DNA of 64,000 bases from contig CAXXWS020000002.1 in NCBI GenBank assembly GCA_963665325.3, positions 640,001 to 704,000 of the forward strand. The letters are read 5' to 3'. Under the pieces are notes generated by a model. It saw only the letters and a list, made by a program, of their open reading frames with translations, searched no databases and had not been told where the DNA came from. The position numbers and the translations under genes are program-made. This document shows positions 1-64,000 of this stretch, one piece after another. The DNA is from Alphaproteobacteria bacterium. Its GTDB lineage: Bacteria; Pseudomonadota; Alphaproteobacteria; Bin95. Every line of letters begins with the position of its first letter. Position 1 is the stretch's first letter.

Positions 1-848
1 TCCTTTGCGCGCTCGATGAGCATATCCGCGCGTCCGGTGCGCTGCGGATACCAGACATAGGGCGCCATGACGGTCGCGACCTCGGCGCGTTCCTCCTCGT
101 AGATACGCTCCGGCCGGTCGCTGCCGGTGGCGTAGCGGCGCACGCCGTCGGCCCCGCGTCGCTCATGCATCAGGGTGGTCGTTGCGACCTTCCAGCCCTC
201 GCCGAGACCGCCGATCTGGTATTCCGCTTCCACCACGGCGTCGGTGAAGAAGACCTGGTTGAAAGAGGCGTGGCCGTTCATCTGCTTGAGCTGATGGACC
301 TCGACGCCCGGCTGGCGCATGTCGAGCAGGAAGTAGCTGAGGCCCTGATGCTTGACGGCGTCCCAGTCGGTCCGCGCCAGCAACAGGCCGAAATCGGCGT
401 GGTGCGCGCTGGTGTTCCAGACCTTCTGGCCGTTAATTACCCACTTGCCGTCGCGCAAATCGGCGCGCGTTACCGCCCCGGCGAGGTCGGAGCCGCTGCC
501 GGGTTCGCTGAACAGCTGGCACCAGGTCTCCTCGCCCGTGAGGATGCCGCGCAGGAAGCGCTGCTTGTGCAGGTCCGTGCCGTGCTCGAGGATCGTCGCG
601 GCGGCGAGCGTGCGGATGCCCATCTTGGCGACGCCGACCGCACCCAGCTTGTCGAACTCCTCCTCGACGACAGGCGTCATGCCGACCGGCAGGCCGCGCC
701 CGTGCCATTCCTCCGGCCAGTGCGGCACGCCCCAGCCGGAATCGATCAGGATGTTGCGCCACTCGACCAGGCCCCTGTCGGCGTCCCAGTTCGCCGTCAG
801 CCAGTCGCGGACCTCGGCGCGGATGTCGTCTTCGGTGAAGTCGGTCAT
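1..848 (-). CDS. acyl-CoA dehydrogenase family protein (partial, runs off the left edge)
   Basis: Not in the ORF track. Hand translation from ATG at 848 gives MTDFTEDDIRAEVRDWL...WCQLFSEPGSGSDLAG...GQKVWNT, typical ACAD N-terminal and middle motifs. Confidence 0.9.
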   Translation of the reverse strand, partial: MTDFTEDDIRAEVRDWLTANWDADRGLVEWRNILIDSGWGVPHWPEEWHGRGLPVGMTPVVEEEFDKLGAVGVAKMGIRTLAAATILEHGTDLHKQRFLRGILTGEETWCQLFSEPGSGSDLAGAVTRADLRDGKWVINGQKVWNTSAHHADFGLLLARTDWDAVKHQGLSYFLLDMRQPGVEVHQLKQMNGHASFNQVFFTDAVVEAEYQIGGLGEGWKVATTTLMHERRGADGVRRYATGSDRPERIYEEERAEVATVMAPYVWYPQRTGRADMLIERAK

Positions 849-849
849 G

Positions 850-1980
850 TCAGGCGTTCCAGTGCTGCAGCATGCGTTCGCGGTGGTCGGCGGCGGTGCC
901 GAGGAAAGCCTCGCTCGACTTGGCGCGCTTGAACCAAAGCTGCGTGTTGTTGTCGTGGGTGAAGCCAATGCCGCCATGCATCTGCACGGCGTGGATGGCG
1001 GTCTGCATATAGGTGTCGGAGGCGGTCGCCTTGGCGAGCGAAGCGAGCGCGGAGAGCGGCTGTTCCTCGTCCTCGCCGTCATCGTCGGCCGCGGCGGCGG
1101 CATAGTAGGCGGCGGCCTTGGCGAGCTCGACGTCCAGCAGCATGTCCGCCGCTTTGTGCTTGGTGACCTGGAAGGAGGCGATGGAACGCCCGAACTGCAT
1201 CCGCATGGCGACATATTCGAGCGCGTCCTCGCGCAGCCGCTCCGCGCCGCCGACCATCTCGCCGGCCAGGCAGACTGCGGCGATATCGAGCGTTCGTGCC
1301 CAGGCGGGGCCGCCGGCATCCGGTCCGCCGAGCAATTCGGCTTCGGCGCCGTCGAAATCCATCTTCGCGAGCCGGCGCGTCGGGTCCATCGACTGCAACG
1401 GCTCGCGTGTGAGCCCGGCGCTGTCCGCCGGCAGGCTGAACAGGCCGAGCCTGCCCTCCGGCAGCCTGGCAGCTGCAACAACGAGATCGGCGGCCATGCC
1501 GTCCAGCACATAGCTCTTGCGCCCCGTCAGCCGCCAACCGTCGCCGTCCGGTCGTGCGGTCGCGGCGAAAGCGTCGGCGTTCCATCCGGTTCCGGGTTCG
1601 GCGGCAGCGAGCGCCGCGATCGTCCCACCGCTCGAGATGCCGGGCAGAAGCGCCTGCTTTTGGGCGTCGGTGCCCGCCTCAGCAATGGCGGTTGCCGCCA
1701 TGACGGTGGAGCCGAAGAAAGGCGAGGGCAGCAGCGCGCGGCCGGCCTCTTCGGCGGCGATGGCGAGCTCCGAGACGCCGAACCCGGCCCCGCCATAGGC
1801 TTCGGGGATGTGGATGGCGGTCAATCCCAGATCCTCCGCCATCATCCGCCAGACCTCGGGGTCGTAGCCGGCCTCGGTTTCCATGACGCGGCGCACCTCG
1901 GTCGTCGGCGAGCGGTCCTGCAGGAAACGGCGGAGCATGTTGCGAAAGTCGGTCTGCTCCTCGGAAAAGCTGAACTTCAT
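850..1980 (-). CDS. acyl-CoA dehydrogenase family protein (short partner type of heteromeric ACAD pairs)
   Basis: MKFSFSEEQ start, RMQFGRSIASFQVTKH and AVQMHGGIGFT motifs; 376 aa; adjacent to a second ACAD. Confidence 0.92.
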   Translation of the reverse strand: MKFSFSEEQTDFRNMLRRFLQDRSPTTEVRRVMETEAGYDPEVWRMMAEDLGLTAIHIPEAYGGAGFGVSELAIAAEEAGRALLPSPFFGSTVMAATAIAEAGTDAQKQALLPGISSGGTIAALAAAEPGTGWNADAFAATARPDGDGWRLTGRKSYVLDGMAADLVVAAARLPEGRLGLFSLPADSAGLTREPLQSMDPTRRLAKMDFDGAEAELLGGPDAGGPAWARTLDIAAVCLAGEMVGGAERLREDALEYVAMRMQFGRSIASFQVTKHKAADMLLDVELAKAAAYYAAAAADDDGEDEEQPLSALASLAKATASDTYMQTAIHAVQMHGGIGFTHDNNTQLWFKRAKSSEAFLGTAADHRERMLQHWNA

Positions 1981-3455
1981 ACGGTGTCGGTCCTCGTTTC
2001 GGCGGCGGAGGCGGAGATGGCCGCGACCAGCGCTTCGGCCCCCTCCCAGTCATAGGTGCGGAAGGCGTGCCCGCGCGTGACGAATGGCGCGCCGGCATAG
2101 AACATCTCGTATTGCGTCTGCCGGCCCGCGAATTCCGAGCCGAGCGCGTCCCAGGCGAGCTTCATCAGCCGCACCCGCTCGACCGGCGGCGCGCCGTCGG
2201 CCGACTGCTGGACGCTTTGCAATATGCCCGCGAGCTCGGGGTCGGCGAGGTCGCGCTCGGAGGAGGGCAGCATGATGAGCGCGCCGCCGGCAAGGCCGCG
2301 CACCCGCTCGACCATGCGCGGATAGAGCGCCTGGCAGTAGGCCTGGGAGGCATAGACGGAATGCGCATCCGGCACGAAATACCGCCCGCGCTGCCTGCCT
2401 TTTGCCTCCATGCCGTAGAGCATGGTCTCGACCGCCGTCGCCTGCGCGGCCAGCATGCCGAGCGTTTCGGCGACCGGCGGCATCTTCGCGGTGCCGATGG
2501 TCTCGCAGATGCGCCGCGCCAGCCCGACAAGGAACTTGAACTTCACCGCGAGGCGGATCTGCGCCTGGTAATTCTGGTAGATGTGGCCCGGCGTGGCGTG
2601 GAACTGGCGCGCGCACATGGCGGGGCTGCGATGGACGAAGACGCGCTCCCAGGGAACCTTCACATCGTCGAACCAGACCAGCCCGTCATTCTCGTCGAAC
2701 CGCGAGGCGAGCGGGTCGTCGAAGGTGGAGAGCGCGCGCGCCTCGTACGACTTTCGCGCGAGCAGCCGGAGGCCCTTCGCCGCCATCGGGACCGCGAAGC
2801 TGATCGCGTAATCCTCCTCGTCCGGCTGTAGCGGCTGGAGATGGGCCACGAACATCTCATTGGCCAGGATCGCCGCGGTGCCGAGCATCTTGCCGCCGCG
2901 TACCGTCACCCCTTCCGCGTCCTCGTCCACGATGCGGAGCATCGGGCTGTCCTCGCCCTGGTCGCCGGTGCTCTTCGAGCGGTCGAGTTGCGGATTGACG
3001 ATCACATAGGTGAGGTAGAGGTCGTTGTCGCGCGCATGGGTGAAATAGTCGTGGAAGGCGCGCGCGCGTTCCGGGTCGTGGGCCTCGAACACATCCAGCC
3101 CCATGATCTGCCCGGTGACGGCGGACGCCAGATGGTCGGGCGCGCGGCCCATGAAGCCCGCATGGCATTCAGCCCAGGCAGTGAGCGCGCGGCGGCGCTG
3201 CACGAGCTCCTCCAGCGATGTCGGCATCTGCCAGGCGCGGTTGACACGCCGCGCGCCGGTCGGGGAGGGGAAGGTCATGGCCTCCAGATTGGCGGGGTCG
3301 GCCTGGTAACCGTAGAGTCCGGCAGCGGATCGCACGGCATTGCGGAAGGCGGGATGCCGTGCCGGGTTATCGACGCGGGCGCCGTCCAGCCAGACGGCGC
3401 GGCCGTCCTCAAGGCTCGCCAGATGCTCGGCGGCGTCCTTGGCCGCGCCCCCCAT
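1977..3455 (-). CDS. 4-hydroxyphenylacetate 3-hydroxylase (HpaB)-family FADH2-dependent monooxygenase
   Basis: DGRAVWLDG, HPAFRNAV, GFMGRAPDH, RFDEND and GSEFAGRQTQYEMFYAG motifs. Confidence 0.9.
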   Translation of the reverse strand: MGGAAKDAAEHLASLEDGRAVWLDGARVDNPARHPAFRNAVRSAAGLYGYQADPANLEAMTFPSPTGARRVNRAWQMPTSLEELVQRRRALTAWAECHAGFMGRAPDHLASAVTGQIMGLDVFEAHDPERARAFHDYFTHARDNDLYLTYVIVNPQLDRSKSTGDQGEDSPMLRIVDEDAEGVTVRGGKMLGTAAILANEMFVAHLQPLQPDEEDYAISFAVPMAAKGLRLLARKSYEARALSTFDDPLASRFDENDGLVWFDDVKVPWERVFVHRSPAMCARQFHATPGHIYQNYQAQIRLAVKFKFLVGLARRICETIGTAKMPPVAETLGMLAAQATAVETMLYGMEAKGRQRGRYFVPDAHSVYASQAYCQALYPRMVERVRGLAGGALIMLPSSERDLADPELAGILQSVQQSADGAPPVERVRLMKLAWDALGSEFAGRQTQYEMFYAGAPFVTRGHAFRTYDWEGAEALVAAISASAAETRTDTV

Positions 3456-3482
3456 CGTTCGGCGGTCTCCTGGCTCCTTCGC

Positions 3483-3803
3483 CTAGGTCGCAGTCGAGTA
3501 ATCGGTCGGGTCCATGACCACGCTCTCGATGGAGCTCACCAGCGGGCCGTCGCGCTCGCTCTCGCCCTTCGCCTTCTGCCAGTCGGGATCGTCGCGGAAG
3601 GCGGCCCAGGCGCTCTCCATCTGCGCGGCGTCCTCGAAGGTGCAGATATAGATGAGCTGGTTCAGGTCCGCCCGATTGATCCAGAAGCCCGCAACCCCGA
3701 TGCCGTGGCGGGCGAAGAGGCTGCAGGTGTGGTCGCGGAACCGGGCGTTGAGCGCATCGATCTTGCCGGGCGCGGCGTTGTAGGTGCGCAGTTCGTAGAG
3801 CAT
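3483..3803 (-). CDS. NIPSNAP family protein
   Basis: MLYELRTY...PGK...W.AFRDDPDW...PTDYS pattern; start reassigned to ATG at 3803. Confidence 0.88.
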   Translation of the reverse strand: MLYELRTYNAAPGKIDALNARFRDHTCSLFARHGIGVAGFWINRADLNQLIYICTFEDAAQMESAWAAFRDDPDWQKAKGESERDGPLVSSIESVVMDPTDYSTAT

Positions 3804-3844
3804 GGGAGCGTCTTTCCTCGTGTTCGGGCGGCGTCGGAGAGCGG

Positions 3845-4264
3845 CTACTCTTTGGGCTCGAGGCGCAGAGAGGCCGAGTTCATGCAGTAGCGGAGCCCCG
3901 TCGGCGGCGGCCCGTCCGGGAAGATATGGCCCAGATGCGCGTCGCACCCGGCGCAGAGCGCCTCCGTGCGCGTCATGAACCAGCTCCGGTCCACCTTCTC
4001 GGCCACGGCCGCCTCGGAAACGGGCCGGGTGAAGGACGGCCAGCCGGTGCCGCTGTCGAATTTGGTGTCACTCTCGAACAGCGGGATATCGCAGCATATG
4101 CAGCGATAGGTGCCCGGTGTCTTGGTGGCGTGATACTCGTTGGCGAAGGGGCGTTCGGTGCCGTGCCGGCGCGCAACCCGGTATTGCTCGGGGGTGAGGC
4201 GGCTTCGCCATTCGGCGTCGCTGAGCTGCGTGCGGGGGGGTGCGGTGTCGAGAAGGTCGGTCAT
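3845..4264 (-). CDS. msrB: peptide methionine (R)-sulfoxide reductase
   Basis: [27 protein letters not shown] and RYCMNS motifs; two CxxC zinc motifs. Start uncertain (4264 or 4285). Confidence 0.96.
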
Positions 4265-4477
4265 GGGGTCCACCGGCGTCCGCATCAAAGATGCCGACTT
4301 GTCGAGATTGCTGCTGTCGGTCGTCCGCCCGCAACCGGCTGCGGGCGGAAAAACGGTATGCCCAACCCGTCCCCTGTGCAAGTCCGCTTCAACGCCGGGG
4401 ACTCTCCCCTTCCCCTTCGGGAGGGCATGGTTATCCTTCCGTCGCGGCTACGGGCAGAGAGGAAGGACGGGCAGGCG

Positions 4478-4786
4478 ATGTTCATTGCGATGAACCGGTT
4501 TCGCATCGTGCGCGGGCGCGAGTCGGACTTCGAAGGGATTTGGGCCGAACGAAACTCTCATCTCGATGGTGTGCCGGGGTTCCTGGAGTTTCGGCTTCTC
4601 AGGGGGCCGGAGGAGGAGGACCATACGCTGTATGCCTCCCACTCGACCTGGCGCGACCGCGATGCCTTCGTCGCGTGGACGCGATCCGAGGCGTTCCGGA
4701 AGGCGCATGCCGGCGCCGGCGCGCGGGGCGACCTGTATCTCGGCCATCCCCACTTCGAAGGGTTCGACTCGGTCCTCGACCGCTAA
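4478..4786 (+). CDS. ABM-domain monooxygenase (IsdG/HmuQ-like heme-degrading type)
   Basis: MFIAMNRF...FE..W..R.SHL..VPGF...WTRSEAFRKAH...GHPHFEGF; start at ATG 4478. Confidence 0.85.
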   Translation: MFIAMNRFRIVRGRESDFEGIWAERNSHLDGVPGFLEFRLLRGPEEEDHTLYASHSTWRDRDAFVAWTRSEAFRKAHAGAGARGDLYLGHPHFEGFDSVLDR

Positions 4787-4822
4787 AGGCGGCGACGGTC
4801 CGGAGGTTTTCGCCGTTCAGCG

Positions 4823-5239
4823 CTACAGCGCGCCGGCGGCCTCGGCCTTGGCCCTGCGCGCGGCGATGCGTTCGCGCTGGCGAGTCTTGTCGATGACGAA
4901 ACGGGTGTGGCGGGCGCGGCCTACCTGGCAGAGCGCGTCGCAGATGTCGGCAGCCATTTCGACGCGCTGCCCGTCGAGGGACAGGACGCGGGCGTTGACC
5001 TCGATCCACATGCCGGCGAGCGTCGGCCCCAGATGGTCGATCTCCACCCGCGCGCCGACGGAGTCCTCGCCCTCGTCGAGATGGGAGAACACCAGGTCGC
5101 GGCAGGTCTGCTCGATCCGCGCCAGCATGAACGTGGTGGCGAAGACGCGCAGGTCCTCGCCCATGAAATCGATGGTCTGGTCCGCCGTGACATCGAAACG
5201 GCGCACACTCTTCAGGTCGGGCGCAAGCGAAGGTTTCAT
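4823..5239 (-). CDS. hot-dog thioesterase, fluoroacetyl-CoA thioesterase (FlK)-like
   Basis: VFAT...IEQTC...SVG..V.I.HL.PT..G pattern with the Thr/Glu/His triad positions. Confidence 0.82.
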   Translation of the reverse strand: MKPSLAPDLKSVRRFDVTADQTIDFMGEDLRVFATTFMLARIEQTCRDLVFSHLDEGEDSVGARVEIDHLGPTLAGMWIEVNARVLSLDGQRVEMAADICDALCQVGRARHTRFVIDKTRQRERIAARRAKAEAAGAL

Positions 5240-5334
5240 GCCGTGTCTCTGGATCTGTCCCCAAGGCAGGCATGGTTGGACAGCGCGCGCGCCCGTGCAA
5301 GACTTTCGCGACGAAAAAATGACAGTTTGAGGAA

Positions 5335-6093
5335 ATGATGCCGACCGTCCTGACCGAACGCGAAGGGCCGGTGCGCACCGTGCGCCTGAACCGCCCGGAG
5401 AAGCGCAACGCGCTCAACCGCGAAATGCTCGACGCCCTGCTCGACGTTTTCCGGGGCGAGCCGGACAGGGCCGAGCGGCTGACCGTGCTGCGCGCGGAGG
5501 GGCCGGTCTTCTGCGCCGGGATGGACCTCCGGGAGCGGGCCGGGACGCTGGATACGGAGAGCCCCATCGAGGCGGTTCTGGACGCGGTGCAGCATTATCC
5601 CCTGCCGGTGGTCGCGGTCGTGCATGGAGACGCGATTGCGGGCGGCAACGAACTTGCGCTGCATTGCGACCTGGTGGTGGCGGCGGAGAGCGCGCGATTC
5701 GGTATGTCGCTGGCCCAGATCGGGCTGGTGCCGACCTGGTTCCTCGCCAAGAAGATCGTGGAGACCGGCGGGCCCGTTGCCGCGCGCGAGATGCTGCTGC
5801 TAGGCGACTCGTTGCCGGCGGCGCGGATGCACGCGCTCGGCATGATCCACAAGGTCGCGCCCGACGCTGGGCTCGAAGCCGCGGTCGAGGCCGTCACCAC
5901 GCGGCTGGCCGCCAATGCGCCGCTGGCGATGAAGGCGATGAAGGCCGTCATGCTGCGGCAAATGGCCTTTCGCGATGCGGTCCCCCACGAAGACTTGCTG
6001 GGGATGTTGCGCACCGCACGCCTTTCGCGCGACGCGCAGGAAGGCATTGCCGCGCGGCTGGAGAAACGCCCGGCGAATTTCGCGGGGGAATAG
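5335..6093 (+). CDS. enoyl-CoA hydratase/isomerase family protein
   Basis: LNRPEKRNAL, FCAGMDL, AGGNELALHCD and EKRPANF crotonase motifs. Confidence 0.93.
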   Translation: MMPTVLTEREGPVRTVRLNRPEKRNALNREMLDALLDVFRGEPDRAERLTVLRAEGPVFCAGMDLRERAGTLDTESPIEAVLDAVQHYPLPVVAVVHGDAIAGGNELALHCDLVVAAESARFGMSLAQIGLVPTWFLAKKIVETGGPVAAREMLLLGDSLPAARMHALGMIHKVAPDAGLEAAVEAVTTRLAANAPLAMKAMKAVMLRQMAFRDAVPHEDLLGMLRTARLSRDAQEGIAARLEKRPANFAGE

Positions 6094-6429
6094 ATGGCCG
6101 TTCGCTTGGACAAGCCATGGCGGCGGCTGGATGCGGCCGCCGTCGCTGCGCTCACCGGCCAGCTCGGCGTCTATCAGCTCTCCGACGACGGCGCGGCGGT
6201 CCGGGCTATCGTCAGGGTCGATGCGCGCTCGCTGTTCGGCCTGCGCGGCGAGCTCGGGCGCGAACTGGCGGAGCGCGGCGCGGGGCTGTTCTTCCGCCTG
6301 GAGGTCAACCACCAGCCGCGCACCCGCTGGTTGGAGCTGATGATGGTCCACCGGGCAGACCACGGATGCTTGCCGGAGTGGAACCCGCCGGAGGACAGCC
6401 AGGGCCTCGGACGCCTCAGCCCGGCCTGA
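6094..6429 (+). CDS. small hypothetical protein with a GIY-YIG-like N-terminal GVYQL segment
   Basis: Abuts the upstream stop codon inside an operon; GC-rich codon usage matches the host. Confidence 0.65.
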   Translation: MAVRLDKPWRRLDAAAVAALTGQLGVYQLSDDGAAVRAIVRVDARSLFGLRGELGRELAERGAGLFFRLEVNHQPRTRWLELMMVHRADHGCLPEWNPPEDSQGLGRLSPA

Positions 6430-6473
6430 TTGGCTTCGACCGGAAATTTCGGAATTGGGAAAGCAATAAGCTC

Positions 6474-7640
6474 ATGGACCTGTCTCTCAGTGACGAGCAA
6501 AAGCTGATCGTGGACCAGGTACGCCGGTTCGTCCGCGAGGAGATCGTGCCGCTGGAGGACGGCCTCGACCCCGATGCCGACAGCCTGCCGCCGGAAGACC
6601 ATGAGCGGCTCGCGGGCCGGGTGACGGAGATGGGCCTCTACGGCCTCGACATTCCTCCCGAATTCGGCGGTCCGGACGTGGATATCGTGACGCGCACCCT
6701 GCTTGCCATCGAGATGTCGCAGCACCGGGCGGGCCTCTATGCCCCCTGCTACAACGTGTTCGGCGGCGCGGGCCTGGCGCAGATGTTCGAGGCCAATGAC
6801 GACCAGAAGCAGCGCTTCCTGTTTCCGATGCTCAGGGGTGAGAAGAAGACCTTCTTCGGCCTGACGGAGCCCTCCGGCGGCTCGGACCCGGCCCGCGCGA
6901 TCCAGACCCGCGCCGTGCGCGACGGCGACGACTGGGTCATCGACGGCGCCAAGATGTTCATCTCCGGGGCCGACCGGGCGGATTTCGGCCTCGTCTTCGC
7001 CCGCACCGACCCGACAAAGGGGCGGGCCGGCGTCACCTGCTTTATCGTCGAGACCGACACGCCGGGCTTCCATGTGCGCCGCATCGTCCACACGCTGCGC
7101 GCTGCGCGCTACGCCACCGAGCTGCAATTCGAGGACATGCGGGTGCCGCACGCCAATGTGCTGGGCGAGGTGAACGGCGGCTTCGCCATCGCCAACGACC
7201 GCGTGTCGCGCCAGCGCATTCCGTACGCCGCGACCTGTATCGGCGTCGCGGTCAAGGCGCAGGAACTCGCCATCGAGTATGCCGGGCTGCGCGAGACTTT
7301 CGGCGACAAGCTGGCGCACCGCCAGGGCATCCAGTGGATGATCGTCGAGAACGAGATCGACATTCGCCAGGCGCTCTGGATCACGCTGGCGGCCGCCGAC
7401 AAGGCGCGGCGCGGCGAGCCCTTCCGCACCGACTCCGCGCTCGCCAAGATCGTGGCGACCGAGGCCTCGGGCCGGGTGGTGGACCGCGCGATGCAGATTC
7501 ACGGCGGCTACGGTGTCACCAAAGACCTGCCGTTCGAGCGCTGGTACCGGGAAATGCGCATCCGCCGCATCGGCGAAGGCCCGAACGAGGTCCAGCGCCA
7601 CATCGTCGCCCGAGACCTGTTCGGCAGCTCGCTGCGGTAG
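6474..7640 (+). CDS. acyl-CoA dehydrogenase
   Basis: MDLSLSDEQ start at 6474; FGLTEPSGGSD, IDGAKMFIS, MQIHGGYG and RIGEGPNEVQR motifs. Confidence 0.94.
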   Translation: MDLSLSDEQKLIVDQVRRFVREEIVPLEDGLDPDADSLPPEDHERLAGRVTEMGLYGLDIPPEFGGPDVDIVTRTLLAIEMSQHRAGLYAPCYNVFGGAGLAQMFEANDDQKQRFLFPMLRGEKKTFFGLTEPSGGSDPARAIQTRAVRDGDDWVIDGAKMFISGADRADFGLVFARTDPTKGRAGVTCFIVETDTPGFHVRRIVHTLRAARYATELQFEDMRVPHANVLGEVNGGFAIANDRVSRQRIPYAATCIGVAVKAQELAIEYAGLRETFGDKLAHRQGIQWMIVENEIDIRQALWITLAAADKARRGEPFRTDSALAKIVATEASGRVVDRAMQIHGGYGVTKDLPFERWYREMRIRRIGEGPNEVQRHIVARDLFGSSLR

Positions 7641-7652
7641 GCGACGAGTGCC

Positions 7653-8114
7653 ATGGCAGATTACGGGAACCTGCCGGCGGGTCCGCTCGGCCGCTTCATC
7701 CGCGCCTTCTACCAAGCCCGGCGCGCGGCTGTCCGCGGAGGCGACCTCAGCCTGCTGGAGGGATTCGTCGCGCCCGATGTGCGCTGGAGCGAGCCGGAGG
7801 TGGGCGAGCACATGGGCGTTCTCCGTGGCCGGGATGCCGTCATCGACATGATCAGGCGAGCGCTCGACGCCACCGGAGGCAGTTTCGATCTCGCGGTTGC
7901 AGGCACTGTCGAGAGCGCGACGCATGTGTCGGCGCTGATCGACTGGTCGGCGGTCTCCGGCGGCCGGCGGATCGAGGGACGTGAGTTGGCTGTTTACGAG
8001 GTTCGCGGCGGCCTCATTACGGCGGCCTGGTTCCACCCGGAAAATATCGGCGACGACCGGGCGTTCTGGGGAGAAGGCCGTTTCGACGAGCCCGGCTTCA
8101 CACGGCCCGCGTGA
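7653..8114 (+). CDS. SnoaL/NTF2-like protein
   Basis: FY.A...GD...L...APDVRW.EP...G..RGRDAV...YEVRGGLI pattern. Confidence 0.8.
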   Translation: MADYGNLPAGPLGRFIRAFYQARRAAVRGGDLSLLEGFVAPDVRWSEPEVGEHMGVLRGRDAVIDMIRRALDATGGSFDLAVAGTVESATHVSALIDWSAVSGGRRIEGRELAVYEVRGGLITAAWFHPENIGDDRAFWGEGRFDEPGFTRPA

Positions 8115-8802
8115 TCCCGCCATCGACGCGGATATTCTGGCCGGTGATATAGCCCGCTCCCTCCGACGCGAGGAACGAGATCGTCGCCGAGACTTCGTCC
8201 ACGGAGCCGTAACGGTCCATGGGTATGCGGTCCTTGAACTCCTGCCTTTCGGGAAGGCTGTCGATGAAGCCCGGCAGCACATTGTTCATGCGGATGTTCT
8301 CGGATGCGTAACGGTCCGAAAAGAGCTTGGCCCAGGCGGCCAGTCCGGCGCGGAAGACGCCAGACGTCGGGAAGGTCGGATCGGGCTCGAAAGCGGCGAA
8401 GGTCGAGATGTTGACGATCGAACCGCTCTTCTGCTGCTGCATGATGGGGGTGACGAGGCGTGTAGGACGCACGGCGGACAGGAAATAGACCTCCATACCG
8501 GTGTGCCAGTCTTCATCCGTGATATCCATGATCGGGCCGCGAGGGCCGTGGCCGGCGCTGTTGACGAGGACATCAATACGCCCCCATCGCTCCATCGCAA
8601 GATCGACCAGTTGCTTCAGGTCCTCATTCGACCTGTTGGAGCCTGTGATGCCGACCCCGCCCAGTTCGTTGGCGAGGGCTTCACCCTTCCCCGAGGACGA
8701 GAGCACGGCGATCCCGAAGCCATCCGCCGCGAGCCGGCGAGCGGCGCCGGCGCCCATTCCACTGCCGCCGGCCGAAATCAGGGCCACCCGTTCCGCTGTC
8801 AT
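8098..8802 (-). CDS. SDR family oxidoreductase
   Basis: AGGSGMG Rossmann variant, DVLVNSAG, IVNIST, NNVLPG and YITGQNIRVDGG. Confidence 0.92.
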   Translation of the reverse strand: MTAERVALISAGGSGMGAGAARRLAADGFGIAVLSSSGKGEALANELGGVGITGSNRSNEDLKQLVDLAMERWGRIDVLVNSAGHGPRGPIMDITDEDWHTGMEVYFLSAVRPTRLVTPIMQQQKSGSIVNISTFAAFEPDPTFPTSGVFRAGLAAWAKLFSDRYASENIRMNNVLPGFIDSLPERQEFKDRIPMDRYGSVDEVSATISFLASEGAGYITGQNIRVDGGITRAV

Positions 8803-8936
8803 TGCGCCCGTTCCCCTTTGCTTTTGCGGCGGCCGGGATAGGTGGTGCGGGGGAGGCTGTCAAACGGCTGCGCGCCGGCAGCAGGCGCCATTTTCCGCGC
8901 AGCCCATCGGGCCTGCCGGAAATGCAGGAATCGGGA

Positions 8937-9377
8937 CTAACCGAGGGAAAAATAGCGGGCCAGCGCGGGAGGCATTTCGTCCGTGTCGATCTGGAAGAGC
9001 TCCAGCAGCACGCCGTCCGGGGCCTCGCACATGATGTAGCGCCACGATCCGAACTCGCGGATGCCGGAGCGGAACGGCACGCCGAGCGCCGTCAATCGGC
9101 GGTGGAGCGCGGGCAGGTCGTCGGTCTGGATGCCGACATGATGCACGGCCCCGCCCGGCGCCCCCCGCGGCGGCTGGTCGTAGAGGTGGAGGCGGCCGCG
9201 CCCGACCTCCATGAACACATTGCGCGCCCCGCCGAACTCGCCGTCGAACGCGACCGCGCCCCCAAGCTTCTCCTGCCACCACGCGACCGTCGCATCGATG
9301 TCGGCCGCAAAGAGATGCACGTGATGCAGGTGCGCGGCGGGCCCGGGGTTTGCCGTAGAGAAGTTGCTGTTTGTCAT
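8937..9377 (-). CDS. VOC/glyoxalase family protein
   Basis: LHHVHL, VHHVGI and APDGVLLELF metal-binding pattern; start at ATG 9377. Confidence 0.85.
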   Translation of the reverse strand: MTNSNFSTANPGPAAHLHHVHLFAADIDATVAWWQEKLGGAVAFDGEFGGARNVFMEVGRGRLHLYDQPPRGAPGGAVHHVGIQTDDLPALHRRLTALGVPFRSGIREFGSWRYIMCEAPDGVLLELFQIDTDEMPPALARYFSLG

Positions 9378-9937
9378 GCCGTTTCCGGTGCGCTCGCTTC
9401 CAGTCCCCATGCCGTCCAGCCGGGCGCATGCTCGCGGGAGAACAGTTCGATCCTGGACTGGGTGGGGAACATTGCCTCGATGCGCTGACGGACTTCCGCC
9501 GGCTTTTCCGAATGCGGGCCGCGCCCGGCGCTCACGAGCTGGCGGATGTTCCGGGCCCCCCGAGGTTGCGGAATCCTGCCCCGCTTGAACACGAGGCAGA
9601 GCTCGCACTGGCTCAGCGTGTAGAAGCCGGGATTGGTCTTCTGCTTGTCCCACACGAAGGCGACCGTGGCCCAGTTGAAGCCCCATGCCTTTCCGAGGTC
9701 AATGGCCTGGTCGAGATGCGGATTGGTGGCCCAGAGGAACAGCAGGCTGTTGGGCGCCGCGATGTTCGCGACCGGCAGCGACTTGAGGTCGTTCAGAGTG
9801 ACGGTGGGATAGTGGCGGACCGCGCCGCCCGAATCGCGGGATCCGGGCCCTGCATGCTGCAACTGGCCCTTATAGTCCCATGGCGGATCGGCATAGACGA
9901 TGTCGAAGACCCGCTTCGGGAGGTCCGGGAAAACCAA
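9374..9937 (-). CDS. MT-A70 family N6-adenine methyltransferase (orphan)
   Basis: FDIVYADPPW catalytic motif, HYPT, LFLWAT, AFVW.K and HSEKP...RIELFSR..PGW..WG. Confidence 0.9.
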   Translation of the reverse strand: MVFPDLPKRVFDIVYADPPWDYKGQLQHAGPGSRDSGGAVRHYPTVTLNDLKSLPVANIAAPNSLLFLWATNPHLDQAIDLGKAWGFNWATVAFVWDKQKTNPGFYTLSQCELCLVFKRGRIPQPRGARNIRQLVSAGRGPHSEKPAEVRQRIEAMFPTQSRIELFSREHAPGWTAWGLEASAPETA

Positions 9938-9969
9938 TCGGGCGCTCTCCTCCTGGATGCCCGCCCGGC

Positions 9970-10767
9970 TCAGGCGAAAAAGGCCTCGACCGCCTGCGCC
10001 ACCTCGGCGGGCCTGTCGAGCTCGGCAAGATGGCCGGCGCCGTCGATCGCTTGCAGCCGTGAGGGACCGCCGAGCTTCGCCGCGATCCGCTCGCCGTAGG
10101 AGCGCGGCAGGATGCGGTCTTCCGCGCCCCAGAGCAGCAGGGCCGGGGCGCGAACCCGCCCGAGGCGCTTCTCCAGCCCGCTATTGCCGAGCGGCCAGAA
10201 AACCCGCGCCGAAGCCTCCAGCGCGCGCGTCTGCTCGATCGGCCATTCGATGGAATTCGCGCCATCGGGCGGGGCCTTGAACGCGTTCCAGTTTTCGGGA
10301 TCGGCGCAGAGCATTCCCGGCAGTTCCGGCAGTCTTTGCGCCCAGGGGTCGGTCATCGGCTCCGCTTCGTCGAACAGGCCCCAGGGCGCGACCAGGGCCA
10401 GCCGGTCCACCTTGTGGGGCCAGAACGCGGCGATCTCCAGCGCGAATGACGCGCCGGGGCCGGAGCCGACGAGCAAGGTGTCGTTGCCCTCGAGGCCGCA
10501 GCCGTTCAGGAGGTCGCGGACCGCCAGCACCCAGTCCAGATGATCGACCAGCTTCGTGTGGCCGAGGCCGCCTGGATAGCCGGGGATGGAAGGCGCAACG
10601 ACTTCGTGGCTCTCCGCCAGACGGTCGAGGAAGGCCGGCCATTTGGGCAGGCCGCCGTGACCGGCCAGGAAGGCGAGCGGGCGGCCCGTCCCCTTCCGCC
10701 AGACGCGGCAGGGCTCGCCGTTGACATCCACATGGTCGATGGCGGGAGGCGGGGAAGCCATGTCCAT
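9970..10767 (-). CDS. alpha/beta hydrolase fold protein
   Basis: APSIPGY, VGSGPG at the nucleophile elbow (atypical), LLWGAEDRI and GAGH. Confidence 0.82.
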   Translation of the reverse strand: MDMASPPPAIDHVDVNGEPCRVWRKGTGRPLAFLAGHGGLPKWPAFLDRLAESHEVVAPSIPGYPGGLGHTKLVDHLDWVLAVRDLLNGCGLEGNDTLLVGSGPGASFALEIAAFWPHKVDRLALVAPWGLFDEAEPMTDPWAQRLPELPGMLCADPENWNAFKAPPDGANSIEWPIEQTRALEASARVFWPLGNSGLEKRLGRVRAPALLLWGAEDRILPRSYGERIAAKLGGPSRLQAIDGAGHLAELDRPAEVAQAVEAFFA

Positions 10768-10780
10768 ACCTGTCGCGCCC

Positions 10781-12055
10781 CTATTCCGCCGCCACGGCGC
10801 GGTGCGCGATGGGATCGGGTGCCGCCCGGTCGGCGGCGGACATCGGCGTCGGCCACCAGTGGTTCTCCCATTCGCTCCAAACGTCCTGGAGCTGCGGCAT
10901 CACCTGCTCGGCATAGAGCCGGGTGTTATAGTTCGCCAACTGCTTGTCCATATTGCCGAATTGCAGCAGCAGCATGAGCTGCCCGAAGCGCAGGTCGTGG
11001 ATTACATGGCGGAGTTTTTCGGCCACCTGGTCCGGCGTGCCGATGATGACATAGCCATTGTCCAGAATGGCGTCGAACTCGCGCGCCGACTTGCTGACCT
11101 GCAGCGCCTTGCGGTTCTGCAGCGCGGCGCTGGCGACCTGGCTCTGGATGCCGGCGCGCTGGGTCGCCTCGGTGGTGTAGCCCGGCGGTGCGGCGAAGCG
11201 CGGGTCGATGTGCAGGCAGCGCCCGTAGAAATACTCCGCCGGCTCGCGGTAGAGCTCATAGGCCTCCGCCTCGGTCTCGGCGACACCGACGAATTGCAGG
11301 AAGCCGGCGCGGTAGGGGTTCGGCTCCTTGCCGAGCCGCTTCATCTCCTCCCAGAAGCCCTGCATCGTCTGCAGGCCGGCCTTGTAGCCGAAATAGGAGA
11401 GGTAGCAGTACACATAGTCCATCTCGGCGCACCAGCGCCAGGTCTCGACCGACCCGCCGCCGGGGACCCAGACCGGCGGGTGGGGCTTCTGCACCGGGCG
11501 CGGCCAGATATTGATATAGCGCTGCTGGTTGAAGCGCCCGTTGAACGCGAAGGTGTCGGGTTCGGTCCAGGCGCGCATCACCAGGTCGTGGGCTTCCAGA
11601 TATCGCTCGCGCAGCAGGCTCGGGTTCTGGCCGTAGGCATAGCAGGTGTCCATCGGCGAGCCGACCGGAAAGCCGGCAATCAGGCGGCCGCCCGAGATGC
11701 AGTCGATCATCGCGAACTCTTCGGCCACGCGGGTCGGCGGGTTGTAGAGCGCGAGGCTGTTGCCCATGACGCAGAGCGCGGTGTCGGGGTTGGCGCGGCG
11801 CGCGAGCGCCGACGCGATCAGGTTGGGCGACGGCATCAGGCCGTAGCCGTTGGAGTGGTGCTCGTTGCAGCACACGGCGTCGAAGCCGACTTCCGCCGCA
11901 TACTCCATCTCGTCCATGAAGTCGTTGTACATGTAGTGGGCGCGCTCAGGATCGAACAGGCGCGAATGGATATCGACCCACACCGACGGGTTGTGCTCCC
12001 GGAAATCGTCCGGCAGCTCCGTATAGGGCATAAGGTGGAACCACAGATGCTTCAT
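10781..12055 (-). CDS. luciferase-like (LLM) flavin-dependent monooxygenase
   Basis: GFDAVCCNEHH, RVAEEFAMIDCISGGRL and PRPVQKPHPP motifs. Confidence 0.92.
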   Translation of the reverse strand: MKHLWFHLMPYTELPDDFREHNPSVWVDIHSRLFDPERAHYMYNDFMDEMEYAAEVGFDAVCCNEHHSNGYGLMPSPNLIASALARRANPDTALCVMGNSLALYNPPTRVAEEFAMIDCISGGRLIAGFPVGSPMDTCYAYGQNPSLLRERYLEAHDLVMRAWTEPDTFAFNGRFNQQRYINIWPRPVQKPHPPVWVPGGGSVETWRWCAEMDYVYCYLSYFGYKAGLQTMQGFWEEMKRLGKEPNPYRAGFLQFVGVAETEAEAYELYREPAEYFYGRCLHIDPRFAAPPGYTTEATQRAGIQSQVASAALQNRKALQVSKSAREFDAILDNGYVIIGTPDQVAEKLRHVIHDLRFGQLMLLLQFGNMDKQLANYNTRLYAEQVMPQLQDVWSEWENHWWPTPMSAADRAAPDPIAHRAVAAE

Positions 12056-12153
12056 GGGGCTTTCCCGCTTCCTTCTCGTCCGCAGCCGAGTATTGCCGCC
12101 GCCCCGCCCCGGTGCAAGCGCACCGGGGCGGGGAAGGGCGAACGGTCAGCAGG

Positions 12154-13473
12154 TCAGCGGTCGAACAGGACGCTCGGCAGCCAGGTCGCGGTTCCGGGGA
12201 AGAAGAACACGATCATCAGGCCGATCACCTGTAGCATCATGAAGGCCGCCATGCCGCGGTAAATGTCCCCGAGCGACCACTGTGGCGCCACGGCACGCAA
12301 ATAATATGCAGCCATCGCAACGGGCGGCGACAGGAACGCCGTCTGCAGGTTGACGGCCACGAGCGTGCTGAACCAGACCAGGTCGAAGTTGAGCTTGTGC
12401 ACCACAGGCACGAAGACCGGGAGGAAGATGAACACCACCGCCGGCCATTCGAGCGGCCACCCGAGAATGAAGATGACCACCATCAGGATGGCAAGCAGGA
12501 ACAGCGGGTCCACGGGCAGCCCGAGCATGAAGTTGGTCAGCAGGTTGCCCGTGCCGAGCCGGGTGAACACCGCGCCGTAGATGTTCGAGGCGACGGCCAG
12601 GAACAGCACCAGGCTGGAAGTGGTGAGCGTTTGGCGGCAGGCGTCCAGCAGGATGCGCCAGGTCAGCCGACGATAGGCCACGGTCAGCAGCGTCGCGCCG
12701 AGCGCGCCCATGCCCGCTGCCTCCGTCGGCGTCGCGATGCCGACGATGATGCTGCCAAGGGCCGAGAACATGATGACGGCCAGCGGCACGATGCCCGAGA
12801 AGAATTCCCGGAAGATCTGGCCGATCGAGGTCGCGCGGTCTTCCGGCGGCAGCGGCGGTCCGAGTTCCGGGTTCAGGAAGGAACGGATCATCGCGTAGCC
12901 GATATAGAGGGCGGCCAGGATCAGGCCCGGAATGAGCGCGGCTGCGAACAGGTCGATCACCGAGACGCCGATGATGGGGCCCATGACCAGCAGCATGACG
13001 CTCGGCGGGATGAGGATGCCGAGGCAGCCGCCAGCGGCGATGACGCCTGCGGACATGCGCGGATCGTAGCCGGCGCGGGTCATGGCCGGCGCCGCCATCA
13101 TGCCCATCACGGTAATCGACGCACCGATGATGCCGGTCGCGGTCGCGAACAGGGTGGCGGTGCCCAGCACGCCCAGATAGAGCGACCCGCGCACCGGCGC
13201 CAGAATGAACTGGAATGATCGGAACAGCCGCGCCATCAACCCGGCGCGTTCCAGGATATGGCCCATGAAGATGAACAGCGGAGCCGCGGCGAGCTCGCCT
13301 GCCTTCATGATGCCCAGGGTCTGGAAGTACATCTGGTAGAAGACCGAATCGCCGAAGACGGCGTAGCCGAAACCGGTCGCCAGGATTATCAGCGTGAAGG
13401 CGATCGGGAAGCCGACGAAAATGCCTGCGATGAGCGAGCAAAGCAGGACCAGGCCGAGAATATCCGAGCTCAT
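12154..13473 (-). CDS. dctM: TRAP transporter large permease
   Basis: Polytopic membrane protein; AAPLFIFMG, GILIPPS, GIATPTEA and FLSPP motifs. Confidence 0.94.
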   Translation of the reverse strand: MSSDILGLVLLCSLIAGIFVGFPIAFTLIILATGFGYAVFGDSVFYQMYFQTLGIMKAGELAAAPLFIFMGHILERAGLMARLFRSFQFILAPVRGSLYLGVLGTATLFATATGIIGASITVMGMMAAPAMTRAGYDPRMSAGVIAAGGCLGILIPPSVMLLVMGPIIGVSVIDLFAAALIPGLILAALYIGYAMIRSFLNPELGPPLPPEDRATSIGQIFREFFSGIVPLAVIMFSALGSIIVGIATPTEAAGMGALGATLLTVAYRRLTWRILLDACRQTLTTSSLVLFLAVASNIYGAVFTRLGTGNLLTNFMLGLPVDPLFLLAILMVVIFILGWPLEWPAVVFIFLPVFVPVVHKLNFDLVWFSTLVAVNLQTAFLSPPVAMAAYYLRAVAPQWSLGDIYRGMAAFMMLQVIGLMIVFFFPGTATWLPSVLFDR

Positions 13474-14036
13474 ACTTCGCTCCCGATCAATTCTGCATCC
13501 TCAAGGAGCGGCTTGTTCTCCACCATCGCGTAAATGCTCTTGCAGAGCTCCGAGACGCCCTGGAACAACAGCAGCGCCGCCGCGGCCGGGATCGTTGCCT
13601 TGAACGGCACGATCGACGGTCCCCACGGGGTGACGTCCGACCGTTCGGCGGTGTTGTAGGCGTGGAGCATCTCTTCCCAGCCGACGAAGAAGAAGAAGAT
13701 CATGCCGGGGAAGAAGGCGAGGATGTAGAGCGTCGTGTCGAGGGTCCCGCGGGTGCGGAACGACCAGTTGTTGTAGAAGATGTCGGTGCGGACATGGCCG
13801 CCCTTGAGCAGGGTGTATCCGGCGCCCAGCATGAAGAAGGCGCCGTAGAGCATGAAGGTGAGTTCGAAGGCCCAGTCGGTCGGCGCATTGAACACATAGC
13901 GCGAGATCACCTCAAAGCAGACGACGTAGAGCAGCGGTATCGCCAGGAACGCGATGATCCAGCCGCCGATCCAGTCCGACACGCCGTCGACAAAGCCAAC
14001 GATGCGCCGCATCCACTTCTCAATCGTTTCGTTCAT
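13470..14036 (-). CDS. dctQ: TRAP transporter small permease
   Basis: Four hydrophobic segments; RYVFNAPT.W..E and HVRTD motifs. Confidence 0.92.
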   Translation of the reverse strand: MNETIEKWMRRIVGFVDGVSDWIGGWIIAFLAIPLLYVVCFEVISRYVFNAPTDWAFELTFMLYGAFFMLGAGYTLLKGGHVRTDIFYNNWSFRTRGTLDTTLYILAFFPGMIFFFFVGWEEMLHAYNTAERSDVTPWGPSIVPFKATIPAAAALLLFQGVSELCKSIYAMVENKPLLEDAELIGSEV

Positions 14037-14086
14037 CGCAGCCTCGTTCCCTCTCGAGTTCGTTCGGGGGACATGCGCCGACGGCG

Positions 14087-15130
14087 CTACATCAGGAACA
14101 CGCCCTTGCCGGTCGTCTGGGTGTCGAACAGCTCGTAAGCCTCTACGGCCCGGTCGAGCGTGAATTCATGCGTGAACAAGGCATCCACATCGATCTTGCG
14201 CTCGGCGACGAAACGCGCGCACTCGGCCTGGCCGTTCTTAGAGAAGGTCCATGAGCCGACCACGGTCACCTGGCGGCGCAGCATGTCGTTCGACACATCG
14301 ATGGTGACATCGCCGCCCTCGCCGACGAAGCAGGCCGTGCCCCAGCTCCGCACGCAGCGCACGGCGTCGCGGCGCGCCTCGGAACTGGAGCTGCAATCGA
14401 GAGATTTCTGCGCGCCTTCGCCGCCGGTCAGGTCGCGGATCGCCTGGACGACATCGTTGGAGCGCGGATCGACGACCTCGTCGGCGCCGAATTGGCGCGC
14501 AAGCTCGCGGCGCTCCTCGCCGATGTCGAGTGCGATCACGCGCGCGCCCATTGCCTTGGCGAGTTGCGTGGCGCTCAGCCCGACCGGGCCCTGGCCGAAG
14601 ATCGCGATAGTTTCGTCGCCTGCCAGCGCGAGGCGTTTCAGCGCGCCGTAGGCCGTGCCGGTTCCGCAGGAAATCGCAGCTCCGGTCTTGTAGGAAAGTT
14701 CGTCCGGCAGCTTCACCAGCGTGTGCGCCGGCACCTTCATGTAGGCGGCATGCGCGCCATGCCCCGTCGCGCCGAAGACGGTGGTGCCGTCGAGGCACAT
14801 TTGCGACCAGCCCTGCCGGCAATGCTTGCACACGCCGCAGCCGTCATAGTGGTGGTCCATCACACGGTCGCCCACCCTGGCCAGCGCTTCCGGCACGCCT
14901 TCGCCGACTGCCGCCACGACGCCGCAGGGCTCGTGGCCGGCAATCACCGGGCCACCGGGCCCGACCATGCCGAGCGCTGCCGCGCCGCCCTTGACCCGGT
15001 ACATCTTGAGGTCGCTGCCGCACATGCCCGAAGCCTTGATCTCGATCACCGCCTCGCCGGGTCCGGGAACCGGATCGGGAAACTCCGTGAGCTCGAGTTG
15101 GCGGTCGCCGAGAAACACCACGGCCTTCAT
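14087..15130 (-). CDS. zinc-dependent alcohol/polyol dehydrogenase
   Basis: GMCGSD, GHE, CGVCKHC...C and GQGPVG motifs; start at ATG 15130. Confidence 0.92.
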   Translation of the reverse strand: MKAVVFLGDRQLELTEFPDPVPGPGEAVIEIKASGMCGSDLKMYRVKGGAAALGMVGPGGPVIAGHEPCGVVAAVGEGVPEALARVGDRVMDHHYDGCGVCKHCRQGWSQMCLDGTTVFGATGHGAHAAYMKVPAHTLVKLPDELSYKTGAAISCGTGTAYGALKRLALAGDETIAIFGQGPVGLSATQLAKAMGARVIALDIGEERRELARQFGADEVVDPRSNDVVQAIRDLTGGEGAQKSLDCSSSSEARRDAVRCVRSWGTACFVGEGGDVTIDVSNDMLRRQVTVVGSWTFSKNGQAECARFVAERKIDVDALFTHEFTLDRAVEAYELFDTQTTGKGVFLM

Positions 15131-15230
15131 GCGCCTGCCTCCATGCGGAATCGTCTGCGTGTCCGGGCCGGACAAAGCCGCCTGCCTCCCGCATGGAGCG
15201 GAAGGCAGGCAGCCCGTCAGGCCGTTGCCG

Positions 15231-16337
15231 TTACTTCTTCCAGTAGTAATCCGCCAGCCAGTCGTAATCGACCTGCGAGAACTGCCGTGCAGGCACGATC
15301 TCCTCGGCATAGACGCGCTGGGATTCGATCACCTCGGCGAAGAACGGGTTCTCCGCGATCGCCTGATCGCGGATTTCCTCCCAGGCCTTCATCTGGCCGG
15401 CGAGGATACTGTCCGGGGTCTTGTGGAACTGTACGCCCGCTTCCTTCAGCTTCTTGATCGCAATGGCGTTGAGCCTGTGCGTCTGGAGCACCTGCCAGAG
15501 CGTCGCCTCCCAGCTCGCCGACTTCATGATCTCCTGGATGTCCTTCGGCAGCGAGCGCCACACCTCACCGTTGATGATGAGTTCGATCAGCGTCGCCGGC
15601 TCATGCGCGGACGGCAGGTAGTAGTGCTTCAGGATCTGGTAGAAGCCCATGTCGATGTCGGCGGCCGGACCCGCCCACTCGGCGCAGTCGATGATGCCGC
15701 GCTCGACGGCGGGCAGGATTTCGCCGCCGGACATGTTGACGGTCTTCATGCCCGACTTCGACATCACCTCGCCGGTAATGCCCGTGGCCCGGCACTTGAT
15801 CGTGGCGAGGTCCTCCCAGCTCGTTACCTCGCGGTTGAACCAGCCGAGCGGCTGGTTGCCCACCGGCGAGATCGGGAACACGACGACATCGCGGTCGAGG
15901 ATTTCCGTGAAGAGCCGGTTGTGCAGTTCGAGGCCGCCGCCGTCATAGACCCAGCCCCAATAGTCGATCCAGTCGAAGCCCCACGGGCCGCCCGGCGCCG
16001 GGCCGAACAGCGCCGCGGCGCGGTTCTTGCCGACATAATAGGCCGATGCCGAGAATCCGCCGTCCAGGACCTTGCGGGCCGTCGCGTCCAGAAGCTCGAA
16101 CGAGGGCACGATCGCGCCGCCCGGCTGGACGATGATCTCGACGCGCCCGTTCGACAACGCGTTCACGCGGTCCGCGAAATACAGGAAGCTGTTGTGGGTG
16201 TAGAACGAAGACGGGAATGCCGTCTGGAATTGCAGCTTGATTTCCTGCGCCGAGGCGTCCTTTGCCGGCGCCATTGCGATCAGCGCGCCGGCGAATAACG
16301 CCAGGCACCAGACCGTAATTCGTTTCAACCCTGTCAT
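15231..16337 (-). CDS. dctP: TRAP transporter periplasmic binding protein (TakP/keto-acid-like)
   Basis: Signal peptide; LSNGRVEI, GWFNREV, GGEILPAVERGIIDCAEW. Confidence 0.9.
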   Translation of the reverse strand: MTGLKRITVWCLALFAGALIAMAPAKDASAQEIKLQFQTAFPSSFYTHNSFLYFADRVNALSNGRVEIIVQPGGAIVPSFELLDATARKVLDGGFSASAYYVGKNRAAALFGPAPGGPWGFDWIDYWGWVYDGGGLELHNRLFTEILDRDVVVFPISPVGNQPLGWFNREVTSWEDLATIKCRATGITGEVMSKSGMKTVNMSGGEILPAVERGIIDCAEWAGPAADIDMGFYQILKHYYLPSAHEPATLIELIINGEVWRSLPKDIQEIMKSASWEATLWQVLQTHRLNAIAIKKLKEAGVQFHKTPDSILAGQMKAWEEIRDQAIAENPFFAEVIESQRVYAEEIVPARQFSQVDYDWLADYYWKK

Positions 16338-16476
16338 CGATAGTCCTCCTCACTCCTCGCTTCGGCATTCGCCGTCGGCCGCTGTTCCAACGATGCGGCA
16401 AACAAGGGCGCGAACACCGTGAAGGAGAAAGCCTGCGACGGTACGGCACAGCGCGTCAAGGGACTAGATTCGAAGC

Positions 16477-17045
16477 TCAGCCTCTTCCGTCCGCGTCGAT
16501 TCGCGCACGCTGGCGCTCATACATCATCGCGTAGCGCAGCCAGTGGTTGTATGCCGTGGTGAGCGCGAAGAGGAAGCCGCAACGGCCTTCCCGCCACTGG
16601 CCGCGCAGGAGGTAATTCCGGAGGAAAAAGACAGGCAGGCCGAACCAGACGCGCAGGGCAACCGGGCGCCGCCGCCCGTTGTCGAGGAAACGCACGCGCC
16701 GAACCATCGCGCTGGCCTGCTTCCGGGAGAGATGATCGATATCGTCGAAGGCATGGTGCAGTAGCGGCCCCCAGAGCGGGCGCACCCGGAGCCCGGGGGG
16801 GATGCGGAACTGGTCCCATGCGCCGTGTGCGGGCATGCGTACTTTGCGGCGGTCGTAGAACTTGGCGCGCCGGGGCGCGCGCGCCCTTCGCCAGATACGT
16901 CCCGACGGATCGACGGTCATGAGAGAGAGCCGGTACACCTCGCCGTCCGGCTCGCCCCCGGCGAACAGGTCCCGGACCTCCCGCGCCAGCTCATCGCTGA
17001 CGATCTCGTCGGCATCGACGTCCAACAGCCAGTCGTGCCGGCAGA
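16477..17045 (-). pseudogene. 3' fragment of a GT2 glycosyltransferase (WaaE/KdtX-like)
   Basis: CRHDWLLDVDADEIVSDEL (DxD), LLHHAF and FFLRNYLLR...G..GF motifs; the N-terminal domain is absent here. Confidence 0.75.
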
Positions 17046-17319
17046 GTCGACGTCGACCGGCGCGCCGGGCTGATCCTCGTATGACATCGGCGAACCGGCG
17101 CGCAATGCTTGCCATCGGCGGGGCGAGTTGCCAACTCCGCGAAGCCGCATCGACACCCCCTTGGTCGACTACGAGCGAACATCGTGCCCCCCCGGTCCGA
17201 CCGTCATGGCTGGTTTTGTTGATGCGATACGAACCCGGCCGCCCGCGAGCAAAGTTGTGCAACCGGGGTGCGGCGGGTTGGAAATTTTGGAGACAATTTC
17301 GTGGGTCGCAAACAGGCGC

Positions 17320-18159
17320 TTAGACGCCCTTCTGGAGCTTGTCAAAGACGACGTTGCGGTAATTCGGCGAACCCTTCGGCGTCGACCTCGGAACAAAACC
17401 GGCGTCGGCCATCAACGCCGTAAGTTCACGCGACCGCGTCTCACTACCCTCGATTTCGACGATCACTGATCTAACAGTCGGCGCCAAAAGCATATTTCGT
17501 CCGCCCCGTAGAATGTCGGGCTCCAGACCGTCGACGTCAAGCTTCAAGTGCGTCGGAAGCGGCAGCGAAAACAACCGGACGAGATCATCCAAAGAAAACC
17601 CAATACCACCCTGGCGGAACTTAACCCCGATGACATTATCAAGCTGGTCAACCATAACACCAAAGCCATGTTTCGATCCACCAGGATCTGTGTTGGCCAT
17701 GTTCAGCTTGTCGATTTTCGTATCCCCGCAAAGGGCGGCCGGTAGTGTCGTTATCCGGTCATCCATGCCGTTCAGCTCTATGTTTCTATTGAGCGCCCAG
17801 TAAGAGGCTGCTCCGGGCTCAAAAGCCAGAACCTGTACATTCGGGCGCAAGGCAGCATAAAGACTGTATACTCCCACATTTGCGCCGATGTCCCAGAACA
17901 CAACAGGATCATTAGTGAAATTATCAATCCAAGCGATAGTGTCGGGCTCGGAACGGTCAAGCTGTGAAAATCTTATGCCACTTTCCGAGACAAATTGAAG
18001 AGTGCCCCAGCGTGTATCTGAAATCAAAGGTTTTCTCTGTAATAGAATCGAATGAGCGCGATATAATGCCTTGATCTTACGTTTTTTGCCGAACGGATAA
18101 GTGATCCCGTGAGCAAAAACATATATAAGCCGGGCCAAAGTTCGACTCACTTTCAGCAC
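17320..18159 (-). CDS. FkbM family methyltransferase
   Basis: FWDIGANVGVYSL, AFEP and HLKLDVDGLE motifs; visibly lower GC than the flanks. Confidence 0.9.
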   Translation of the reverse strand: MLKVSRTLARLIYVFAHGITYPFGKKRKIKALYRAHSILLQRKPLISDTRWGTLQFVSESGIRFSQLDRSEPDTIAWIDNFTNDPVVFWDIGANVGVYSLYAALRPNVQVLAFEPGAASYWALNRNIELNGMDDRITTLPAALCGDTKIDKLNMANTDPGGSKHGFGVMVDQLDNVIGVKFRQGGIGFSLDDLVRLFSLPLPTHLKLDVDGLEPDILRGGRNMLLAPTVRSVIVEIEGSETRSRELTALMADAGFVPRSTPKGSPNYRNVVFDKLQKGV

Positions 18160-18308
18160 TCCTTAATTCGATTTCTTGGCAATTCTTAGCTAGCCTTATG
18201 CTCTACTGCTGCATATTCAGGCGGTTTCTCTGTCCCACGTCGGCCAATCTTTTCCCATTTTGAGCGGATCGATCAACGGAACCACGCCCTGCAACTTTCA
18301 ATCGCGTG

Positions 18309-19039
18309 TTAGGACGAATTCAGCGCCTGGCGGCGGCGCAACCAGTCCGCTAGACGGTAGCTGACCGCAGCCGCGTACTCCAAGACAGTCCGCTTGACCT
18401 TCGGCTTGGTCTTGATGGAAGGCGGACCCCCGCGTGTCGGACGATAGCCGGTTCGACGGCCAGGAACACCAGTCCGTTTTGCCACCATTCCGCGTACAGC
18501 CAGTCTATTGGCGCGCGGATGCGCCAGCAGTAGTGAAGGAGCGCTTCGGCTGCCTCCATCCGGATAATGTAGCCGACCGCCCCGCCAAAGCGGCGACGAT
18601 ACCTGACAAGCCGACGCCCGGTGTCCAGCACCGCTAGGACTCGGTCAATGCGGTATTGCCGTTTCGGCGCGAGTTGCACGATGTCCCATTCCACATCGGC
18701 CTTCATGATTTCCTCAATGATGACGGCAAACTCGTCCTCCAGCCGCGCATCGTCCTGCAAGATGATAGCGTAAGGCGTTCGGGCTTCTACCATGCGTTGC
18801 CAGATGAACCAGTTCGACAGCAAGCACCCGATCTGACCCGGGGCCAGTTCGCGGCCCCGCATGACCCGCCACCACTCGGTCTGCATTCGGTGCCGATGCT
18901 CTTCCTCGTCAAGCTTGTCCCCGTCCACAGCGTCGAAGAATTCGAAATCGAACTCGGCAAGCTCCTGTCGAATGGCAGCACGGCGCTCGACGTCCCTTGC
19001 GAGGGAAATTACAAAGATGGGCGGCATAGTTCTCGGCAT
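18309..19039 (-). CDS. glycosyltransferase family 25 (Lex2/LgtB-like), probable frameshift near the C-terminus
   Basis: IFVISL...RR, FFDAVDG, GQIGC..S, IILQDD and PID motifs. The ORF as read stops at 18350; one extra G in the G5 run at 18427-18431 gives a natural-looking tail ending at 18309. Confidence 0.85.
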
Positions 19040-19289
19040 GATGGTGAGGTGCCTCGCCTTTTCCGACAGATTGACGGCTGGGCTAGAGTGTTTCCCGATT
19101 TCTTCAGGCCGCCAATATTCTCTTGAAACATTCTTCCTGTCGCAGCTGCGCCTGTGGGAAGGCAGGCAGGACGCGAAGTGGCATGTCCATCATATCCACA
19201 TTCGGGCGATCGCGGTATGCCTCGGCCGTGGTTGGCCCGTCCAACGTTGCGTGAGGTTTCCCGGTGTGGAAGAAGCAACTGGGCCTTGG

Positions 19290-19454
19290 ATGGGCTGCCG
19301 CAATCGAGCCGTTCGTCGAGCCGGAATCCACCACCACGACCTCGCGCGCGACCACGAGGGCGGCGCAGACGGCCGCTCCCATCCGGGGCTCTTCGTCGAG
19401 TGTCCGGATGTAGCAGGAGATCGGGGGCGTCGCTTCCGGGCGCAACGCAGTCAA
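19290..19454 (-). pseudogene. 5' fragment of a GT2 glycosyltransferase
   Basis: PISCYIRTLDEE.RM...EVVVVDSGST matches the GT2 N-terminal nucleotide-binding segment; similarity is lost after about 19290. Confidence 0.72.
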
Positions 19455-19487
19455 CGCAACAGGCTACGTCCCGGCCCACGCCGCCTG

Positions 19488-19802
19488 TTATTCAGCCGCT
19501 GCGGGCGGCGGCAGGCCGTTCCGCCGGGTGATGAATTCTGTCAGGAACTCCAGCTTTCCGTCGACCCGCGCTACACGCTCTCCGAGCTGTGTCACGCGCT
19601 CGCCGAGTTCGTCCACCTTCCGGTCCACCGCTTGGATGTCGGCGCGTAACCTGGTCCCGACTGCCCCGATCTCCTCGCGCAACTCGCCGCGCATGTGCTG
19701 CATGTAGGCGCGCAGCTACAGGAACAGGCCGATGATCAGCCCGCCCGGGGCCACGAACATGCTTCCCGCCGCGGCCAGAAGCGTCATCGTCTCCGGCATC
19801 AT
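19488..19802 (-). pseudogene. small membrane-anchored coiled-coil protein with an in-frame TAG
   Basis: MMPETMTLLAAAGSMFVAPGGLIIGLFL*LRAYMQHMRGELREEI...ERVARVDGKL; TAG at 19716-19718 is in frame with ATG 19802. Confidence 0.6.
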
Positions 19803-19877
19803 CGCCTCTCCGGCAACGCCCGCCCGGCTATGCTAATGCATCCGCGCCGCACTGGAACGGGCGCTTGCGGAAACCCT

Positions 19878-21002
19878 TCACAGCAATTCCCTGTAAACCG
19901 CGAGCGTCCCGGCGTACATGCTTGCCAAGGTGAAGCTGGCGAGTATGCGCGCGCGCGCCCGTCCCGCAAGATCCGGGCCCGTGGCGGCGAGCGCATTGCG
20001 AATGCCGTCGGCGAGCGCGGCGGGGTCGCCCGGCGGGACCAGCCAGCCGGTATCGCCATGCCGGACGATTTCCCGCGCGCCGCCATGGTCGCTGGCAACG
20101 ACGGGACGGCCCATGGCGCCGGCCTCCGCCAGCACGCGGCCGAAGGATTCCGGCTGGACGGAAGCGGAAACGACGACATCGCTCGCCGCATAGGCGGCCG
20201 CCACATCGTCGATATGACCGGCGAAGCGCACGGGAAGGCCGCGCGCCAGGGCCTCCAGCTCCCGCCGGTAGGCGTCCCGGTCCTTGTCCGAGCCCACGAA
20301 CACGGCCACGAGGTTGAGGTCCGTTAGCCGCCGCATGGCCTCGATGAGCACGGCGTGGCCCTTGAGCCGGGTGAGCCGTCCCGGCAGCAGCACGACCCGC
20401 GCCTTTTCGGGGACGGCCCATTCAGCGCGGAGCGCAGCCTTGTCGCGGGGCCGGACGGCATCGGGATCGAACGCCGCCGCGTCGATGCCCCGATGCACGA
20501 CCCGGATGCGCGACGGCGGGCAACGATAGGTGTCCTGAATATGCGCCGCGATGAAGTCCGAAACGGCGATGACCAGATCGCCCCGTACCATGATCCGGTT
20601 CCAGGCGCGCTTGGCGGCGCTGCGGGCGCCGTAAGCGCCGTGGAATGTGGTGACGAACGGAATCCCGGCCCGGCGGGCCGCAGACCGCGCGCTCCAGGCA
20701 GGCGCGCGCGACCGGGCATGGACGAGGTCCACGCCTTCCCGCTCGATCAGTTCCTTCAGGCCGCGGGCATTGCGCCAGAGGCCGACCGGGTTCTTGGTGT
20801 GGACGGGCAGAGCGATGTGGTCCGCGCCGAGGCCGGCTGCCATCCGCCCGCCGGAGGAGGCGACCAGCGCCCGCGCGCCGGCCTCGCGGAGCGCCGCGGC
20901 AATCTCCAGCGTGCCCCGCTCGACGCCTCCCGCCTCCAGCGCAGGCAGCACCTGCAGGATTGTCCTGCCCTTCAATGGGGTCGATACGGACGGTGAAGGC
21001 AT
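19878..21002 (-). CDS. glycosyltransferase family 4
   Basis: LQVLPAL..GGVERGT, HARSRAPAW, GRLTRLKG and ESFGRVLAEA (E-x7-E); start approximate. Confidence 0.92.
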   Translation of the reverse strand: MPSPSVSTPLKGRTILQVLPALEAGGVERGTLEIAAALREAGARALVASSGGRMAAGLGADHIALPVHTKNPVGLWRNARGLKELIEREGVDLVHARSRAPAWSARSAARRAGIPFVTTFHGAYGARSAAKRAWNRIMVRGDLVIAVSDFIAAHIQDTYRCPPSRIRVVHRGIDAAAFDPDAVRPRDKAALRAEWAVPEKARVVLLPGRLTRLKGHAVLIEAMRRLTDLNLVAVFVGSDKDRDAYRRELEALARGLPVRFAGHIDDVAAAYAASDVVVSASVQPESFGRVLAEAGAMGRPVVASDHGGAREIVRHGDTGWLVPPGDPAALADGIRNALAATGPDLAGRARARILASFTLASMYAGTLAVYRELL

Positions 21003-21123
21003 GGCGGTTGCGACCATCGGCAATCTCGGCGGCAATGTGAAGACCGGGGGCGCCGAAGGCTGGCGTCCGGGCTCGAACGATTGCAGGGTGCAACTGGCAT
21101 TCCGCTGGAGGATCGAGGTTGCC

Positions 21124-21900
21124 GTGACGGACAAGGAAATCTCGGAGCCAAAATTTCTAACTCGCCCGGGCGGGCCGCGTCTGGCTTACCGGCGCGCGGC
21201 CGGGCGGGGGCCGGGGGTGGTTTTCCTCGGCGGCTTCATGTCCGACATGACAGGCGAAAAAGCCACTGCCCTGGACGCCTTCTGCCGGCGGCGGGGCCAT
21301 GCCTTTCTGCGCTTCGACTATCGCGGACATGGCGCTTCCGGCGGGCGGTTCGAGGAGTCGGTGCTTTCTGACTGGCTTGCCGACACGCTCGCCGTGCTCG
21401 ACCGGTTGACCGAAGGGCCGCAAGTGCTGGTCGGCTCCAGCATGGGTGGCTGGCTGATGCTGCTCGCCGCGCTGGCGCGTCCCGAGCGGGTTCATGCGCT
21501 CATCGGCATTGCGCCGGCGCCGGATTTCGTGCTGCGCATGGAGGCTGGCCTGACCGCGGACCAGCAGGAAGCGGTCGACGAGCAGGGCTTCTTCCTGCGC
21601 CCGAGCGAATACGGGGACGGGCCCTACACCATAACGAAGGCGCTGATCGAGGACGGGAAGCGCCATTGCCTGCTGGACAGTCCGATCCCCGAAAGCCGTC
21701 CGGTGCGCCTCCTCCACGGCATGTGCGACGACGCGGTTTCCTGGCGGGAATCGCTGCGACTGGCCGAGCGGCTGGAGAGCGAGGACGTGCGGACGATTTT
21801 CGTCAAGGACGGCGACCACCGGCTGAGTCGCCCGGCCGACCTCGCACTTCTCACGACTGTCCTCGAGGGCCTGCTGCGCGGCTCCGGTAGCGGTCAGTAG
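21124..21900 (+). CDS. alpha/beta hydrolase (ABHD10-like)
   Basis: [25 protein letters not shown] and GDHRLS triad; start at GTG 21124. Confidence 0.9.
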
Positions 21901-23180
21901 CGGTAATAGTCGGGCTTGAACGGCCCGGCCGGCGGAACGCCGATATAGTCGGCCTGGGTTGAACTCAGCTCGGTCAGTTGAGCGCCGAGCCTCGCCAGGT
22001 GCAGCAGCGCGACTTTCTCGTCGAGATGCTTCGGCAGCACATGCACCTGCCGGTCGTATTGCTCCCCGTTGGTCCAGAGTTCGATCTGGGCCAGCACCTG
22101 GTTGGAGAAGCTCGCCGACATCACGAAGCTCGGATGCCCGGTGGCGCAGCCGAGGTTCACCAGCCGGCCCTCCGCCAGCAGGATCAGCCGCTTGCCGTCG
22201 GGAAACTCGACCTCGTCCACCTGCGGCTTGACATTGTGCCAGACCAGGTTGCGTAGCCCGTCGACCTGAATCTCGTTGTCGAAATGGCCGATATTGCAGA
22301 CGATCGCGCGGTCCTTCATGGCGCGCATGTGATCCACGGTCACGACATCGGTATTGCCGGTCGCGGTCACCACGATATCCACCCGGTTCGCCACATCCTC
22401 GAGCCGGACGACTTCGTAGCCGGCCATGCAGGCCTGGAGCGCGCAGATCGGGTCGATCTCGCTCACCAGCACCCTGGCGCCCTGGCTGCGCAGGCTCTGG
22501 GCGGACCCCTTGCCGACATCGCCATAGCCGCAGACCAGCGCGGTCTTGCCGGCGATCATCACGTCGGTCCCGCGCTTGATCCCGTCCACGAGGCTTTCGC
22601 GGCAACCGTAGAGGTTGTCGAATTTCGATTTCGTCACCGAATCGTTGACATTGAACGCCGGGCAGGCGAGCGCGCCGGCCTTCGCCATGTCGTAAAGGCG
22701 CAGCACGCCGGTGGTGGTCTCCTCGGACACGCCGCGCACATCGGCCATCAGTTCCGGGTAGTCGTCATGCATGAGCCTGGTGAGGTCGCCGCCGTCGTCG
22801 AGCAGCAGGTTCGGCCGCCAGCCGTCCGGCGCTTCAATGCTGCGCCTCACGCATTGCCAGTATTCTTCTTCCGTCTCGCCCTTCCAGGCGAAGACTGGCA
22901 CGCCTGACGCCGCCATCGCCGCCGCAGCCTGGTCCTGCGTAGAGAAAATATTGCAGGACGACCAGCGCACCTCCGCGCCGAGCGCCTGCAGCGTCTCGAT
23001 GAGCACCGCCGTCTGGATGGTCATGTGAAGACAGCCCGCGATGCGCGCCCCCTGCAGCGGCCGGGCCGGGCCGTATTCCTCGCGGATCGCCATCAGCCCC
23101 GGCATTTCGGTTTCGGCGATGGCGATTTCCTTGCGGCCCCAATCGGCAAGCGAGATATCGGCAACCTCATAATCGGGCAT
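21894..23180 (-). CDS. ahcY: adenosylhomocysteinase
   Basis: [40 protein letters not shown] and [13 protein letters not shown]. Confidence 0.98.
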
Positions 23181-23227
23181 CGGAGGATATGTCCTTGTGT
23201 ATCGGAAGCTCCGGCCGGAGCCCGCCG

Positions 23228-23256
23228 CGTATAGCAACCCGTCCCGCCCCCTTCAA
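23228..23256 (-). promoter_or_regulatory. putative sigma70 promoter of ahcY
   Basis: Minus strand TTGAAG-N17-TATACG, about 48 nt upstream of the ahcY ATG. Confidence 0.5.
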
Positions 23257-23266
23257 CCGGAACGCC

Positions 23267-23533
23267 CTACGTCTCGCTGAAGCCGTCCGCCACCAGGGCC
23301 TTGAGTGCGGCCAGCGCGGCAGCCGCCTGGACGCCTTCGCAGACCACCTCGATTTCGCATCCCCTCCCGGCGCCCAGCAGCAACAGGCCCATGATCGAGA
23401 CGCCCGGGACGGTGATATCGTGATGGGTGACGCGCACCTCCGCGTCGAAGCGCCCGGCAAGCGCAACGAATTTCGCCGCGGCGCGCGCATGCAGGCCGCG
23501 TTCGTTGACGATCCGCAAATGTGCCGAGGACAT
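23267..23533 (-). CDS. ptsH: phosphocarrier protein HPr/NPr
   Basis: IVNERGLHARAAAKFV and SIMGLLLL motifs; start at ATG 23533. Confidence 0.93.
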   Translation of the reverse strand: MSSAHLRIVNERGLHARAAAKFVALAGRFDAEVRVTHHDITVPGVSIMGLLLLGAGRGCEIEVVCEGVQAAAALAALKALVADGFSET

Positions 23534-23534
23534 G

Positions 23535-23951
23535 TCAGCCGGGCGCCTCGGCGAGCAGTTTCGAGGCGATCTGGATATATTTCCGCCCGGCCTCCTCGGC
23601 ATCCGCGACGGCCTCGGCGAGCGTCTTGTGCTGGCGGCAGGTGGCGAGCTTGACCAGCATCGGCAGGTTGACGCCTGCAATCACCTCGACCTCGCCCCTA
23701 TTGGCCGCGCCCAGTACCGAAATTGCGAGATTGGAGGGTGTGCCGCCGAACATGTCGGTCAACAGGACGACGCCGTCTCCGGTATTGAGTGCTTTGGCAA
23801 CGCGAGCGATTTCCGCCCGGCGGTTCTCCATGTCATCGTCGGGGCCGATACACACGGCCGAGACCTGCTCCTGGGGCCCGACGACATGCTCAAGCGCGGC
23901 AAGCAGCTCGGCCGCGAGGCGGCCATGCGTAACGAGCGCCAGGCCGATCAT
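23535..23951 (-). CDS. PTS EIIA component, mannose family
   Basis: MIGLALVTHG, LTDMFGGTPSN and GVNLPML motifs. Confidence 0.93.
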   Translation of the reverse strand: MIGLALVTHGRLAAELLAALEHVVGPQEQVSAVCIGPDDDMENRRAEIARVAKALNTGDGVVLLTDMFGGTPSNLAISVLGAANRGEVEVIAGVNLPMLVKLATCRQHKTLAEAVADAEEAGRKYIQIASKLLAEAPG

Positions 23952-24856
23952 GGGCTGTTCTCCGTTTCCAGCGCGACGGACGGTTCGCCCGGCGCCTCCT
24001 CGAGGTCGCGATGGGTGAGCGTGGCCCGCCAGCCTCGTTCGCGCAACAGGCGCGCAAGCTCTTCGGCGGTAAAGACCGAACGGTGGCGGCCGCCTGTGCA
24101 GCCGACCGCTATCGTCAAATAGGCGCGGCCTTCCCGCGCATAGCGGGGCAGGAGCTTCCACAGCAGATCGCCGACGCCTTCGAGAAAAGGCGCGAAGTCC
24201 GGGTCTCCGGCAATGTGCGCGCCAACCGCTTCGTCCCGGCCCGTCAACGGCCGCAGCTCACCGATGTAATGGGGGTTGGACAGAAACCGCATGTCGAATA
24301 CCAGGTCCGCCTCGCGTGGCAGGCCGAGGCGGAACGAGAACGAAGTGACGAATATCGACATTCCTTCCTGCGGATCGGATGTGAAACGCGCCCGCAGCAA
24401 GCGGCGGAGATCGTGGGCGGTCAGCAGCGACGTGTCGATGACGGTATCTGCGGCGCAGCGCAGCGGCTCAAGCAACTGCCGCTCCCGCTCGATGCCGGCG
24501 ATGGGGCTGTCATCCGGCGCCATCGGATGCCGCCGGCGCGTCTCCCGATAGCGTTGCGTCAAATACTCGTCGTCGGCATGGAGGAAGAGCGGCACGATAT
24601 CGAAACGAGGCGCCGCGCCGGTCATCCGTTCCAGCAGTCCTCCGACGGTGAAGTCCCGCGCCCGGGTGTCGATCCCCACGGCCAGAGGTCTGTCCGAACG
24701 GTCGGCATCGAGCCCGTCCAGCATCGCCAGCGGAATATTGTCGATCGCTTCGAACCCGAGGTCCTCGAGTTCCTTCAGGGCAGTGGACCGGCCGGCCCCG
24801 GACATGCCGGTGACCAGGACAAGGCGTCTGCGCATGGATTCGCTACCGACCGTCAT
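23948..24856 (-). CDS. rapZ: RNase adapter protein RapZ
   Basis: VTGMSGAGRS, ETRRRHP, DLVFDMRFL.NP and GCTGGRHRSV motifs. Confidence 0.95.
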   Translation of the reverse strand: MTVGSESMRRRLVLVTGMSGAGRSTALKELEDLGFEAIDNIPLAMLDGLDADRSDRPLAVGIDTRARDFTVGGLLERMTGAAPRFDIVPLFLHADDEYLTQRYRETRRRHPMAPDDSPIAGIERERQLLEPLRCAADTVIDTSLLTAHDLRRLLRARFTSDPQEGMSIFVTSFSFRLGLPREADLVFDMRFLSNPHYIGELRPLTGRDEAVGAHIAGDPDFAPFLEGVGDLLWKLLPRYAREGRAYLTIAVGCTGGRHRSVFTAEELARLLRERGWRATLTHRDLEEAPGEPSVALETENSP

Positions 24857-25292
24857 CGTTGTCCGAGACTCGCGCCGCGCCTTTATCCTCCGATGCCATG
24901 AGCGCGGCAAGACGGAGTTTGATCGCTGCGGAAATCTCGAACGGCGCCAACCGAATACGCCTCACCGGCACGCCCAGGAGGGACTCGAATTCCCGCTCGG
25001 GCAACCGCTCCGGCGCGGCAAGGTCGGCGATCAGCACCAGCGGTGCGCCATCCAGCGCAGGCAGCCGGACGATCCCGATTCCGCGCACTTCCAGCCTGCT
25101 GTCGGCCCGGGGCAGAGGGCTTGCCCAGACGCGGCCGCCGCGAAGCTCGAGCGCAACGAGATCGTCGGCGACCAGCCGCCCGCCCGCCTCGATCGCCCTG
25201 AGCGCGAGGTCGGACTTGCCGGCGTCCGACGGCCCGCGCAGCAATACGCCCATGCCTTCGAACGCGATGCAGCTTGCGTGGACCCGCATCAA
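24843..25292 (-). CDS. hprK: short HPr kinase/phosphorylase (alphaproteobacterial type)
   Basis: HASC, G.LLRGPSDAGKSDL, LVADD and LEVRGIG motifs; conserved position after chvG. Confidence 0.88.
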   Translation of the reverse strand: MMRVHASCIAFEGMGVLLRGPSDAGKSDLALRAIEAGGRLVADDLVALELRGGRVWASPLPRADSRLEVRGIGIVRLPALDGAPLVLIADLAAPERLPEREFESLLGVPVRRIRLAPFEISAAIKLRLAALMASEDKGAARVSDNDDGR

Positions 25293-26917
25293 TCCTCCCC
25301 AGCCGGCAGGCGCAGTTCGAACCGGGCGCCCTGAACGGCGCCGCTGTCGCCGGGCCGATTAGACGCACCGATGCTTCCGCCGTGGAGCCTGACGATATCG
25401 CGCGCAATCGAGAGGCCGAGGCCCGAATGCCTTTCGGAAGGGCTGCCAGCTTCGGGACGGTCGGAATAGAAGCGCTCGAAGATGGTCTCCTCCTTGCCGG
25501 CCTGGAGGCCCGGGCCGTCATCGTCCACCCGAAGAACCACCTCCTCCCCTTGCCGCGTGAGCGAAAGCCTCACGCCCCCCGCTGCGGGAGAGAACGACCT
25601 GGCATTGTCGATCAGGTTGCGGACGATCCGCACGAGCTGTTCGTCGAGGCCGCGGACGATGAGTGGCTCCCTCGATTCGACTGCCAATACCGGCCGAGGC
25701 GGCGCTTCGGCTTCGACACAGGCTTCGACCGTCTCCCGCATATCGACCGGGCGGGTTTCCGCGCGCGAAAATTGGGCGCCGAGACTGGAAAAATCCGCCA
25801 CGCTGTCGATCAACCGGTTGAGGCGCCTGACATCGTCCAGGACGATTCGCATCAGCTTGCGCCGCTTCGCCGGGTCGTTCTCGCGCATTGCGGTCTCGGC
25901 CGCGCTGTAGGTAGAGGCCAGCGGCGTTCTGAGCTCGTGGCTCACGTCGGCGGCGAATTTCTCGGTCTCTTCCATCCCTTCCCAGAGTGCATGCGTCATC
26001 CGGCGCAGTGCGGCGGAGAGTTCGCCGATCTCGTCATTGCGCCCGCTTAGCTCCTGGATGTCCACCCGGCCGAAACCGGGACGGATGCGCTCGGCGGTCG
26101 CCGCAAGGTCCCTCAGCGGCGTAGCTATGCCGCGCGCCATGTAGATCGTGAGCAGGACGGTCACGACCAGCGCCACACCGGCGGCCGAGAGGACGTTCAG
26201 GCGGATCTCGCTCACGGCCTCGTCGATGGCGCGGCCGTCTGCGGAAACCATCGCCGCGCCCACCACGCGCTTGAAGTCCCGGATCGGCAAGGCGACGCTC
26301 AGCACCAGCCCCCTCGCGCCGAGCGAGCGGACGACCTGGCCCGTTTCGCCGCGCAATGCTCCTTGGACCTCGCGATAGTCCGACGCCTTCTGTTCCGAGC
26401 GCTCCACATAGGGCTCGATGGTCTCCAGCTCCCGGAAGGCGAGGTCGAACAGCCCCAGCAACCAGCGCAGGGGCGCGCCGAAAATGTTCGAGTCGCCGGC
26501 CGGGGGCAGGGGCTCGCTTTCCACCGCGTCGCCGAAGCCGGAAAACCGCCGGCTGTCCAGCTGGAGCGTCCCGTCGGGGCCGAACAACCGCACCCGCATC
26601 CGCACCCGCAGGCTCGACTCTTCGATGAGCCGCCGCAGCAGGGGTTCGGCCCCCTTCGTATCCAGGGCAGGTTCGCCTTCGGCCAGAAGTTCCGTCGACG
26701 CATGCCCCAGAGCGACTGCGATGGTCCGGCCCTTGGCCTCGGCCAGGCGGAGTTCGGTCTCGATCAGTTCGCGCTTGTAGCCGCCGAGATAGAGCAGGCT
26801 CGCCGCCAGGATGATGAGCGCAAGCAGGTTCACCGCCAGGAGACGGCGCATCAGCGGAGAGCGGTACCATCGCCTCGCCTTGCGTCGGACCGCCACGCCT
26901 CCGCCGTGCCGGGCCAT
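25289..26917 (-). CDS. chvG: sensor histidine kinase ChvG/ExoS
   Basis: Two TM segments, HAMP, FAADVSHELRTPL, NLIDNARSF, DDDGPG and SGLGL; downstream of chvI. Confidence 0.92.
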   Translation of the reverse strand: MARHGGGVAVRRKARRWYRSPLMRRLLAVNLLALIILAASLLYLGGYKRELIETELRLAEAKGRTIAVALGHASTELLAEGEPALDTKGAEPLLRRLIEESSLRVRMRVRLFGPDGTLQLDSRRFSGFGDAVESEPLPPAGDSNIFGAPLRWLLGLFDLAFRELETIEPYVERSEQKASDYREVQGALRGETGQVVRSLGARGLVLSVALPIRDFKRVVGAAMVSADGRAIDEAVSEIRLNVLSAAGVALVVTVLLTIYMARGIATPLRDLAATAERIRPGFGRVDIQELSGRNDEIGELSAALRRMTHALWEGMEETEKFAADVSHELRTPLASTYSAAETAMRENDPAKRRKLMRIVLDDVRRLNRLIDSVADFSSLGAQFSRAETRPVDMRETVEACVEAEAPPRPVLAVESREPLIVRGLDEQLVRIVRNLIDNARSFSPAAGGVRLSLTRQGEEVVLRVDDDGPGLQAGKEETIFERFYSDRPEAGSPSERHSGLGLSIARDIVRLHGGSIGASNRPGDSGAVQGARFELRLPAGED

Positions 26918-26924
26918 CCTGCGG

Positions 26925-27614
26925 CTATGACGGGCGGTAGCAGTATCCGCCGCCGTAGAGCGTCTCGATCGAGGAGAAAGTCGCGTCCACAGCGCGGAAT
27001 TTGCGGCGTATCCGCTTGATATGGCTGTCGATGACCCGGTCGTTGGCCATGGCATCGAGGCCGTAGGCCGCCGTCATCAGCTGGTCCCGGGTCTTCACGT
27101 AGCCGGCCCGGTAGGCGAGCGAATTCAGGATCAGGAGTTCGGTGACCGTGAGCTTCACCGTCTCGCCCTTCCAAGTGCACAGGTGGCGGTCCGGATCGAC
27201 GGTAAGGTCGCCCCTCACCAGCACATTCCGGGCGCCGCCCTCCCGGTCCAGTTCGTTGCGGCGCAGCAGGGCGCGAATACGGGCGATCAGCAGCCGCTGC
27301 GAAAACGGCTTCTTTATGTAGTCGTCCGCCCCCATGTTCAGCCCGAGTTCCTCATCCTGCTCCTCGACCTTCGTGGTGAGGAAAATGACGGGAAGCAAGC
27401 TCTTCGCCCTGAGGCGCTGCAGCAGTTCCATCCCGTCCATGCGTGGCATCTTGATGTCCAGGACGGCCAGATCGACGCTGTTGTTCCGCAACGCCGGCCA
27501 TGCTTGTTCGCCGTCCAAATAGGCGTGAACATCGAAGCCTTCCGCCTCAAGCGCCATCGTCACGGATGTGAGGATATTGCGGTCGTCATCGACGAGGGCG
27601 ATCTTGTGTTTCAT
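26925..27614 (-). CDS. chvI: response regulator ChvI
   Basis: [34 protein letters not shown] and IETLYG; divergent from pckA. Confidence 0.96.
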
Positions 27615-27818
27615 GGAGTTCCGACCCTCCCGCGAACATATTGCATCCGGAGCGTACGATCTCCAGATTCAATATGGCGGAATTCCGGCGAATAGCACAT
27701 GAATTCCGCGCAAGATTGTCTTCGGCGCGTCATGACGGCGCATTGCACGGAGTATGCCGCTTGCATAGAAGGCGCAGCAGCCGTTCCGACGCCCCGAACC
27801 CGCGACTCGAGGCCTTTA

Positions 27819-29390
27819 TTGTCCTCTGACAAACGCCTGGCCGCAATCGGCATCACCGAACCCGGGGTCCTCCACTGGAATCCCGGCCGCGAGTCCCTGG
27901 TCGAGTCGGCGGTGCGCGCGGGCGAGGGCATGCTGGCGGCCGGCGGCGCGCTGGTCTGCCGGACGGGCAGGTTCACCGGACGGTCTCCCGAGGACAAGTT
28001 CTTCGTTCGCGATACGGTGACGGACAAGGGAATCGAGTGGGGCAAGGTCAACCGGGAGATGGCCCCGGAGAGCTTTGAAACCCTCCGCCGTCGTATTGTC
28101 GCCCATCTGCAGGGACGCGAACTCTATGTGCAGGACTGTGATGCGGGCGCCGACCCGTCGCACAGGCTTGCGGTGCGCGTGGTGACGGAGCAGGCTTGGC
28201 ACAGCCTCTTCGCCCGCAACATCTTCCTTCCGCCGGCCGTCGGGCCCGGTTGCGATCCTGAATGGACCATCCTTCATGCGCCGAGCTTCTCGGCCGACCC
28301 CGAGATCGACGGCTGCCGGTCTTCGACCGTCATCGCCATCGGCTTCTCGCAGAAGCTGGTCCTGATTGCCGGGACTTACTATGCGGGCGAAATCAAGAAA
28401 TCGGTCTTCTCGCTGCTGAACTACCTGCTGCCCGCGAAGGGCATCATGCCGATGCACTGCTCGGCGAATATCGGGCCGGAAGGCTCGGCTGTGTTTTTCG
28501 GCCTGTCCGGCACCGGCAAGACAACGCTTTCGGCGGACCCGAACCGCGAGCTGATTGGCGATGACGAGCATGGCTGGTCGGACACCGGCATCTTCAATTT
28601 CGAGGGCGGCTGCTACGCGAAGGTGATCGACCTCGACAGCGACGCCGAGCCGGAGATCCATGCGGCCAGTCACCGCTTCGGCACCGTGCTGGAGAATGTG
28701 GCCATCGACCCGGACAGCCGGGTTCTCGACCTCGCCAATCGCGATGTGACGGAGAACACCCGGTCTTGCTATCCGCTGGAATTCATCCCGAATGCCAGCC
28801 CGACGGGACTCGGGCCGCCGCCCAGGAACATCGTCATGCTGACGGCGGACGCTTTCGGCGTGTTGCCGCCGATCTCGAAGCTGACGGTGGCGAAGGCGAT
28901 GTATCATTTCCTGTCGGGCTACACCGCAAAGGTCGCCGGCACGGAGCGCGGCCTCGGCAAGGATCCGGAGGCCACCTTTTCGACCTGCTTCGGTGCGCCG
29001 TTCATGGCCCGGCGACCGACCGTCTATGCTGAATTGCTGGGCAAGCGGATCGCCGAGCGAAATGTCGGCTGCTGGCTGGTCAATACCGGCTGGAACGGAC
29101 GGGGCGAGCGGATGTCGATCGCGCATACCCGCGCCATGATCGACGCCGCCCTCAACGGCTCGCTGGACGGGGTGGAGACCGCCCGGCATCCGGTATTCGG
29201 CCTGCATTGGCCGACCGCCTGCCCGGGCGTGCCGCCCGAGGCCCTCGATCCGCGCACGAGCTGGCCGGATAAGGACGCATACGATGCGCGGGCTGCTGCC
29301 CTGGCGCAGGATTTCGAAGACAACTTCGCGCGCTTCCAGCCGTATGTTTCAGACGAGGTCAGGGCCGCCGCCATCCGAGCGCCTGCCTGA
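27819..29390 (+). CDS. pckA: phosphoenolpyruvate carboxykinase (ATP)
   Basis: TGRSPEDK, YAGEIKKS, FFGLSGTGKTTLS and LIGDDEHGW motifs; start approximate (TTG 27819). Confidence 0.97.
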   Translation: MSSDKRLAAIGITEPGVLHWNPGRESLVESAVRAGEGMLAAGGALVCRTGRFTGRSPEDKFFVRDTVTDKGIEWGKVNREMAPESFETLRRRIVAHLQGRELYVQDCDAGADPSHRLAVRVVTEQAWHSLFARNIFLPPAVGPGCDPEWTILHAPSFSADPEIDGCRSSTVIAIGFSQKLVLIAGTYYAGEIKKSVFSLLNYLLPAKGIMPMHCSANIGPEGSAVFFGLSGTGKTTLSADPNRELIGDDEHGWSDTGIFNFEGGCYAKVIDLDSDAEPEIHAASHRFGTVLENVAIDPDSRVLDLANRDVTENTRSCYPLEFIPNASPTGLGPPPRNIVMLTADAFGVLPPISKLTVAKAMYHFLSGYTAKVAGTERGLGKDPEATFSTCFGAPFMARRPTVYAELLGKRIAERNVGCWLVNTGWNGRGERMSIAHTRAMIDAALNGSLDGVETARHPVFGLHWPTACPGVPPEALDPRTSWPDKDAYDARAAALAQDFEDNFARFQPYVSDEVRAAAIRAPA

Positions 29391-29435
29391 TTCCGGCAAG
29401 ACAGGCGCTGGACGATGCGCTAGCGTGACCACGAT

Positions 29436-30800
29436 ATGACGAAACAACTCACCCTGGTCGTGAAGCGCGACTGCCCGACCTGCACCCTGCTGGAGCCGGT
29501 CTATGCCGCGCTCGCGGCCTCCGGCATCGCGCTCGATGTCTGGACGCAGGACGATCCCGCCTTCCCGGAGAGCCTGTCCGGACAGCTGGACGAGGGGCTC
29601 GAGCGGTCCTTCCGGCTCGGCGTCGAGATCGTGCCGACCCTGATCCGGCGCGAGGACGGCGAGGAAGTCGAGCGAACCTGGGGCTGGGACCGCGCCGAGT
29701 GGGAACGGCTGACCGGCCTCGAAGGGCTCGGGACGGACCTGCCGCCCTTCCGGCCGGGCTGCGGCGCGAAGAATGTCGAGCCGGGTATGCCGGAGGCGCT
29801 GGCGGCGCGCTTCGGCTCGGCGCGGCTCAGGTCCCGCCGGGTGCCGCTGGCGCCGCTGGAGGACGAGATCGAGGCGGCTTACGACCGCGGCTGGTCGGAC
29901 GGGCTGCCGGTGGTGCCGCCGACGGAAGCGCGGGTGCTTGCGATGCTCGACGGCACCGCGCGCGACCCGGGCGAGGTGGTGGGCATGGTGCCGCCGAACC
30001 TCCAGCCCTGCACGGTGGAGAAGGTAGCGGTCAACGCCGTGATGGCCGGCTGCAAACCGGAATACCTGCCTCTGGTGCTGGCGGCGGTTGAGGCGGCGCT
30101 GGACGACAGCTTCTGCATGCACGGCGTGCTTGCGACGACCTATTACATCGGCCCCATCGTCATCGTGAACGGCCCGGTGCGCCGCGCTATCGGCATGAAC
30201 GCGAAGGGCAATGTGCTCGGGCAGGGCAACCGCGCCAACGCCACCGTCGGCCGCGCGCTGCAGCTGGTCGTGCGCAATGTCGGCGGCGGCAAGCCGCAGG
30301 GCGTGGATAGGGCGGCGCTCGGCAATCCCGGCAAATACACCTTCTGTTTCCCCGAGGACGAGGAGGGTTCCGCCTGGCCGCCGCTCTCCGAGAGCCGGGG
30401 CGCGGGAGCCGGGCGTTCGGCGGTCACGCTGTTTGCGGGCTACGGCGTGATGGGCGTGGTGGACCAGGATTCGCGCACGCCTGAGGCGCTGGTCGAGACC
30501 TTCGCCGATGTCTTCTGCGGCCTTGAGAACCGGAACCGGCGCAATATCGACGCCGTGGTTATCGTCTCGCCGGAGCATGACCGCGTGTTCCGGGACGGCG
30601 GCTGGTCGCGCGAGGACCTGGAGGCGGCGCTCCGCAAGTCGCTCGACGAACCGGAACACAGCACGCCCAAGCTGCGCGAGGGCGGCCTGCTGATCGTCCG
30701 CGCCGGCGGCGGCGCGGGCATGTTCTCCGCTATTCTTCCCGGCTGGGCCGCCACCGGCCCGGTCGGCAGCATTCCCGTAACGAAGGAGGTTGGAACATGA
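29436..30800 (+). CDS. thioredoxin-domain (CxxC) protein fused to a conserved domain found next to UGSC proteins
   Basis: N-terminal KRDCPTC and VP thioredoxin-like features, RPGCG linker, then GWSDGLPVVPPT, AVMAGCKPEY and RANATVGRA. Confidence 0.82.
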   Translation: MTKQLTLVVKRDCPTCTLLEPVYAALAASGIALDVWTQDDPAFPESLSGQLDEGLERSFRLGVEIVPTLIRREDGEEVERTWGWDRAEWERLTGLEGLGTDLPPFRPGCGAKNVEPGMPEALAARFGSARLRSRRVPLAPLEDEIEAAYDRGWSDGLPVVPPTEARVLAMLDGTARDPGEVVGMVPPNLQPCTVEKVAVNAVMAGCKPEYLPLVLAAVEAALDDSFCMHGVLATTYYIGPIVIVNGPVRRAIGMNAKGNVLGQGNRANATVGRALQLVVRNVGGGKPQGVDRAALGNPGKYTFCFPEDEEGSAWPPLSESRGAGAGRSAVTLFAGYGVMGVVDQDSRTPEALVETFADVFCGLENRNRRNIDAVVIVSPEHDRVFRDGGWSREDLEAALRKSLDEPEHSTPKLREGGLLIVRAGGGAGMFSAILPGWAATGPVGSIPVTKEVGT

Positions 30801-31318
30801 GGAACACACCGGTGCTGGTCGATCCGACCGGCGAAGTCGAGCCGGCGCGGCGCGAGCCGCTGGCCCGGCCGGCCTCGCTGGACGGCAAGACCGTGGCCCT
30901 GCTCGACATTTCCAAGGCGCGCGGCGATGTTTTTCTCGACCGCCTGCATATGCGTCTCGACGAGCAGGGCATCGAAGTGAAGCGCTACATGAAGCCGACC
31001 TTCGCCCGCACGGCGCCGATCGCCGTCAAGCAGCAGATCGCTTCCGAGGCTGCCCTTGTCGTCGAAGGGCTGGCCGATTGAGGCTCCTGCACATCGTGCT
31101 GTACGCATGATATTGCAGATTTGGAAGCGCGCGGCGTCGTCGGAGTGGGCGTGGCGACCACGGAGTTCGTGGAGGCGTGGCAGGCGCAGTCCGCCGCCCT
31201 CGGCTACGAGCCGCCCATGATCTTCGTGCCGCACCCGATCCAGGACCGCACCGACGCTGAAATCCAGGCGCTGGCGGACGCCGCCGTCGAGGAGATCGTA
31301 GGCCGCCTCACCGCTTGA
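30797..31318 (+). CDS. UGSC-family selenoprotein (TGA at 31079-31081 read as Sec)
   Basis: ORFs 30797-31081 and 31121-31318 share one frame; reading through gives EGLAD-U-GSCTSCCTHD...HPIQDRT. Confidence 0.85.
31088..31117 (+). promoter_or_regulatory. bacterial SECIS-like stem-loop
   Basis: ATCGTGC-TGTAC-GCATGAT (7-bp stem with one G-U pair, GT in the loop) begins 11 nt after the TGA; a lower TGCA/TGCA pairing is possible. Confidence 0.65.
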
Positions 31319-32285
31319 GCCCGGCGACCATCCGCTCCGCGAGGGCGCGGGCTTCGGTTCGGTTCGTCGGGATCGTGCCGGTGGGGCCGCGGGCGGCCCA
31401 GCCTACGGCGTGGAGGCCGGGTTCGATTTCCGGGCCTGTGGGCCGGACGCCGTCAACGGGGGCCTTTTCGTAGCCGATGCAGGTGACGGCGAGGTCGGCC
31501 GGCAGGATGCCCCGGTTGGTCTCCACCGCTTCCAGACGGCCCGCGCCGAGGAAGGCGGTCGCCTGCGTGCGGAAGTGGAAGCGGATCGGGATGCCGCGGC
31601 CCTGCGGGCGGGCTGCAAACTCCTTCAGGATGTCGGCAGCCTCGCTGCTCGCTTCCCCGAAGGCGTCCAGTTGGGGCCATGCCGCCGCGAGTTCTCCGAT
31701 TTCGACAAGTTCGGACGGCGTGAAGCGCACGTTTTCGGGGCCGCCTCGTATCAGCAGGTCGATGCGCTCCAGCGCCAGCGGGTTCAGGCAATCGATCTCG
31801 CCGTACTTGGCAAGCAGGCGCACCGCATCGAGCGCCACATTGCCGGCGCCGATGACAACCGCGCGCCTCACGCCCGCGAGGCGGGGCGGCGGGGCGGCTT
31901 CGGGGTGGCCGTTGATCCAGCGGATGAAGCGGCCCGAAGGTTCGGCCAGCTCTTCGCCGGGGACGCCCAGCCTGCGGTCCACCGGCGCGCCGGTCGCCAG
32001 CGCTACGGCATCGTAGTCGCGGCGGAGGGAGGCGAGGCTTATGTCGCGCCCGACCTCGACGCCGAGATGGAGCCGGGCCGCCCGCTTGTCGAACGGCCGC
32101 TGCAGCACGCGGGAAATGGCGCGGGTCGCTTCATGGTCCGGCGCCACGCCGAAACGCACCAGGCCGAACGGTTCGTCCAGCCGCTCGAACACGTCGATGA
32201 CGGCGCCCCGCATGGCGCGGGCGAGCGCATCCGCCAGATAGCAGCCTGCCGGCCCCGATCCGACGATCGCGAAACGCGCCGTCAA
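31308..32285 (-). CDS. FAD/NADPH ferredoxin(flavodoxin) reductase, adrenodoxin-reductase/FprA type
   Basis: VGSGPAG, PFGLVRFGVAPDH, VIGAGNVALD and GWAARGPTGTI motifs; overlaps the boxB stop. Confidence 0.87.
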   Translation of the reverse strand: MTARFAIVGSGPAGCYLADALARAMRGAVIDVFERLDEPFGLVRFGVAPDHEATRAISRVLQRPFDKRAARLHLGVEVGRDISLASLRRDYDAVALATGAPVDRRLGVPGEELAEPSGRFIRWINGHPEAAPPPRLAGVRRAVVIGAGNVALDAVRLLAKYGEIDCLNPLALERIDLLIRGGPENVRFTPSELVEIGELAAAWPQLDAFGEASSEAADILKEFAARPQGRGIPIRFHFRTQATAFLGAGRLEAVETNRGILPADLAVTCIGYEKAPVDGVRPTGPEIEPGLHAVGWAARGPTGTIPTNRTEARALAERMVAGLKR

Positions 32286-33706
32286 TGCAGCTTCACATAT
32301 TCGTAGTCGACCGGCTTGCCGTCGATGCCGCGCGCGGGCGGGGCGATCCAGCCCGCCATCTTTCCGGGCTCGGTGACGGCGTGCATCAGCGAATGGATAT
32401 AGGCCTTGTCCTCGTCCGTCGGCAGCCAGCCGGGCAGATTGCGGCGGTAGAGGTCGTCGGCCATCGGCGCGCCGTCGGGGGCGACGGGCGCGCCGGCCCA
32501 GCGGCCGATAGTGCGGCGGAAGCGCGTCGAGGGCAGGAAGAGTTCGGCGTCGAAGCCGGCGCGCTTTATCGTCCGGTTCCAGCGGGTCATGCCGATGGCG
32601 CAGTCCTTCACATAGAGCCCGCGCGTGATCTCGTTCATCGCGTTGCGGGTCGGCACCTCCTCCTCAGCGACGCCGCCCGCGCCGTCGGGGACCGCGATGC
32701 GCTCGGCGGTATCCAGGCAGAGATGGTCCTCGAAAGTCGCCTCGTCGGGCCGGCCCTTCAGGCCCGCGGCGAAATAGGTCGCAGCGTTCGACGAGGTCTC
32801 GGAGCCGAACAGGTCGAGCGAGGAGGAGAACCAGAAGTTGATGTAGCGCTGGAGCGTCGGCAGGTCGATGGCGCCCTGGGCGCGCACGGCGTCCGGGTCG
32901 TCCGTGCCGAGCGCCTGCATGACTTCGAGCGTGCGCCTGACGATCCGCCCGATGCCGGTCTCGCCGACGAACATGTGGTGGGCTTCCTCGGTCAGCATGA
33001 AGGAGCAGGTGCGCGCCAGCGGGTCGAAGGCGGACTCCGCGAACGACTTCAGTTGGTACTTGCCGTCCCGGTCGGTGAAATAGGTGAACATGAAGAAGGA
33101 GAGCCAGTCGTCGATGGGCTCGTTGAAGGTGGTCAGGATGCGCGGATTGTCCGGGTCGCCCGAATGGCGGTAGAGCAACTCCTCTGCCTCCTCGCGCCCG
33201 TCGCGCCCGAAATGGGCGTGCAGCAGATAGACCATCGCCCAGAGGTGGCGGCCCTCCTCGACATTGACCTGGAAGAGGTTGCGCAGGTCGTAGAGCGACG
33301 GGCAACTGTGCCCGAGGCGGCGCTGCTGCTCGACGGAGGCGGGCTCGGTGTCGCCCTGCGTCACGATCAGGCGGCGGAGTGCCGCGCGGAACTCGCCTGG
33401 AACCTCCGGCCAGACCGGCTTGCCCATCTCGTCGCCGAAGCCGATGCGGCGGTCCTGTTCCGGCTCGGCCAGGAAAATGCCCCAGCGGTAGTCCGGCATC
33501 CGCACATAGCCGAAGCTCGCCCAGCCTCTCGCATCGACCGCCGTCGCCGTGCGCAGATAGACATCCGCAGCCTGGTAGCCCTCCGGCCCGAGCTCGGTCC
33601 ACCAGTTGAGGAAACGGGGCTGCCAGTGCTCCAGCGCGCGCTGGAGGCGCCGGTCGCCGGAAAGATCGACATTGTTGGGGATGCGCCCCTTGTAATCGAC
33701 AGCCAT
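32282..33706 (-). CDS. boxB: benzoyl-CoA 2,3-epoxidase, diiron subunit
   Basis: IPNNVDL, MPDYRWGIFL, QGDTEPASVEQQ, VEEGRH, TDRDGK and TEEAHH diiron motifs; start at ATG 33706. Confidence 0.96.
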   Translation of the reverse strand: MAVDYKGRIPNNVDLSGDRRLQRALEHWQPRFLNWWTELGPEGYQAADVYLRTATAVDARGWASFGYVRMPDYRWGIFLAEPEQDRRIGFGDEMGKPVWPEVPGEFRAALRRLIVTQGDTEPASVEQQRRLGHSCPSLYDLRNLFQVNVEEGRHLWAMVYLLHAHFGRDGREEAEELLYRHSGDPDNPRILTTFNEPIDDWLSFFMFTYFTDRDGKYQLKSFAESAFDPLARTCSFMLTEEAHHMFVGETGIGRIVRRTLEVMQALGTDDPDAVRAQGAIDLPTLQRYINFWFSSSLDLFGSETSSNAATYFAAGLKGRPDEATFEDHLCLDTAERIAVPDGAGGVAEEEVPTRNAMNEITRGLYVKDCAIGMTRWNRTIKRAGFDAELFLPSTRFRRTIGRWAGAPVAPDGAPMADDLYRRNLPGWLPTDEDKAYIHSLMHAVTEPGKMAGWIAPPARGIDGKPVDYEYVKLH

Positions 33707-35328
33707 CACACGCGCCTCCAGTCGAAGCCCGGCTTTGCGCCGGAGCCGAAGCGTTTGAGCGCGCCCTCTTCGCCGACGGCGTTTGGGCGGCTGAATATCC
33801 AGTTTTGCCAGGCCGAGAGCCGGCCAAATATCTTGGTGGCCAGCGTTTCCGCCCCGCCGAAGCGCAGGCTCGCTTCCATGCCCGTCAACGCATCCGGCGA
33901 AAGCGCCGCGCGCTCCTCCAGCGCGATACGCACCTCGTCCTCCCAGTCGAGTTCGTCGGGAGCGAAGGTCACGAGGCCGGCGGCAAGTGCCTCTTCCGGC
34001 CCGAAAGATTCGGCCTTGAACTCCGGGACCGCGCCTGAAAAGCGGCAGTCGAGGCGCGTGCGCCCGTTTGCTGTTTCGAGGCCGCCGCGGTTCAGCGCGC
34101 CGAGCGCGATCCGGGGCGCGGTCTGCGGCTCGTCGAGGGGGAGGAACATGAAGCTGCGGTCGGCGGCGAGCGCGAGTTCCAGCAGCGGGCCGGCGAAGCA
34201 GGAGCCGGGCTCGACGAGCGCGATCAGCGAGCGCGAGGTCACGTCCAGCCGAGCGAGCGCGCGCCGCCACCAGGCGACGGTCTCGCGCAGGAACCGGTCC
34301 GTTTCGACGCCCTCGGCCAGCAGCGCATCCACGGCAAGCAACGCCTCCGGGTCGCCCTCGGTTCTCAGCACCCAGGCGCCGACCTGCTCGTGATTGGTGC
34401 GCAGCATCAGCACCGCGTCTTCGAGTTCGCGCGCGGCGGCAAGCGGCCACCAGCCGGCAGAGCGTTCCACCGCAACCGGGCCGGAGGGACCCAAGACCGT
34501 GATTTCCGCCAGCCGCCGTGCGTCGTCGATCCGCACGCGCACATTCGGGTAGCGGTATCCGTCCGGTTCGATATGCCGTTCCAGCGGCGAGAGCGCTACT
34601 GGATCGCCGGCGGGCAGGCCCGGCCGGGAGGCGAGTTCCTCCGCGCGCGCCCTGACCGCGGCCTCGAAGCGCTGCGGCGGTGCGGTGCGGTCCACCAGGC
34701 CCCATTCGAGCGCGCGGCGCCCGCGCGCCCCGTCGGGGTCGGTGCAGATTACGTCGGCGAGGTCGCGGCGCACGCGGCGCTTGTCGGTGATGCGCGTCAG
34801 GCCGCCCGTGCCCGGCAGCACGCCCAACAGGGGGACTTCCGGAAGGCTGACTGCGCTCGACCTGTCGTCCACCAGCCAGATCTCGTCGCAGGCCAGCGCC
34901 AGCTCGTAGCCGCCGCCCGCCGCCGTGCCGTTGCAGGCCGCGATGAAGGCGATGCCGGACCGCCGGCTCGTATCCTCCATGAAGTTGCGGGTCTCGTTGG
35001 TGAAGCGGCAGAAATTGACCTTCGCCGCATGGCTTGACCCGGCGAGCATGTAGATGTTTGCACCGGCGCAGAACATGCGCTCCATGCCGCTGGTCACGAT
35101 GACTGCGCGGACCTGCGGATGCTCGAAGCGCAGGCGGTCGAGGGCGTCGTTCAGCTCGATATCCACGCCGAGATCGTAGGAGTTCTGCTTGAGCTGGTAG
35201 CCCGGACGGAGGCCTCCGTCTTCATCCACCCTGAGCGTGAGCGTTGCGACGGTCCCATCCACGGCAAGCGACCAGTGCCGGTAATGCTCCGGGTCGCGGT
35301 CGTAAGCGATGAGCGTATTGTCGATCAT
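33706..35328 (-). CDS. boxC: 2,3-epoxybenzoyl-CoA dihydrolase
   Basis: YRHW.L, NSYDLGVDIEL, KVNFCRFTNETRN, LPEVPLLGVLPGTGG and RLSAWQNWIF.RPNA. Confidence 0.96.
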   Translation of the reverse strand: MIDNTLIAYDRDPEHYRHWSLAVDGTVATLTLRVDEDGGLRPGYQLKQNSYDLGVDIELNDALDRLRFEHPQVRAVIVTSGMERMFCAGANIYMLAGSSHAAKVNFCRFTNETRNFMEDTSRRSGIAFIAACNGTAAGGGYELALACDEIWLVDDRSSAVSLPEVPLLGVLPGTGGLTRITDKRRVRRDLADVICTDPDGARGRRALEWGLVDRTAPPQRFEAAVRARAEELASRPGLPAGDPVALSPLERHIEPDGYRYPNVRVRIDDARRLAEITVLGPSGPVAVERSAGWWPLAAARELEDAVLMLRTNHEQVGAWVLRTEGDPEALLAVDALLAEGVETDRFLRETVAWWRRALARLDVTSRSLIALVEPGSCFAGPLLELALAADRSFMFLPLDEPQTAPRIALGALNRGGLETANGRTRLDCRFSGAVPEFKAESFGPEEALAAGLVTFAPDELDWEDEVRIALEERAALSPDALTGMEASLRFGGAETLATKIFGRLSAWQNWIFSRPNAVGEEGALKRFGSGAKPGFDWRRV

Positions 35329-35331
35329 ATA

Positions 35332-35362
35332 TGCACTATAATTCCTGTCCGGCCGGGGTCAA
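35332..35362 (-). promoter_or_regulatory. boxC promoter with an overlapping BoxR-like operator
   Basis: Minus strand TTGACC-N16-TATAGT-gcatat-ATG; contains ACAGGAATTATAGTGCA. Confidence 0.65.
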
Positions 35363-36208
35363 CCCTTCGCGGATCATGCGGCGCGCGGTGCGCTCCAGGT
35401 CGTCGAGGCAGTCTTCGAGCGGGCGGCCGGAGGTGTCGAGGCGGGCGTCGGAGCGGGCGTAGTCGGGGCTGCGGGCGGCGAGGATCGCGCGCAGGTCCGC
35501 CATCGCTTCCGGGTTGTCGGCCATCGGACGGCGGTCGCCCTGGGCGGCGACGCGCGCCATGTGCTCCTCGGGCGAGGCCGTCAGCCAGACGGTATGGGTC
35601 CGGGCGAAAAGCAGGTCGAACGTCGCCGCCTCCGCGACGATGCCGCCCGGCGTGGCGATCACCATGCGCTGCCCCCCGTCCACCAACCGATTGAGTGCCC
35701 GATACTCCTGCCGCCGCAGGCCGGGCTGGCCCGACAGGGCCAGGATTTCCGCGACATCGGCGCCGTAGTCCCTTTCGATCTCGCGGGTAAGTTCGACGAA
35801 AGGCCAGTCGAGACGTTTGGCCAGCAACCGGCCGAGCGTCGTCTTTCCGGCCCCCCGCAAGCCTACAAGCGCAATCCGTTCCGCCTTGTCGGCAGTCCCC
35901 CCGAAGTGGCGTTCCAGCAGCGCGCGGGCGGCGGCCCGGTCCTCGGGGCCGAGCCGCTCCAGCAGGGCGGCTGCAGCGTCGTGGGACGGAGGCGAGAACA
36001 GTGCCGCCAGGTCCACACCTATGGCCCCGCCGATGCGGGCCAGCACGCCTATGGACGGGTTCGCCCTTCCGTTCTCCAACTCCGCGAGATAGCGTTCCGA
36101 TACCGCGCTGTCCCGCGCCAGAATGCGCCGGCTCATCCCGCGCGCGGCCCGGAGCGTGCGCAGCCTTGCGCCAAGCGGCGCGGCGAGGTTTTCCTTGGCG
36201 GCATCCAT
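35336..36208 (-). CDS. boxR: BzdR/BoxR-type regulator (XRE HTH + shikimate-kinase-like domain)
   Basis: VSERYLAELENGRANPS HTH followed by IALVGLRGAGKTTLG P-loop and QGDRRPM; located within the box cluster. Confidence 0.93.
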   Translation of the reverse strand: MDAAKENLAAPLGARLRTLRAARGMSRRILARDSAVSERYLAELENGRANPSIGVLARIGGAIGVDLAALFSPPSHDAAAALLERLGPEDRAAARALLERHFGGTADKAERIALVGLRGAGKTTLGRLLAKRLDWPFVELTREIERDYGADVAEILALSGQPGLRRQEYRALNRLVDGGQRMVIATPGGIVAEAATFDLLFARTHTVWLTASPEEHMARVAAQGDRRPMADNPEAMADLRAILAARSPDYARSDARLDTSGRPLEDCLDDLERTARRMIREGLTPAGQEL

Positions 36209-36230
36209 TACAGGAATTATAATGCAGGAT
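36195..36230. promoter_or_regulatory. bidirectional promoter with a BoxR-like operator
   Basis: Plus strand TTGGCG-N17-TATAAT-N7-ATG(36231); minus strand TATAAT-N7-ATG(36208). Contains ACAGGAATTATAATGCA. Confidence 0.65.
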
Positions 36231-36695
36231 ATGAGCAGCACTGTCACCATCTATGTCGCGACGATGACCGGCACGGCCGATCTCGTCGCCGAGGAAGTCC
36301 AGGCCGCGCTGGAGGACGAGGGCGTGCAGGTGGAGCTCCAGCCGATGGACGATCTCGACGCGGGCGCTTTCGCCGCGCCGGGTCTCTACCTCGTCGTCAG
36401 CTCCACCTACGGCCAGGGCGACGTGCCGGACAACGGCCAGGCGCTTGCGGATGCGCTGGAGCGCGAGCGGCCCGACCTCGCCCATGTCCGCTACGGCCTG
36501 TTCGCACTCGGCGACATGACCTATGCGCGCACCTTCTGCGGCGGCGGCATGACCTTCGACCGGATCCTGAGCGAGCTCGGCGCAAGGCGCGTGGGCGAGC
36601 CGATGCGCCATAATGCGTCCTCCGGCGTCCTGCCCGAGGATGAGGCGGCGGACTGGGCGCGCGCGTGGTATGAAGGCGCCATGGCGGAGGCGTGA
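36231..36695 (+). CDS. flavodoxin (MioC/cindoxin-like)
   Basis: ATMTGTA FMN phosphate loop, SSTYGQGDVPDN and LGD.TY..TFCGG. Confidence 0.9.
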   Translation: MSSTVTIYVATMTGTADLVAEEVQAALEDEGVQVELQPMDDLDAGAFAAPGLYLVVSSTYGQGDVPDNGQALADALERERPDLAHVRYGLFALGDMTYARTFCGGGMTFDRILSELGARRVGEPMRHNASSGVLPEDEAADWARAWYEGAMAEA

Positions 36696-38185
36696 GCGCA
36701 ATGGCCGGTTACAACGCGGCGGCGGACCTGATCGGGCGCAACCTCGCGGCCGGGCGCGGCGCGAAGGCGGCGGTGATCGACAGCCGGGGCGCCCACAGCT
36801 ATGCCGATATCGAGGCTGCGACGAGTCGGTTCGCGCATGCGTTGGCCCGGATGGGTGTGCGGCGCGAGGAGCGCATCCTCCTCTGCCTCAACGACACCGT
36901 GGATTTCCACACCTGCTTCCTTGGCGCCATCAAGGCAGGCGTCGTGCCGGTTCCGGTCAACACACGGCTTACCCGCGACGACTACGCCTTCATGCTGCGC
37001 GATGCCCGCGCGCAGGCGGCCTTCGTTTCGTCAAATCTGGCTCCGGTCTTCGAGGGCCTGCATGACCGCGTGACCCTGGACGGCGGCGGGTTGTCGGAGG
37101 CGATCGCGCCCGAGAGCCCCGTTTTCGCCCCGGCCGACACCGTCGAGGACGAGATGTGCTTCTGGCTCTACACCTCGGGCACGACGGGCCAGCCGAAAGG
37201 CGCGGTGCACCTGCATGGCGACATGGCGCGCACGGCGGACCTTTATGCCGGACCGACGCTGGGCGTGAGCGAAGACGACGTGCTGTTCTCCGCCGCCAAG
37301 CTGTTCTTCGCCTACGGGCTCGGCAACGGCCTGACCTTCCCGATGGCGGCCGGAGCGACAGCCGTGCTGCTCGAAGGTCCGCCAGAGCCGGCGCCGATCT
37401 GCCGTCTGCTGCGAGAGGCGAAGCCTTCGATCTTCTTCGGCGTGCCGACCCTGTTCGCCATGCTGCTGGCGAGCGGCGAGGCGCCGGGGCCGGGCGAGCA
37501 CGGGCTGCGGCTGGCGGTCTCGGCCGGCGAAGCGCTGCCTCCCGAAATCCTGCGCCGCTGGCAGGAGGCCGTCGGCGTGGACATACTGGACGGCCTCGGC
37601 TCGACCGAGATGCTGCATATCTTCATCACCAACTGTGTCGGCGACATCGCGCCGGGGGCTTCGGGGCGCCCGGTGGAGGGCTACGAGGTACGGCTGGTGG
37701 ACGATGACGACCGGGTGATCGAGGAGGCCGGCGCGCTCGGCGCGCTCGAGGTCAAGGGGCCGACCAGCGCGGTGTTCTACTGGAACCGGCGGGCGCGCTC
37801 GACGCAGACCTTCAGGGGCGCATGGACCCGCACGGGCGACAAATACACCCGCGACGAGAACGGCGTTTACGCCTTTGCGGGCCGCGACGACGACATGCTC
37901 AAGGTCGGCGGCATCTATGTGTCGCCCTTCGAGGTCGAAGGCGCACTGCTGAAGCATGAGGCGGTGCTGGAGGCGGCGGTGGTCGGCGCGGCGGACCCGG
38001 ACGGCCTCATCAAGCCCAAGGCCTTCGTGGTTCTGCAGGAGGGCAGGGAGGCCGGGGCGGCGGAGCTCCAGGACTTCGTGCGCGGTCAGCTGGCGTCCTA
38101 CAAGTATCCGCGCTGGGTCGAATTCGTGGACGAACTGCCAAAGACGGCGACGGGCAAGATCCAGCGATACAAGCTCCGCGCATGA
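36692..38185 (+). CDS. bclA: benzoate-CoA ligase
   Basis: FWLYTSGTTGQPKG, FSAAKLFFAYGLGN, SAGEALP, DGLGSTEMLHIF and LPKTATGKIQR. Confidence 0.92.
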   Translation: MSAMAGYNAAADLIGRNLAAGRGAKAAVIDSRGAHSYADIEAATSRFAHALARMGVRREERILLCLNDTVDFHTCFLGAIKAGVVPVPVNTRLTRDDYAFMLRDARAQAAFVSSNLAPVFEGLHDRVTLDGGGLSEAIAPESPVFAPADTVEDEMCFWLYTSGTTGQPKGAVHLHGDMARTADLYAGPTLGVSEDDVLFSAAKLFFAYGLGNGLTFPMAAGATAVLLEGPPEPAPICRLLREAKPSIFFGVPTLFAMLLASGEAPGPGEHGLRLAVSAGEALPPEILRRWQEAVGVDILDGLGSTEMLHIFITNCVGDIAPGASGRPVEGYEVRLVDDDDRVIEEAGALGALEVKGPTSAVFYWNRRARSTQTFRGAWTRTGDKYTRDENGVYAFAGRDDDMLKVGGIYVSPFEVEGALLKHEAVLEAAVVGAADPDGLIKPKAFVVLQEGREAGAAELQDFVRGQLASYKYPRWVEFVDELPKTATGKIQRYKLRA

Positions 38186-38982
38186 GCGGTCCGCCGGTCC
38201 TGGACGGCCGGCTCACCCTCGGCGACGGCGAAATCGAATACCGCCGGATCGAGGGCGACCCGGCCTTGCCGGTTACGGTGTTCCTGCACGAAGGGCTCGG
38301 GTCGGCCGCCCTCTGGCGCGATTTCCCGGACCGGGTGGCAGCGGAGACGGGCGCGGCTGCGCTGGTCTATTCCCGCCTCGGCTATGGCGGCTCGTCGCTG
38401 CCGGCCGGCGGCGCATTCCCGCTCGATTACATGCATGTCGAGGCCGAAAGGCGCCTGCCGGCGATACTCGCCGCCCTCGATATCGAACGGCCCCTGCTCG
38501 TCGGCCACAGCGACGGCGGCTCCATCGCGCTCATCCATGCCGGCGCCTTTCCCGAGGCAGTTGCCGGCCTTGTCGTCATGGCGCCGCACGTGTTCGTTGA
38601 GGACTGCTCGATCCGCGCCATCGCGGAGGCCCGGCGTGCCTTCGACAGCGGCGGCCTCGACAAACGGCTTGCCCGCTGGCACCGGGACGCCGCCGGGACT
38701 TTCGACGCCTGGAACCTGGCCTGGCTCGACCCGCGGTTCCGCGAGTGGAACATCGAAAGCTACCTGCCGGCCGTCACCGTGCCGCTGCTGGCCTTCCAGG
38801 GCGAGGCCGACCCTTATGGCACGCGCGCCCAGACCGACTGCATCGCCGCGCAGGTCTCGGGCCCGTCGGAGGTCGTGCTGCTGCCCGGTTGCGGCCATGC
38901 CCCTTGGCGCGAGGCCGGGGAAGCCGTGATTCCGGCCATGACGGCCTTCGTGGCCCGAATTGCAGGCGGCTACAGGTTGTAG
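38182..38982 (+). CDS. alpha/beta hydrolase (box-cluster-associated type)
   Basis: LHEGLGS...WRDFP, GHSDGGSIAL, D.YGT and CGHAP. Confidence 0.88.
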   Translation: MSGPPVLDGRLTLGDGEIEYRRIEGDPALPVTVFLHEGLGSAALWRDFPDRVAAETGAAALVYSRLGYGGSSLPAGGAFPLDYMHVEAERRLPAILAALDIERPLLVGHSDGGSIALIHAGAFPEAVAGLVVMAPHVFVEDCSIRAIAEARRAFDSGGLDKRLARWHRDAAGTFDAWNLAWLDPRFREWNIESYLPAVTVPLLAFQGEADPYGTRAQTDCIAAQVSGPSEVVLLPGCGHAPWREAGEAVIPAMTAFVARIAGGYRL

Positions 38983-40286
38983 ACGAAGCTCACGGCGATG
39001 AAGCTGTCGCGGCGCACGTCGTAGAGGGCGTCCGCCTGCCAGTCGACGCCGTGAAAGGCCGTGCCCTCGAGTTTCACCGACCAGTTGTCGTCCAGCCGCC
39101 GCTTTGCCTCGAAGCCGAAGGCCCGTCCGGCATGGTCAAGGTCCTCGATCACGCTGACGATGAACTCGGTGCCCTCGACATCATTCAGGGCCAGACGGGC
39201 AGCGAGGAACAGGTCGTTCTCGAAGGCGTTGGTTGCACGCTCGGGCCCGCGCCCGTCCCGGTACCACTCCGCCAGCAGGGTGATTTCGGCGTCCGTGTCG
39301 AAGACGGAATACAAGGTGTGCTCGCCGCCGACTATCCACGCGCCGTAATCGTCTTCCTCGCCGAAGGGGTGCGCCATGCTGGGCCGGTTGCTCGCGCCGA
39401 GGCGACGGATGGCCTCCAGCTTGAACAGCCACGGCCCGGTGGTGAGCTGCGCGTCCAGCCCGAACTGGCGAATCTTTTCGTAGTGCGGGTGCAAAGCCGT
39501 GGGCACGGGAAATGGCAGTCCAGGGACTTCCAGGAATTCAGCCGGCCGCAATGACGGCTCCCGGTTCTGGCCGTCGAACCAGCTGAGGCCGAGACCGACA
39601 AGGCCGAAGCTCCCGTTGTAGCGCAGCGCCCAGTCCATGTGCCGTTCCTCGGCGGCGCTGTCATAGGTCGCCTTGTCACTGTCCACGACCAGGCGGCTGC
39701 GAAGCCGGCCGGCGCGGCCCGGATAGGTGCGCTCGCGGTGCCAGGGCAGGAGGAACAGCTCCAGGGAGCCCCAGTCCGCGGACCATGTGCCGTGAGCCAT
39801 CAACTGGCCGAGCTTGGTCTTTTCGTCGGGGTGCTCGATCAGGTCCGTCTGGTTGACGATATCGACGATATTGCGCACCTCCGCCACGCCCCAGGCGACC
39901 CGGTCCACGCCGAGGCGCAACTCCCACTCCCCTTCGCCGAGTTCGCCGTAGAGCAACAGGAAGGCTTCGCGGAGGTCGGCATGGGTGCGGCGCGGGTCGG
40001 CGCTGTCGTACCGGAAGAAGGGCGAGATCGTGAGGCTGCGGCCCTCCTCGTCCTCGGCATAGAGTTCCGGCTTCGCCGTGAAGCCGCCCGCATGCGAACG
40101 CTGGCCGGAATGGAGCGCGCTGTCCGGATACCACCGGCTCTCGATGCTGAACCGGCCCGACAGTTCGACCTCGATATCTTCGGCCGCGGCCGGGGCGAGG
40201 CCGAGGCAGGCCGGAAGGACGGCAACGAGGAGCCGAAGCGCCGGTGCGCGCGCTCGACGGTTTGCGTCTTTTCGGAACAATCGCAC
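38970..40286 (-). CDS. outer-membrane beta-barrel hypothetical protein
   Basis: Signal peptide ending APAAA, alternating beta-strand pattern, DIVNQTD...EKTKLGQ, terminal FVYNL; start approximate. Confidence 0.75.
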   Translation of the reverse strand: MRLFRKDANRRARAPALRLLVAVLPACLGLAPAAAEDIEVELSGRFSIESRWYPDSALHSGQRSHAGGFTAKPELYAEDEEGRSLTISPFFRYDSADPRRTHADLREAFLLLYGELGEGEWELRLGVDRVAWGVAEVRNIVDIVNQTDLIEHPDEKTKLGQLMAHGTWSADWGSLELFLLPWHRERTYPGRAGRLRSRLVVDSDKATYDSAAEERHMDWALRYNGSFGLVGLGLSWFDGQNREPSLRPAEFLEVPGLPFPVPTALHPHYEKIRQFGLDAQLTTGPWLFKLEAIRRLGASNRPSMAHPFGEEDDYGAWIVGGEHTLYSVFDTDAEITLLAEWYRDGRGPERATNAFENDLFLAARLALNDVEGTEFIVSVIEDLDHAGRAFGFEAKRRLDDNWSVKLEGTAFHGVDWQADALYDVRRDSFIAVSFVYNL

Positions 40287-40321
40287 CGTGTACGCCTCCG
40301 ATTCTCGGTGATGTCGCGGAA

Positions 40322-41392
40322 TCAACTGAGGGGATATGCCGTTTCCGGGACGCGGGGAAGACCGCGGCCGAGACCGGTGAACAGAATTTTCAGGGCTGCA
40401 TCGAATCGCGCCAGCGCGCTGGTGGTCACGACCACCGTCTTTACGGCGCGCCGCGATATCTTGACCTCCTGGCCGCTGCCGAATGCCGGCGTCGTGTAGG
40501 TCCGGCGCAGGGTGAGCACCGCCATTCCCAGCGACCACAGGCAAAAGCGGCGGATGCCGGTCTCGTGCGCAGGGATCAGCAGGATGTATCGAAGCGCATT
40601 GGCGAGATGCTGGCCGGCGATCGCGATCAGCCTGTTGAGCCCTTCGATGAACCCCGGATCGGCCTCGCCCGGCGAGAGCGAGCGAAGATCGAAGCCGGCC
40701 GAGAGAAAGACGCTTCGCGGCAGCCAGCACGCCCCGCGGCTCCGGTCCTCCCATATGTCCTTCAGGATGTTGGTCATCTGGAGGCCCTGTCCGTAGGAGG
40801 CCGACAATGCGAAGAGCTCCTCACGCCGCGCGTCGATCTCGTCGGAATAGTCGCAGAACAGCTCCGTCAGCATTTCGCCGACGACGCCCGCAACGAAGTA
40901 GCAATAGCGGTCGAGGTGCCGGAGGTCGCTCAACCCTTCGAGGCTGGCCCCGTCCTGGAACTCGGCCATGCCGTGCGTCATGATCCTTACACAGCGCAAC
41001 ATTGCCTGCCGTTGCGGGGCGGAGAAGCTGTCCGTGACCCGCATGACGCGGGGAACGTTGGCGATCAGGTCGCGCTCGGCCCCGGTCGTCGAACGGGTCA
41101 GCAGGACATTGAGTTCGTCTGCAAAGGCCCCGGGCGCCTCGCTGCCTTCGACGACGCCGACCCAGCGTTCGGAGAATTCGCGTTTTTGGGCTGCGGAGAG
41201 CGCGGCTTCGTCTTCGATGGTGTCCGCAATCCGGCAGAGCAGGTAGGCATTGCCCACCGCATCCCTGAGCGGAGCCGGCAGTTGGGGAATGGTGAGCGCG
41301 AAGGTTCGGGAAACGCCCTGCAGGCTTTCCGCCTGGTAAGCGAGGTCCCCTTGAAGGGCGGTTTCGCCAATTGCCGTTTTCAGCTTCGACAT
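40322..41392 (-). CDS. squalene/phytoene synthase family protein (single-enzyme SQS-like)
   Basis: [41 protein letters not shown] and KISR motifs. Confidence 0.9.
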
Positions 41393-41518
41393 CCCGCTGT
41401 AGCGTCGGCTGCTATCCGGCCGGGCCTCCGGGACCCGCTCATCCAATGGTTTCCGACCGGGCAGGCCAAGTCAAGCGGGGGCGTCACCCCTCATAACCGC
41501 CGCGCCGATTTTCCGTTT

Positions 41519-41630
41519 CCGCCGGATATCGCCCGCCCGATAGTCTGCTACAGTCCCGCGGCGGTCGGGAGGGCAGGGGATGCGGGCGAATCCGGGACCG
41601 AACGCCGGATCGGCATCGACATCGGCAGCA
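41519..41630 (+). repeat. diverged copy of the hydantoinase promoter and first codons (second copy at 41933-42058)
   Basis: ccgccggatat.gcccgcc.gatagt.tgctacagt and gaatccgggaccgaa..ccggatcgg.atcga.at.ggc.gca occur in both copies. Confidence 0.85.
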
Positions 41631-41710
41631 AAACGCATATTGCAGTTTCCGAGGCCTGACTCAACGCTGCGAGGAAAGTTGTAGTTGGCGAATCCGGGGG
41701 AACCGACGCC

Positions 41711-41917
41711 TTGTCCGAGCCGCAACATACTCATGACGGATGGTGGGCCCAGTTCGATGCCTGGGCCGATACCGTCGCGATCTGGGTCGCGCTGCTTTGC
41801 GTCCTCTTCTTCGTCATTCATATACGCACGCACCCTCGCGGGTTCCGGGACCGGCGTCTCGTCGGGGCGTGTCTCGCCGCCGCCGCCGTCTCGATCGTGT
41901 ACCGATGTTCCAGCTGA
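41711..41917 (+). CDS. small hypothetical two-TM protein
   Basis: 68 aa with two hydrophobic stretches, lying between the duplicated segments; TTG start. Confidence 0.35.
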   Translation: MSEPQHTHDGWWAQFDAWADTVAIWVALLCVLFFVIHIRTHPRGFRDRRLVGACLAAAAVSIVYRCSS

Positions 41918-42008
41918 CCCCAGTGCTGTCGTCCGCCGGATATGGCCCGCCGGATAGTTTGCTACAGTGCTGCCGCCGCGGGGTGGCGGCCAGGAGGGGT
42001 ACGGGAAC

Positions 42009-44066
42009 ATGAATGAATCCGGGACCGAATACCGGATCGGTATCGATATTGGCGGCACCTTTACGGACCTCGTCGCCGTGGACCGCGAGGGCGAGACCCG
42101 GATCGCCAAGGCGCCCTCGACGCCGGCGGACCAGTCCGTCGGCGTGCTGGACGGGCTCGAACGGCTGGCCGGGACGATGGGGCTCGACGTCGCGACCCTG
42201 CTCGGCCGGACCGAGCGGATCGTGCATGGAACCACGGTTGCGACTAACGCCATCCTGGAGCGCAAGGGCGCCACGGTCGGCCTGCTGACCACCGGGGGCC
42301 ACCGCGACGTGCTGGAGATGCGCGAGGGCCTGAAGCCGGACCGCTACAATCTCCGCCTGGCGCCGCCGGATCCGCTGGTGCCGCGCCGCAGGAGGCTCGG
42401 CGTCACGGAACGGCTGCGCGCCGACGGCGCCGTCGAGACGCCTCTCGATCCGGGCTCCCTGGAGGAGGCGGTGGAGACGATGCGGGGGCAGGGCGTCGAT
42501 TCGGTGGCCATCTGCTTCCTGCACGCCTGGTGCGACGACGCGCACGAGCGTGCGGCTGCCGATGCTGTGCGCCGGGCGATGCCGGAGGCTTACCTGTCGC
42601 TCTCCTCGGACGTGTTTCCGCAGATCAAGGAGTTCGAGCGCGTCTCGACCACAGTGGTCAACGCTTATGTAGGCCCCGCCCTTTCCGGCTATCTCGGCCG
42701 CCTTGCCGCCCGGTTGGAGGAGAACGGATATGCCGGGCCGCTGCTCATCATCCTGAGCCACGGAGGCGTCGCGCCGCTCGAGGAGGCGGTGCGTCTTGCG
42801 GCGGGAACGGTGCTTTCGGGGCCAGCCGGCGGCGTCGCGGGCGCGCGCTATTCCGCGCGGCTGCTCGGCATGGGCGACCTCATCCCGTTCGACATGGGCG
42901 GCACCAGCACCGACATTTCGCTCATCTCGGGCGGCGAGGCGGCGCTCTCCTCCGACCGGGGCATTGCCGGGGAGCGCATCGCGCTCTCCTCGCTCGACAT
43001 CGCCAGCATCGGCGCGGGCGGCGGATCGATCGCGCATGTGGATGCGGGCGGTGTGCTGCATGTCGGCCCGCAGAGCGCCGGCGCCGACCCGGGCCCGGCC
43101 TGCTACGGGCGCGGCGGCGCATCGCCGACCGTGACCGATGCGAGCCTGGTGCTGGGGTTCCTCGACGCGGCCAACTTCCTCGGCGGGCGCGAGCGGCTCG
43201 ACACCGGGGCGGCGGAGGCGGCCCTGGACCGACTTGCTGCCGAACTCCGGGTGGATCGCATGGCGGCGGCCGAGGGCGTTCACCGCGTCGTGCACACCAA
43301 CATGGCCGAGGGCATCCGCCTGGTTTCCGTGCGGCGGGGCGTGGACCCGCGACGCTTCGCGCTGCTCTCTTTCGGCGGGGCCGCCGGCATCCACATCACC
43401 GATGTTGCGCGCCAGCTGGATATCTCGCGGGTGGTGGTTCCGAGGGTGGCCTCCGTGCTTTCCGCTTGGGGCATGCTGGCGACGGACCTGCGCTTCGAGG
43501 CCTCGCGGACCCATATCGGCGACGCGGCGGCCCTCGACGCCGCCGCAGTGCGCAGCGTGTTCGACGAGCTGGAAAGCGCGGCCCGGGAGCGGCTTTCTGC
43601 CAGCCATTCCGGCGAGGTCGCGGTCCAGCGCACCGCCGACATGCGCTATGGCGAGCAGATCTTCGAGGTGGACGTCACGCTGGACGGCCTCGACTGGTCG
43701 GCCGACGACCTGCTGGACCGGATTGCGGAGCGCTTCCACGACCGCCATGAGGCGCTGTTCACCTATGCGCTGCGCGAGGACGATGTGGTGCTGGTGAATG
43801 CCCGCGCCGCGGCGATCGGGCGCCTGCCGGGCCTGCCGGAGGAGCGCGTGCCCGATGCAGGCTCGGATGCCGCGCCGCGCGGGCGCCGGCAGGTCCATAT
43901 GGGCGGTTGGCTGGTGGCGCCGGTCCACGATTTCGCCGCGCTCAGGCCCGGCCAGGTGCTGGAAGGGCCCACGGTCGTCGAGAGCGACACCACCACTGTC
44001 GTCCTCCGCCCCGGAGACCGCGCGACCGTCACCCCCCTCGGCTGGCTCGACATCGCGGTCGGGTAG
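42009..44066 (+). CDS. hydantoinase A / 5-oxoprolinase ATP-binding subunit
   Basis: IGIDIGGTFTD, HGTTVATN, SGPAGG, DMGGTSTD, GAGGGSIA and GPQSAGADPGPACY. Confidence 0.94.
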   Translation: MNESGTEYRIGIDIGGTFTDLVAVDREGETRIAKAPSTPADQSVGVLDGLERLAGTMGLDVATLLGRTERIVHGTTVATNAILERKGATVGLLTTGGHRDVLEMREGLKPDRYNLRLAPPDPLVPRRRRLGVTERLRADGAVETPLDPGSLEEAVETMRGQGVDSVAICFLHAWCDDAHERAAADAVRRAMPEAYLSLSSDVFPQIKEFERVSTTVVNAYVGPALSGYLGRLAARLEENGYAGPLLIILSHGGVAPLEEAVRLAAGTVLSGPAGGVAGARYSARLLGMGDLIPFDMGGTSTDISLISGGEAALSSDRGIAGERIALSSLDIASIGAGGGSIAHVDAGGVLHVGPQSAGADPGPACYGRGGASPTVTDASLVLGFLDAANFLGGRERLDTGAAEAALDRLAAELRVDRMAAAEGVHRVVHTNMAEGIRLVSVRRGVDPRRFALLSFGGAAGIHITDVARQLDISRVVVPRVASVLSAWGMLATDLRFEASRTHIGDAAALDAAAVRSVFDELESAARERLSASHSGEVAVQRTADMRYGEQIFEVDVTLDGLDWSADDLLDRIAERFHDRHEALFTYALREDDVVLVNARAAAIGRLPGLPEERVPDAGSDAAPRGRRQVHMGGWLVAPVHDFAALRPGQVLEGPTVVESDTTTVVLRPGDRATVTPLGWLDIAVG

Positions 44067-44084
44067 GGGGGGCCGGGGCGCCGG

Positions 44085-44413
44085 CTATCCGGCCGGGTTG
44101 CGTATTTCCCTGGCAGCCGCCTTCGCCACAAACGCGGAACGGCTCATCCCGCGCATCCGGGCGGCTCGGGGACATGCGGAACAAGCATCAGGATTGCTCC
44201 GGCCGCAATATCGTCGGCAACATCCTCGTGCACGGCTTCCAGTCCGCGCGGCTGCGCCTCCTCGCCGTCGTCGAAATAGAGCGCCAGCGCTTCCATTGCG
44301 TTCGGAACGATGTCTTCGAAGCCGTCTGCCGCAGAAAAGCAGCCGGGTACTTCGGGGAAACGGACGCCGTATGCGATGTCGGGTTCTTTATCGATGACGG
44401 CCACATAGTGCAT
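44085..44413 (-). pseudogene. hicB: HicB-family antitoxin with internal deletion/frameshift
   Basis: YGVRFPEVPGCFSAAD...NAMEAL HicB domain; the RHH tail MRGMSRSAFVAKAAAREI is in another frame and the intervening beta-strand is missing. Confidence 0.78.
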
Positions 44414-44470
44414 CGCTGTTTTCTGCCTCGCTTCCGGCCGGCCCCGCGTTCGGGGATCATTTATACAGCG

Positions 44471-46087
44471 CTAACGCGCGTCCTCCAGCACCATCGCGGC
44501 GGCCTTTTCGCCGATCATGATGCTGGGCGCGTTGGTGTTGCCGGCGACAATGGCCGGCATGATCGAGGCGTCGGCGACGCGCAGGCCGGCGACGCCGTGC
44601 ACGCGCAGTCTTGCGTCGGTTGCGGAATCGGCCTCCGGGCCCATGCGGCAGGTGCCGACCGGGTGGTAGTTGGCGACGGCGCGCGCCCGTACGTCGGCCA
44701 GCAGGTCCTCGTCGCTCTCGCAGTCCGGGCCGGGCAGCACTTCCTCCGCCATGAAGGGCTTGAGCGCGGGTTGTCCGGCGATCTTCCGGCACATGCGGAT
44801 GCCGTAGAGGATCGCCTGCCGGTCGTATTCGCTGCGCAGGAACTCGTAGCGGATTGCCGGGGCCGCCAGCGGGTCCGGGCTCTTCAGCCGCACCGAGCCG
44901 TCGCAATCGGGGCGCAGGTGCACGGGGCTCAGCGTGAAGGCGGAAAAAGGATGCGGCACGATCGTGTCGGGTGTGCGCCGCGCTGCGCTCCAGCTCAGCA
45001 TGTTGATCTGGAGGTCGGGGCCGTCGAGGCGCGGGTCGCTGCGCACGAACGCCCCGGCGCAGATGCCCGTGCTGGTGAGCGGCCCGTCGCCGAAGAGCAC
45101 GTAGCGCGCGCCGGCGGCGAGGCGGCGCGGCAGGCTAAGCGCCAGATCGTTGGCGGTCACCGGCCGGGTACAGCGGAAGCCGATATAGGTGTTGAAATGG
45201 TCGCGGAGATGGGCGCCGACGCCGGGCAGGTCCTGCACCGGCTCGATGCCCATTTCGGCGAGATGCTCGGCCGGGCCGATGCCGGAGAGCTGGAGCAGGT
45301 GGGGCGAGCCGAACGCGCCGCCGGAGACGACGATCTCGCGCCTCGCCCGCGCCCGCTTGGGCCCCGCCAGCGTCTGGTATTCGATGCCCGCCGCGCGACC
45401 GTCCTCGATCAGCAGGCGGCGCGCCTGGGCGGCGGTTTCGATGTGCAGGTTCGGCCGCTTTTTCGCCGGAGCCAGGTACGCCTTCGCGGAGCTCCAGCGC
45501 CGCTTGCGCGAGCCGGTGAACTGGTAAAAGCCGGTGCCCTCCTGCTCGGGCCCGTTGAAATCCGGGTTGGCGGGGATACCGGCCTCGACAGCGGCGTCCA
45601 CCATGGCGCGGTGCAGCTCCCATTCGGCCGGCACGTCCGAGACGCGGAGCGGACCGCCCGCGCCGTGCAGCGCATCCCCGCCGCGTTCATTGTCTTCCGC
45701 CTTGATGAAGTAAGGCAGCACCGAATCCCAGTCCCAGCCCTCCAGTCCGCGCTGGCGCCAGCCGTCATAGTCGCGCGGCTGGCCGCGCATGTAGATCATG
45801 CCGTTGATGGAGCTGCTGCCGCCGAGCACGCGCCCGCGCGGCTGGAAGAGCCGGCGCCCGTCCAGCGCCTCGACGGGCTCGGTCTCGAACTTCCAGTTGA
45901 CCCGCGCGTCGGTGAACAGCTTGGGGAAGCCGAGCGGAATGTGGATCCAGGGGTCGGTGTCGCGCGGCCCCGCCTCCAGCAGCAACACGCTGTAGCGCCC
46001 GGACTCGCTCAATCTTGCCGCGACGGCGCAACCGGCCGAGCCCGCGCCGGACACGATAAAGTCGAACTCGGCATTGTCCGCCAGCAT
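44471..46087 (-). CDS. GMC family oxidoreductase (choline dehydrogenase-like)
   Basis: GAGSAGC, RGRVLGGSSSINGMIY.RG, HPVGTCRMG and GNTNAP. Confidence 0.94.
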   Translation of the reverse strand: MLADNAEFDFIVSGAGSAGCAVAARLSESGRYSVLLLEAGPRDTDPWIHIPLGFPKLFTDARVNWKFETEPVEALDGRRLFQPRGRVLGGSSSINGMIYMRGQPRDYDGWRQRGLEGWDWDSVLPYFIKAEDNERGGDALHGAGGPLRVSDVPAEWELHRAMVDAAVEAGIPANPDFNGPEQEGTGFYQFTGSRKRRWSSAKAYLAPAKKRPNLHIETAAQARRLLIEDGRAAGIEYQTLAGPKRARARREIVVSGGAFGSPHLLQLSGIGPAEHLAEMGIEPVQDLPGVGAHLRDHFNTYIGFRCTRPVTANDLALSLPRRLAAGARYVLFGDGPLTSTGICAGAFVRSDPRLDGPDLQINMLSWSAARRTPDTIVPHPFSAFTLSPVHLRPDCDGSVRLKSPDPLAAPAIRYEFLRSEYDRQAILYGIRMCRKIAGQPALKPFMAEEVLPGPDCESDEDLLADVRARAVANYHPVGTCRMGPEADSATDARLRVHGVAGLRVADASIMPAIVAGNTNAPSIMIGEKAAAMVLEDAR

Positions 46088-46098
46088 TGCGCCTGCCC

Positions 46099-46836
46099 CT
46101 AGACGTGCTGGCCGCCGTTTACGTGGATTTCGGCACCGTTGATGTAGCGGGAGGCATCGGTGCACAGGAAATAGATCGTGTCGGCGACTTCGCCCGGCTC
46201 GCCCATGCGGCCGACGGGGATGGCGCGGATGATCTCGTCGGAGCCGGGGGAGAGCATCGGCGTGTCGATCTCGCCGGGCGCGATGGCGTTGACGCGAATG
46301 CCGTCCGGCCCGAACTCCGCCGCCATCTCGCGGGTGAGCGCCGCCAGCGCCGCCTTCGAGGTGGCGTAGGCGGGACCGGCGAAGCGGTGCACACGCCCGC
46401 CGGCGATCGAAGTGACGTTCACCACGGACCCCTGGCCGGCAGCCAACTCCGTCGCCAGCCCGCGCGCGAGCATCAGCGGGGCATAAAAGTTGACCTGCAT
46501 GACATGGTGCCAGGCGCTGAGGCGGGTGTCGCGAATGCCGAGCCTGTGGCCGTCATCGGCCTTGGGCGAGACCGCGGCGTTGTTGACCAGCGCATGGACG
46601 CGCCCGTCCGTCAGCCGCTTGCGCATCTCCTCTATCGTGACCGCGAGCCCCTCGGGGTCCGACAGGTCCACCTCGATATGGTCCTCCGGCCCCGCGCCCC
46701 AGGGGCAGATGCCGCCCGGAAAGGACTGCCGCGAGCAGGTGATGACGCGCCAGCCGGCATCCTTGAACTTGATGGCCGTCGCGTGGCCGATGCCGCGGCT
46801 GGCTCCGGTGAGGATGAGGGTTCGCATTTCAGACAT
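46099..46836 (-). CDS. SDR family oxidoreductase
   Basis: TGASRGIG, NNAA and YATSK motifs. Confidence 0.93.
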   Translation of the reverse strand: MSEMRTLILTGASRGIGHATAIKFKDAGWRVITCSRQSFPGGICPWGAGPEDHIEVDLSDPEGLAVTIEEMRKRLTDGRVHALVNNAAVSPKADDGHRLGIRDTRLSAWHHVMQVNFYAPLMLARGLATELAAGQGSVVNVTSIAGGRVHRFAGPAYATSKAALAALTREMAAEFGPDGIRVNAIAPGEIDTPMLSPGSDEIIRAIPVGRMGEPGEVADTIYFLCTDASRYINGAEIHVNGGQHV

Positions 46837-46875
46837 GGGGTTGAGGCGCAGAATAGGCGCAAGGGAAGCCCGGCG

Positions 46876-48435
46876 CTACCACACTCCGATGATGAAACCC
46901 CGCTTGCGGCTGCCGTCGGTGCGCCGCGCCACCTCTTCATCGGAAAGCGTGGTGCGGGTGCGCCGCGCCCGGAGCCAGGCGAACAGCCTCTCGTGCAGTT
47001 CGGCGCGTGTGGCGGCGTGGGCCGGGTCGGCGCCGAGGTCGTCCCGTTCCAGCGGGTCCTCGGCAAGGTCGAACAATTGCGGGCGGAACCCTTCCCAGAA
47101 CAAGTATTTCCAGCGATCGGTGCGGACCATGTAGCCGCGGGACTCATCGACGCCCCGCCCCAGCGTCAGCCGGGCGGCGCGGTGCGCGTAGTCCGTCTCG
47201 GCGAACACCGCGTCGCGCGCCGGCGCCTCGCCGCCGCGCAGCAGCGGCAGCAGCGAATGCCCCTCCATCCGGTGCGGCTCGACCGCGCCGCCCGCCGCCT
47301 CCACGAAGGTCGGCACAAGGTCGATGGCCTCCACCAGGTCGTCCGAGACGGCGCCGGGGCGGCCGGCGGGGTCGTAGAGGATCAGCGGGATGCGCACGCT
47401 TTCCTCGTGGAACAGCTCCTTCTCGCCGAGCCAGTGGTCGCCCAGATAGTCGCCGTGGTCGCTGGTGAACACGATCATCGTGTCCTCCATCCGGCCCCGT
47501 TCCTCCAGGAAGGCGAACAGGCGGCCCATATGGTCGTCGATCTCCTTGACCAGCCCCATATAGGCGGGGATCACAGCGCGCCGGACCTCGTCGCGGGCAA
47601 AATTGCGGCTGTCCTCATGGGCCATGAAGGCGGCGTGGACGGGATGGGGGTCCCGGCGTTCGTCCTCGTGCCGGTTGGCGGCGATGACCGAGTTGGCCCC
47701 GTAGAGGCTGTGATAGGGCGCGGGCGCGATATAGGGCCAGTGGGGCTTGATGTAGGAGAGGTGGAGGCACCAGGGCTCCTCGCCCTGCTCGCGGATGAAC
47801 TCCATCGCGCGCCCGGTCATGTAGGCGGTCTCGGAGTGCTCGGCCTTCACGCGCGCCGGCAGCGGCGAATAGCGCAGATACCACCCGGAGAGCTGCTCGC
47901 CGTCCGGCCCCTCGGCGGAGTTGGCGAAGTCGTGCCAGGGGTTGGGGCTGTCGTAGCCGCGCTCCCGGAGCCAGCGGTTGTAGGCGAGGTCCGGGTCGGC
48001 GGAGATGTCGGGATGCAGCCCGTCGTCGCGCTCGACGGGCTCGAAGCCGCATTCGGACAGCAGCACGCCGGTATTGCTCGCCGGGTCGATGCCGAGCCGG
48101 CGCATGCCGTCCTGGTCGGCGGCCATATGCGTCTTGCCGACCAGCACGGTGCGCAGCCCGAGCGGGCGCAGCCAGTCGCCGAGCGTGAGTTCGCCGACGG
48201 AAAGCGGGACATTGTTCCAGGTCGCTCCGTGGCTGAACATGTAGCGCCCGGTATAGAAGGACATGCGCGACGAGCCGCAGATCGGCGACTGGCAGTAGGC
48301 GCGCGTGAAGCGCGTTCCCTTCGCCGCCAGGCCGTCCAGATGGGGCGTCTCCAGTGCCGGGTGGCCGTAGCAGGAAAGATAGTCCCAGCGAAGCTGGTCC
48401 GTCATGATGAACAGGATGTTGCGAACGCGCGCCAT
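46876..48435 (-). CDS. sulfatase / phosphonate monoester hydrolase family protein
   Basis: NILFIMTDQLR, CGSSR formylglycine motif, GKTH, KPHWP and TSDHGD. Confidence 0.9.
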   Translation of the reverse strand: MARVRNILFIMTDQLRWDYLSCYGHPALETPHLDGLAAKGTRFTRAYCQSPICGSSRMSFYTGRYMFSHGATWNNVPLSVGELTLGDWLRPLGLRTVLVGKTHMAADQDGMRRLGIDPASNTGVLLSECGFEPVERDDGLHPDISADPDLAYNRWLRERGYDSPNPWHDFANSAEGPDGEQLSGWYLRYSPLPARVKAEHSETAYMTGRAMEFIREQGEEPWCLHLSYIKPHWPYIAPAPYHSLYGANSVIAANRHEDERRDPHPVHAAFMAHEDSRNFARDEVRRAVIPAYMGLVKEIDDHMGRLFAFLEERGRMEDTMIVFTSDHGDYLGDHWLGEKELFHEESVRIPLILYDPAGRPGAVSDDLVEAIDLVPTFVEAAGGAVEPHRMEGHSLLPLLRGGEAPARDAVFAETDYAHRAARLTLGRGVDESRGYMVRTDRWKYLFWEGFRPQLFDLAEDPLERDDLGADPAHAATRAELHERLFAWLRARRTRTTLSDEEVARRTDGSRKRGFIIGVW

Positions 48436-48511
48436 TGACGATCTGCCTTCCTGCGGCTCCGGCATTTCAGGCGAGTATAATGCGCTCGGGGTCGGCGGCG
48501 ATGACAGGGCC

Positions 48512-50107
48512 ATGAAGGCAGCGACAACACCGAGCCGGGTGAATCCGGTCTATCCGTTCCGAAAGCCGGACGATTTCGATGGGCGCGAACGGCACTACCC
48601 GGTCTGCGTGGTCGGCGCCGGGCCGGTCGGGCTTGCCGCTGCCATCGACCTCAAGCTTCGGGGCGTCGATGTCCTCCTGGTCGACGAAGACGACACGGTC
48701 AGCGCCGGTTCGCGGCTCATCTGCCTTGCCAAGCGCAGCCTGGAGATTTTCGCTCGCCTCGGCATCGGAGCGGAACTTGCCGCGAAGGGCGTGGTCTGGA
48801 ACCGGGGCAAGGTGTTCCACGGCGACGACCTCGTTTATGCCTTCGACCTGTTGCCGGAGGAGGGGCACCGCTGGCCGGCCTTCATCAACATCCAGCAATA
48901 TTATGTCGAGGAGTATCTGGTGGACCGCGCCCGGTCCCTCGGCATCGACCTGCGTTGGAAGACCCGGCTCACCGGGACCGAGGACCTGGGCGACGGGGTC
49001 CGAGTGCAGGTCTCGACGCCGGAAGGCGGCTATTCCTTCACCTGCGACTGGCTGCTGGCCTGCGACGGGGTACGCTCCACCGTGCGGGGCGGGCTCGATC
49101 TGCCGTTTCGCGGCCAGTCCTTCCCGGACCGTTTCCTGATCGCCGACGTGCGGATGAAAGCGGAGTTTCCTGCGGAGCGCCGCTTCTGGTTCGATCCGCC
49201 CTTCCATGCGGGCCGCTCGGCGCTGCTTCACAAGCAGCCCGACGATATCTGGCGCATTGACCTCCAACTCGGCCCCGACGCCGACCCCGAGGAAGAGGCG
49301 AAGCCGGAAAGGGTGCTCCCCCGCATCCGCGCCATGATCGGCCCGGACACGCCCTTCGATCTGGAATGGGTCTCCGTCTATACTTTCCGGTGCCGCCGGC
49401 TGGAGCGGTTCCGGCACGGCCGTATCTTCTTTCTCGGCGACGCCGCGCACCAGGTTTCGCCCTTCGGTGCGCGCGGCGGCAATGGCGGCATCCAGGATGC
49501 CGACAACCTTGCCTGGAAGCTCGCGGAAACGATCGCCGGGCGCGCCGGTGCCGCATTGCTCGACAGCTATGAGGCGGAGCGTATTCCCGCCGCCGACGAG
49601 AATATCCTCAACTCTTCGCGCTCGACCGACTTCATGACGCCCGTGGGCGGGGCGGCTGAGGCATTGCGGGACTCTGCGCTCTCGCTTTCGCGCACCCATG
49701 CCTTCGCCAGGAGCTTCGTCAACAGCGGTCGGCTTTCGACGCCGGCGCTGCTGGCTGGCTCCCCGCTCTCGACCGCCGACGAGCCCGAATGCGCCGATTT
49801 CAGCGGGCCGATGCGGCCGGGCGCGGCGGCGGTGGACGCGCCTTTCGGCAAGGGCTGGTGGCTGGACCGGATCGACGGCGGCTTCGAACTGCTGCACTTC
49901 ACGGACGAAGGCGGCACAGGGCCGGAACGCTGCGCCGGGCTGCCCGTACATTGCGCCAGGCCCGAAGGCCTGCTGGCGTCCCGCTATGATGGGCGGCCGG
50001 GCACGACATGGCTCTTCCGGCCCGACCAGCATGTCGCGGCGCGCTGGCGCAGCCTTGACTCGGCCCTCGTCGGCGCGGCGCTCGACCGCGCGCGAGGCCG
50101 ACCGTGA
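48512..50107 (+). CDS. FAD-dependent aromatic monooxygenase (MhpA/PheA-like)
   Basis: VGAGPVG, ACDG..S.VR, GDAAH...PFGARGGN.GIQD and RPDQHVAAR. Confidence 0.92.
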   Translation: MKAATTPSRVNPVYPFRKPDDFDGRERHYPVCVVGAGPVGLAAAIDLKLRGVDVLLVDEDDTVSAGSRLICLAKRSLEIFARLGIGAELAAKGVVWNRGKVFHGDDLVYAFDLLPEEGHRWPAFINIQQYYVEEYLVDRARSLGIDLRWKTRLTGTEDLGDGVRVQVSTPEGGYSFTCDWLLACDGVRSTVRGGLDLPFRGQSFPDRFLIADVRMKAEFPAERRFWFDPPFHAGRSALLHKQPDDIWRIDLQLGPDADPEEEAKPERVLPRIRAMIGPDTPFDLEWVSVYTFRCRRLERFRHGRIFFLGDAAHQVSPFGARGGNGGIQDADNLAWKLAETIAGRAGAALLDSYEAERIPAADENILNSSRSTDFMTPVGGAAEALRDSALSLSRTHAFARSFVNSGRLSTPALLAGSPLSTADEPECADFSGPMRPGAAAVDAPFGKGWWLDRIDGGFELLHFTDEGGTGPERCAGLPVHCARPEGLLASRYDGRPGTTWLFRPDQHVAARWRSLDSALVGAALDRARGRP

Positions 50108-50313
50108 ACCGGGCCGACGATATCTTCGCCGCCCTGGTGGAGGCGCATCGCGGCCTCGACGAGGAAGAAAGCCTCCGGCTGGATGCTCGGCTCATCCTGT
50201 TGCTCGCCAACGAAGTCGGCGACGGCGACCGGGTGCTCGCGCTGATCGAGGAAGCGCACACCTCCAGAGGCGTGCCGAATGATGCACCCGTGTCCGGCTC
50301 CGGCGAAGGCTAG
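50104..50313 (+). CDS. DUF2783-like small protein
   Basis: DD.FAALVEAHRGL.EEES..LDARLILLLAN.VGD pattern, coupled to the monooxygenase. Confidence 0.85.
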   Translation: MNRADDIFAALVEAHRGLDEEESLRLDARLILLLANEVGDGDRVLALIEEAHTSRGVPNDAPVSGSGEG

Positions 50314-50488
50314 AAAAACGCTCTCGTTCAGCAGTCTCCGCTGTTTCGTACCACTGCATTGTAGTAAGCTGAGGCAGTCCCGGTTAGACGAACCGGGCCG
50401 GACTGCGGCGGGGCTGCCCGGGCCCATGTGCCGGCCGCCCTTCGACGGAAGCTGATGCAGCGAGGCTGCGAGAGAAGGAGGGCATACC

Positions 50489-51481
50489 ATGAAAAGGAAA
50501 ATTTACGCGGCCTTGGCCGCCTGCGCGCTGTTCGGCGCGGCCGCTGGCGCTCACGCAGCGGATGTCACGGTCGGCTACCAGCTGGTGTATGGGCCGTGGA
50601 AAGCCAAGATGGAAGAGCTCAAGGCGAACGGGCTCGGCGGCAAGAGCATCGAGTTCGTGAGGTTCACCTCGGGCACCGAAGTCATCAACGCGATGGCCTC
50701 CGGCTCGGTGGATATCTCTCTCAACGGTTCGTCGCCGACCGCGGCGGGCTACAGCCGGGGCGTCGAACTTCAGGTCATCTATGTCTACGACAACATCAAC
50801 AATGCGGAGGCTCTGGTCGTCGATGACTCCATAACCGCTCCGCAGGACCTCAAAGGGAAGACGATCGGAGTCCCCTTCGGCTCCACCACTCATTTCCACA
50901 TGATGTTCGCGCTCGAGCAGTTCAACATCTCAACAGGGGATCTCGACGTGCTCGACATGTCGCCGCCGGACATGGTCGCCGCTTGGGAGCGCGGGGACAT
51001 CAATGGCGGGTTCGTCTGGGACCCAGCCCTCGGCCGCATGAAGGAAAAGGGCCGTGTGCTGCTGACTTCGGGCGATCTCAGCAACTGGGGCAAGGCCACC
51101 TTCGACGCGATGGTGGCGCGCAAGGGCTTCACCGACGAAAATCCGGAATTTGCCTGCCAGTGGGTGAAGATGGTCTCGTCGGCTGACGCCGACTACCGCG
51201 CCAATCCGGGCGCCTACGGGCCGGGCACGGACAATGCCATGGGCATCGCCGATGCGGTTTCCGGCAACGCGGACCAGGTCGGCGGCGTGCTCGCGCTCTA
51301 CGACTATCCGACGCTTGAGGAGCAGGTGTCCGCCACCTGGCTCGGCGGCGGGGTGCAGAACGCGCTGATGGCGGCGTCGGCTTTCCTCGTGGAGCAGGGC
51401 AAGCTGGATAACGTCCTCGACGACTATTCCGGGTCCGCTACGCCCAAATTCGCCCAGATGGTGCTGGACGGAGGTTGTTGA
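50489..51481 (+). CDS. tauA: taurine-type ABC transporter substrate-binding protein
   Basis: Signal peptide; VTVGYQ, F.SG.EVI.AMASG.VD, VPFGSTTH and AWERGDI...VWDP; SD GAAGGAGG upstream. Confidence 0.82.
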   Translation: MKRKIYAALAACALFGAAAGAHAADVTVGYQLVYGPWKAKMEELKANGLGGKSIEFVRFTSGTEVINAMASGSVDISLNGSSPTAAGYSRGVELQVIYVYDNINNAEALVVDDSITAPQDLKGKTIGVPFGSTTHFHMMFALEQFNISTGDLDVLDMSPPDMVAAWERGDINGGFVWDPALGRMKEKGRVLLTSGDLSNWGKATFDAMVARKGFTDENPEFACQWVKMVSSADADYRANPGAYGPGTDNAMGIADAVSGNADQVGGVLALYDYPTLEEQVSATWLGGGVQNALMAASAFLVEQGKLDNVLDDYSGSATPKFAQMVLDGGC

Positions 51482-51490
51482 GCGGCTTGG

Positions 51491-51516
51491 GCTGCCCGGT
51501 TTCCGGACCGGGCAGC
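51491..51516 (+). other. intercistronic stem-loop after the binding-protein gene
   Basis: GCTGCCCGGT-TTCCGG-ACCGGGCAGC, a perfect 10-bp stem without a U-tail. Confidence 0.6.
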
Positions 51517-51542
51517 ACGCTTGAGGTTGCGAGCAGGCAGGC

Positions 51543-52343
51543 ATGACTGCAATCGTCAGCCTGAACCGCGTAAGCGTCGAGTTCCCGGCGGTGGACGGCG
51601 CGGGCGTGGTGAGGGCGCTCGAAGATGTGAGTCTCGACTTCCGCGACAATGAGTTCGTCGTGGCGCTCGGGGCGTCCGGTTGCGGCAAGACGACATTGCT
51701 CAATGTCATCGCGGGATTCCTGCAGCCGACCTCGGGAGAAATCCTTCACAAGGACGCGCCGATCCGCGGCCCCGGTCCGGACCGCGGCGTGGTCTTCCAG
51801 AAACACGCGCTCCTGCCGTGGCTCAATGTTCTTGAAAACACCGAGTTCGGGCTGAAGCTCCAGGGCGTTGCGAAGGAGGACCGCCTGTCCAGGGCCCGCG
51901 ACTATCTGGCCCTGGTCGGGCTGTCCGACTTCGAGCGCTATCCGATCTACCAGCTTTCCGGGGGCATGCAGCAGCGTGTCGGTCTCGCCCGCGCGCTGAC
52001 CTGCGACCCCGACATGCTGCTCATGGACGAGCCGCTGGGGGCGCTCGATGCGTTCACCCGCGAGAACATGCAGGAGCTTGTTCTCGATGCCTGGAGAAAG
52101 ACCCGGAAGGTTGTATTCTTCATCACCCACAGCGTCGAGGAAGCCCTGTTCATGGCAACCCGGCTGATCGTGATGTCGCCACGACCGGGTCGCATAACGC
52201 ACACCTACGATATCGACTTCTGCGACCGCTTCTTCGAGACCGGCAATGCGCGGGCGATCAAGTCGTCGCCGGACTTCATTGCGCTTCGCGAGGAAGTGCT
52301 GTCGATCATCTACGGCGAAGAAACCGGTGACGGGCTGCCATGA
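51543..52343 (+). CDS. tauB: taurine-type ABC transporter ATP-binding protein
   Basis: GASGCGKTT, LSGGMQQR, MDEPLGALD and ITHSVEEA. Confidence 0.85.
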   Translation: MTAIVSLNRVSVEFPAVDGAGVVRALEDVSLDFRDNEFVVALGASGCGKTTLLNVIAGFLQPTSGEILHKDAPIRGPGPDRGVVFQKHALLPWLNVLENTEFGLKLQGVAKEDRLSRARDYLALVGLSDFERYPIYQLSGGMQQRVGLARALTCDPDMLLMDEPLGALDAFTRENMQELVLDAWRKTRKVVFFITHSVEEALFMATRLIVMSPRPGRITHTYDIDFCDRFFETGNARAIKSSPDFIALREEVLSIIYGEETGDGLP

Positions 52344-53233
52344 TGCGCGGCCTTTTCAAGCGGCGCGGGCCGCAGGCAGTCGAGCAGTACGGCGCGCCGG
52401 GGCAAGGCTCGGGCACGGCGATTAGCGCCGTCACGATCGTCTTGATTCTCGGAGGCTGGTGGGTGGTCACGCAGCTTGGGCTGATCCGGCCCCTGTTCCT
52501 GCCCGCTCCCGAGATGGTGATCTCGAAATTCGCAAAGATCGCCTGTACGGAGCACTATTTCGAGCAGGTGCTTGTCGCGGTCGGCGGTCTGGCGGAGGTC
52601 GGAGCGAAGTGCCACGGTTTCAGCGACCACGCGCTGCACGAGCACATTCTCTGGAGCCTCTACCGCGTCTTCGGCGCCTTCGCCCTTGCCACCGTGACGG
52701 CGGTGCCTATCGGCATCGCGATGGGCATGAACCGCCATGCGCGGGGCGTTTTCGATCCGCCCATCGAGTTCTACCGCCCGATCCCGCCGCTCGCCTACCT
52801 GCCGCTGACGATCATCTGGTTCGGCATCGGCGAGTCCGGCAAGCTGTTCCTCATCTTCCTCGCCTGTTTCGCCCCCATCGCCATCAACGCGCGCGCGGGC
52901 GTGCGCTCGGTCTCCATAGAGCAGATACACGCCGCTTACTCGATGGGAGCGAGCCACCGGCAGGTCCTGCGCCAGGTCGTGCTGAAGGCCGCACTGCCGG
53001 AGATCCTGACGGGCATGCGGGTCGCCATCGCGTTCGGATGGACGACGCTGGTGGCGGCCGAAATGGTGGCCGCCAAGGCGGGCATCGGCGTCATGGTGCT
53101 GAATGCGGCAAGGTTCCTCGCCACCGATATCGTCTTTCTGGGAATCATCGTGATCGGCGCCGTGGCGTTTATTTTCGACCTCATGATGCGCCGGTTCGAA
53201 CGCGCCCTCGTTCCATGGAAGGGCAAGGTATGA
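52340..53233 (+). CDS. tauC: taurine-type ABC transporter permease
   Basis: LFLPAP, EFYRPIPPLAYLPL, GWTTLVAAE and LVPWKGK. Confidence 0.85.
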   Translation: MMRGLFKRRGPQAVEQYGAPGQGSGTAISAVTIVLILGGWWVVTQLGLIRPLFLPAPEMVISKFAKIACTEHYFEQVLVAVGGLAEVGAKCHGFSDHALHEHILWSLYRVFGAFALATVTAVPIGIAMGMNRHARGVFDPPIEFYRPIPPLAYLPLTIIWFGIGESGKLFLIFLACFAPIAINARAGVRSVSIEQIHAAYSMGASHRQVLRQVVLKAALPEILTGMRVAIAFGWTTLVAAEMVAAKAGIGVMVLNAARFLATDIVFLGIIVIGAVAFIFDLMMRRFERALVPWKGKV

Positions 53234-53943
53234 AGTTGCTCGTCTTCCAGCATGTGGAATGCGAACACCCGGGATCGCTGCGTCGGTTTCTGGCCCGGGA
53301 CGGTGTCCATTGGGACGCGGTCGAACTCGACCGGGGCGAGGCCATCCCCGACCTCGACGGGTATGACGCCCTTTGGGTCATGGGCGGTCCGATGGACGTC
53401 TGGGACATCGAGGACAACCCCTGGCTGGTGGCCGAGAAGGTGGCAATCCGCCAGTGGGTGGCCGAGTTGAAGAAACCCTTTCTGGGCATTTGCCTGGGCC
53501 ACCAATTGCTGGCGGACGCGCTCGGAGGCACCTGCGGCCCGCAAACGCCGCCGGAAATTGGCATTCTGGACATCGAGCTGACGGAGGACGGGCGAAACGA
53601 CCGTCTGATGACGGGGCTGCCCGCTACTCAGAAATGCCTGCAGTGGCATGCGGTTCGGGTTGCCCAGGCGCCGGAGGGAGCAGCCGTCCTCGCGAGGTCT
53701 GCGTTGTCGCCGATTCAGGCGATGCGCGTGAACGAGAATGCCTGGTCGATGCAATACCATGTCGAAGTGGAACCGGACACGGTGGAAAACTGGGCCACGA
53801 TCCCCGACTATCTGGAGGATCTGATCGACGCATTGGGCGACAACGGCGTTGCCGAGTTGCGCGCAGACGCCGAGCAGGAAATGCCCGGGTTCCTGAGCGC
53901 CTCGGAGTCCCTCTACACGAACTTCATGGAAGCCGTCCGATAG
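53230..53943 (+). CDS. class I glutamine amidotransferase-like protein
   Basis: FQHV..EHPG, MGGPM, LGICLGHQLL and QYHVE (Cys-His-Glu triad); ATGA overlap with tauC. Confidence 0.88.
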   Translation: MKLLVFQHVECEHPGSLRRFLARDGVHWDAVELDRGEAIPDLDGYDALWVMGGPMDVWDIEDNPWLVAEKVAIRQWVAELKKPFLGICLGHQLLADALGGTCGPQTPPEIGILDIELTEDGRNDRLMTGLPATQKCLQWHAVRVAQAPEGAAVLARSALSPIQAMRVNENAWSMQYHVEVEPDTVENWATIPDYLEDLIDALGDNGVAELRADAEQEMPGFLSASESLYTNFMEAVR

Positions 53944-53950
53944 AAGGGCG

Positions 53951-54640
53951 TCAGACCGGGCGGTCGCCCTCCAGAATGATGCGCCAGAGCGTCCGGGAGT
54001 GCTGCCGGTCGTAGTCTCCGTGGGCGCGGTGCATCGCGGCCCGGTTGTCGCAGACGACCATGTCGCCCTGCCGCCAGCTGTGGCGGTAGACGATGCCGTC
54101 CTGGATCGTGCGGTCCAGCAGGTCCTGCAGCAGCGTCTGCGAGGCTTCCGGCTTCATGCCCTCGATGCAGCGGGCCTTGGTGATGTGGAAATAGAGCGCT
54201 CTTGAGCCGTGCTCGGGATGGGTGCGGACCATGGGGTGGATCGCAGGGATATCGTATTTTTCCCAATCCTCGGCGCGCGTGTCGGTCAGGTGGCGGTCGA
54301 GCCCGTTGACCGTCTTCAGCCCTGCAAGGCGCTCCCGCTCGTCCGCATCGAGGCCCGCATAGGCCGCGCGCATGTTCGCGAAACTGGTGTCGCCGCCCTC
54401 GGGCGGGATTTCCACACCGTAGAGGATCGTCGCCTTGGGCGGGCGCTCGCGGTTGGTGTGGTCCGTGTGCCAGCGTTCGGCCGGGCGCTGTCCGTTGCGG
54501 TGCCAGATGCGCCCGATCATCGGTTGGTCCGGCATGTTGTGCTGGCTGTAATGCTGCGCCATCGGTTCGCCGAGCTGCGAGCAGGCCGCCAGATACTCGT
54601 CAGGCGTGAAGTTCTGTTCGCGGAACACCAGCACAACGCA
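53951..54640 (-). pseudogene. TauD/TfdA Fe(II)/2-oxoglutarate dioxygenase, 5'-truncated
   Basis: VLVFREQ, WHTD, GGDTSFAN, HPMVRTHP and DNRAAMH motifs. The N-terminal segment is missing, with an in-frame TAG at about 54650. Confidence 0.8.
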
Positions 54641-54687
54641 CCTGCGGTGCTAAGAGGTTGATAAAGCGTCTGTTTTTCCTCGTGCAA

Positions 54688-54734
54688 TTGCAGGTCAGGG
54701 ACAAAAATGCAAGTGCATTTTCCCCCGCCTGCAA
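54688..54734. repeat. imperfect palindrome upstream of the integrases
   Basis: TTGCAGG...GGG...AAAATGCA-AG-TGCATTTT-CCC...CCTGCAA. Confidence 0.6.
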
Positions 54735-54754
54735 CAGAACGCAGGAGGGAATCC

Positions 54755-55876
54755 ATGTCCAATGTCCGCCTCAGCCAGAGCCGGGTCGAGGCCCTTGAGG
54801 CCCGGAGAGCGCCATACGACATCCGCGACCGTGACTTGAGGGGCTTCGGCGTCCGGGTCCTGCCCTCTGGCGCCAGGCGATATTTCGTTCACAGCCAGCA
54901 TGAGGGACGACGTTTCTGGAAGACTGTCGGAGACGCCGGCAGCATCGGTCTTGACGAGGCCCGCCGACGGGCGACGGAACTGCTCGCCGCTTTCCGGCGC
55001 GACGAGCCGCCTGCCCTGCCGGAGGAGAGGCTGTTCGAGGCCGTTGCCGAGGAGGTCTTCGACCGCTACGGGCGGCACTGGAAGCCCCGGACCATGAAGG
55101 TCAACCGGAACTATCTGCGCAACCAGATCCTGCCCTGGTTCCGGGGACGGGATATCGCCGACATCGACCGGCAGGATGTGCAAAAGTGGTTCGCCTCGTT
55201 GCGCGCCACGCCCGTGGCGGCCGACCGGTCCGCGCCGGTGCTGTCGGTCATCATGCGCCAGGCCGAGCTTTACGGCTGGCGCCCGGAAGGCAGCAATCCC
55301 TGTGTGGGCATCCGCCGCTACCGGCGCAAGGGACGCGAGCGCTTCCTGTCCGGGCAGGAACTTCTCCGTCTCGGGACCGTGCTCGACAGCCACGAGGCTG
55401 CGCATCCGCGGGAGGTATCGTTCGTCCGCCTGCTGCTGCTGACCGGCTGCCGGGTCAGCGAGATTGCGACCCTCCAGTGGTCCGACTACCGGGAGGGCCG
55501 CCTGTTCCTGCGCGACGGCAAGGCCGGCCCCCGGACTGTGTGGCTGTCCTCGCCCGCGCGCGCCGTGCTGGCCCGGCTTCCCCGGAAGGGAAAGTGGGTT
55601 TTCCCCTCGCCGCAGCGGCGCGGGCCGCTCTCCGTGACGGTCTTCGAGACCTTCTGGCGCCGGGTCCGGCAGGAGGCGGGCATTGCCGACGTGCGGCTTC
55701 ACGATTGCCGCCACACATATGCCAGCATCGCCGTCATGCGGGGCGAAACCGTCACCACGACGGCGCGGCTGCTCGGCCACAACGACGCGGCGACGACGCT
55801 GAAATACGCCCATCTGTCCGACCGTTCGGCGCGCGAGGCTGCCGACGCCCTCGCCGCCATTCTCGGGGAGGTCTGA
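54755..55876 (+). CDS. tyrosine recombinase/integrase with an N-terminal arm-binding domain
   Basis: RDRDLRGFGVRV.PSG arm domain; TGCR..E, DGK, LHDCRH, LLGH and TLKYAH catalytic set intact; SD GGAGGG. Confidence 0.95.
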   Translation: MSNVRLSQSRVEALEARRAPYDIRDRDLRGFGVRVLPSGARRYFVHSQHEGRRFWKTVGDAGSIGLDEARRRATELLAAFRRDEPPALPEERLFEAVAEEVFDRYGRHWKPRTMKVNRNYLRNQILPWFRGRDIADIDRQDVQKWFASLRATPVAADRSAPVLSVIMRQAELYGWRPEGSNPCVGIRRYRRKGRERFLSGQELLRLGTVLDSHEAAHPREVSFVRLLLLTGCRVSEIATLQWSDYREGRLFLRDGKAGPRTVWLSSPARAVLARLPRKGKWVFPSPQRRGPLSVTVFETFWRRVRQEAGIADVRLHDCRHTYASIAVMRGETVTTTARLLGHNDAATTLKYAHLSDRSAREAADALAAILGEV

Positions 55877-55879
55877 TCC

Positions 55880-57043
55880 ATGCCGGTACGGAAAAGGCTC
55901 ACCGACGCCGGCATTGCGCGGCTCCACCCCGAGACGCGCGAATACACGGTATGGGATACCCGGGTCGCCGGTCTCGGGGTCAGGGTCCGCCCCACCGGCA
56001 GCCGGACCTTCATCTACAGCTTCAAGACGGCCGGCGGCTTGCGGAAATTGTCCTTCGGCCCGGCGGTGCTCGGTAGGGTCGAGGAGGTGCGCCGCGCCTG
56101 TCTTGCGGCGGCGGCCGAGGCTGCAACGGCGGCTGAGACGGACGAGCGGCCCCGCGAGGCAGTGCCGCTCTTCCGGGATTTCGTTGCCGGCCCCTGGAAG
56201 GCGGACCGCTTCGACCGCTGCAAGCCTTCCACGCAGAGGAGCTTCGCCGGCATCCTGAAACGCCAGCTGCTTCCGGCCTTCGGGTCCCGCCGTCTCGACC
56301 GGATTACCCGCAGAATGGCGGTCCGCTGGTTCGAGACCTACAGCAGGACCGCTCCGGGAACGGCCAATGTCGCTCTCGACCTGCTGGGGCAGATATTCCG
56401 CCATGCGCGCGCCTGCGGCCATATTGCCGCCGATCCTGTCAGAGGCATCGCTCGCAATCCCGTGAGGAATCACACCCGGTTCCTGTCCCGCGAGGAAATC
56501 GCCCGGCTTCACCGGGTCCTTGACCGACACGCCGAAGGCTCCGCGTCGCAGGCGCAGCAGGCCGACATCGTCCGCCTGCTGCTGCTCACCGGCTGCCGCA
56601 AGGGCGAAATCCTGCGCCTGCGCCGGGACGAGGTGAAGGAGGATCGGCTGGAACTCGCCGACAGCAAGACCGGGCCGAGAACCGTTCTGCTGAATGCCGG
56701 CGCACGGAAAATCCTGGCGCGCCGCATGGCGCAGGGAGAAGGTCCCTGGGTCTTTCCTTCCGCCGGCGATCCGTCCCGGCATCAGTTCTACGGGCTTCGG
56801 CTCTGGTATGTCGTGAGACGCGAGGCGGGTATTGAGGATGTGCGCCTTCACGACCTTCGCCATACGGTAGCCAGCCAGGCCGTGCTGAACGGCGTGCCCT
56901 TGACCGTCACCGCCCGCCTCCTCGGTCACAGCGACGTGCGCATGACCCTGCGCTACGCGCATGTCGGAGACCGCGAGGTCGAAGCAGCGGCCGAGCGGGT
57001 CGGAGCGGCAATGGCCGCCGCGATGGCGCCTTGCCGCGACTGA
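55880..57043 (+). CDS. second tyrosine recombinase/integrase with an arm-binding domain
   Basis: WDTRVAGLGVRVRPTG arm domain; TGCRKGE, DSK, LHDLRH, LLGH and TLRYAH intact. Confidence 0.95.
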   Translation: MPVRKRLTDAGIARLHPETREYTVWDTRVAGLGVRVRPTGSRTFIYSFKTAGGLRKLSFGPAVLGRVEEVRRACLAAAAEAATAAETDERPREAVPLFRDFVAGPWKADRFDRCKPSTQRSFAGILKRQLLPAFGSRRLDRITRRMAVRWFETYSRTAPGTANVALDLLGQIFRHARACGHIAADPVRGIARNPVRNHTRFLSREEIARLHRVLDRHAEGSASQAQQADIVRLLLLTGCRKGEILRLRRDEVKEDRLELADSKTGPRTVLLNAGARKILARRMAQGEGPWVFPSAGDPSRHQFYGLRLWYVVRREAGIEDVRLHDLRHTVASQAVLNGVPLTVTARLLGHSDVRMTLRYAHVGDREVEAAAERVGAAMAAAMAPCRD

Positions 57044-57058
57044 AGGGATGCGTCGCTT

Positions 57059-57368
57059 TCACCACCGCGCCGCGATTTCCACGCCGACAGTGTGCTGTGG
57101 CGCTTGCGTGCCGCTTTCCCTGCGGGTCGCCTTGAGCCCGAACGACAGGTTGGGCGCGGTTGCGGCTTCCGGTGTCAGCCGCCAGCCGAGGCTGTAGTCG
57201 CGCCCACCGGTGGCGAGGCCGAGGCCCATATGCGGTGCCGGTACAGCGACCGTCGAACGCCGGGAAGCCCCAGGCCGCCTTCATCGACCAGCGCGCCGAC
57301 GCCTCGCTGCTGCCCTCGCGATCCTCCAGCGGCTCCGCCGTGGACAGCGCATCCAGGCCGCCGCCCGC
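57059..57368 (-). pseudogene. C-terminal remnant of an autotransporter-like beta-barrel
   Basis: GGLDAL...RWSMKAAWGFPAFDGR / PHMGLGLATGGRDYSLGWRLTP...HTVGVEIAARW-stop, with one frameshift and a terminal Trp. Confidence 0.65.
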
Positions 57369-57566
57369 CCGCCCCGATCCTGAATCGGGCGCACATCCAG
57401 CCCGAAGCGGTCGGCGAACTTCTGCCGGCTCGGCTTCGTGCGCTTACGCAGCGCGACGATCCGCTAGGCGACAGGGTCGTCCACGATCCGGCAGGGCAAC
57501 GCCGTCTCGCCCCGCAGTGGGGTAGCACCTCGCCTGGCGCCGCACTGCTGAAATCGGGCAACCCAT
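57369..57566 (-). pseudogene. decayed XRE-HTH antitoxin (HigA/NadS-like)
   Basis: GEVL.H / LRGETALPCRIVDDPVA*RIVALRKR.K.SRQKFADRFGLD.R.IQD; internal stop, frameshift, 3' end missing. Confidence 0.6.
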
Positions 57567-57602
57567 TGAGAAACCGCCGATATACAACTTCCCCTTTTTT
57601 GC

Positions 57603-57638
57603 TTTGGACCCTTCTCAATCGGTCCTTTTGGGTCCAAA
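57603..57638. repeat. 9-bp inverted repeat at the GC-content transition
   Basis: TTTGGACCC-N18-GGGTCCAAA. Confidence 0.6.
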
Positions 57639-57689
57639 CTGTCGTCGAAGCGAGATGGGAAACTCTGTCAAGACGGCGGGAGCCAGAAA

Positions 57690-60600
57690 ATGAACATCCG
57701 TACCTTGTTCGGCATATCGGCGGCACTACTCGGTATGCTCCCGATTCAACTGTCACATGCCTATACAGTTCCCGATTCGTTAGTAAACACAGTCAGATAC
57801 TATTACGAATCCAATAAAAACAAATCTCCGACATATGGATGCAATTGGTTTCGCGTACTTATCGCATATGGAGACAAGGAAGCCGGGCATTGGCCTGGCG
57901 GAGGCAGTTGCAGTCTGGTGCCATATACCGTCGCAGAAGCAAAAGCATCTGAATACCAATGGAATGGCTGGACACCCATTCGCGAATCTCTGGAAAAGAT
58001 TGAAGCTGCCCCCCCCCCCCCCGCAGCCTAAGCCCCAACAGGCACAATCTAATACTCCCGTGCCAGAGTTTATTATCACTGGCGGCGGGCAAACAATAAC
58101 AGAAGGTGGATCGGTTACCTTCTATATAAACAAATCAAACACTGCTACTATGACTGGATCGATCACACTCAATATCACCATCACTGGCGGCGATGACTTT
58201 GTACCCAGTAATACCCTAACCGTAATTGTACCCAGTTCCGGTTCCAAATCTTTTACCGTTAATACAGTTCAGGATAGTGTGGATGACCCGGATTCTTCTG
58301 TTGTTACCGTTGCATTGGCAACTGGAACGGGATACACTATCAACAGCCTTTTGAATTCAGTCACATTTACGGTTCAGGATGATGATGCAGTAACGACCCC
58401 CATTCCTCCAAAAACCGTGAACCCCAAGAATTATTGTAACTTCAATACACATTCATATGCTGAAGAAAACATTTGTGTTTATTTAACACTCTCATCCAAT
58501 TCCAGTTCGATAATAGACGAAGGTGATGCGATAACCGCGACAGTATATACTGATAGGAATGTAAAGGATTTCAATGGACTCACTATCAATATCGCTATTG
58601 CCGACAACAACGGATATATAAACGGTGTAGTCCCGAGCTCTATCCATATCCCCCGCTTCAAAGGCAAGGCAACATTTACACTGAATACAGAAGATGATAA
58701 TATAGACGAAAACGATGGTGTGATTAAGGTCAGTATTTCTCCGGGAGCGGGTTATTTATTGACAGATGACGGACGCAATGAATTTGAAATTAATGTGCGT
58801 GACAACGATATAGGCCCGCCTCCGGTAATTACCATCAGCAGTCTTGGCGATATTACGGAAGGCAATCAGGCCAGATTCAATGTCGTGGCAACGCCCACTC
58901 CAAAAGGTCCTGTTGTGGTATATTACACGGTATCTCGCACAGGAGACTTTGACAATTATGGCGGCAAAGTCTATCTGAAAGCTATTACCAAATACGATAC
59001 ATTATTGTCCTTGGATACCGTAAACGACGCTGCAGATGAGCCCGACGGTTCCATCACTGTCACACTACAGGAAGACGATGAAGACGGATACGACTTGTCG
59101 GCCTATTATACATTATCCTCAACTAAAGCGGCTACCGTTGCAGTCAAAGATGATGATCTTTCAGAAGCAAACAAACTGGTTGAGAATGCCTGCGTTTCCG
59201 ACGCCATGAAAAACCGTGTAAAATACTACATCTCTGAAGTCCGCAGAGGCGCCGCCCATGTGTTGAAATGGAAAAATGCATTAAACATCCTCAGCGGTAA
59301 TGATAGCACCAAGGCGTTGGAAGATTTGCGAATCAGTGCCAAAGCCCAAAAAGATAGAGGCTGGTCGAGATGGGATGAAATTCATAAAGCGGTTGTCTGT
59401 ATGCAAGGTGCTTCTGGTGAACCCGTACTTGTGTTGGCAAGCGATGGCAATATTGTTACCGAAGGCAATACCGCTTCGGTAACGGTGAGTGGGTCACTGG
59501 CTTTCAGTTCCCCAACCGATATAGCGCTGTATATTAGCGGTGACTTCGTGACTGACAGTCCTCTGACATGTCAATTCCCCGCCGGTCAAACTGCACATGC
59601 ATGCGCAATAGTCACGAACGCAGCTAATGGCACCATAGATGCCGATGGCACTTTCAAAGTGGAGTTGAAGCCTGGAGCAGGATATATACTCGGCGATACA
59701 AATATCGTCAACATACCAGTTGCCGATGCCGACACCCCTACAATCACCATAAAGCAGATACCTGGCTCGGACGTTGTCACGGAAGGTGGGACGGCGAGCT
59801 TCAATTTTTATACTACCGATACCAGTAAGGCATCTTCTGTGAAGGTGAAGATTGTGGATGGCGCAAACTTTGTCTCCAGCGGCCAGGCTGGAACCAGAAC
59901 GGTGAATGTAGGTCCCGGCGGCGACGGAGGAGTTGGCAGTATAAGTGACCCATCAGTTTTAACCGTAGTTACCGACAATGATAGCGTTCCTGAATCCCCG
60001 AGCAGGATTACCGCTACTATTCAGCAAGGTTCTGGTTACAGGGTAGGCGCGGTTTATACTACCCGTGTCGCAGTCCAGGATGACTCAGATGGTGGCAGCC
60101 GCCATAACGTGAATAGCTATTATCTTGAAGGCTGCGATGAGGATCACCAGAACTGTAACCTGGTGGAATCTGAGACATTCACTTCGGCGGAATGTTTTAC
60201 AGCTCAATCAGTCCGAAAAAACAAATATGTGTTGCCGAGTGCCACTACCATTGAAAACAGCGCATATACTCTGAATCAGATCCGCGGCGCAGGCAGCGCC
60301 GTCGACTACGGCAAGCGTCCTACAGGCAGTCCGCACTTCCCCGCAAACAGAACGAAGTATGCGGCGGAGTTCGTTTATCCCGACGGCAAGGACTACTTCT
60401 CGGAGGACGAAGAAGTAACCGTGCGGTTTTATGTGGCAAACTATAATCCCAACTACCCGAATAGAGATGACAACTATGAGCAACCCACAGAAGGCTATCT
60501 ATGCTCGAAGGATAAAAACGGGACTATCAAGAAGGATTCCCGCTGGGTAAACGATTGGAAATGGGGTCCGGGTGGAGTCCAGGCTCCCGCGAGCCAACCT

Positions 60601-63600
60601 ACCGACTTTGCATCCACATATGAAAGCGGCCCGGATGGGGTCATAAAAGTCCATCCTGTTCCCAAGGACACGTTGATAGATTTCACCGGCGGGTACGGTG
60701 TGCCCATGAACCAGAACCATATAAAATTTCTCGTCACCGGAACCAGCGGCGTTGTTCGCCCTGTTGGTCTTCACGACTTGCACTTCAGTCCCGGCGATCT
60801 ATACAAGGATTACAAGTTTGTTGTAGGCGCCAACTGCCGTAGAGACGGTACGCTACCGCCTCAGGATCGCATAACAAACTTCAATAATAACTATGATGAC
60901 GGAAATAAATACTTCCGTCATGGCAGATGGGATTATACAGGCGACAATACCTTCAGAGACCCTGTAGGGGTGTATATCAGCGATCAGAGGAACTATTCAT
61001 GCGAAACAGGCGAAGCGTACGGCACTTCATGTAGCGGCAATTCCGGTTATGGAACTCCTATCTATTGCATGAAGCCTGATGACCAAGGACAAGTCACTCT
61101 AAGCAGCTTTGGCGTTTCAGGTAATGGCGGTTCCTGGGCTGGGAACAATCTGAAAGCGAAAATCAGGCCCAAGGCGGCCGGTGAAGATGCTTTTGTTGTC
61201 GAGGGATATGTCAAGAGGATCACAGAAGGCCATCCACTGACGTATTTTATTACGACCCATGATGGCCAGGAGCCCAAGCAGGGGGGAACAATTCATCTGA
61301 AGGCAACTGCTGTTGCCGGCGGAGCGCCGTTTGAGAACGATCAGAAAACCAAGGTTGTTGACATTCCAATAACCATTGGTAATGGCTGGTTTAGCCGCGC
61401 GGCTCCATATAACGGAGGTTTTATGTTTCAGGATTTCCTTACGGATGATGACAGTAAGAATGAAGGCGACTCTATTGTCAGGCTTGAAGTGGCCGAAGGT
61501 AACGAGTTCCCAATAAGATTTGCGAATGGTGAAGGTTACTTTGAATATACGGTGCTCGATAATGAAGCCGTCACCCTTAATTCGACATTGACCAACAACG
61601 GTATTTCCGAAACCAGCGGAACGGCGACACTGACCGTTAAGCTGCCGGAAGGAACTGTTGATGGCGATGATGCAGATATGATAGTGGATATTCTTCCGGC
61701 ACCCTATACATATTTCCACAATCATATCGACTGGACAGATCCCAGTGGTAATGGCGACAAGAGGCAAACGGCCACAATAGAAGCGACGGGTTGCGCGAGT
61801 GCTGTTCCCGCAACTGAAGCGGCTCCATATTTCAGATGTGTAGTATCCGCCTCCACCGCGGCGCAGTCGCTAACCTTTACATTCAGGGCACTGCCGCAGG
61901 GTGATGAATCGGATGACCGGAATCCAGGTCACACATATGATTTGGGCTTCCATGTAGGGCATTACCAGGAAGCGCAAAGCCTGCAACCGCAGTATGAGAT
62001 AACGGGCACAAGAGACGAATACAAGACGCTGGACGGTGTACTGTCGGTAGCAGGTGACGGAACAGACTTTACTGGGGCCAATGCAATCAAGGTACAGTCG
62101 GTTCCCGGTATTTTCGGCAACACTGGCATTGATAGCATCGTAATGGGCGCTTTCAAAGGCAACTATGGCGATGGCCAAATACCTTCCGATGCAACGCCGC
62201 TTGCCAATATAACGTTCTCGGAACCCGCTTCGAATGATGAAAGCCTCTTGAACAATGGCGATACGGTATATATCGCTTTCAAGAGAACATCGTCTAATCC
62301 GGAACAGTCTAAAGTGGTATCTACGACCTTCGATGTAGCTTTCAATCATGGGACAGCGATACCGGGCAAGGATTTCAGGGTATATTCATACGATCCCCGA
62401 AAATATTGCAAGGGTAGCGCCAGTTTCACGACCAACGCTCAAGGCCGGGTGATTGCCCAATGCGATGGTACATGGAGCACGGATACCAGAGACTGGCATT
62501 CATATGATTATGGTAGAGGCGTGAGCAACAGCATAGGCGATAGGGTTACGGTGGGAAGGTCTCTCAATGAGTGGGTTGTGGGTTTCAAACTGGTGCCCAT
62601 GAGGGATAATCTGGATGAAACTGCTGAAACTGTGATCGGGAGGTTTTTCAGAAAATCTATATCGTCTGCTAAAGGTGTATATCACTCACATTATACAAAG
62701 CTGCAAGGCGAAGTAAATGCAACTCTCGAAAATGCAGGTGCGGGTACCGTCCAAAACATAAGTAATGTGCAAGTAACTATACCTGATGTCACAGCACCAG
62801 AAGGCACACCGACAAAGTTTACCATGACGGTAAACTTCCCAAGTAATCAAAATGGCTGCCTTACCAGTAAACTGGATACGGATGCGCTTTGGGCATATCC
62901 TACCTTTTTGCAACCTGCTGTTGCTGGAAAGGCGCATGTTGGCAAACTGGTAAATCAGGGAGATTTTCTGATTGGTAATACTGCTACCGATAATGGACTA
63001 CAGTCGAATTCACACAGGTTTGCAGATACACGTTTCAAAATCTGTAGCACCAATACAAAGAAGGCCATTACCAGAGACTTTTACATATACGCACATTCTG
63101 ACGGGATAAATGATAATGGCGAAACGGCTAAATTGAAATTACAGGTGCCAAGCTATACTTCCGGTGGTAAGAAGTACGACAATAAAGTGACGGTAACGAA
63201 CGGAACATTGACCATTACCAATGATGGCCCGCTTCCTAAGGAGTGGATTGCGAGGTTCGGTCATGTCGTAGCCAGTGAAACGGTGGAAGCGGTGTCGGAC
63301 AGGGTAAGGGCGGACAGGAAGCCCGGTAGCAGCAGTCTTTCATTCGGAGCAATGCCTGGCGAAGAAGTGGCTATCACACAGGGTTCGGAAATAGTCGAGG
63401 GCTCTTCTTTCCATATAACCAGTGCCGAAAGGGATGGAGCCACATTGTCCGCATGGGGCAAGGTTTCCACATCCTCATTCGACGCCAGTGTAACCGACAT
63501 GGATCTGGATAGTGATAATACCCACGCAATGTTGGGTATTGATTATGCCGCAGGTTCATGGCTGGTCGGTGTTGGAGTCGGCTTGCATAATGGTGAGGGA

Positions 63601-64000
63601 GGAGCCGAAATGCTTGGTGAGGCTCTGGTATATGACATCGAAAGCAAGGTATCGAATGTCTTTCCATACGGGTCGATTACGGTGGGCAGCACAAAGGTGT
63701 GGTCGACGATCGGTTACGGTACCGGTGAAATCAGTATAAGACAGGAGTTGGGCAGTGGTGAAAAGAGTGACCTGGGAACTGCCGATACGGAATGGTGGAT
63801 GGCGGCTACAGGGCTCCGCTCGACGATGTTCGATGCCAAACATTACAGTATGGCAATTGTTGGCGATGTATTCTGGACCTCAATCGAATCTGGCGAGGGT
63901 GCTGGATATAGGGCGGCAGAGGCGGAGTCACACCGTGAAAGATTGGGTCTGGAAGTGGATATGGACTTTGACAGATTGTCATTTACCCCGTCGATATTTG
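57690..64000 (+). CDS. giant secreted Calx-beta-like repeat adhesin with a C-terminal autotransporter-like barrel; frameshifted at poly-C; partial
   Basis: Signal peptide MNIRTL...LSHA. The frame stops at 58031, but hand translation of the frame starting at 58021 shows no stop to the window end. Repeated (I/V)TEG...D.DE.DG...G.GY...V.DDD modules, then NDGPLPKEWIARFG and barrel strands (WGK, LGIDY, WLVGVG, FPY, W...GYGTG). Confidence 0.88.
58009..58022 (+). repeat. C14 homopolymer tract
   Basis: Fourteen consecutive C at 58009-58022; C13 or C16 would join the two reading frames. Confidence 0.92.

Follow-up and report, generated by a model that had tools for sequence, protein, structure and literature searches.

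Mobile islands are usually found and classified by their integrases, with tools that take for granted a single integrase for each island and a single site for each integrase. The locus described here raises the question of what kind of element is headed by two integrases, encoded one directly after the other, and whether the two form a single recombination module. It lies in a window of 64,000 nucleotides (the whole stretch of DNA that was analysed); positions are those of the window unless a contig is named.

The integrase pair and the interrupted tauD-family gene

The two integrase genes are as follows.

54755..55876, + strand: intA, tyrosine integrase of the arm type (373 aa, counted from the 54755 ATG)
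55880..57043, + strand: intB, paralogous tyrosine integrase, 387 aa

The intA stop codon and the intB ATG are separated by 3 nt, with both genes on the + strand. A longer version of the intA reading frame opens at 54707 (54707-55876); since the alignments of homologues to this long frame begin at residue 15-17 and an AGGAGG precedes 54755, the latter is the likely start. IntA and IntB are 39% identical over 376 residues (BLASTP, E 5e-59), and the tandem pair proposed in the first-pass annotation is thus one of clearly diverged paralogues. Both proteins match the Pfam families Phage_integrase, Phage_int_M, and Phage_int_SAM_3, and their PF00589 scores (76.5 and 73.6 bits) place them among the tyrosine recombinases (phage integrases). 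An arm-binding N-terminus had also been proposed for each protein. For IntA it is found directly in Pfam (Arm-DNA-bind_3, 32.4 bits, cut-off 27), while IntB scores below the threshold of this model; the IntB-IntA alignment, starting from residue 6, spans the arm motif, and PF13356 is present in many close IntB homologues (precomputed domains). From these comparisons, the pair can be described as having arm-type (Arm-DNA-bind_3, P4-like) N-termini. The complete R-K-H-R-H-Y set read in each protein was recovered in alignments of 37 pairs, where the catalytic columns are invariant in 37/37 IntA and 36-37/37 IntB sequences.

The pair heads the left end of an island of ~16.5 kb, which extends from 54635 to G000:C3:711142 (the right end is beyond the window) and interrupts a tauD-family gene. 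The features of its two ends are listed below.

53951..54634, - strand: tauD-family dioxygenase gene, 3' part, cut at the left junction (TauD Pfam profile positions 40-266 only)
54625..54634, + strand: 10-bp direct repeat ACACCAGCAC, left copy (attL side), with the conserved target motif ACACC within it
54637..54652, + strand: left-terminal motif C-GCACC-TGC-GGTGC-TA, a 5-bp dyad with a 3-nt spacer
54653..54754, + strand: leader between terminus and intA (TTGAT..., T-run, CCTC block), conserved within subfamilies
G000:C3:711133-711142, outside the window: 10-bp direct repeat ACACCAGCAC, right copy (attR side)
G000:C3:711125-711283 (L021 11125-11283), minus strand, outside the window: tauD N-terminal piece (~46 first codons), past the right end of the island

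The tauD-family gene is intact (288 aa) in the relative G012, and the repeat ACACCAGCAC, common to attL, attR, and the unoccupied site, is present there as a single copy. The left-flank homology of relatives ends at 54634 (5 genomes), and the G012 sequence resumes at C3:711130, with an overlap of 13 nt. Further empty sites were found for element C1_1787 (in G011) and for element C5_261 (in 5/5 genomes). The insertion described here is also present in G011, with 92.7% identity, and this copy may therefore be an old one that has ceased to move. Among the contigs of four public runs, compared with positions 1-15900 of the island, none runs across the island and no circle junction is visible, although contigs cannot reveal rare forms. 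A 340-nt contig of run X12 spans attL with 2 differences, and the integrase region appears as a tangle of paralogous contigs. The shares in the sponge-metagenome runs are small (0.07-0.16).

No tRNA gene is present in the 64-kb window, and a strict scan of 54560-57900, leader included, returned no sigma-70 promoter-like sites. The earlier statement that excisionase, relaxase, and phage genes are missing holds for the neighbours tested in the window, but the right part of the island, outside of it, carries two ribbon-helix-helix (RHH) genes, one of which scores over the NikA-like cut-off.

Cargo and mobilization genes

Downstream of intB, the following features are found.

57059..57382, - strand: leftover 3' end of a gene for a large Calx-beta surface protein, in convergent orientation to intB
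57690..58031, + strand: small ORF that opens like a signal peptide; its frame is offset by one base from that of the giant ORF, and it ends just past the C14 tract
57835..64000 and on to G000:C3:704305, + strand: giant low-GC (44-51%) surface-protein-like ORF, cargo
58009..58022, + strand: tract of 14 C residues, placed between the signal-peptide ORF and the giant one

The remnant shows 72-82% nucleotide identity to the segments right after intB in L033, L035, L042, and L048, and to C3:1006647-1006974, a sister locus where the gene is complete beside intB and encodes a 1652-aa Calx-beta protein. The old barrel remnant suggested by the first-pass annotation is therefore a genuine remnant, the 3' end of a Calx-beta gene, but Pfam gives no barrel for it: the 73-aa remnant matches nothing at E<=0.01, and the PDB sequence search gave no match. 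The giant ORF is cargo gained inside the island, with no match in five relatives, including G011, which has the island; it is covered without differences in runs X12 and X13. For the C-terminal 401 aa of its product and for a 666-aa N-terminal stretch, nothing was found at E<=0.01 in Pfam (weak sub-threshold matches only) or in the PDB, and the "autotransporter barrel" is a reading of the sequence. The island also carries Slam and a TbpB-like protein.

Cargo sizes in the family range from 11 to 40 kb or more. Large surface-protein genes recur beside intB across loci, which together with the giant gene agrees with the proposed adhesin cargo. In sister elements, on the other hand, one finds type I restriction-modification, GmrSD, McrBC, siderophore-like genes, LPS glycosyltransferases, and TrwC relaxases; the cargo is thus not adhesin-specific, and the proposal is right only in part.

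TrwC is found in the verified C5_261 element and, going by their putative bounds, in three others; it also follows C1_1508 at a distance of 13.7 kb. This island contains no relaxase. Its RHH gene pair is 93% identical to a copy beside a TrwC gene at C1:1221563-1222460 and is adjoined by a 7-fold 20-nt repeat, which, as a guess, may be an RHH binding site or oriT. The island is probably mobilizable, and its passage from cell to cell would take place by conjugative mobilization.

The family, its ends, and the proposed joint action

The genome (G000) contains 11 pairs in the A-then-B order, 10 of them with both ORFs whole, and the two integrases are the only genes common to all 11 loci, with no conserved third gene. 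Matches to IntA at E<=1e-90 are present in 8/10 other sampled genomes of the genus (1-10 each). A second integrase follows directly downstream in 40/42 related loci (>=44% IntA identity), the two misses being at contig edges, so that homologues are not solitary. A class-wide survey gave a match at E<=1e-60 in 14/200 other genomes and at least 55% identity in two (9 candidates scored per genome), and in a metagenome-wide search more than 120 protein clusters at least 70% identical to IntB were among the top matches listed. In the pairs of the Shewanella MR-1 megaplasmid and of a Vibrio europaeus plasmid, the upstream gene falls with A and the downstream gene with B.

Whether homologous pairs form two co-evolving clades was a check put forward in the first-pass annotation. 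The A and B trees co-diverge with a Mantel r of 0.968 (0/2000 permutations as high) and have 15/34 bipartitions in common, against a mean of 0.18 in shuffles, which is expected for any two linked genes and is no proof of joint working. Taken together, the sequence comparisons support the view that intA and intB are obligate partners which have diverged together within a mobile element inserting at many sites.

A tandem accretion of two single-integrase islands, or a degenerate member of the RIT, GInt, SE, or Tn554-like elements, is a very improbable origin of the arrangement. The genome does contain other integrase clusters, one of four successive genes at C1:615395-619994 and one of three at C3:1061903-1065315, and in the element C1_777 / C4_13 a third integrase gene follows intB, so "two only" is not universal. 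Against this stand the A-B gaps of just 3-40 nt, which contain nothing att-like or otherwise, the fixed gene order, and the lack of a third recombinase or small partner common to the 11 loci, while the best NCBIfam scores fall far under the cut-offs (values are given in the next section).

The left ends share a palindrome, (C)GCAYC-N3-4-GRTGCTA, in 43/43 cases examined. In the dyad, 97% of the cells are paired, and at one position C:G is replaced by T:A on both sides in 8/40. The leader that separates this motif from intA possibly contains a promoter or protein-binding sites. Outside the left end, ACACC is found 6-8 nt before GCAYC in 38/43 junctions, and the other five have one-base variants of it. 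The direct repeats left at insertions are 10-12 bp long and consist of ACACC and 5-6 variable bases; with such a target the specificity is low, and the elements are found at many sites. Insertion at varied sites, another check named in the first-pass annotation, is thus seen in ~38 different flanks among 43 junctions.

A more conventional explanation is that these are ordinary site-specific islands with a fixed attB per lineage, in which ACACC is a common piece of the core and the copies represent many lineages instead of a transposon-like spread. The repeat does equal the target sequence, the same site is occupied across genomes in several cases (L040/C4_1029; L041/L044; L049/L051/L062; own/G011), and the near-identical C1_777 and C4_13 keep nearly the same 13 nt at the junction. 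The number of different flanks speaks against it, as does the observation that elements 91-94% identical occupy different sites, where the bases after ACACC differ; in the junction comparison, moreover, the target shows no conservation on the far side of the repeat. We therefore regard ordinary islands as quite unlikely and retain the low-specificity target.

The right end is poorly conserved and AT-richer, with its own ACACC. A right-end profile (nhmmer) matched just its three source copies, with two weak hits in L032 and one weak hit at C1:1793140-1793270; conservation of the right ends does not extend over the whole family. One of the two weak matches in L032 is the likely right end of the L032 element. 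The 450-nt conserved right end was treated as non-coding, because its reading frames disagree among the three copies in the coding test. For four elements the right end is supported solely by an exact 10-mer match, and the same search gave no right end for C1_1252, C1_1508, and C4_1089 (3/10 copies with a usable left-flank repeat; C4_13 was outside the search). No terminal inverted repeat is seen between the two ends of the island. A Tn916-type tyrosine transposon, which tolerates heterology, would not be expected to leave perfect 10-bp repeats at sites with a differing variable half.

In general, it is probable that intA-intB is the recombination module of a two-integrase, low-specificity, and likely mobilizable family of islands, in which the two proteins would act jointly and from which elements may also excise. 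An element of this family is composed of the terminal motif, a short leader, the two integrases, variable cargo, and the AT-richer right end with ACACC, and it inserts beside a target ACACC, leaving a direct repeat of 10-12 bp. On a single pair of att sites, the two integrases would form one heteromeric tyrosine recombinase, in which one type of protein may read the ACACC side common to attB and the right end and the other the palindromic left end, both being positioned via the arm-type N-terminal domains. The heteromeric element of the first-pass annotation thus stands as to the obligate pair, while the heteromer itself is what we infer. A complex prediction with the core-binding and catalytic parts of IntA and IntB scored 0.52 (median of three; the best of 3 controls scored 0.00), with at least 73% contact agreement between runs and a partner pLDDT of at least 80 (alignments made in this analysis). 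The mark is reached by 116/157 solved complexes and 2/215 mismatched pairs, scores of <=0.60 being found for just 18/157 solved complexes and for both passing mismatches. As solved tyrosine recombinase oligomers exist, the pass may reflect structures already known to the model, and the prediction, the sole direct test, lends the heteromer weak support.

In an alternative reading, one integrase recombines and the other is a specialised paralogue (integration versus excision, or a regulatory or directionality partner) in place of a co-catalytic subunit. No Xis/AlpA-type gene is found among the 53 small ORFs of the island intergenic parts, so the directionality role must be filled by something, and the pair is conserved as an operon, as such a partnership would have it. 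The two RHH genes could equally provide directionality, however, and the retention of all six catalytic residues in both proteins argues that both cut DNA. We consider a single catalyst unlikely and keep to the joint module.

A more far-reaching proposal, offered tentatively and with low expectation, is a new class of tyrosine-recombinase transposon, with a heteromeric arm-type pair, a 5-bp ACACC target, and a hairpin left end. Recognition of a hairpin-forming left end means that integration may use a folded single strand, e.g. one delivered by TrwC-driven conjugation; integron attC sites and the CTX phage are integrated via a folded single strand. If true, this route would explain the low site specificity, the tolerance for the spacer length of the dyad, and the link to relaxases.

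A fixed arm-type integrase pair defines a large family, and a wide range of genes receive surface proteins, defence systems, and relaxases through it. With its ends and the 5-bp target motif now known well enough to construct a mini-element, the need for two catalytic recombinases in some elements becomes directly testable.

Comparison with known multi-recombinase systems

The layout is unmatched by the multi-integrase elements in the literature searched. In these full texts, no element family built on two arm-type integrases is described, although subscription journals and supplements (e.g. Table S2-S4 of PMC3414803) may contain some. By gene content or model scores, the pair fits none of RIT, GInt, SE, Tn554-like elements, and XerCD, as the first-pass annotation had supposed for RIT, Tn554, and XerC/D. 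XerC/XerD form a single-copy chromosomal pair acting at dif; here, the scores are 48-58 bits against NCBIfam cut-offs of 330-335, and 11 pairs per genome lie inside islands.

RIT elements are made of three adjacent, overlapping recombinase genes (ritABC, ~3.5 kb) without cargo, and the Tn554-type tandems of a long protein (611-828 aa) and a short one, with or without TnpC, as described by Van Houdt et al. 2012 (PMC3414803). As here, it is adjacent tyrosine recombinase genes that point to a putative mobile unit, and such units are frequent in alpha- and betaproteobacteria (PMC3414803). The family differs from RIT in that two genes only are common to the 11 loci and the cargo reaches 11-40 kb or more. 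From the Tn554-like tandems, and by description from TnpA/TnpB, it is set apart by the size of both proteins (372-435 aa); the near-equal lengths (~375-390 aa), the arm-type N-termini, and the large cargo distinguish it from RIT and Tn554 alike. BIM was rejected, being described in the same text as one recombinase and an unrelated protein (PMC3414803). In ICEPmu1/ICEMh1, two adjacent tyrosine recombinases, a "XerCD-like pair", are proposed to act jointly at the element ends; these elements are conjugative and fixed at tRNA-Leu, with an 11-13-bp repeat, and by this description the present pair is set apart from them (PMC6861422).

GInt elements (ginABCD, three recombinase-like genes and the small GinD) are highly site-specific with imperfect repeats, according to Bardaji et al. 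2017 (PMC5385486). The likeness extends to the recombinase operon at the 5' end, variable cargo of kb to tens of kb, a poorly conserved, AT-richer 3' end, flanking direct repeats of ~10-11 nt, and insertion into genes (PMC5385486). In contrast to what that text describes, here there are two genes, both arm-type, with no GinC/GinD counterpart or any conserved third or fourth gene among the common ones, many sites, and a 5-bp target motif; the GmtZ model gives 18.5 bits against a cut-off of 600.

SE elements (intA-tfp-intB-srap) have terminal inverted repeats of 13-19 bp with a 6-bp spacer, and their flanks lack matching repeats; they are described from Gammaproteobacteria only, with 1-2 copies per replicon and no empty site after recombination (2023, PMC10214605). 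SE and the present family have in common a left-end operon that encodes two catalytic tyrosine recombinases, defined terminal motifs, and a transposon-like spread that involves neither a DDE nor an HUH enzyme (PMC10214605). Here, B follows A after an empty gap of 3-40 nt, and no terminal inverted repeat is seen. Neither tfp, srap, the inverted repeats, the repeat-less flanks, the restriction to Gammaproteobacteria, nor the 1-2 copies, as given in that description, hold here.

Classical islands carry one integrase (with Xis) and use one specific site, often a tRNA gene. An IME is defined by its own integration module and a relaxase and/or oriT, without the full transfer apparatus. TrwC is found in the verified C5_261 and three putative elements; the island described here has the NikA-like RHH genes and the repeat array only. 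The domain architecture, the direct repeat, and the relaxase or putative oriT-only modules resemble those of the P4-type island integrases and IMEs. A term search of the IME review gave no phrase for two integrases (Guedon et al. 2017, PMC5704250). What distinguishes the family from classical P4-type islands is the fixed pair of integrases and the use of many sites.

The integrase pair and its homologues

The adjacent tyrosine integrase genes intA and intB stand at the left end of a genomic island, the larger part of which falls outside the window.

Features of the island and its flanks in gene order (window coordinates unless a contig of the source genome G000, or its stretch L021, is named)
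53951-54634, reverse strand: TauD-family dioxygenase gene, left neighbour of the island (Pfam; first ~40 profile positions missing)
54707/54755-55876, forward strand: intA, ORF of 389/373 residues
55880-57043, forward strand: intB, ORF of 387 residues
57061-57382, reverse strand: surface-protein gene remnant, about 330 nt, ending ...GVEIAARW
57835 to C3:704305: giant low-GC ORF, surface-protein-like cargo
After the giant ORF, reverse strand: genes for a Slam-type assembly protein and a TbpB-like lipoprotein
After these: cold-shock-domain gene
After the cold-shock-domain gene: two ribbon-helix-helix genes, one above the NikA-like cut-off
L021 10424-10642 (G000:C3:710424-710642), adjoining the ribbon-helix-helix genes: 20-nt unit TTRTGGCGCAAC..CACAAG, partly palindromic, in seven copies
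Right end, ~450 nt: ~75% identity to two places in contig C1
L021 11125-11283, just before tctA: missing TauD N-terminus, ~46 codons

The two proteins are 39% identical across 376 residues, and both match the integrase catalytic, central and SAM-like domains of Pfam, with every catalytic residue kept. Arm-DNA-bind_3 is above the cut-off in IntA; IntB can be aligned to IntA from residue 6 on, arm motif included, and the arm model is present in many close IntB homologues. Both lie far under every curated NCBIfam cut-off. For intA, the start at 54755 given in the first-pass annotation is the better choice, as alignments with homologues begin at residue 15-17 of the long ORF and AGGAGG stands upstream of 54755. 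The G+C content of the window (G000:C3:640001-704000; ~68%) falls sharply to 44-51% from 58 kb on; a dip to 0.56 (~0.67 around it) is also seen at 17001-19000.

The source genome contains 11 pairs of an A-type (IntA-like) followed by a B-type (IntB-like) gene on the same strand, with a gap of 3-40 nt and 55-82% identity to our pair (tblastn, both proteins). Both ORFs are whole in 10 of the 11 (A is split in the locus C1_1252), and the two integrases are the only genes common to all 11 loci in an all-against-all ORF comparison of 20-kb stretches. Truncated copies and more distant clusters are also found. Further groups of 2-4 adjacent integrases (G000:C1:615395-619994; C3:1061903-1065315; C4:37567-39906; C3:6909-9235, equal to C5:283-2609) have just 35-41% identity to A and B alike; one of the pairs is present in duplicate, at two contig ends. 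In the C1_777/C4_13 element, the end of intB is overlapped by a third integrase gene (465 aa; L111:2584-3978, equal to G000:C1:779584-780978), absent at the other ten loci. At the start of C4, truncated by the contig edge, 14.4 kb of the C1_777 element are present again (G000:C1:777009-791436 and C4:1-14439, 99.7% identity), which points to a second copy of recent origin or to a repeat in the assembly.

By tblastn, 74 loci were confirmed in reference genomes, 42 of them with IntA at no less than 44% identity; nearly all of the 42 come from uncultured Alphaproteobacteria, where a single genome has several copies. The first-pass annotation had proposed a two-integrase element, and the homologues are indeed paired, not solitary: a second integrase lies directly downstream in 40 of the 42 loci (in some, a contig end truncates it or it is interrupted), and in the other two, L053 and L062, the contig stops at the intA stop codon. 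Within the genus, IntA matches (E≤1e-90) occur in 8 of 10 other genomes sampled, with 1-10 each, and in 0 of 20 genomes of two sister genera. Of 8000 candidates scored in the IntB protein search, 6737 were matches; identity is at least 70% in every one of the best 120 clusters, most of which carry no more specific name than 'integrase'.

The distance matrices of A and B are correlated at r = 0.968 for 37 pairs (0 of 2000 permutations as high), and the trees have 15 of 34 bipartitions in common (average for label shuffles, 0.18). L055 and L070 were left out of this set because their ORFs were not extracted, and L043, L044, L046, L053, L057, L058, L062, L065-L067, L069, L071, C1_1252 and C4_13 as cut, interrupted or duplicate. 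At the level of sequence comparison, A and B are shown to have long been inherited together without swapping; joint function does not follow from co-divergence alone. Adjacent annotated integrase pairs are also present on two plasmids, the MR-1 megaplasmid of Shewanella oneidensis and one from Vibrio europaeus. Their first genes are nearer A (41% vs 30-33%), the second genes nearer B (36-39% vs 31-33%), and a joint tree places them in the A and B clades; judged by this placement, the duplication is old and the gene order has been kept.

The predicted IntA-IntB complex (core-binding and catalytic parts; alignments built in this analysis) scores 0.52, with 0.00 for the best of 3 controls. In the benchmark, 116 of 157 solved complexes reached this mark, as did 2 of 215 mismatches, and passes at no more than 0.60 comprise only 18 of the 157 but both passing mismatches. 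Contact agreement between runs is at least 73% and partner pLDDT at least 80. The model lends weak support to joint action; tyrosine recombinase oligomers have been solved, so it may reflect likeness only.

Boundaries, ends and target site

The left-flank homology ends exactly at 54634 in five relatives; the sixth, G011, has the same integrase pair in the same place (92.7% identity). The relative G012 has an intact 288-aa TauD-family gene, then tctA, and past the break its sequence resumes at C3:711130, with an overlap of 13 nt. The empty target junction is GGAACACCAGCAC/GATG, attL is GGAACACCAGCAC/AACGCACC, and attR is TTGGCACACCAGCAC/GATG. The break, the G012 continuation, these junctions and the displaced TauD N-terminus place the island between 54635 and C3:711142 (~16.5 kb) and identify a 10-bp direct repeat.

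The motif (C)GCAYC-N3-4-GRTGCTA is found in 43 of 43 left ends examined, ~100-130 nt upstream of intA. Its 5-bp dyad (97% of cells paired; spacer 3 or 4 nt) shows a C:G to T:A change on both sides at one position in 8 of 40 sequences and is unpaired at another position in 5, a pattern compatible with a dimer-binding site and with a hairpin alike. Outside the element, ACACC precedes GCAYC by 6-8 nt in 38 of 43 junctions, with one-base variants in the other five; no conservation is seen further out in the 43 junctions, nor in the target past the repeat. Elements of 91-94% identity (the L049-L053/L062 group; C1_1252/C1_1508/C5_261) are inserted at distinct sites, and the bases that follow ACACC differ as well, which means, on these alignments, that the repeat's variable half comes with the target and not with the element. 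The perfect repeat could arise from a pool of attP variants, with sites chosen by identity (the proposal made for GInts, PMC5385486), or from heteroduplex repair.

A downstream search for the exact left-junction 10-mer gave the candidate right ends listed below, and none for three elements. Empty sites verify three; the other four are candidates placed by the 10-mer and an AT-richer context.

Candidate right ends and, for four other elements (75 ORFs, Pfam scans), cargo
C1_1787: +11.2 kb (verified, G011); partial Na/Pi transporter (Pfam), other integrase genes, Slam fragment (tblastn)
Own island: +16.5 kb (verified)
C5_261: +19.0 kb (verified, 5 of 5 relatives); Slam, TbpB-like protein, an IS, 1442-aa TrwC relaxase
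C4_1029: +30.8 kb; siderophore-like biosynthesis genes, LysR, TrwC, McrBC
C1_777: +40.0 kb; third integrase, type I restriction-modification, GmrSD, LPS glycosyltransferases, TrwC-like gene
C1_1686: +62.6 kb
C1_1199: +72.3 kb

The reading frame of the right end is not kept between copies. The C1_1787 element also contains, in inverted orientation, another copy of the conserved right end (G000:C1:1791187-1791702); the flank of this copy resembles the left target flank of the element, a hint of an earlier inversion or of a second insertion.

Cargo and transfer functions

The remnant after intB matches segments in the same position in the related loci L033, L035, L042 and L048, and also C3:1006647-1006974, where the gene of a complete 1652-aa Calx-beta protein is convergent with intB. 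Together with the giant gene, these matches make large surface proteins a recurrent cargo of the subfamily; the adhesin cargo proposed in the first-pass annotation thus holds as recurrent but not as defining. No match to the giant gene is found in five relatives, G011 among them; G011 has the island and its Slam/TbpB part (87% identity), and by this comparison the giant gene is a later arrival inside the island. Its own frame has no signal peptide; a signal-peptide-like ORF upstream (57690-58031), one base out of frame, meets it at a run of 14 C (58009-58022), either slippage phase variation or an assembly homopolymer error. A tandem repeat (REARGA... in one frame; L021 9149-9276, equal to G000:C3:709149-709276) lies between the TbpB-like and cold-shock genes.

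No Xis/AlpA-type gene is found among 53 small ORFs. The 20-nt repeat array is a candidate operator or oriT; two copies of the unit (C1:1222416 and 1222446) also stand beside homologous ribbon-helix-helix genes. The ribbon-helix-helix pair of the island, with the first two repeats, is 93% identical to C1:1221563-1222460, which adjoins a TrwC gene, and for this reason we infer that the island is a relaxase-less relative that may rely on a relaxase in trans. The TrwC 13.7 kb downstream of C1_1508 is 99% identical to that of C5_261. The source genome has an unusually high load of TauD-family (43) and TrwC-like (~25) matches.

Comparison with known multi-recombinase systems

The intA-intB island is a real, well-delimited feature; joint action of the two integrases, and mobility of this copy, are proposed. 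The searched literature holds no description of an arm-type integrase pair as an element family, which subscription papers and supplements could change. In the published descriptions, BIM combines a single recombinase with an unrelated protein, RITs are recombinase trios without cargo, and Tn554-like tandems comprise a long and a short protein (PMC3414803); GInts require three recombinase-like genes and GinD (PMC5385486); SEs require intA-tfp-intB-srap and do not leave matching repeats (PMC10214605); and ICEPmu1/ICEMh1 have an 'XerCD-like pair' at a tRNA site (PMC6861422). By these comparisons, the intA-intB family is new within a known kind, integrative elements that move by means of several tyrosine recombinases.
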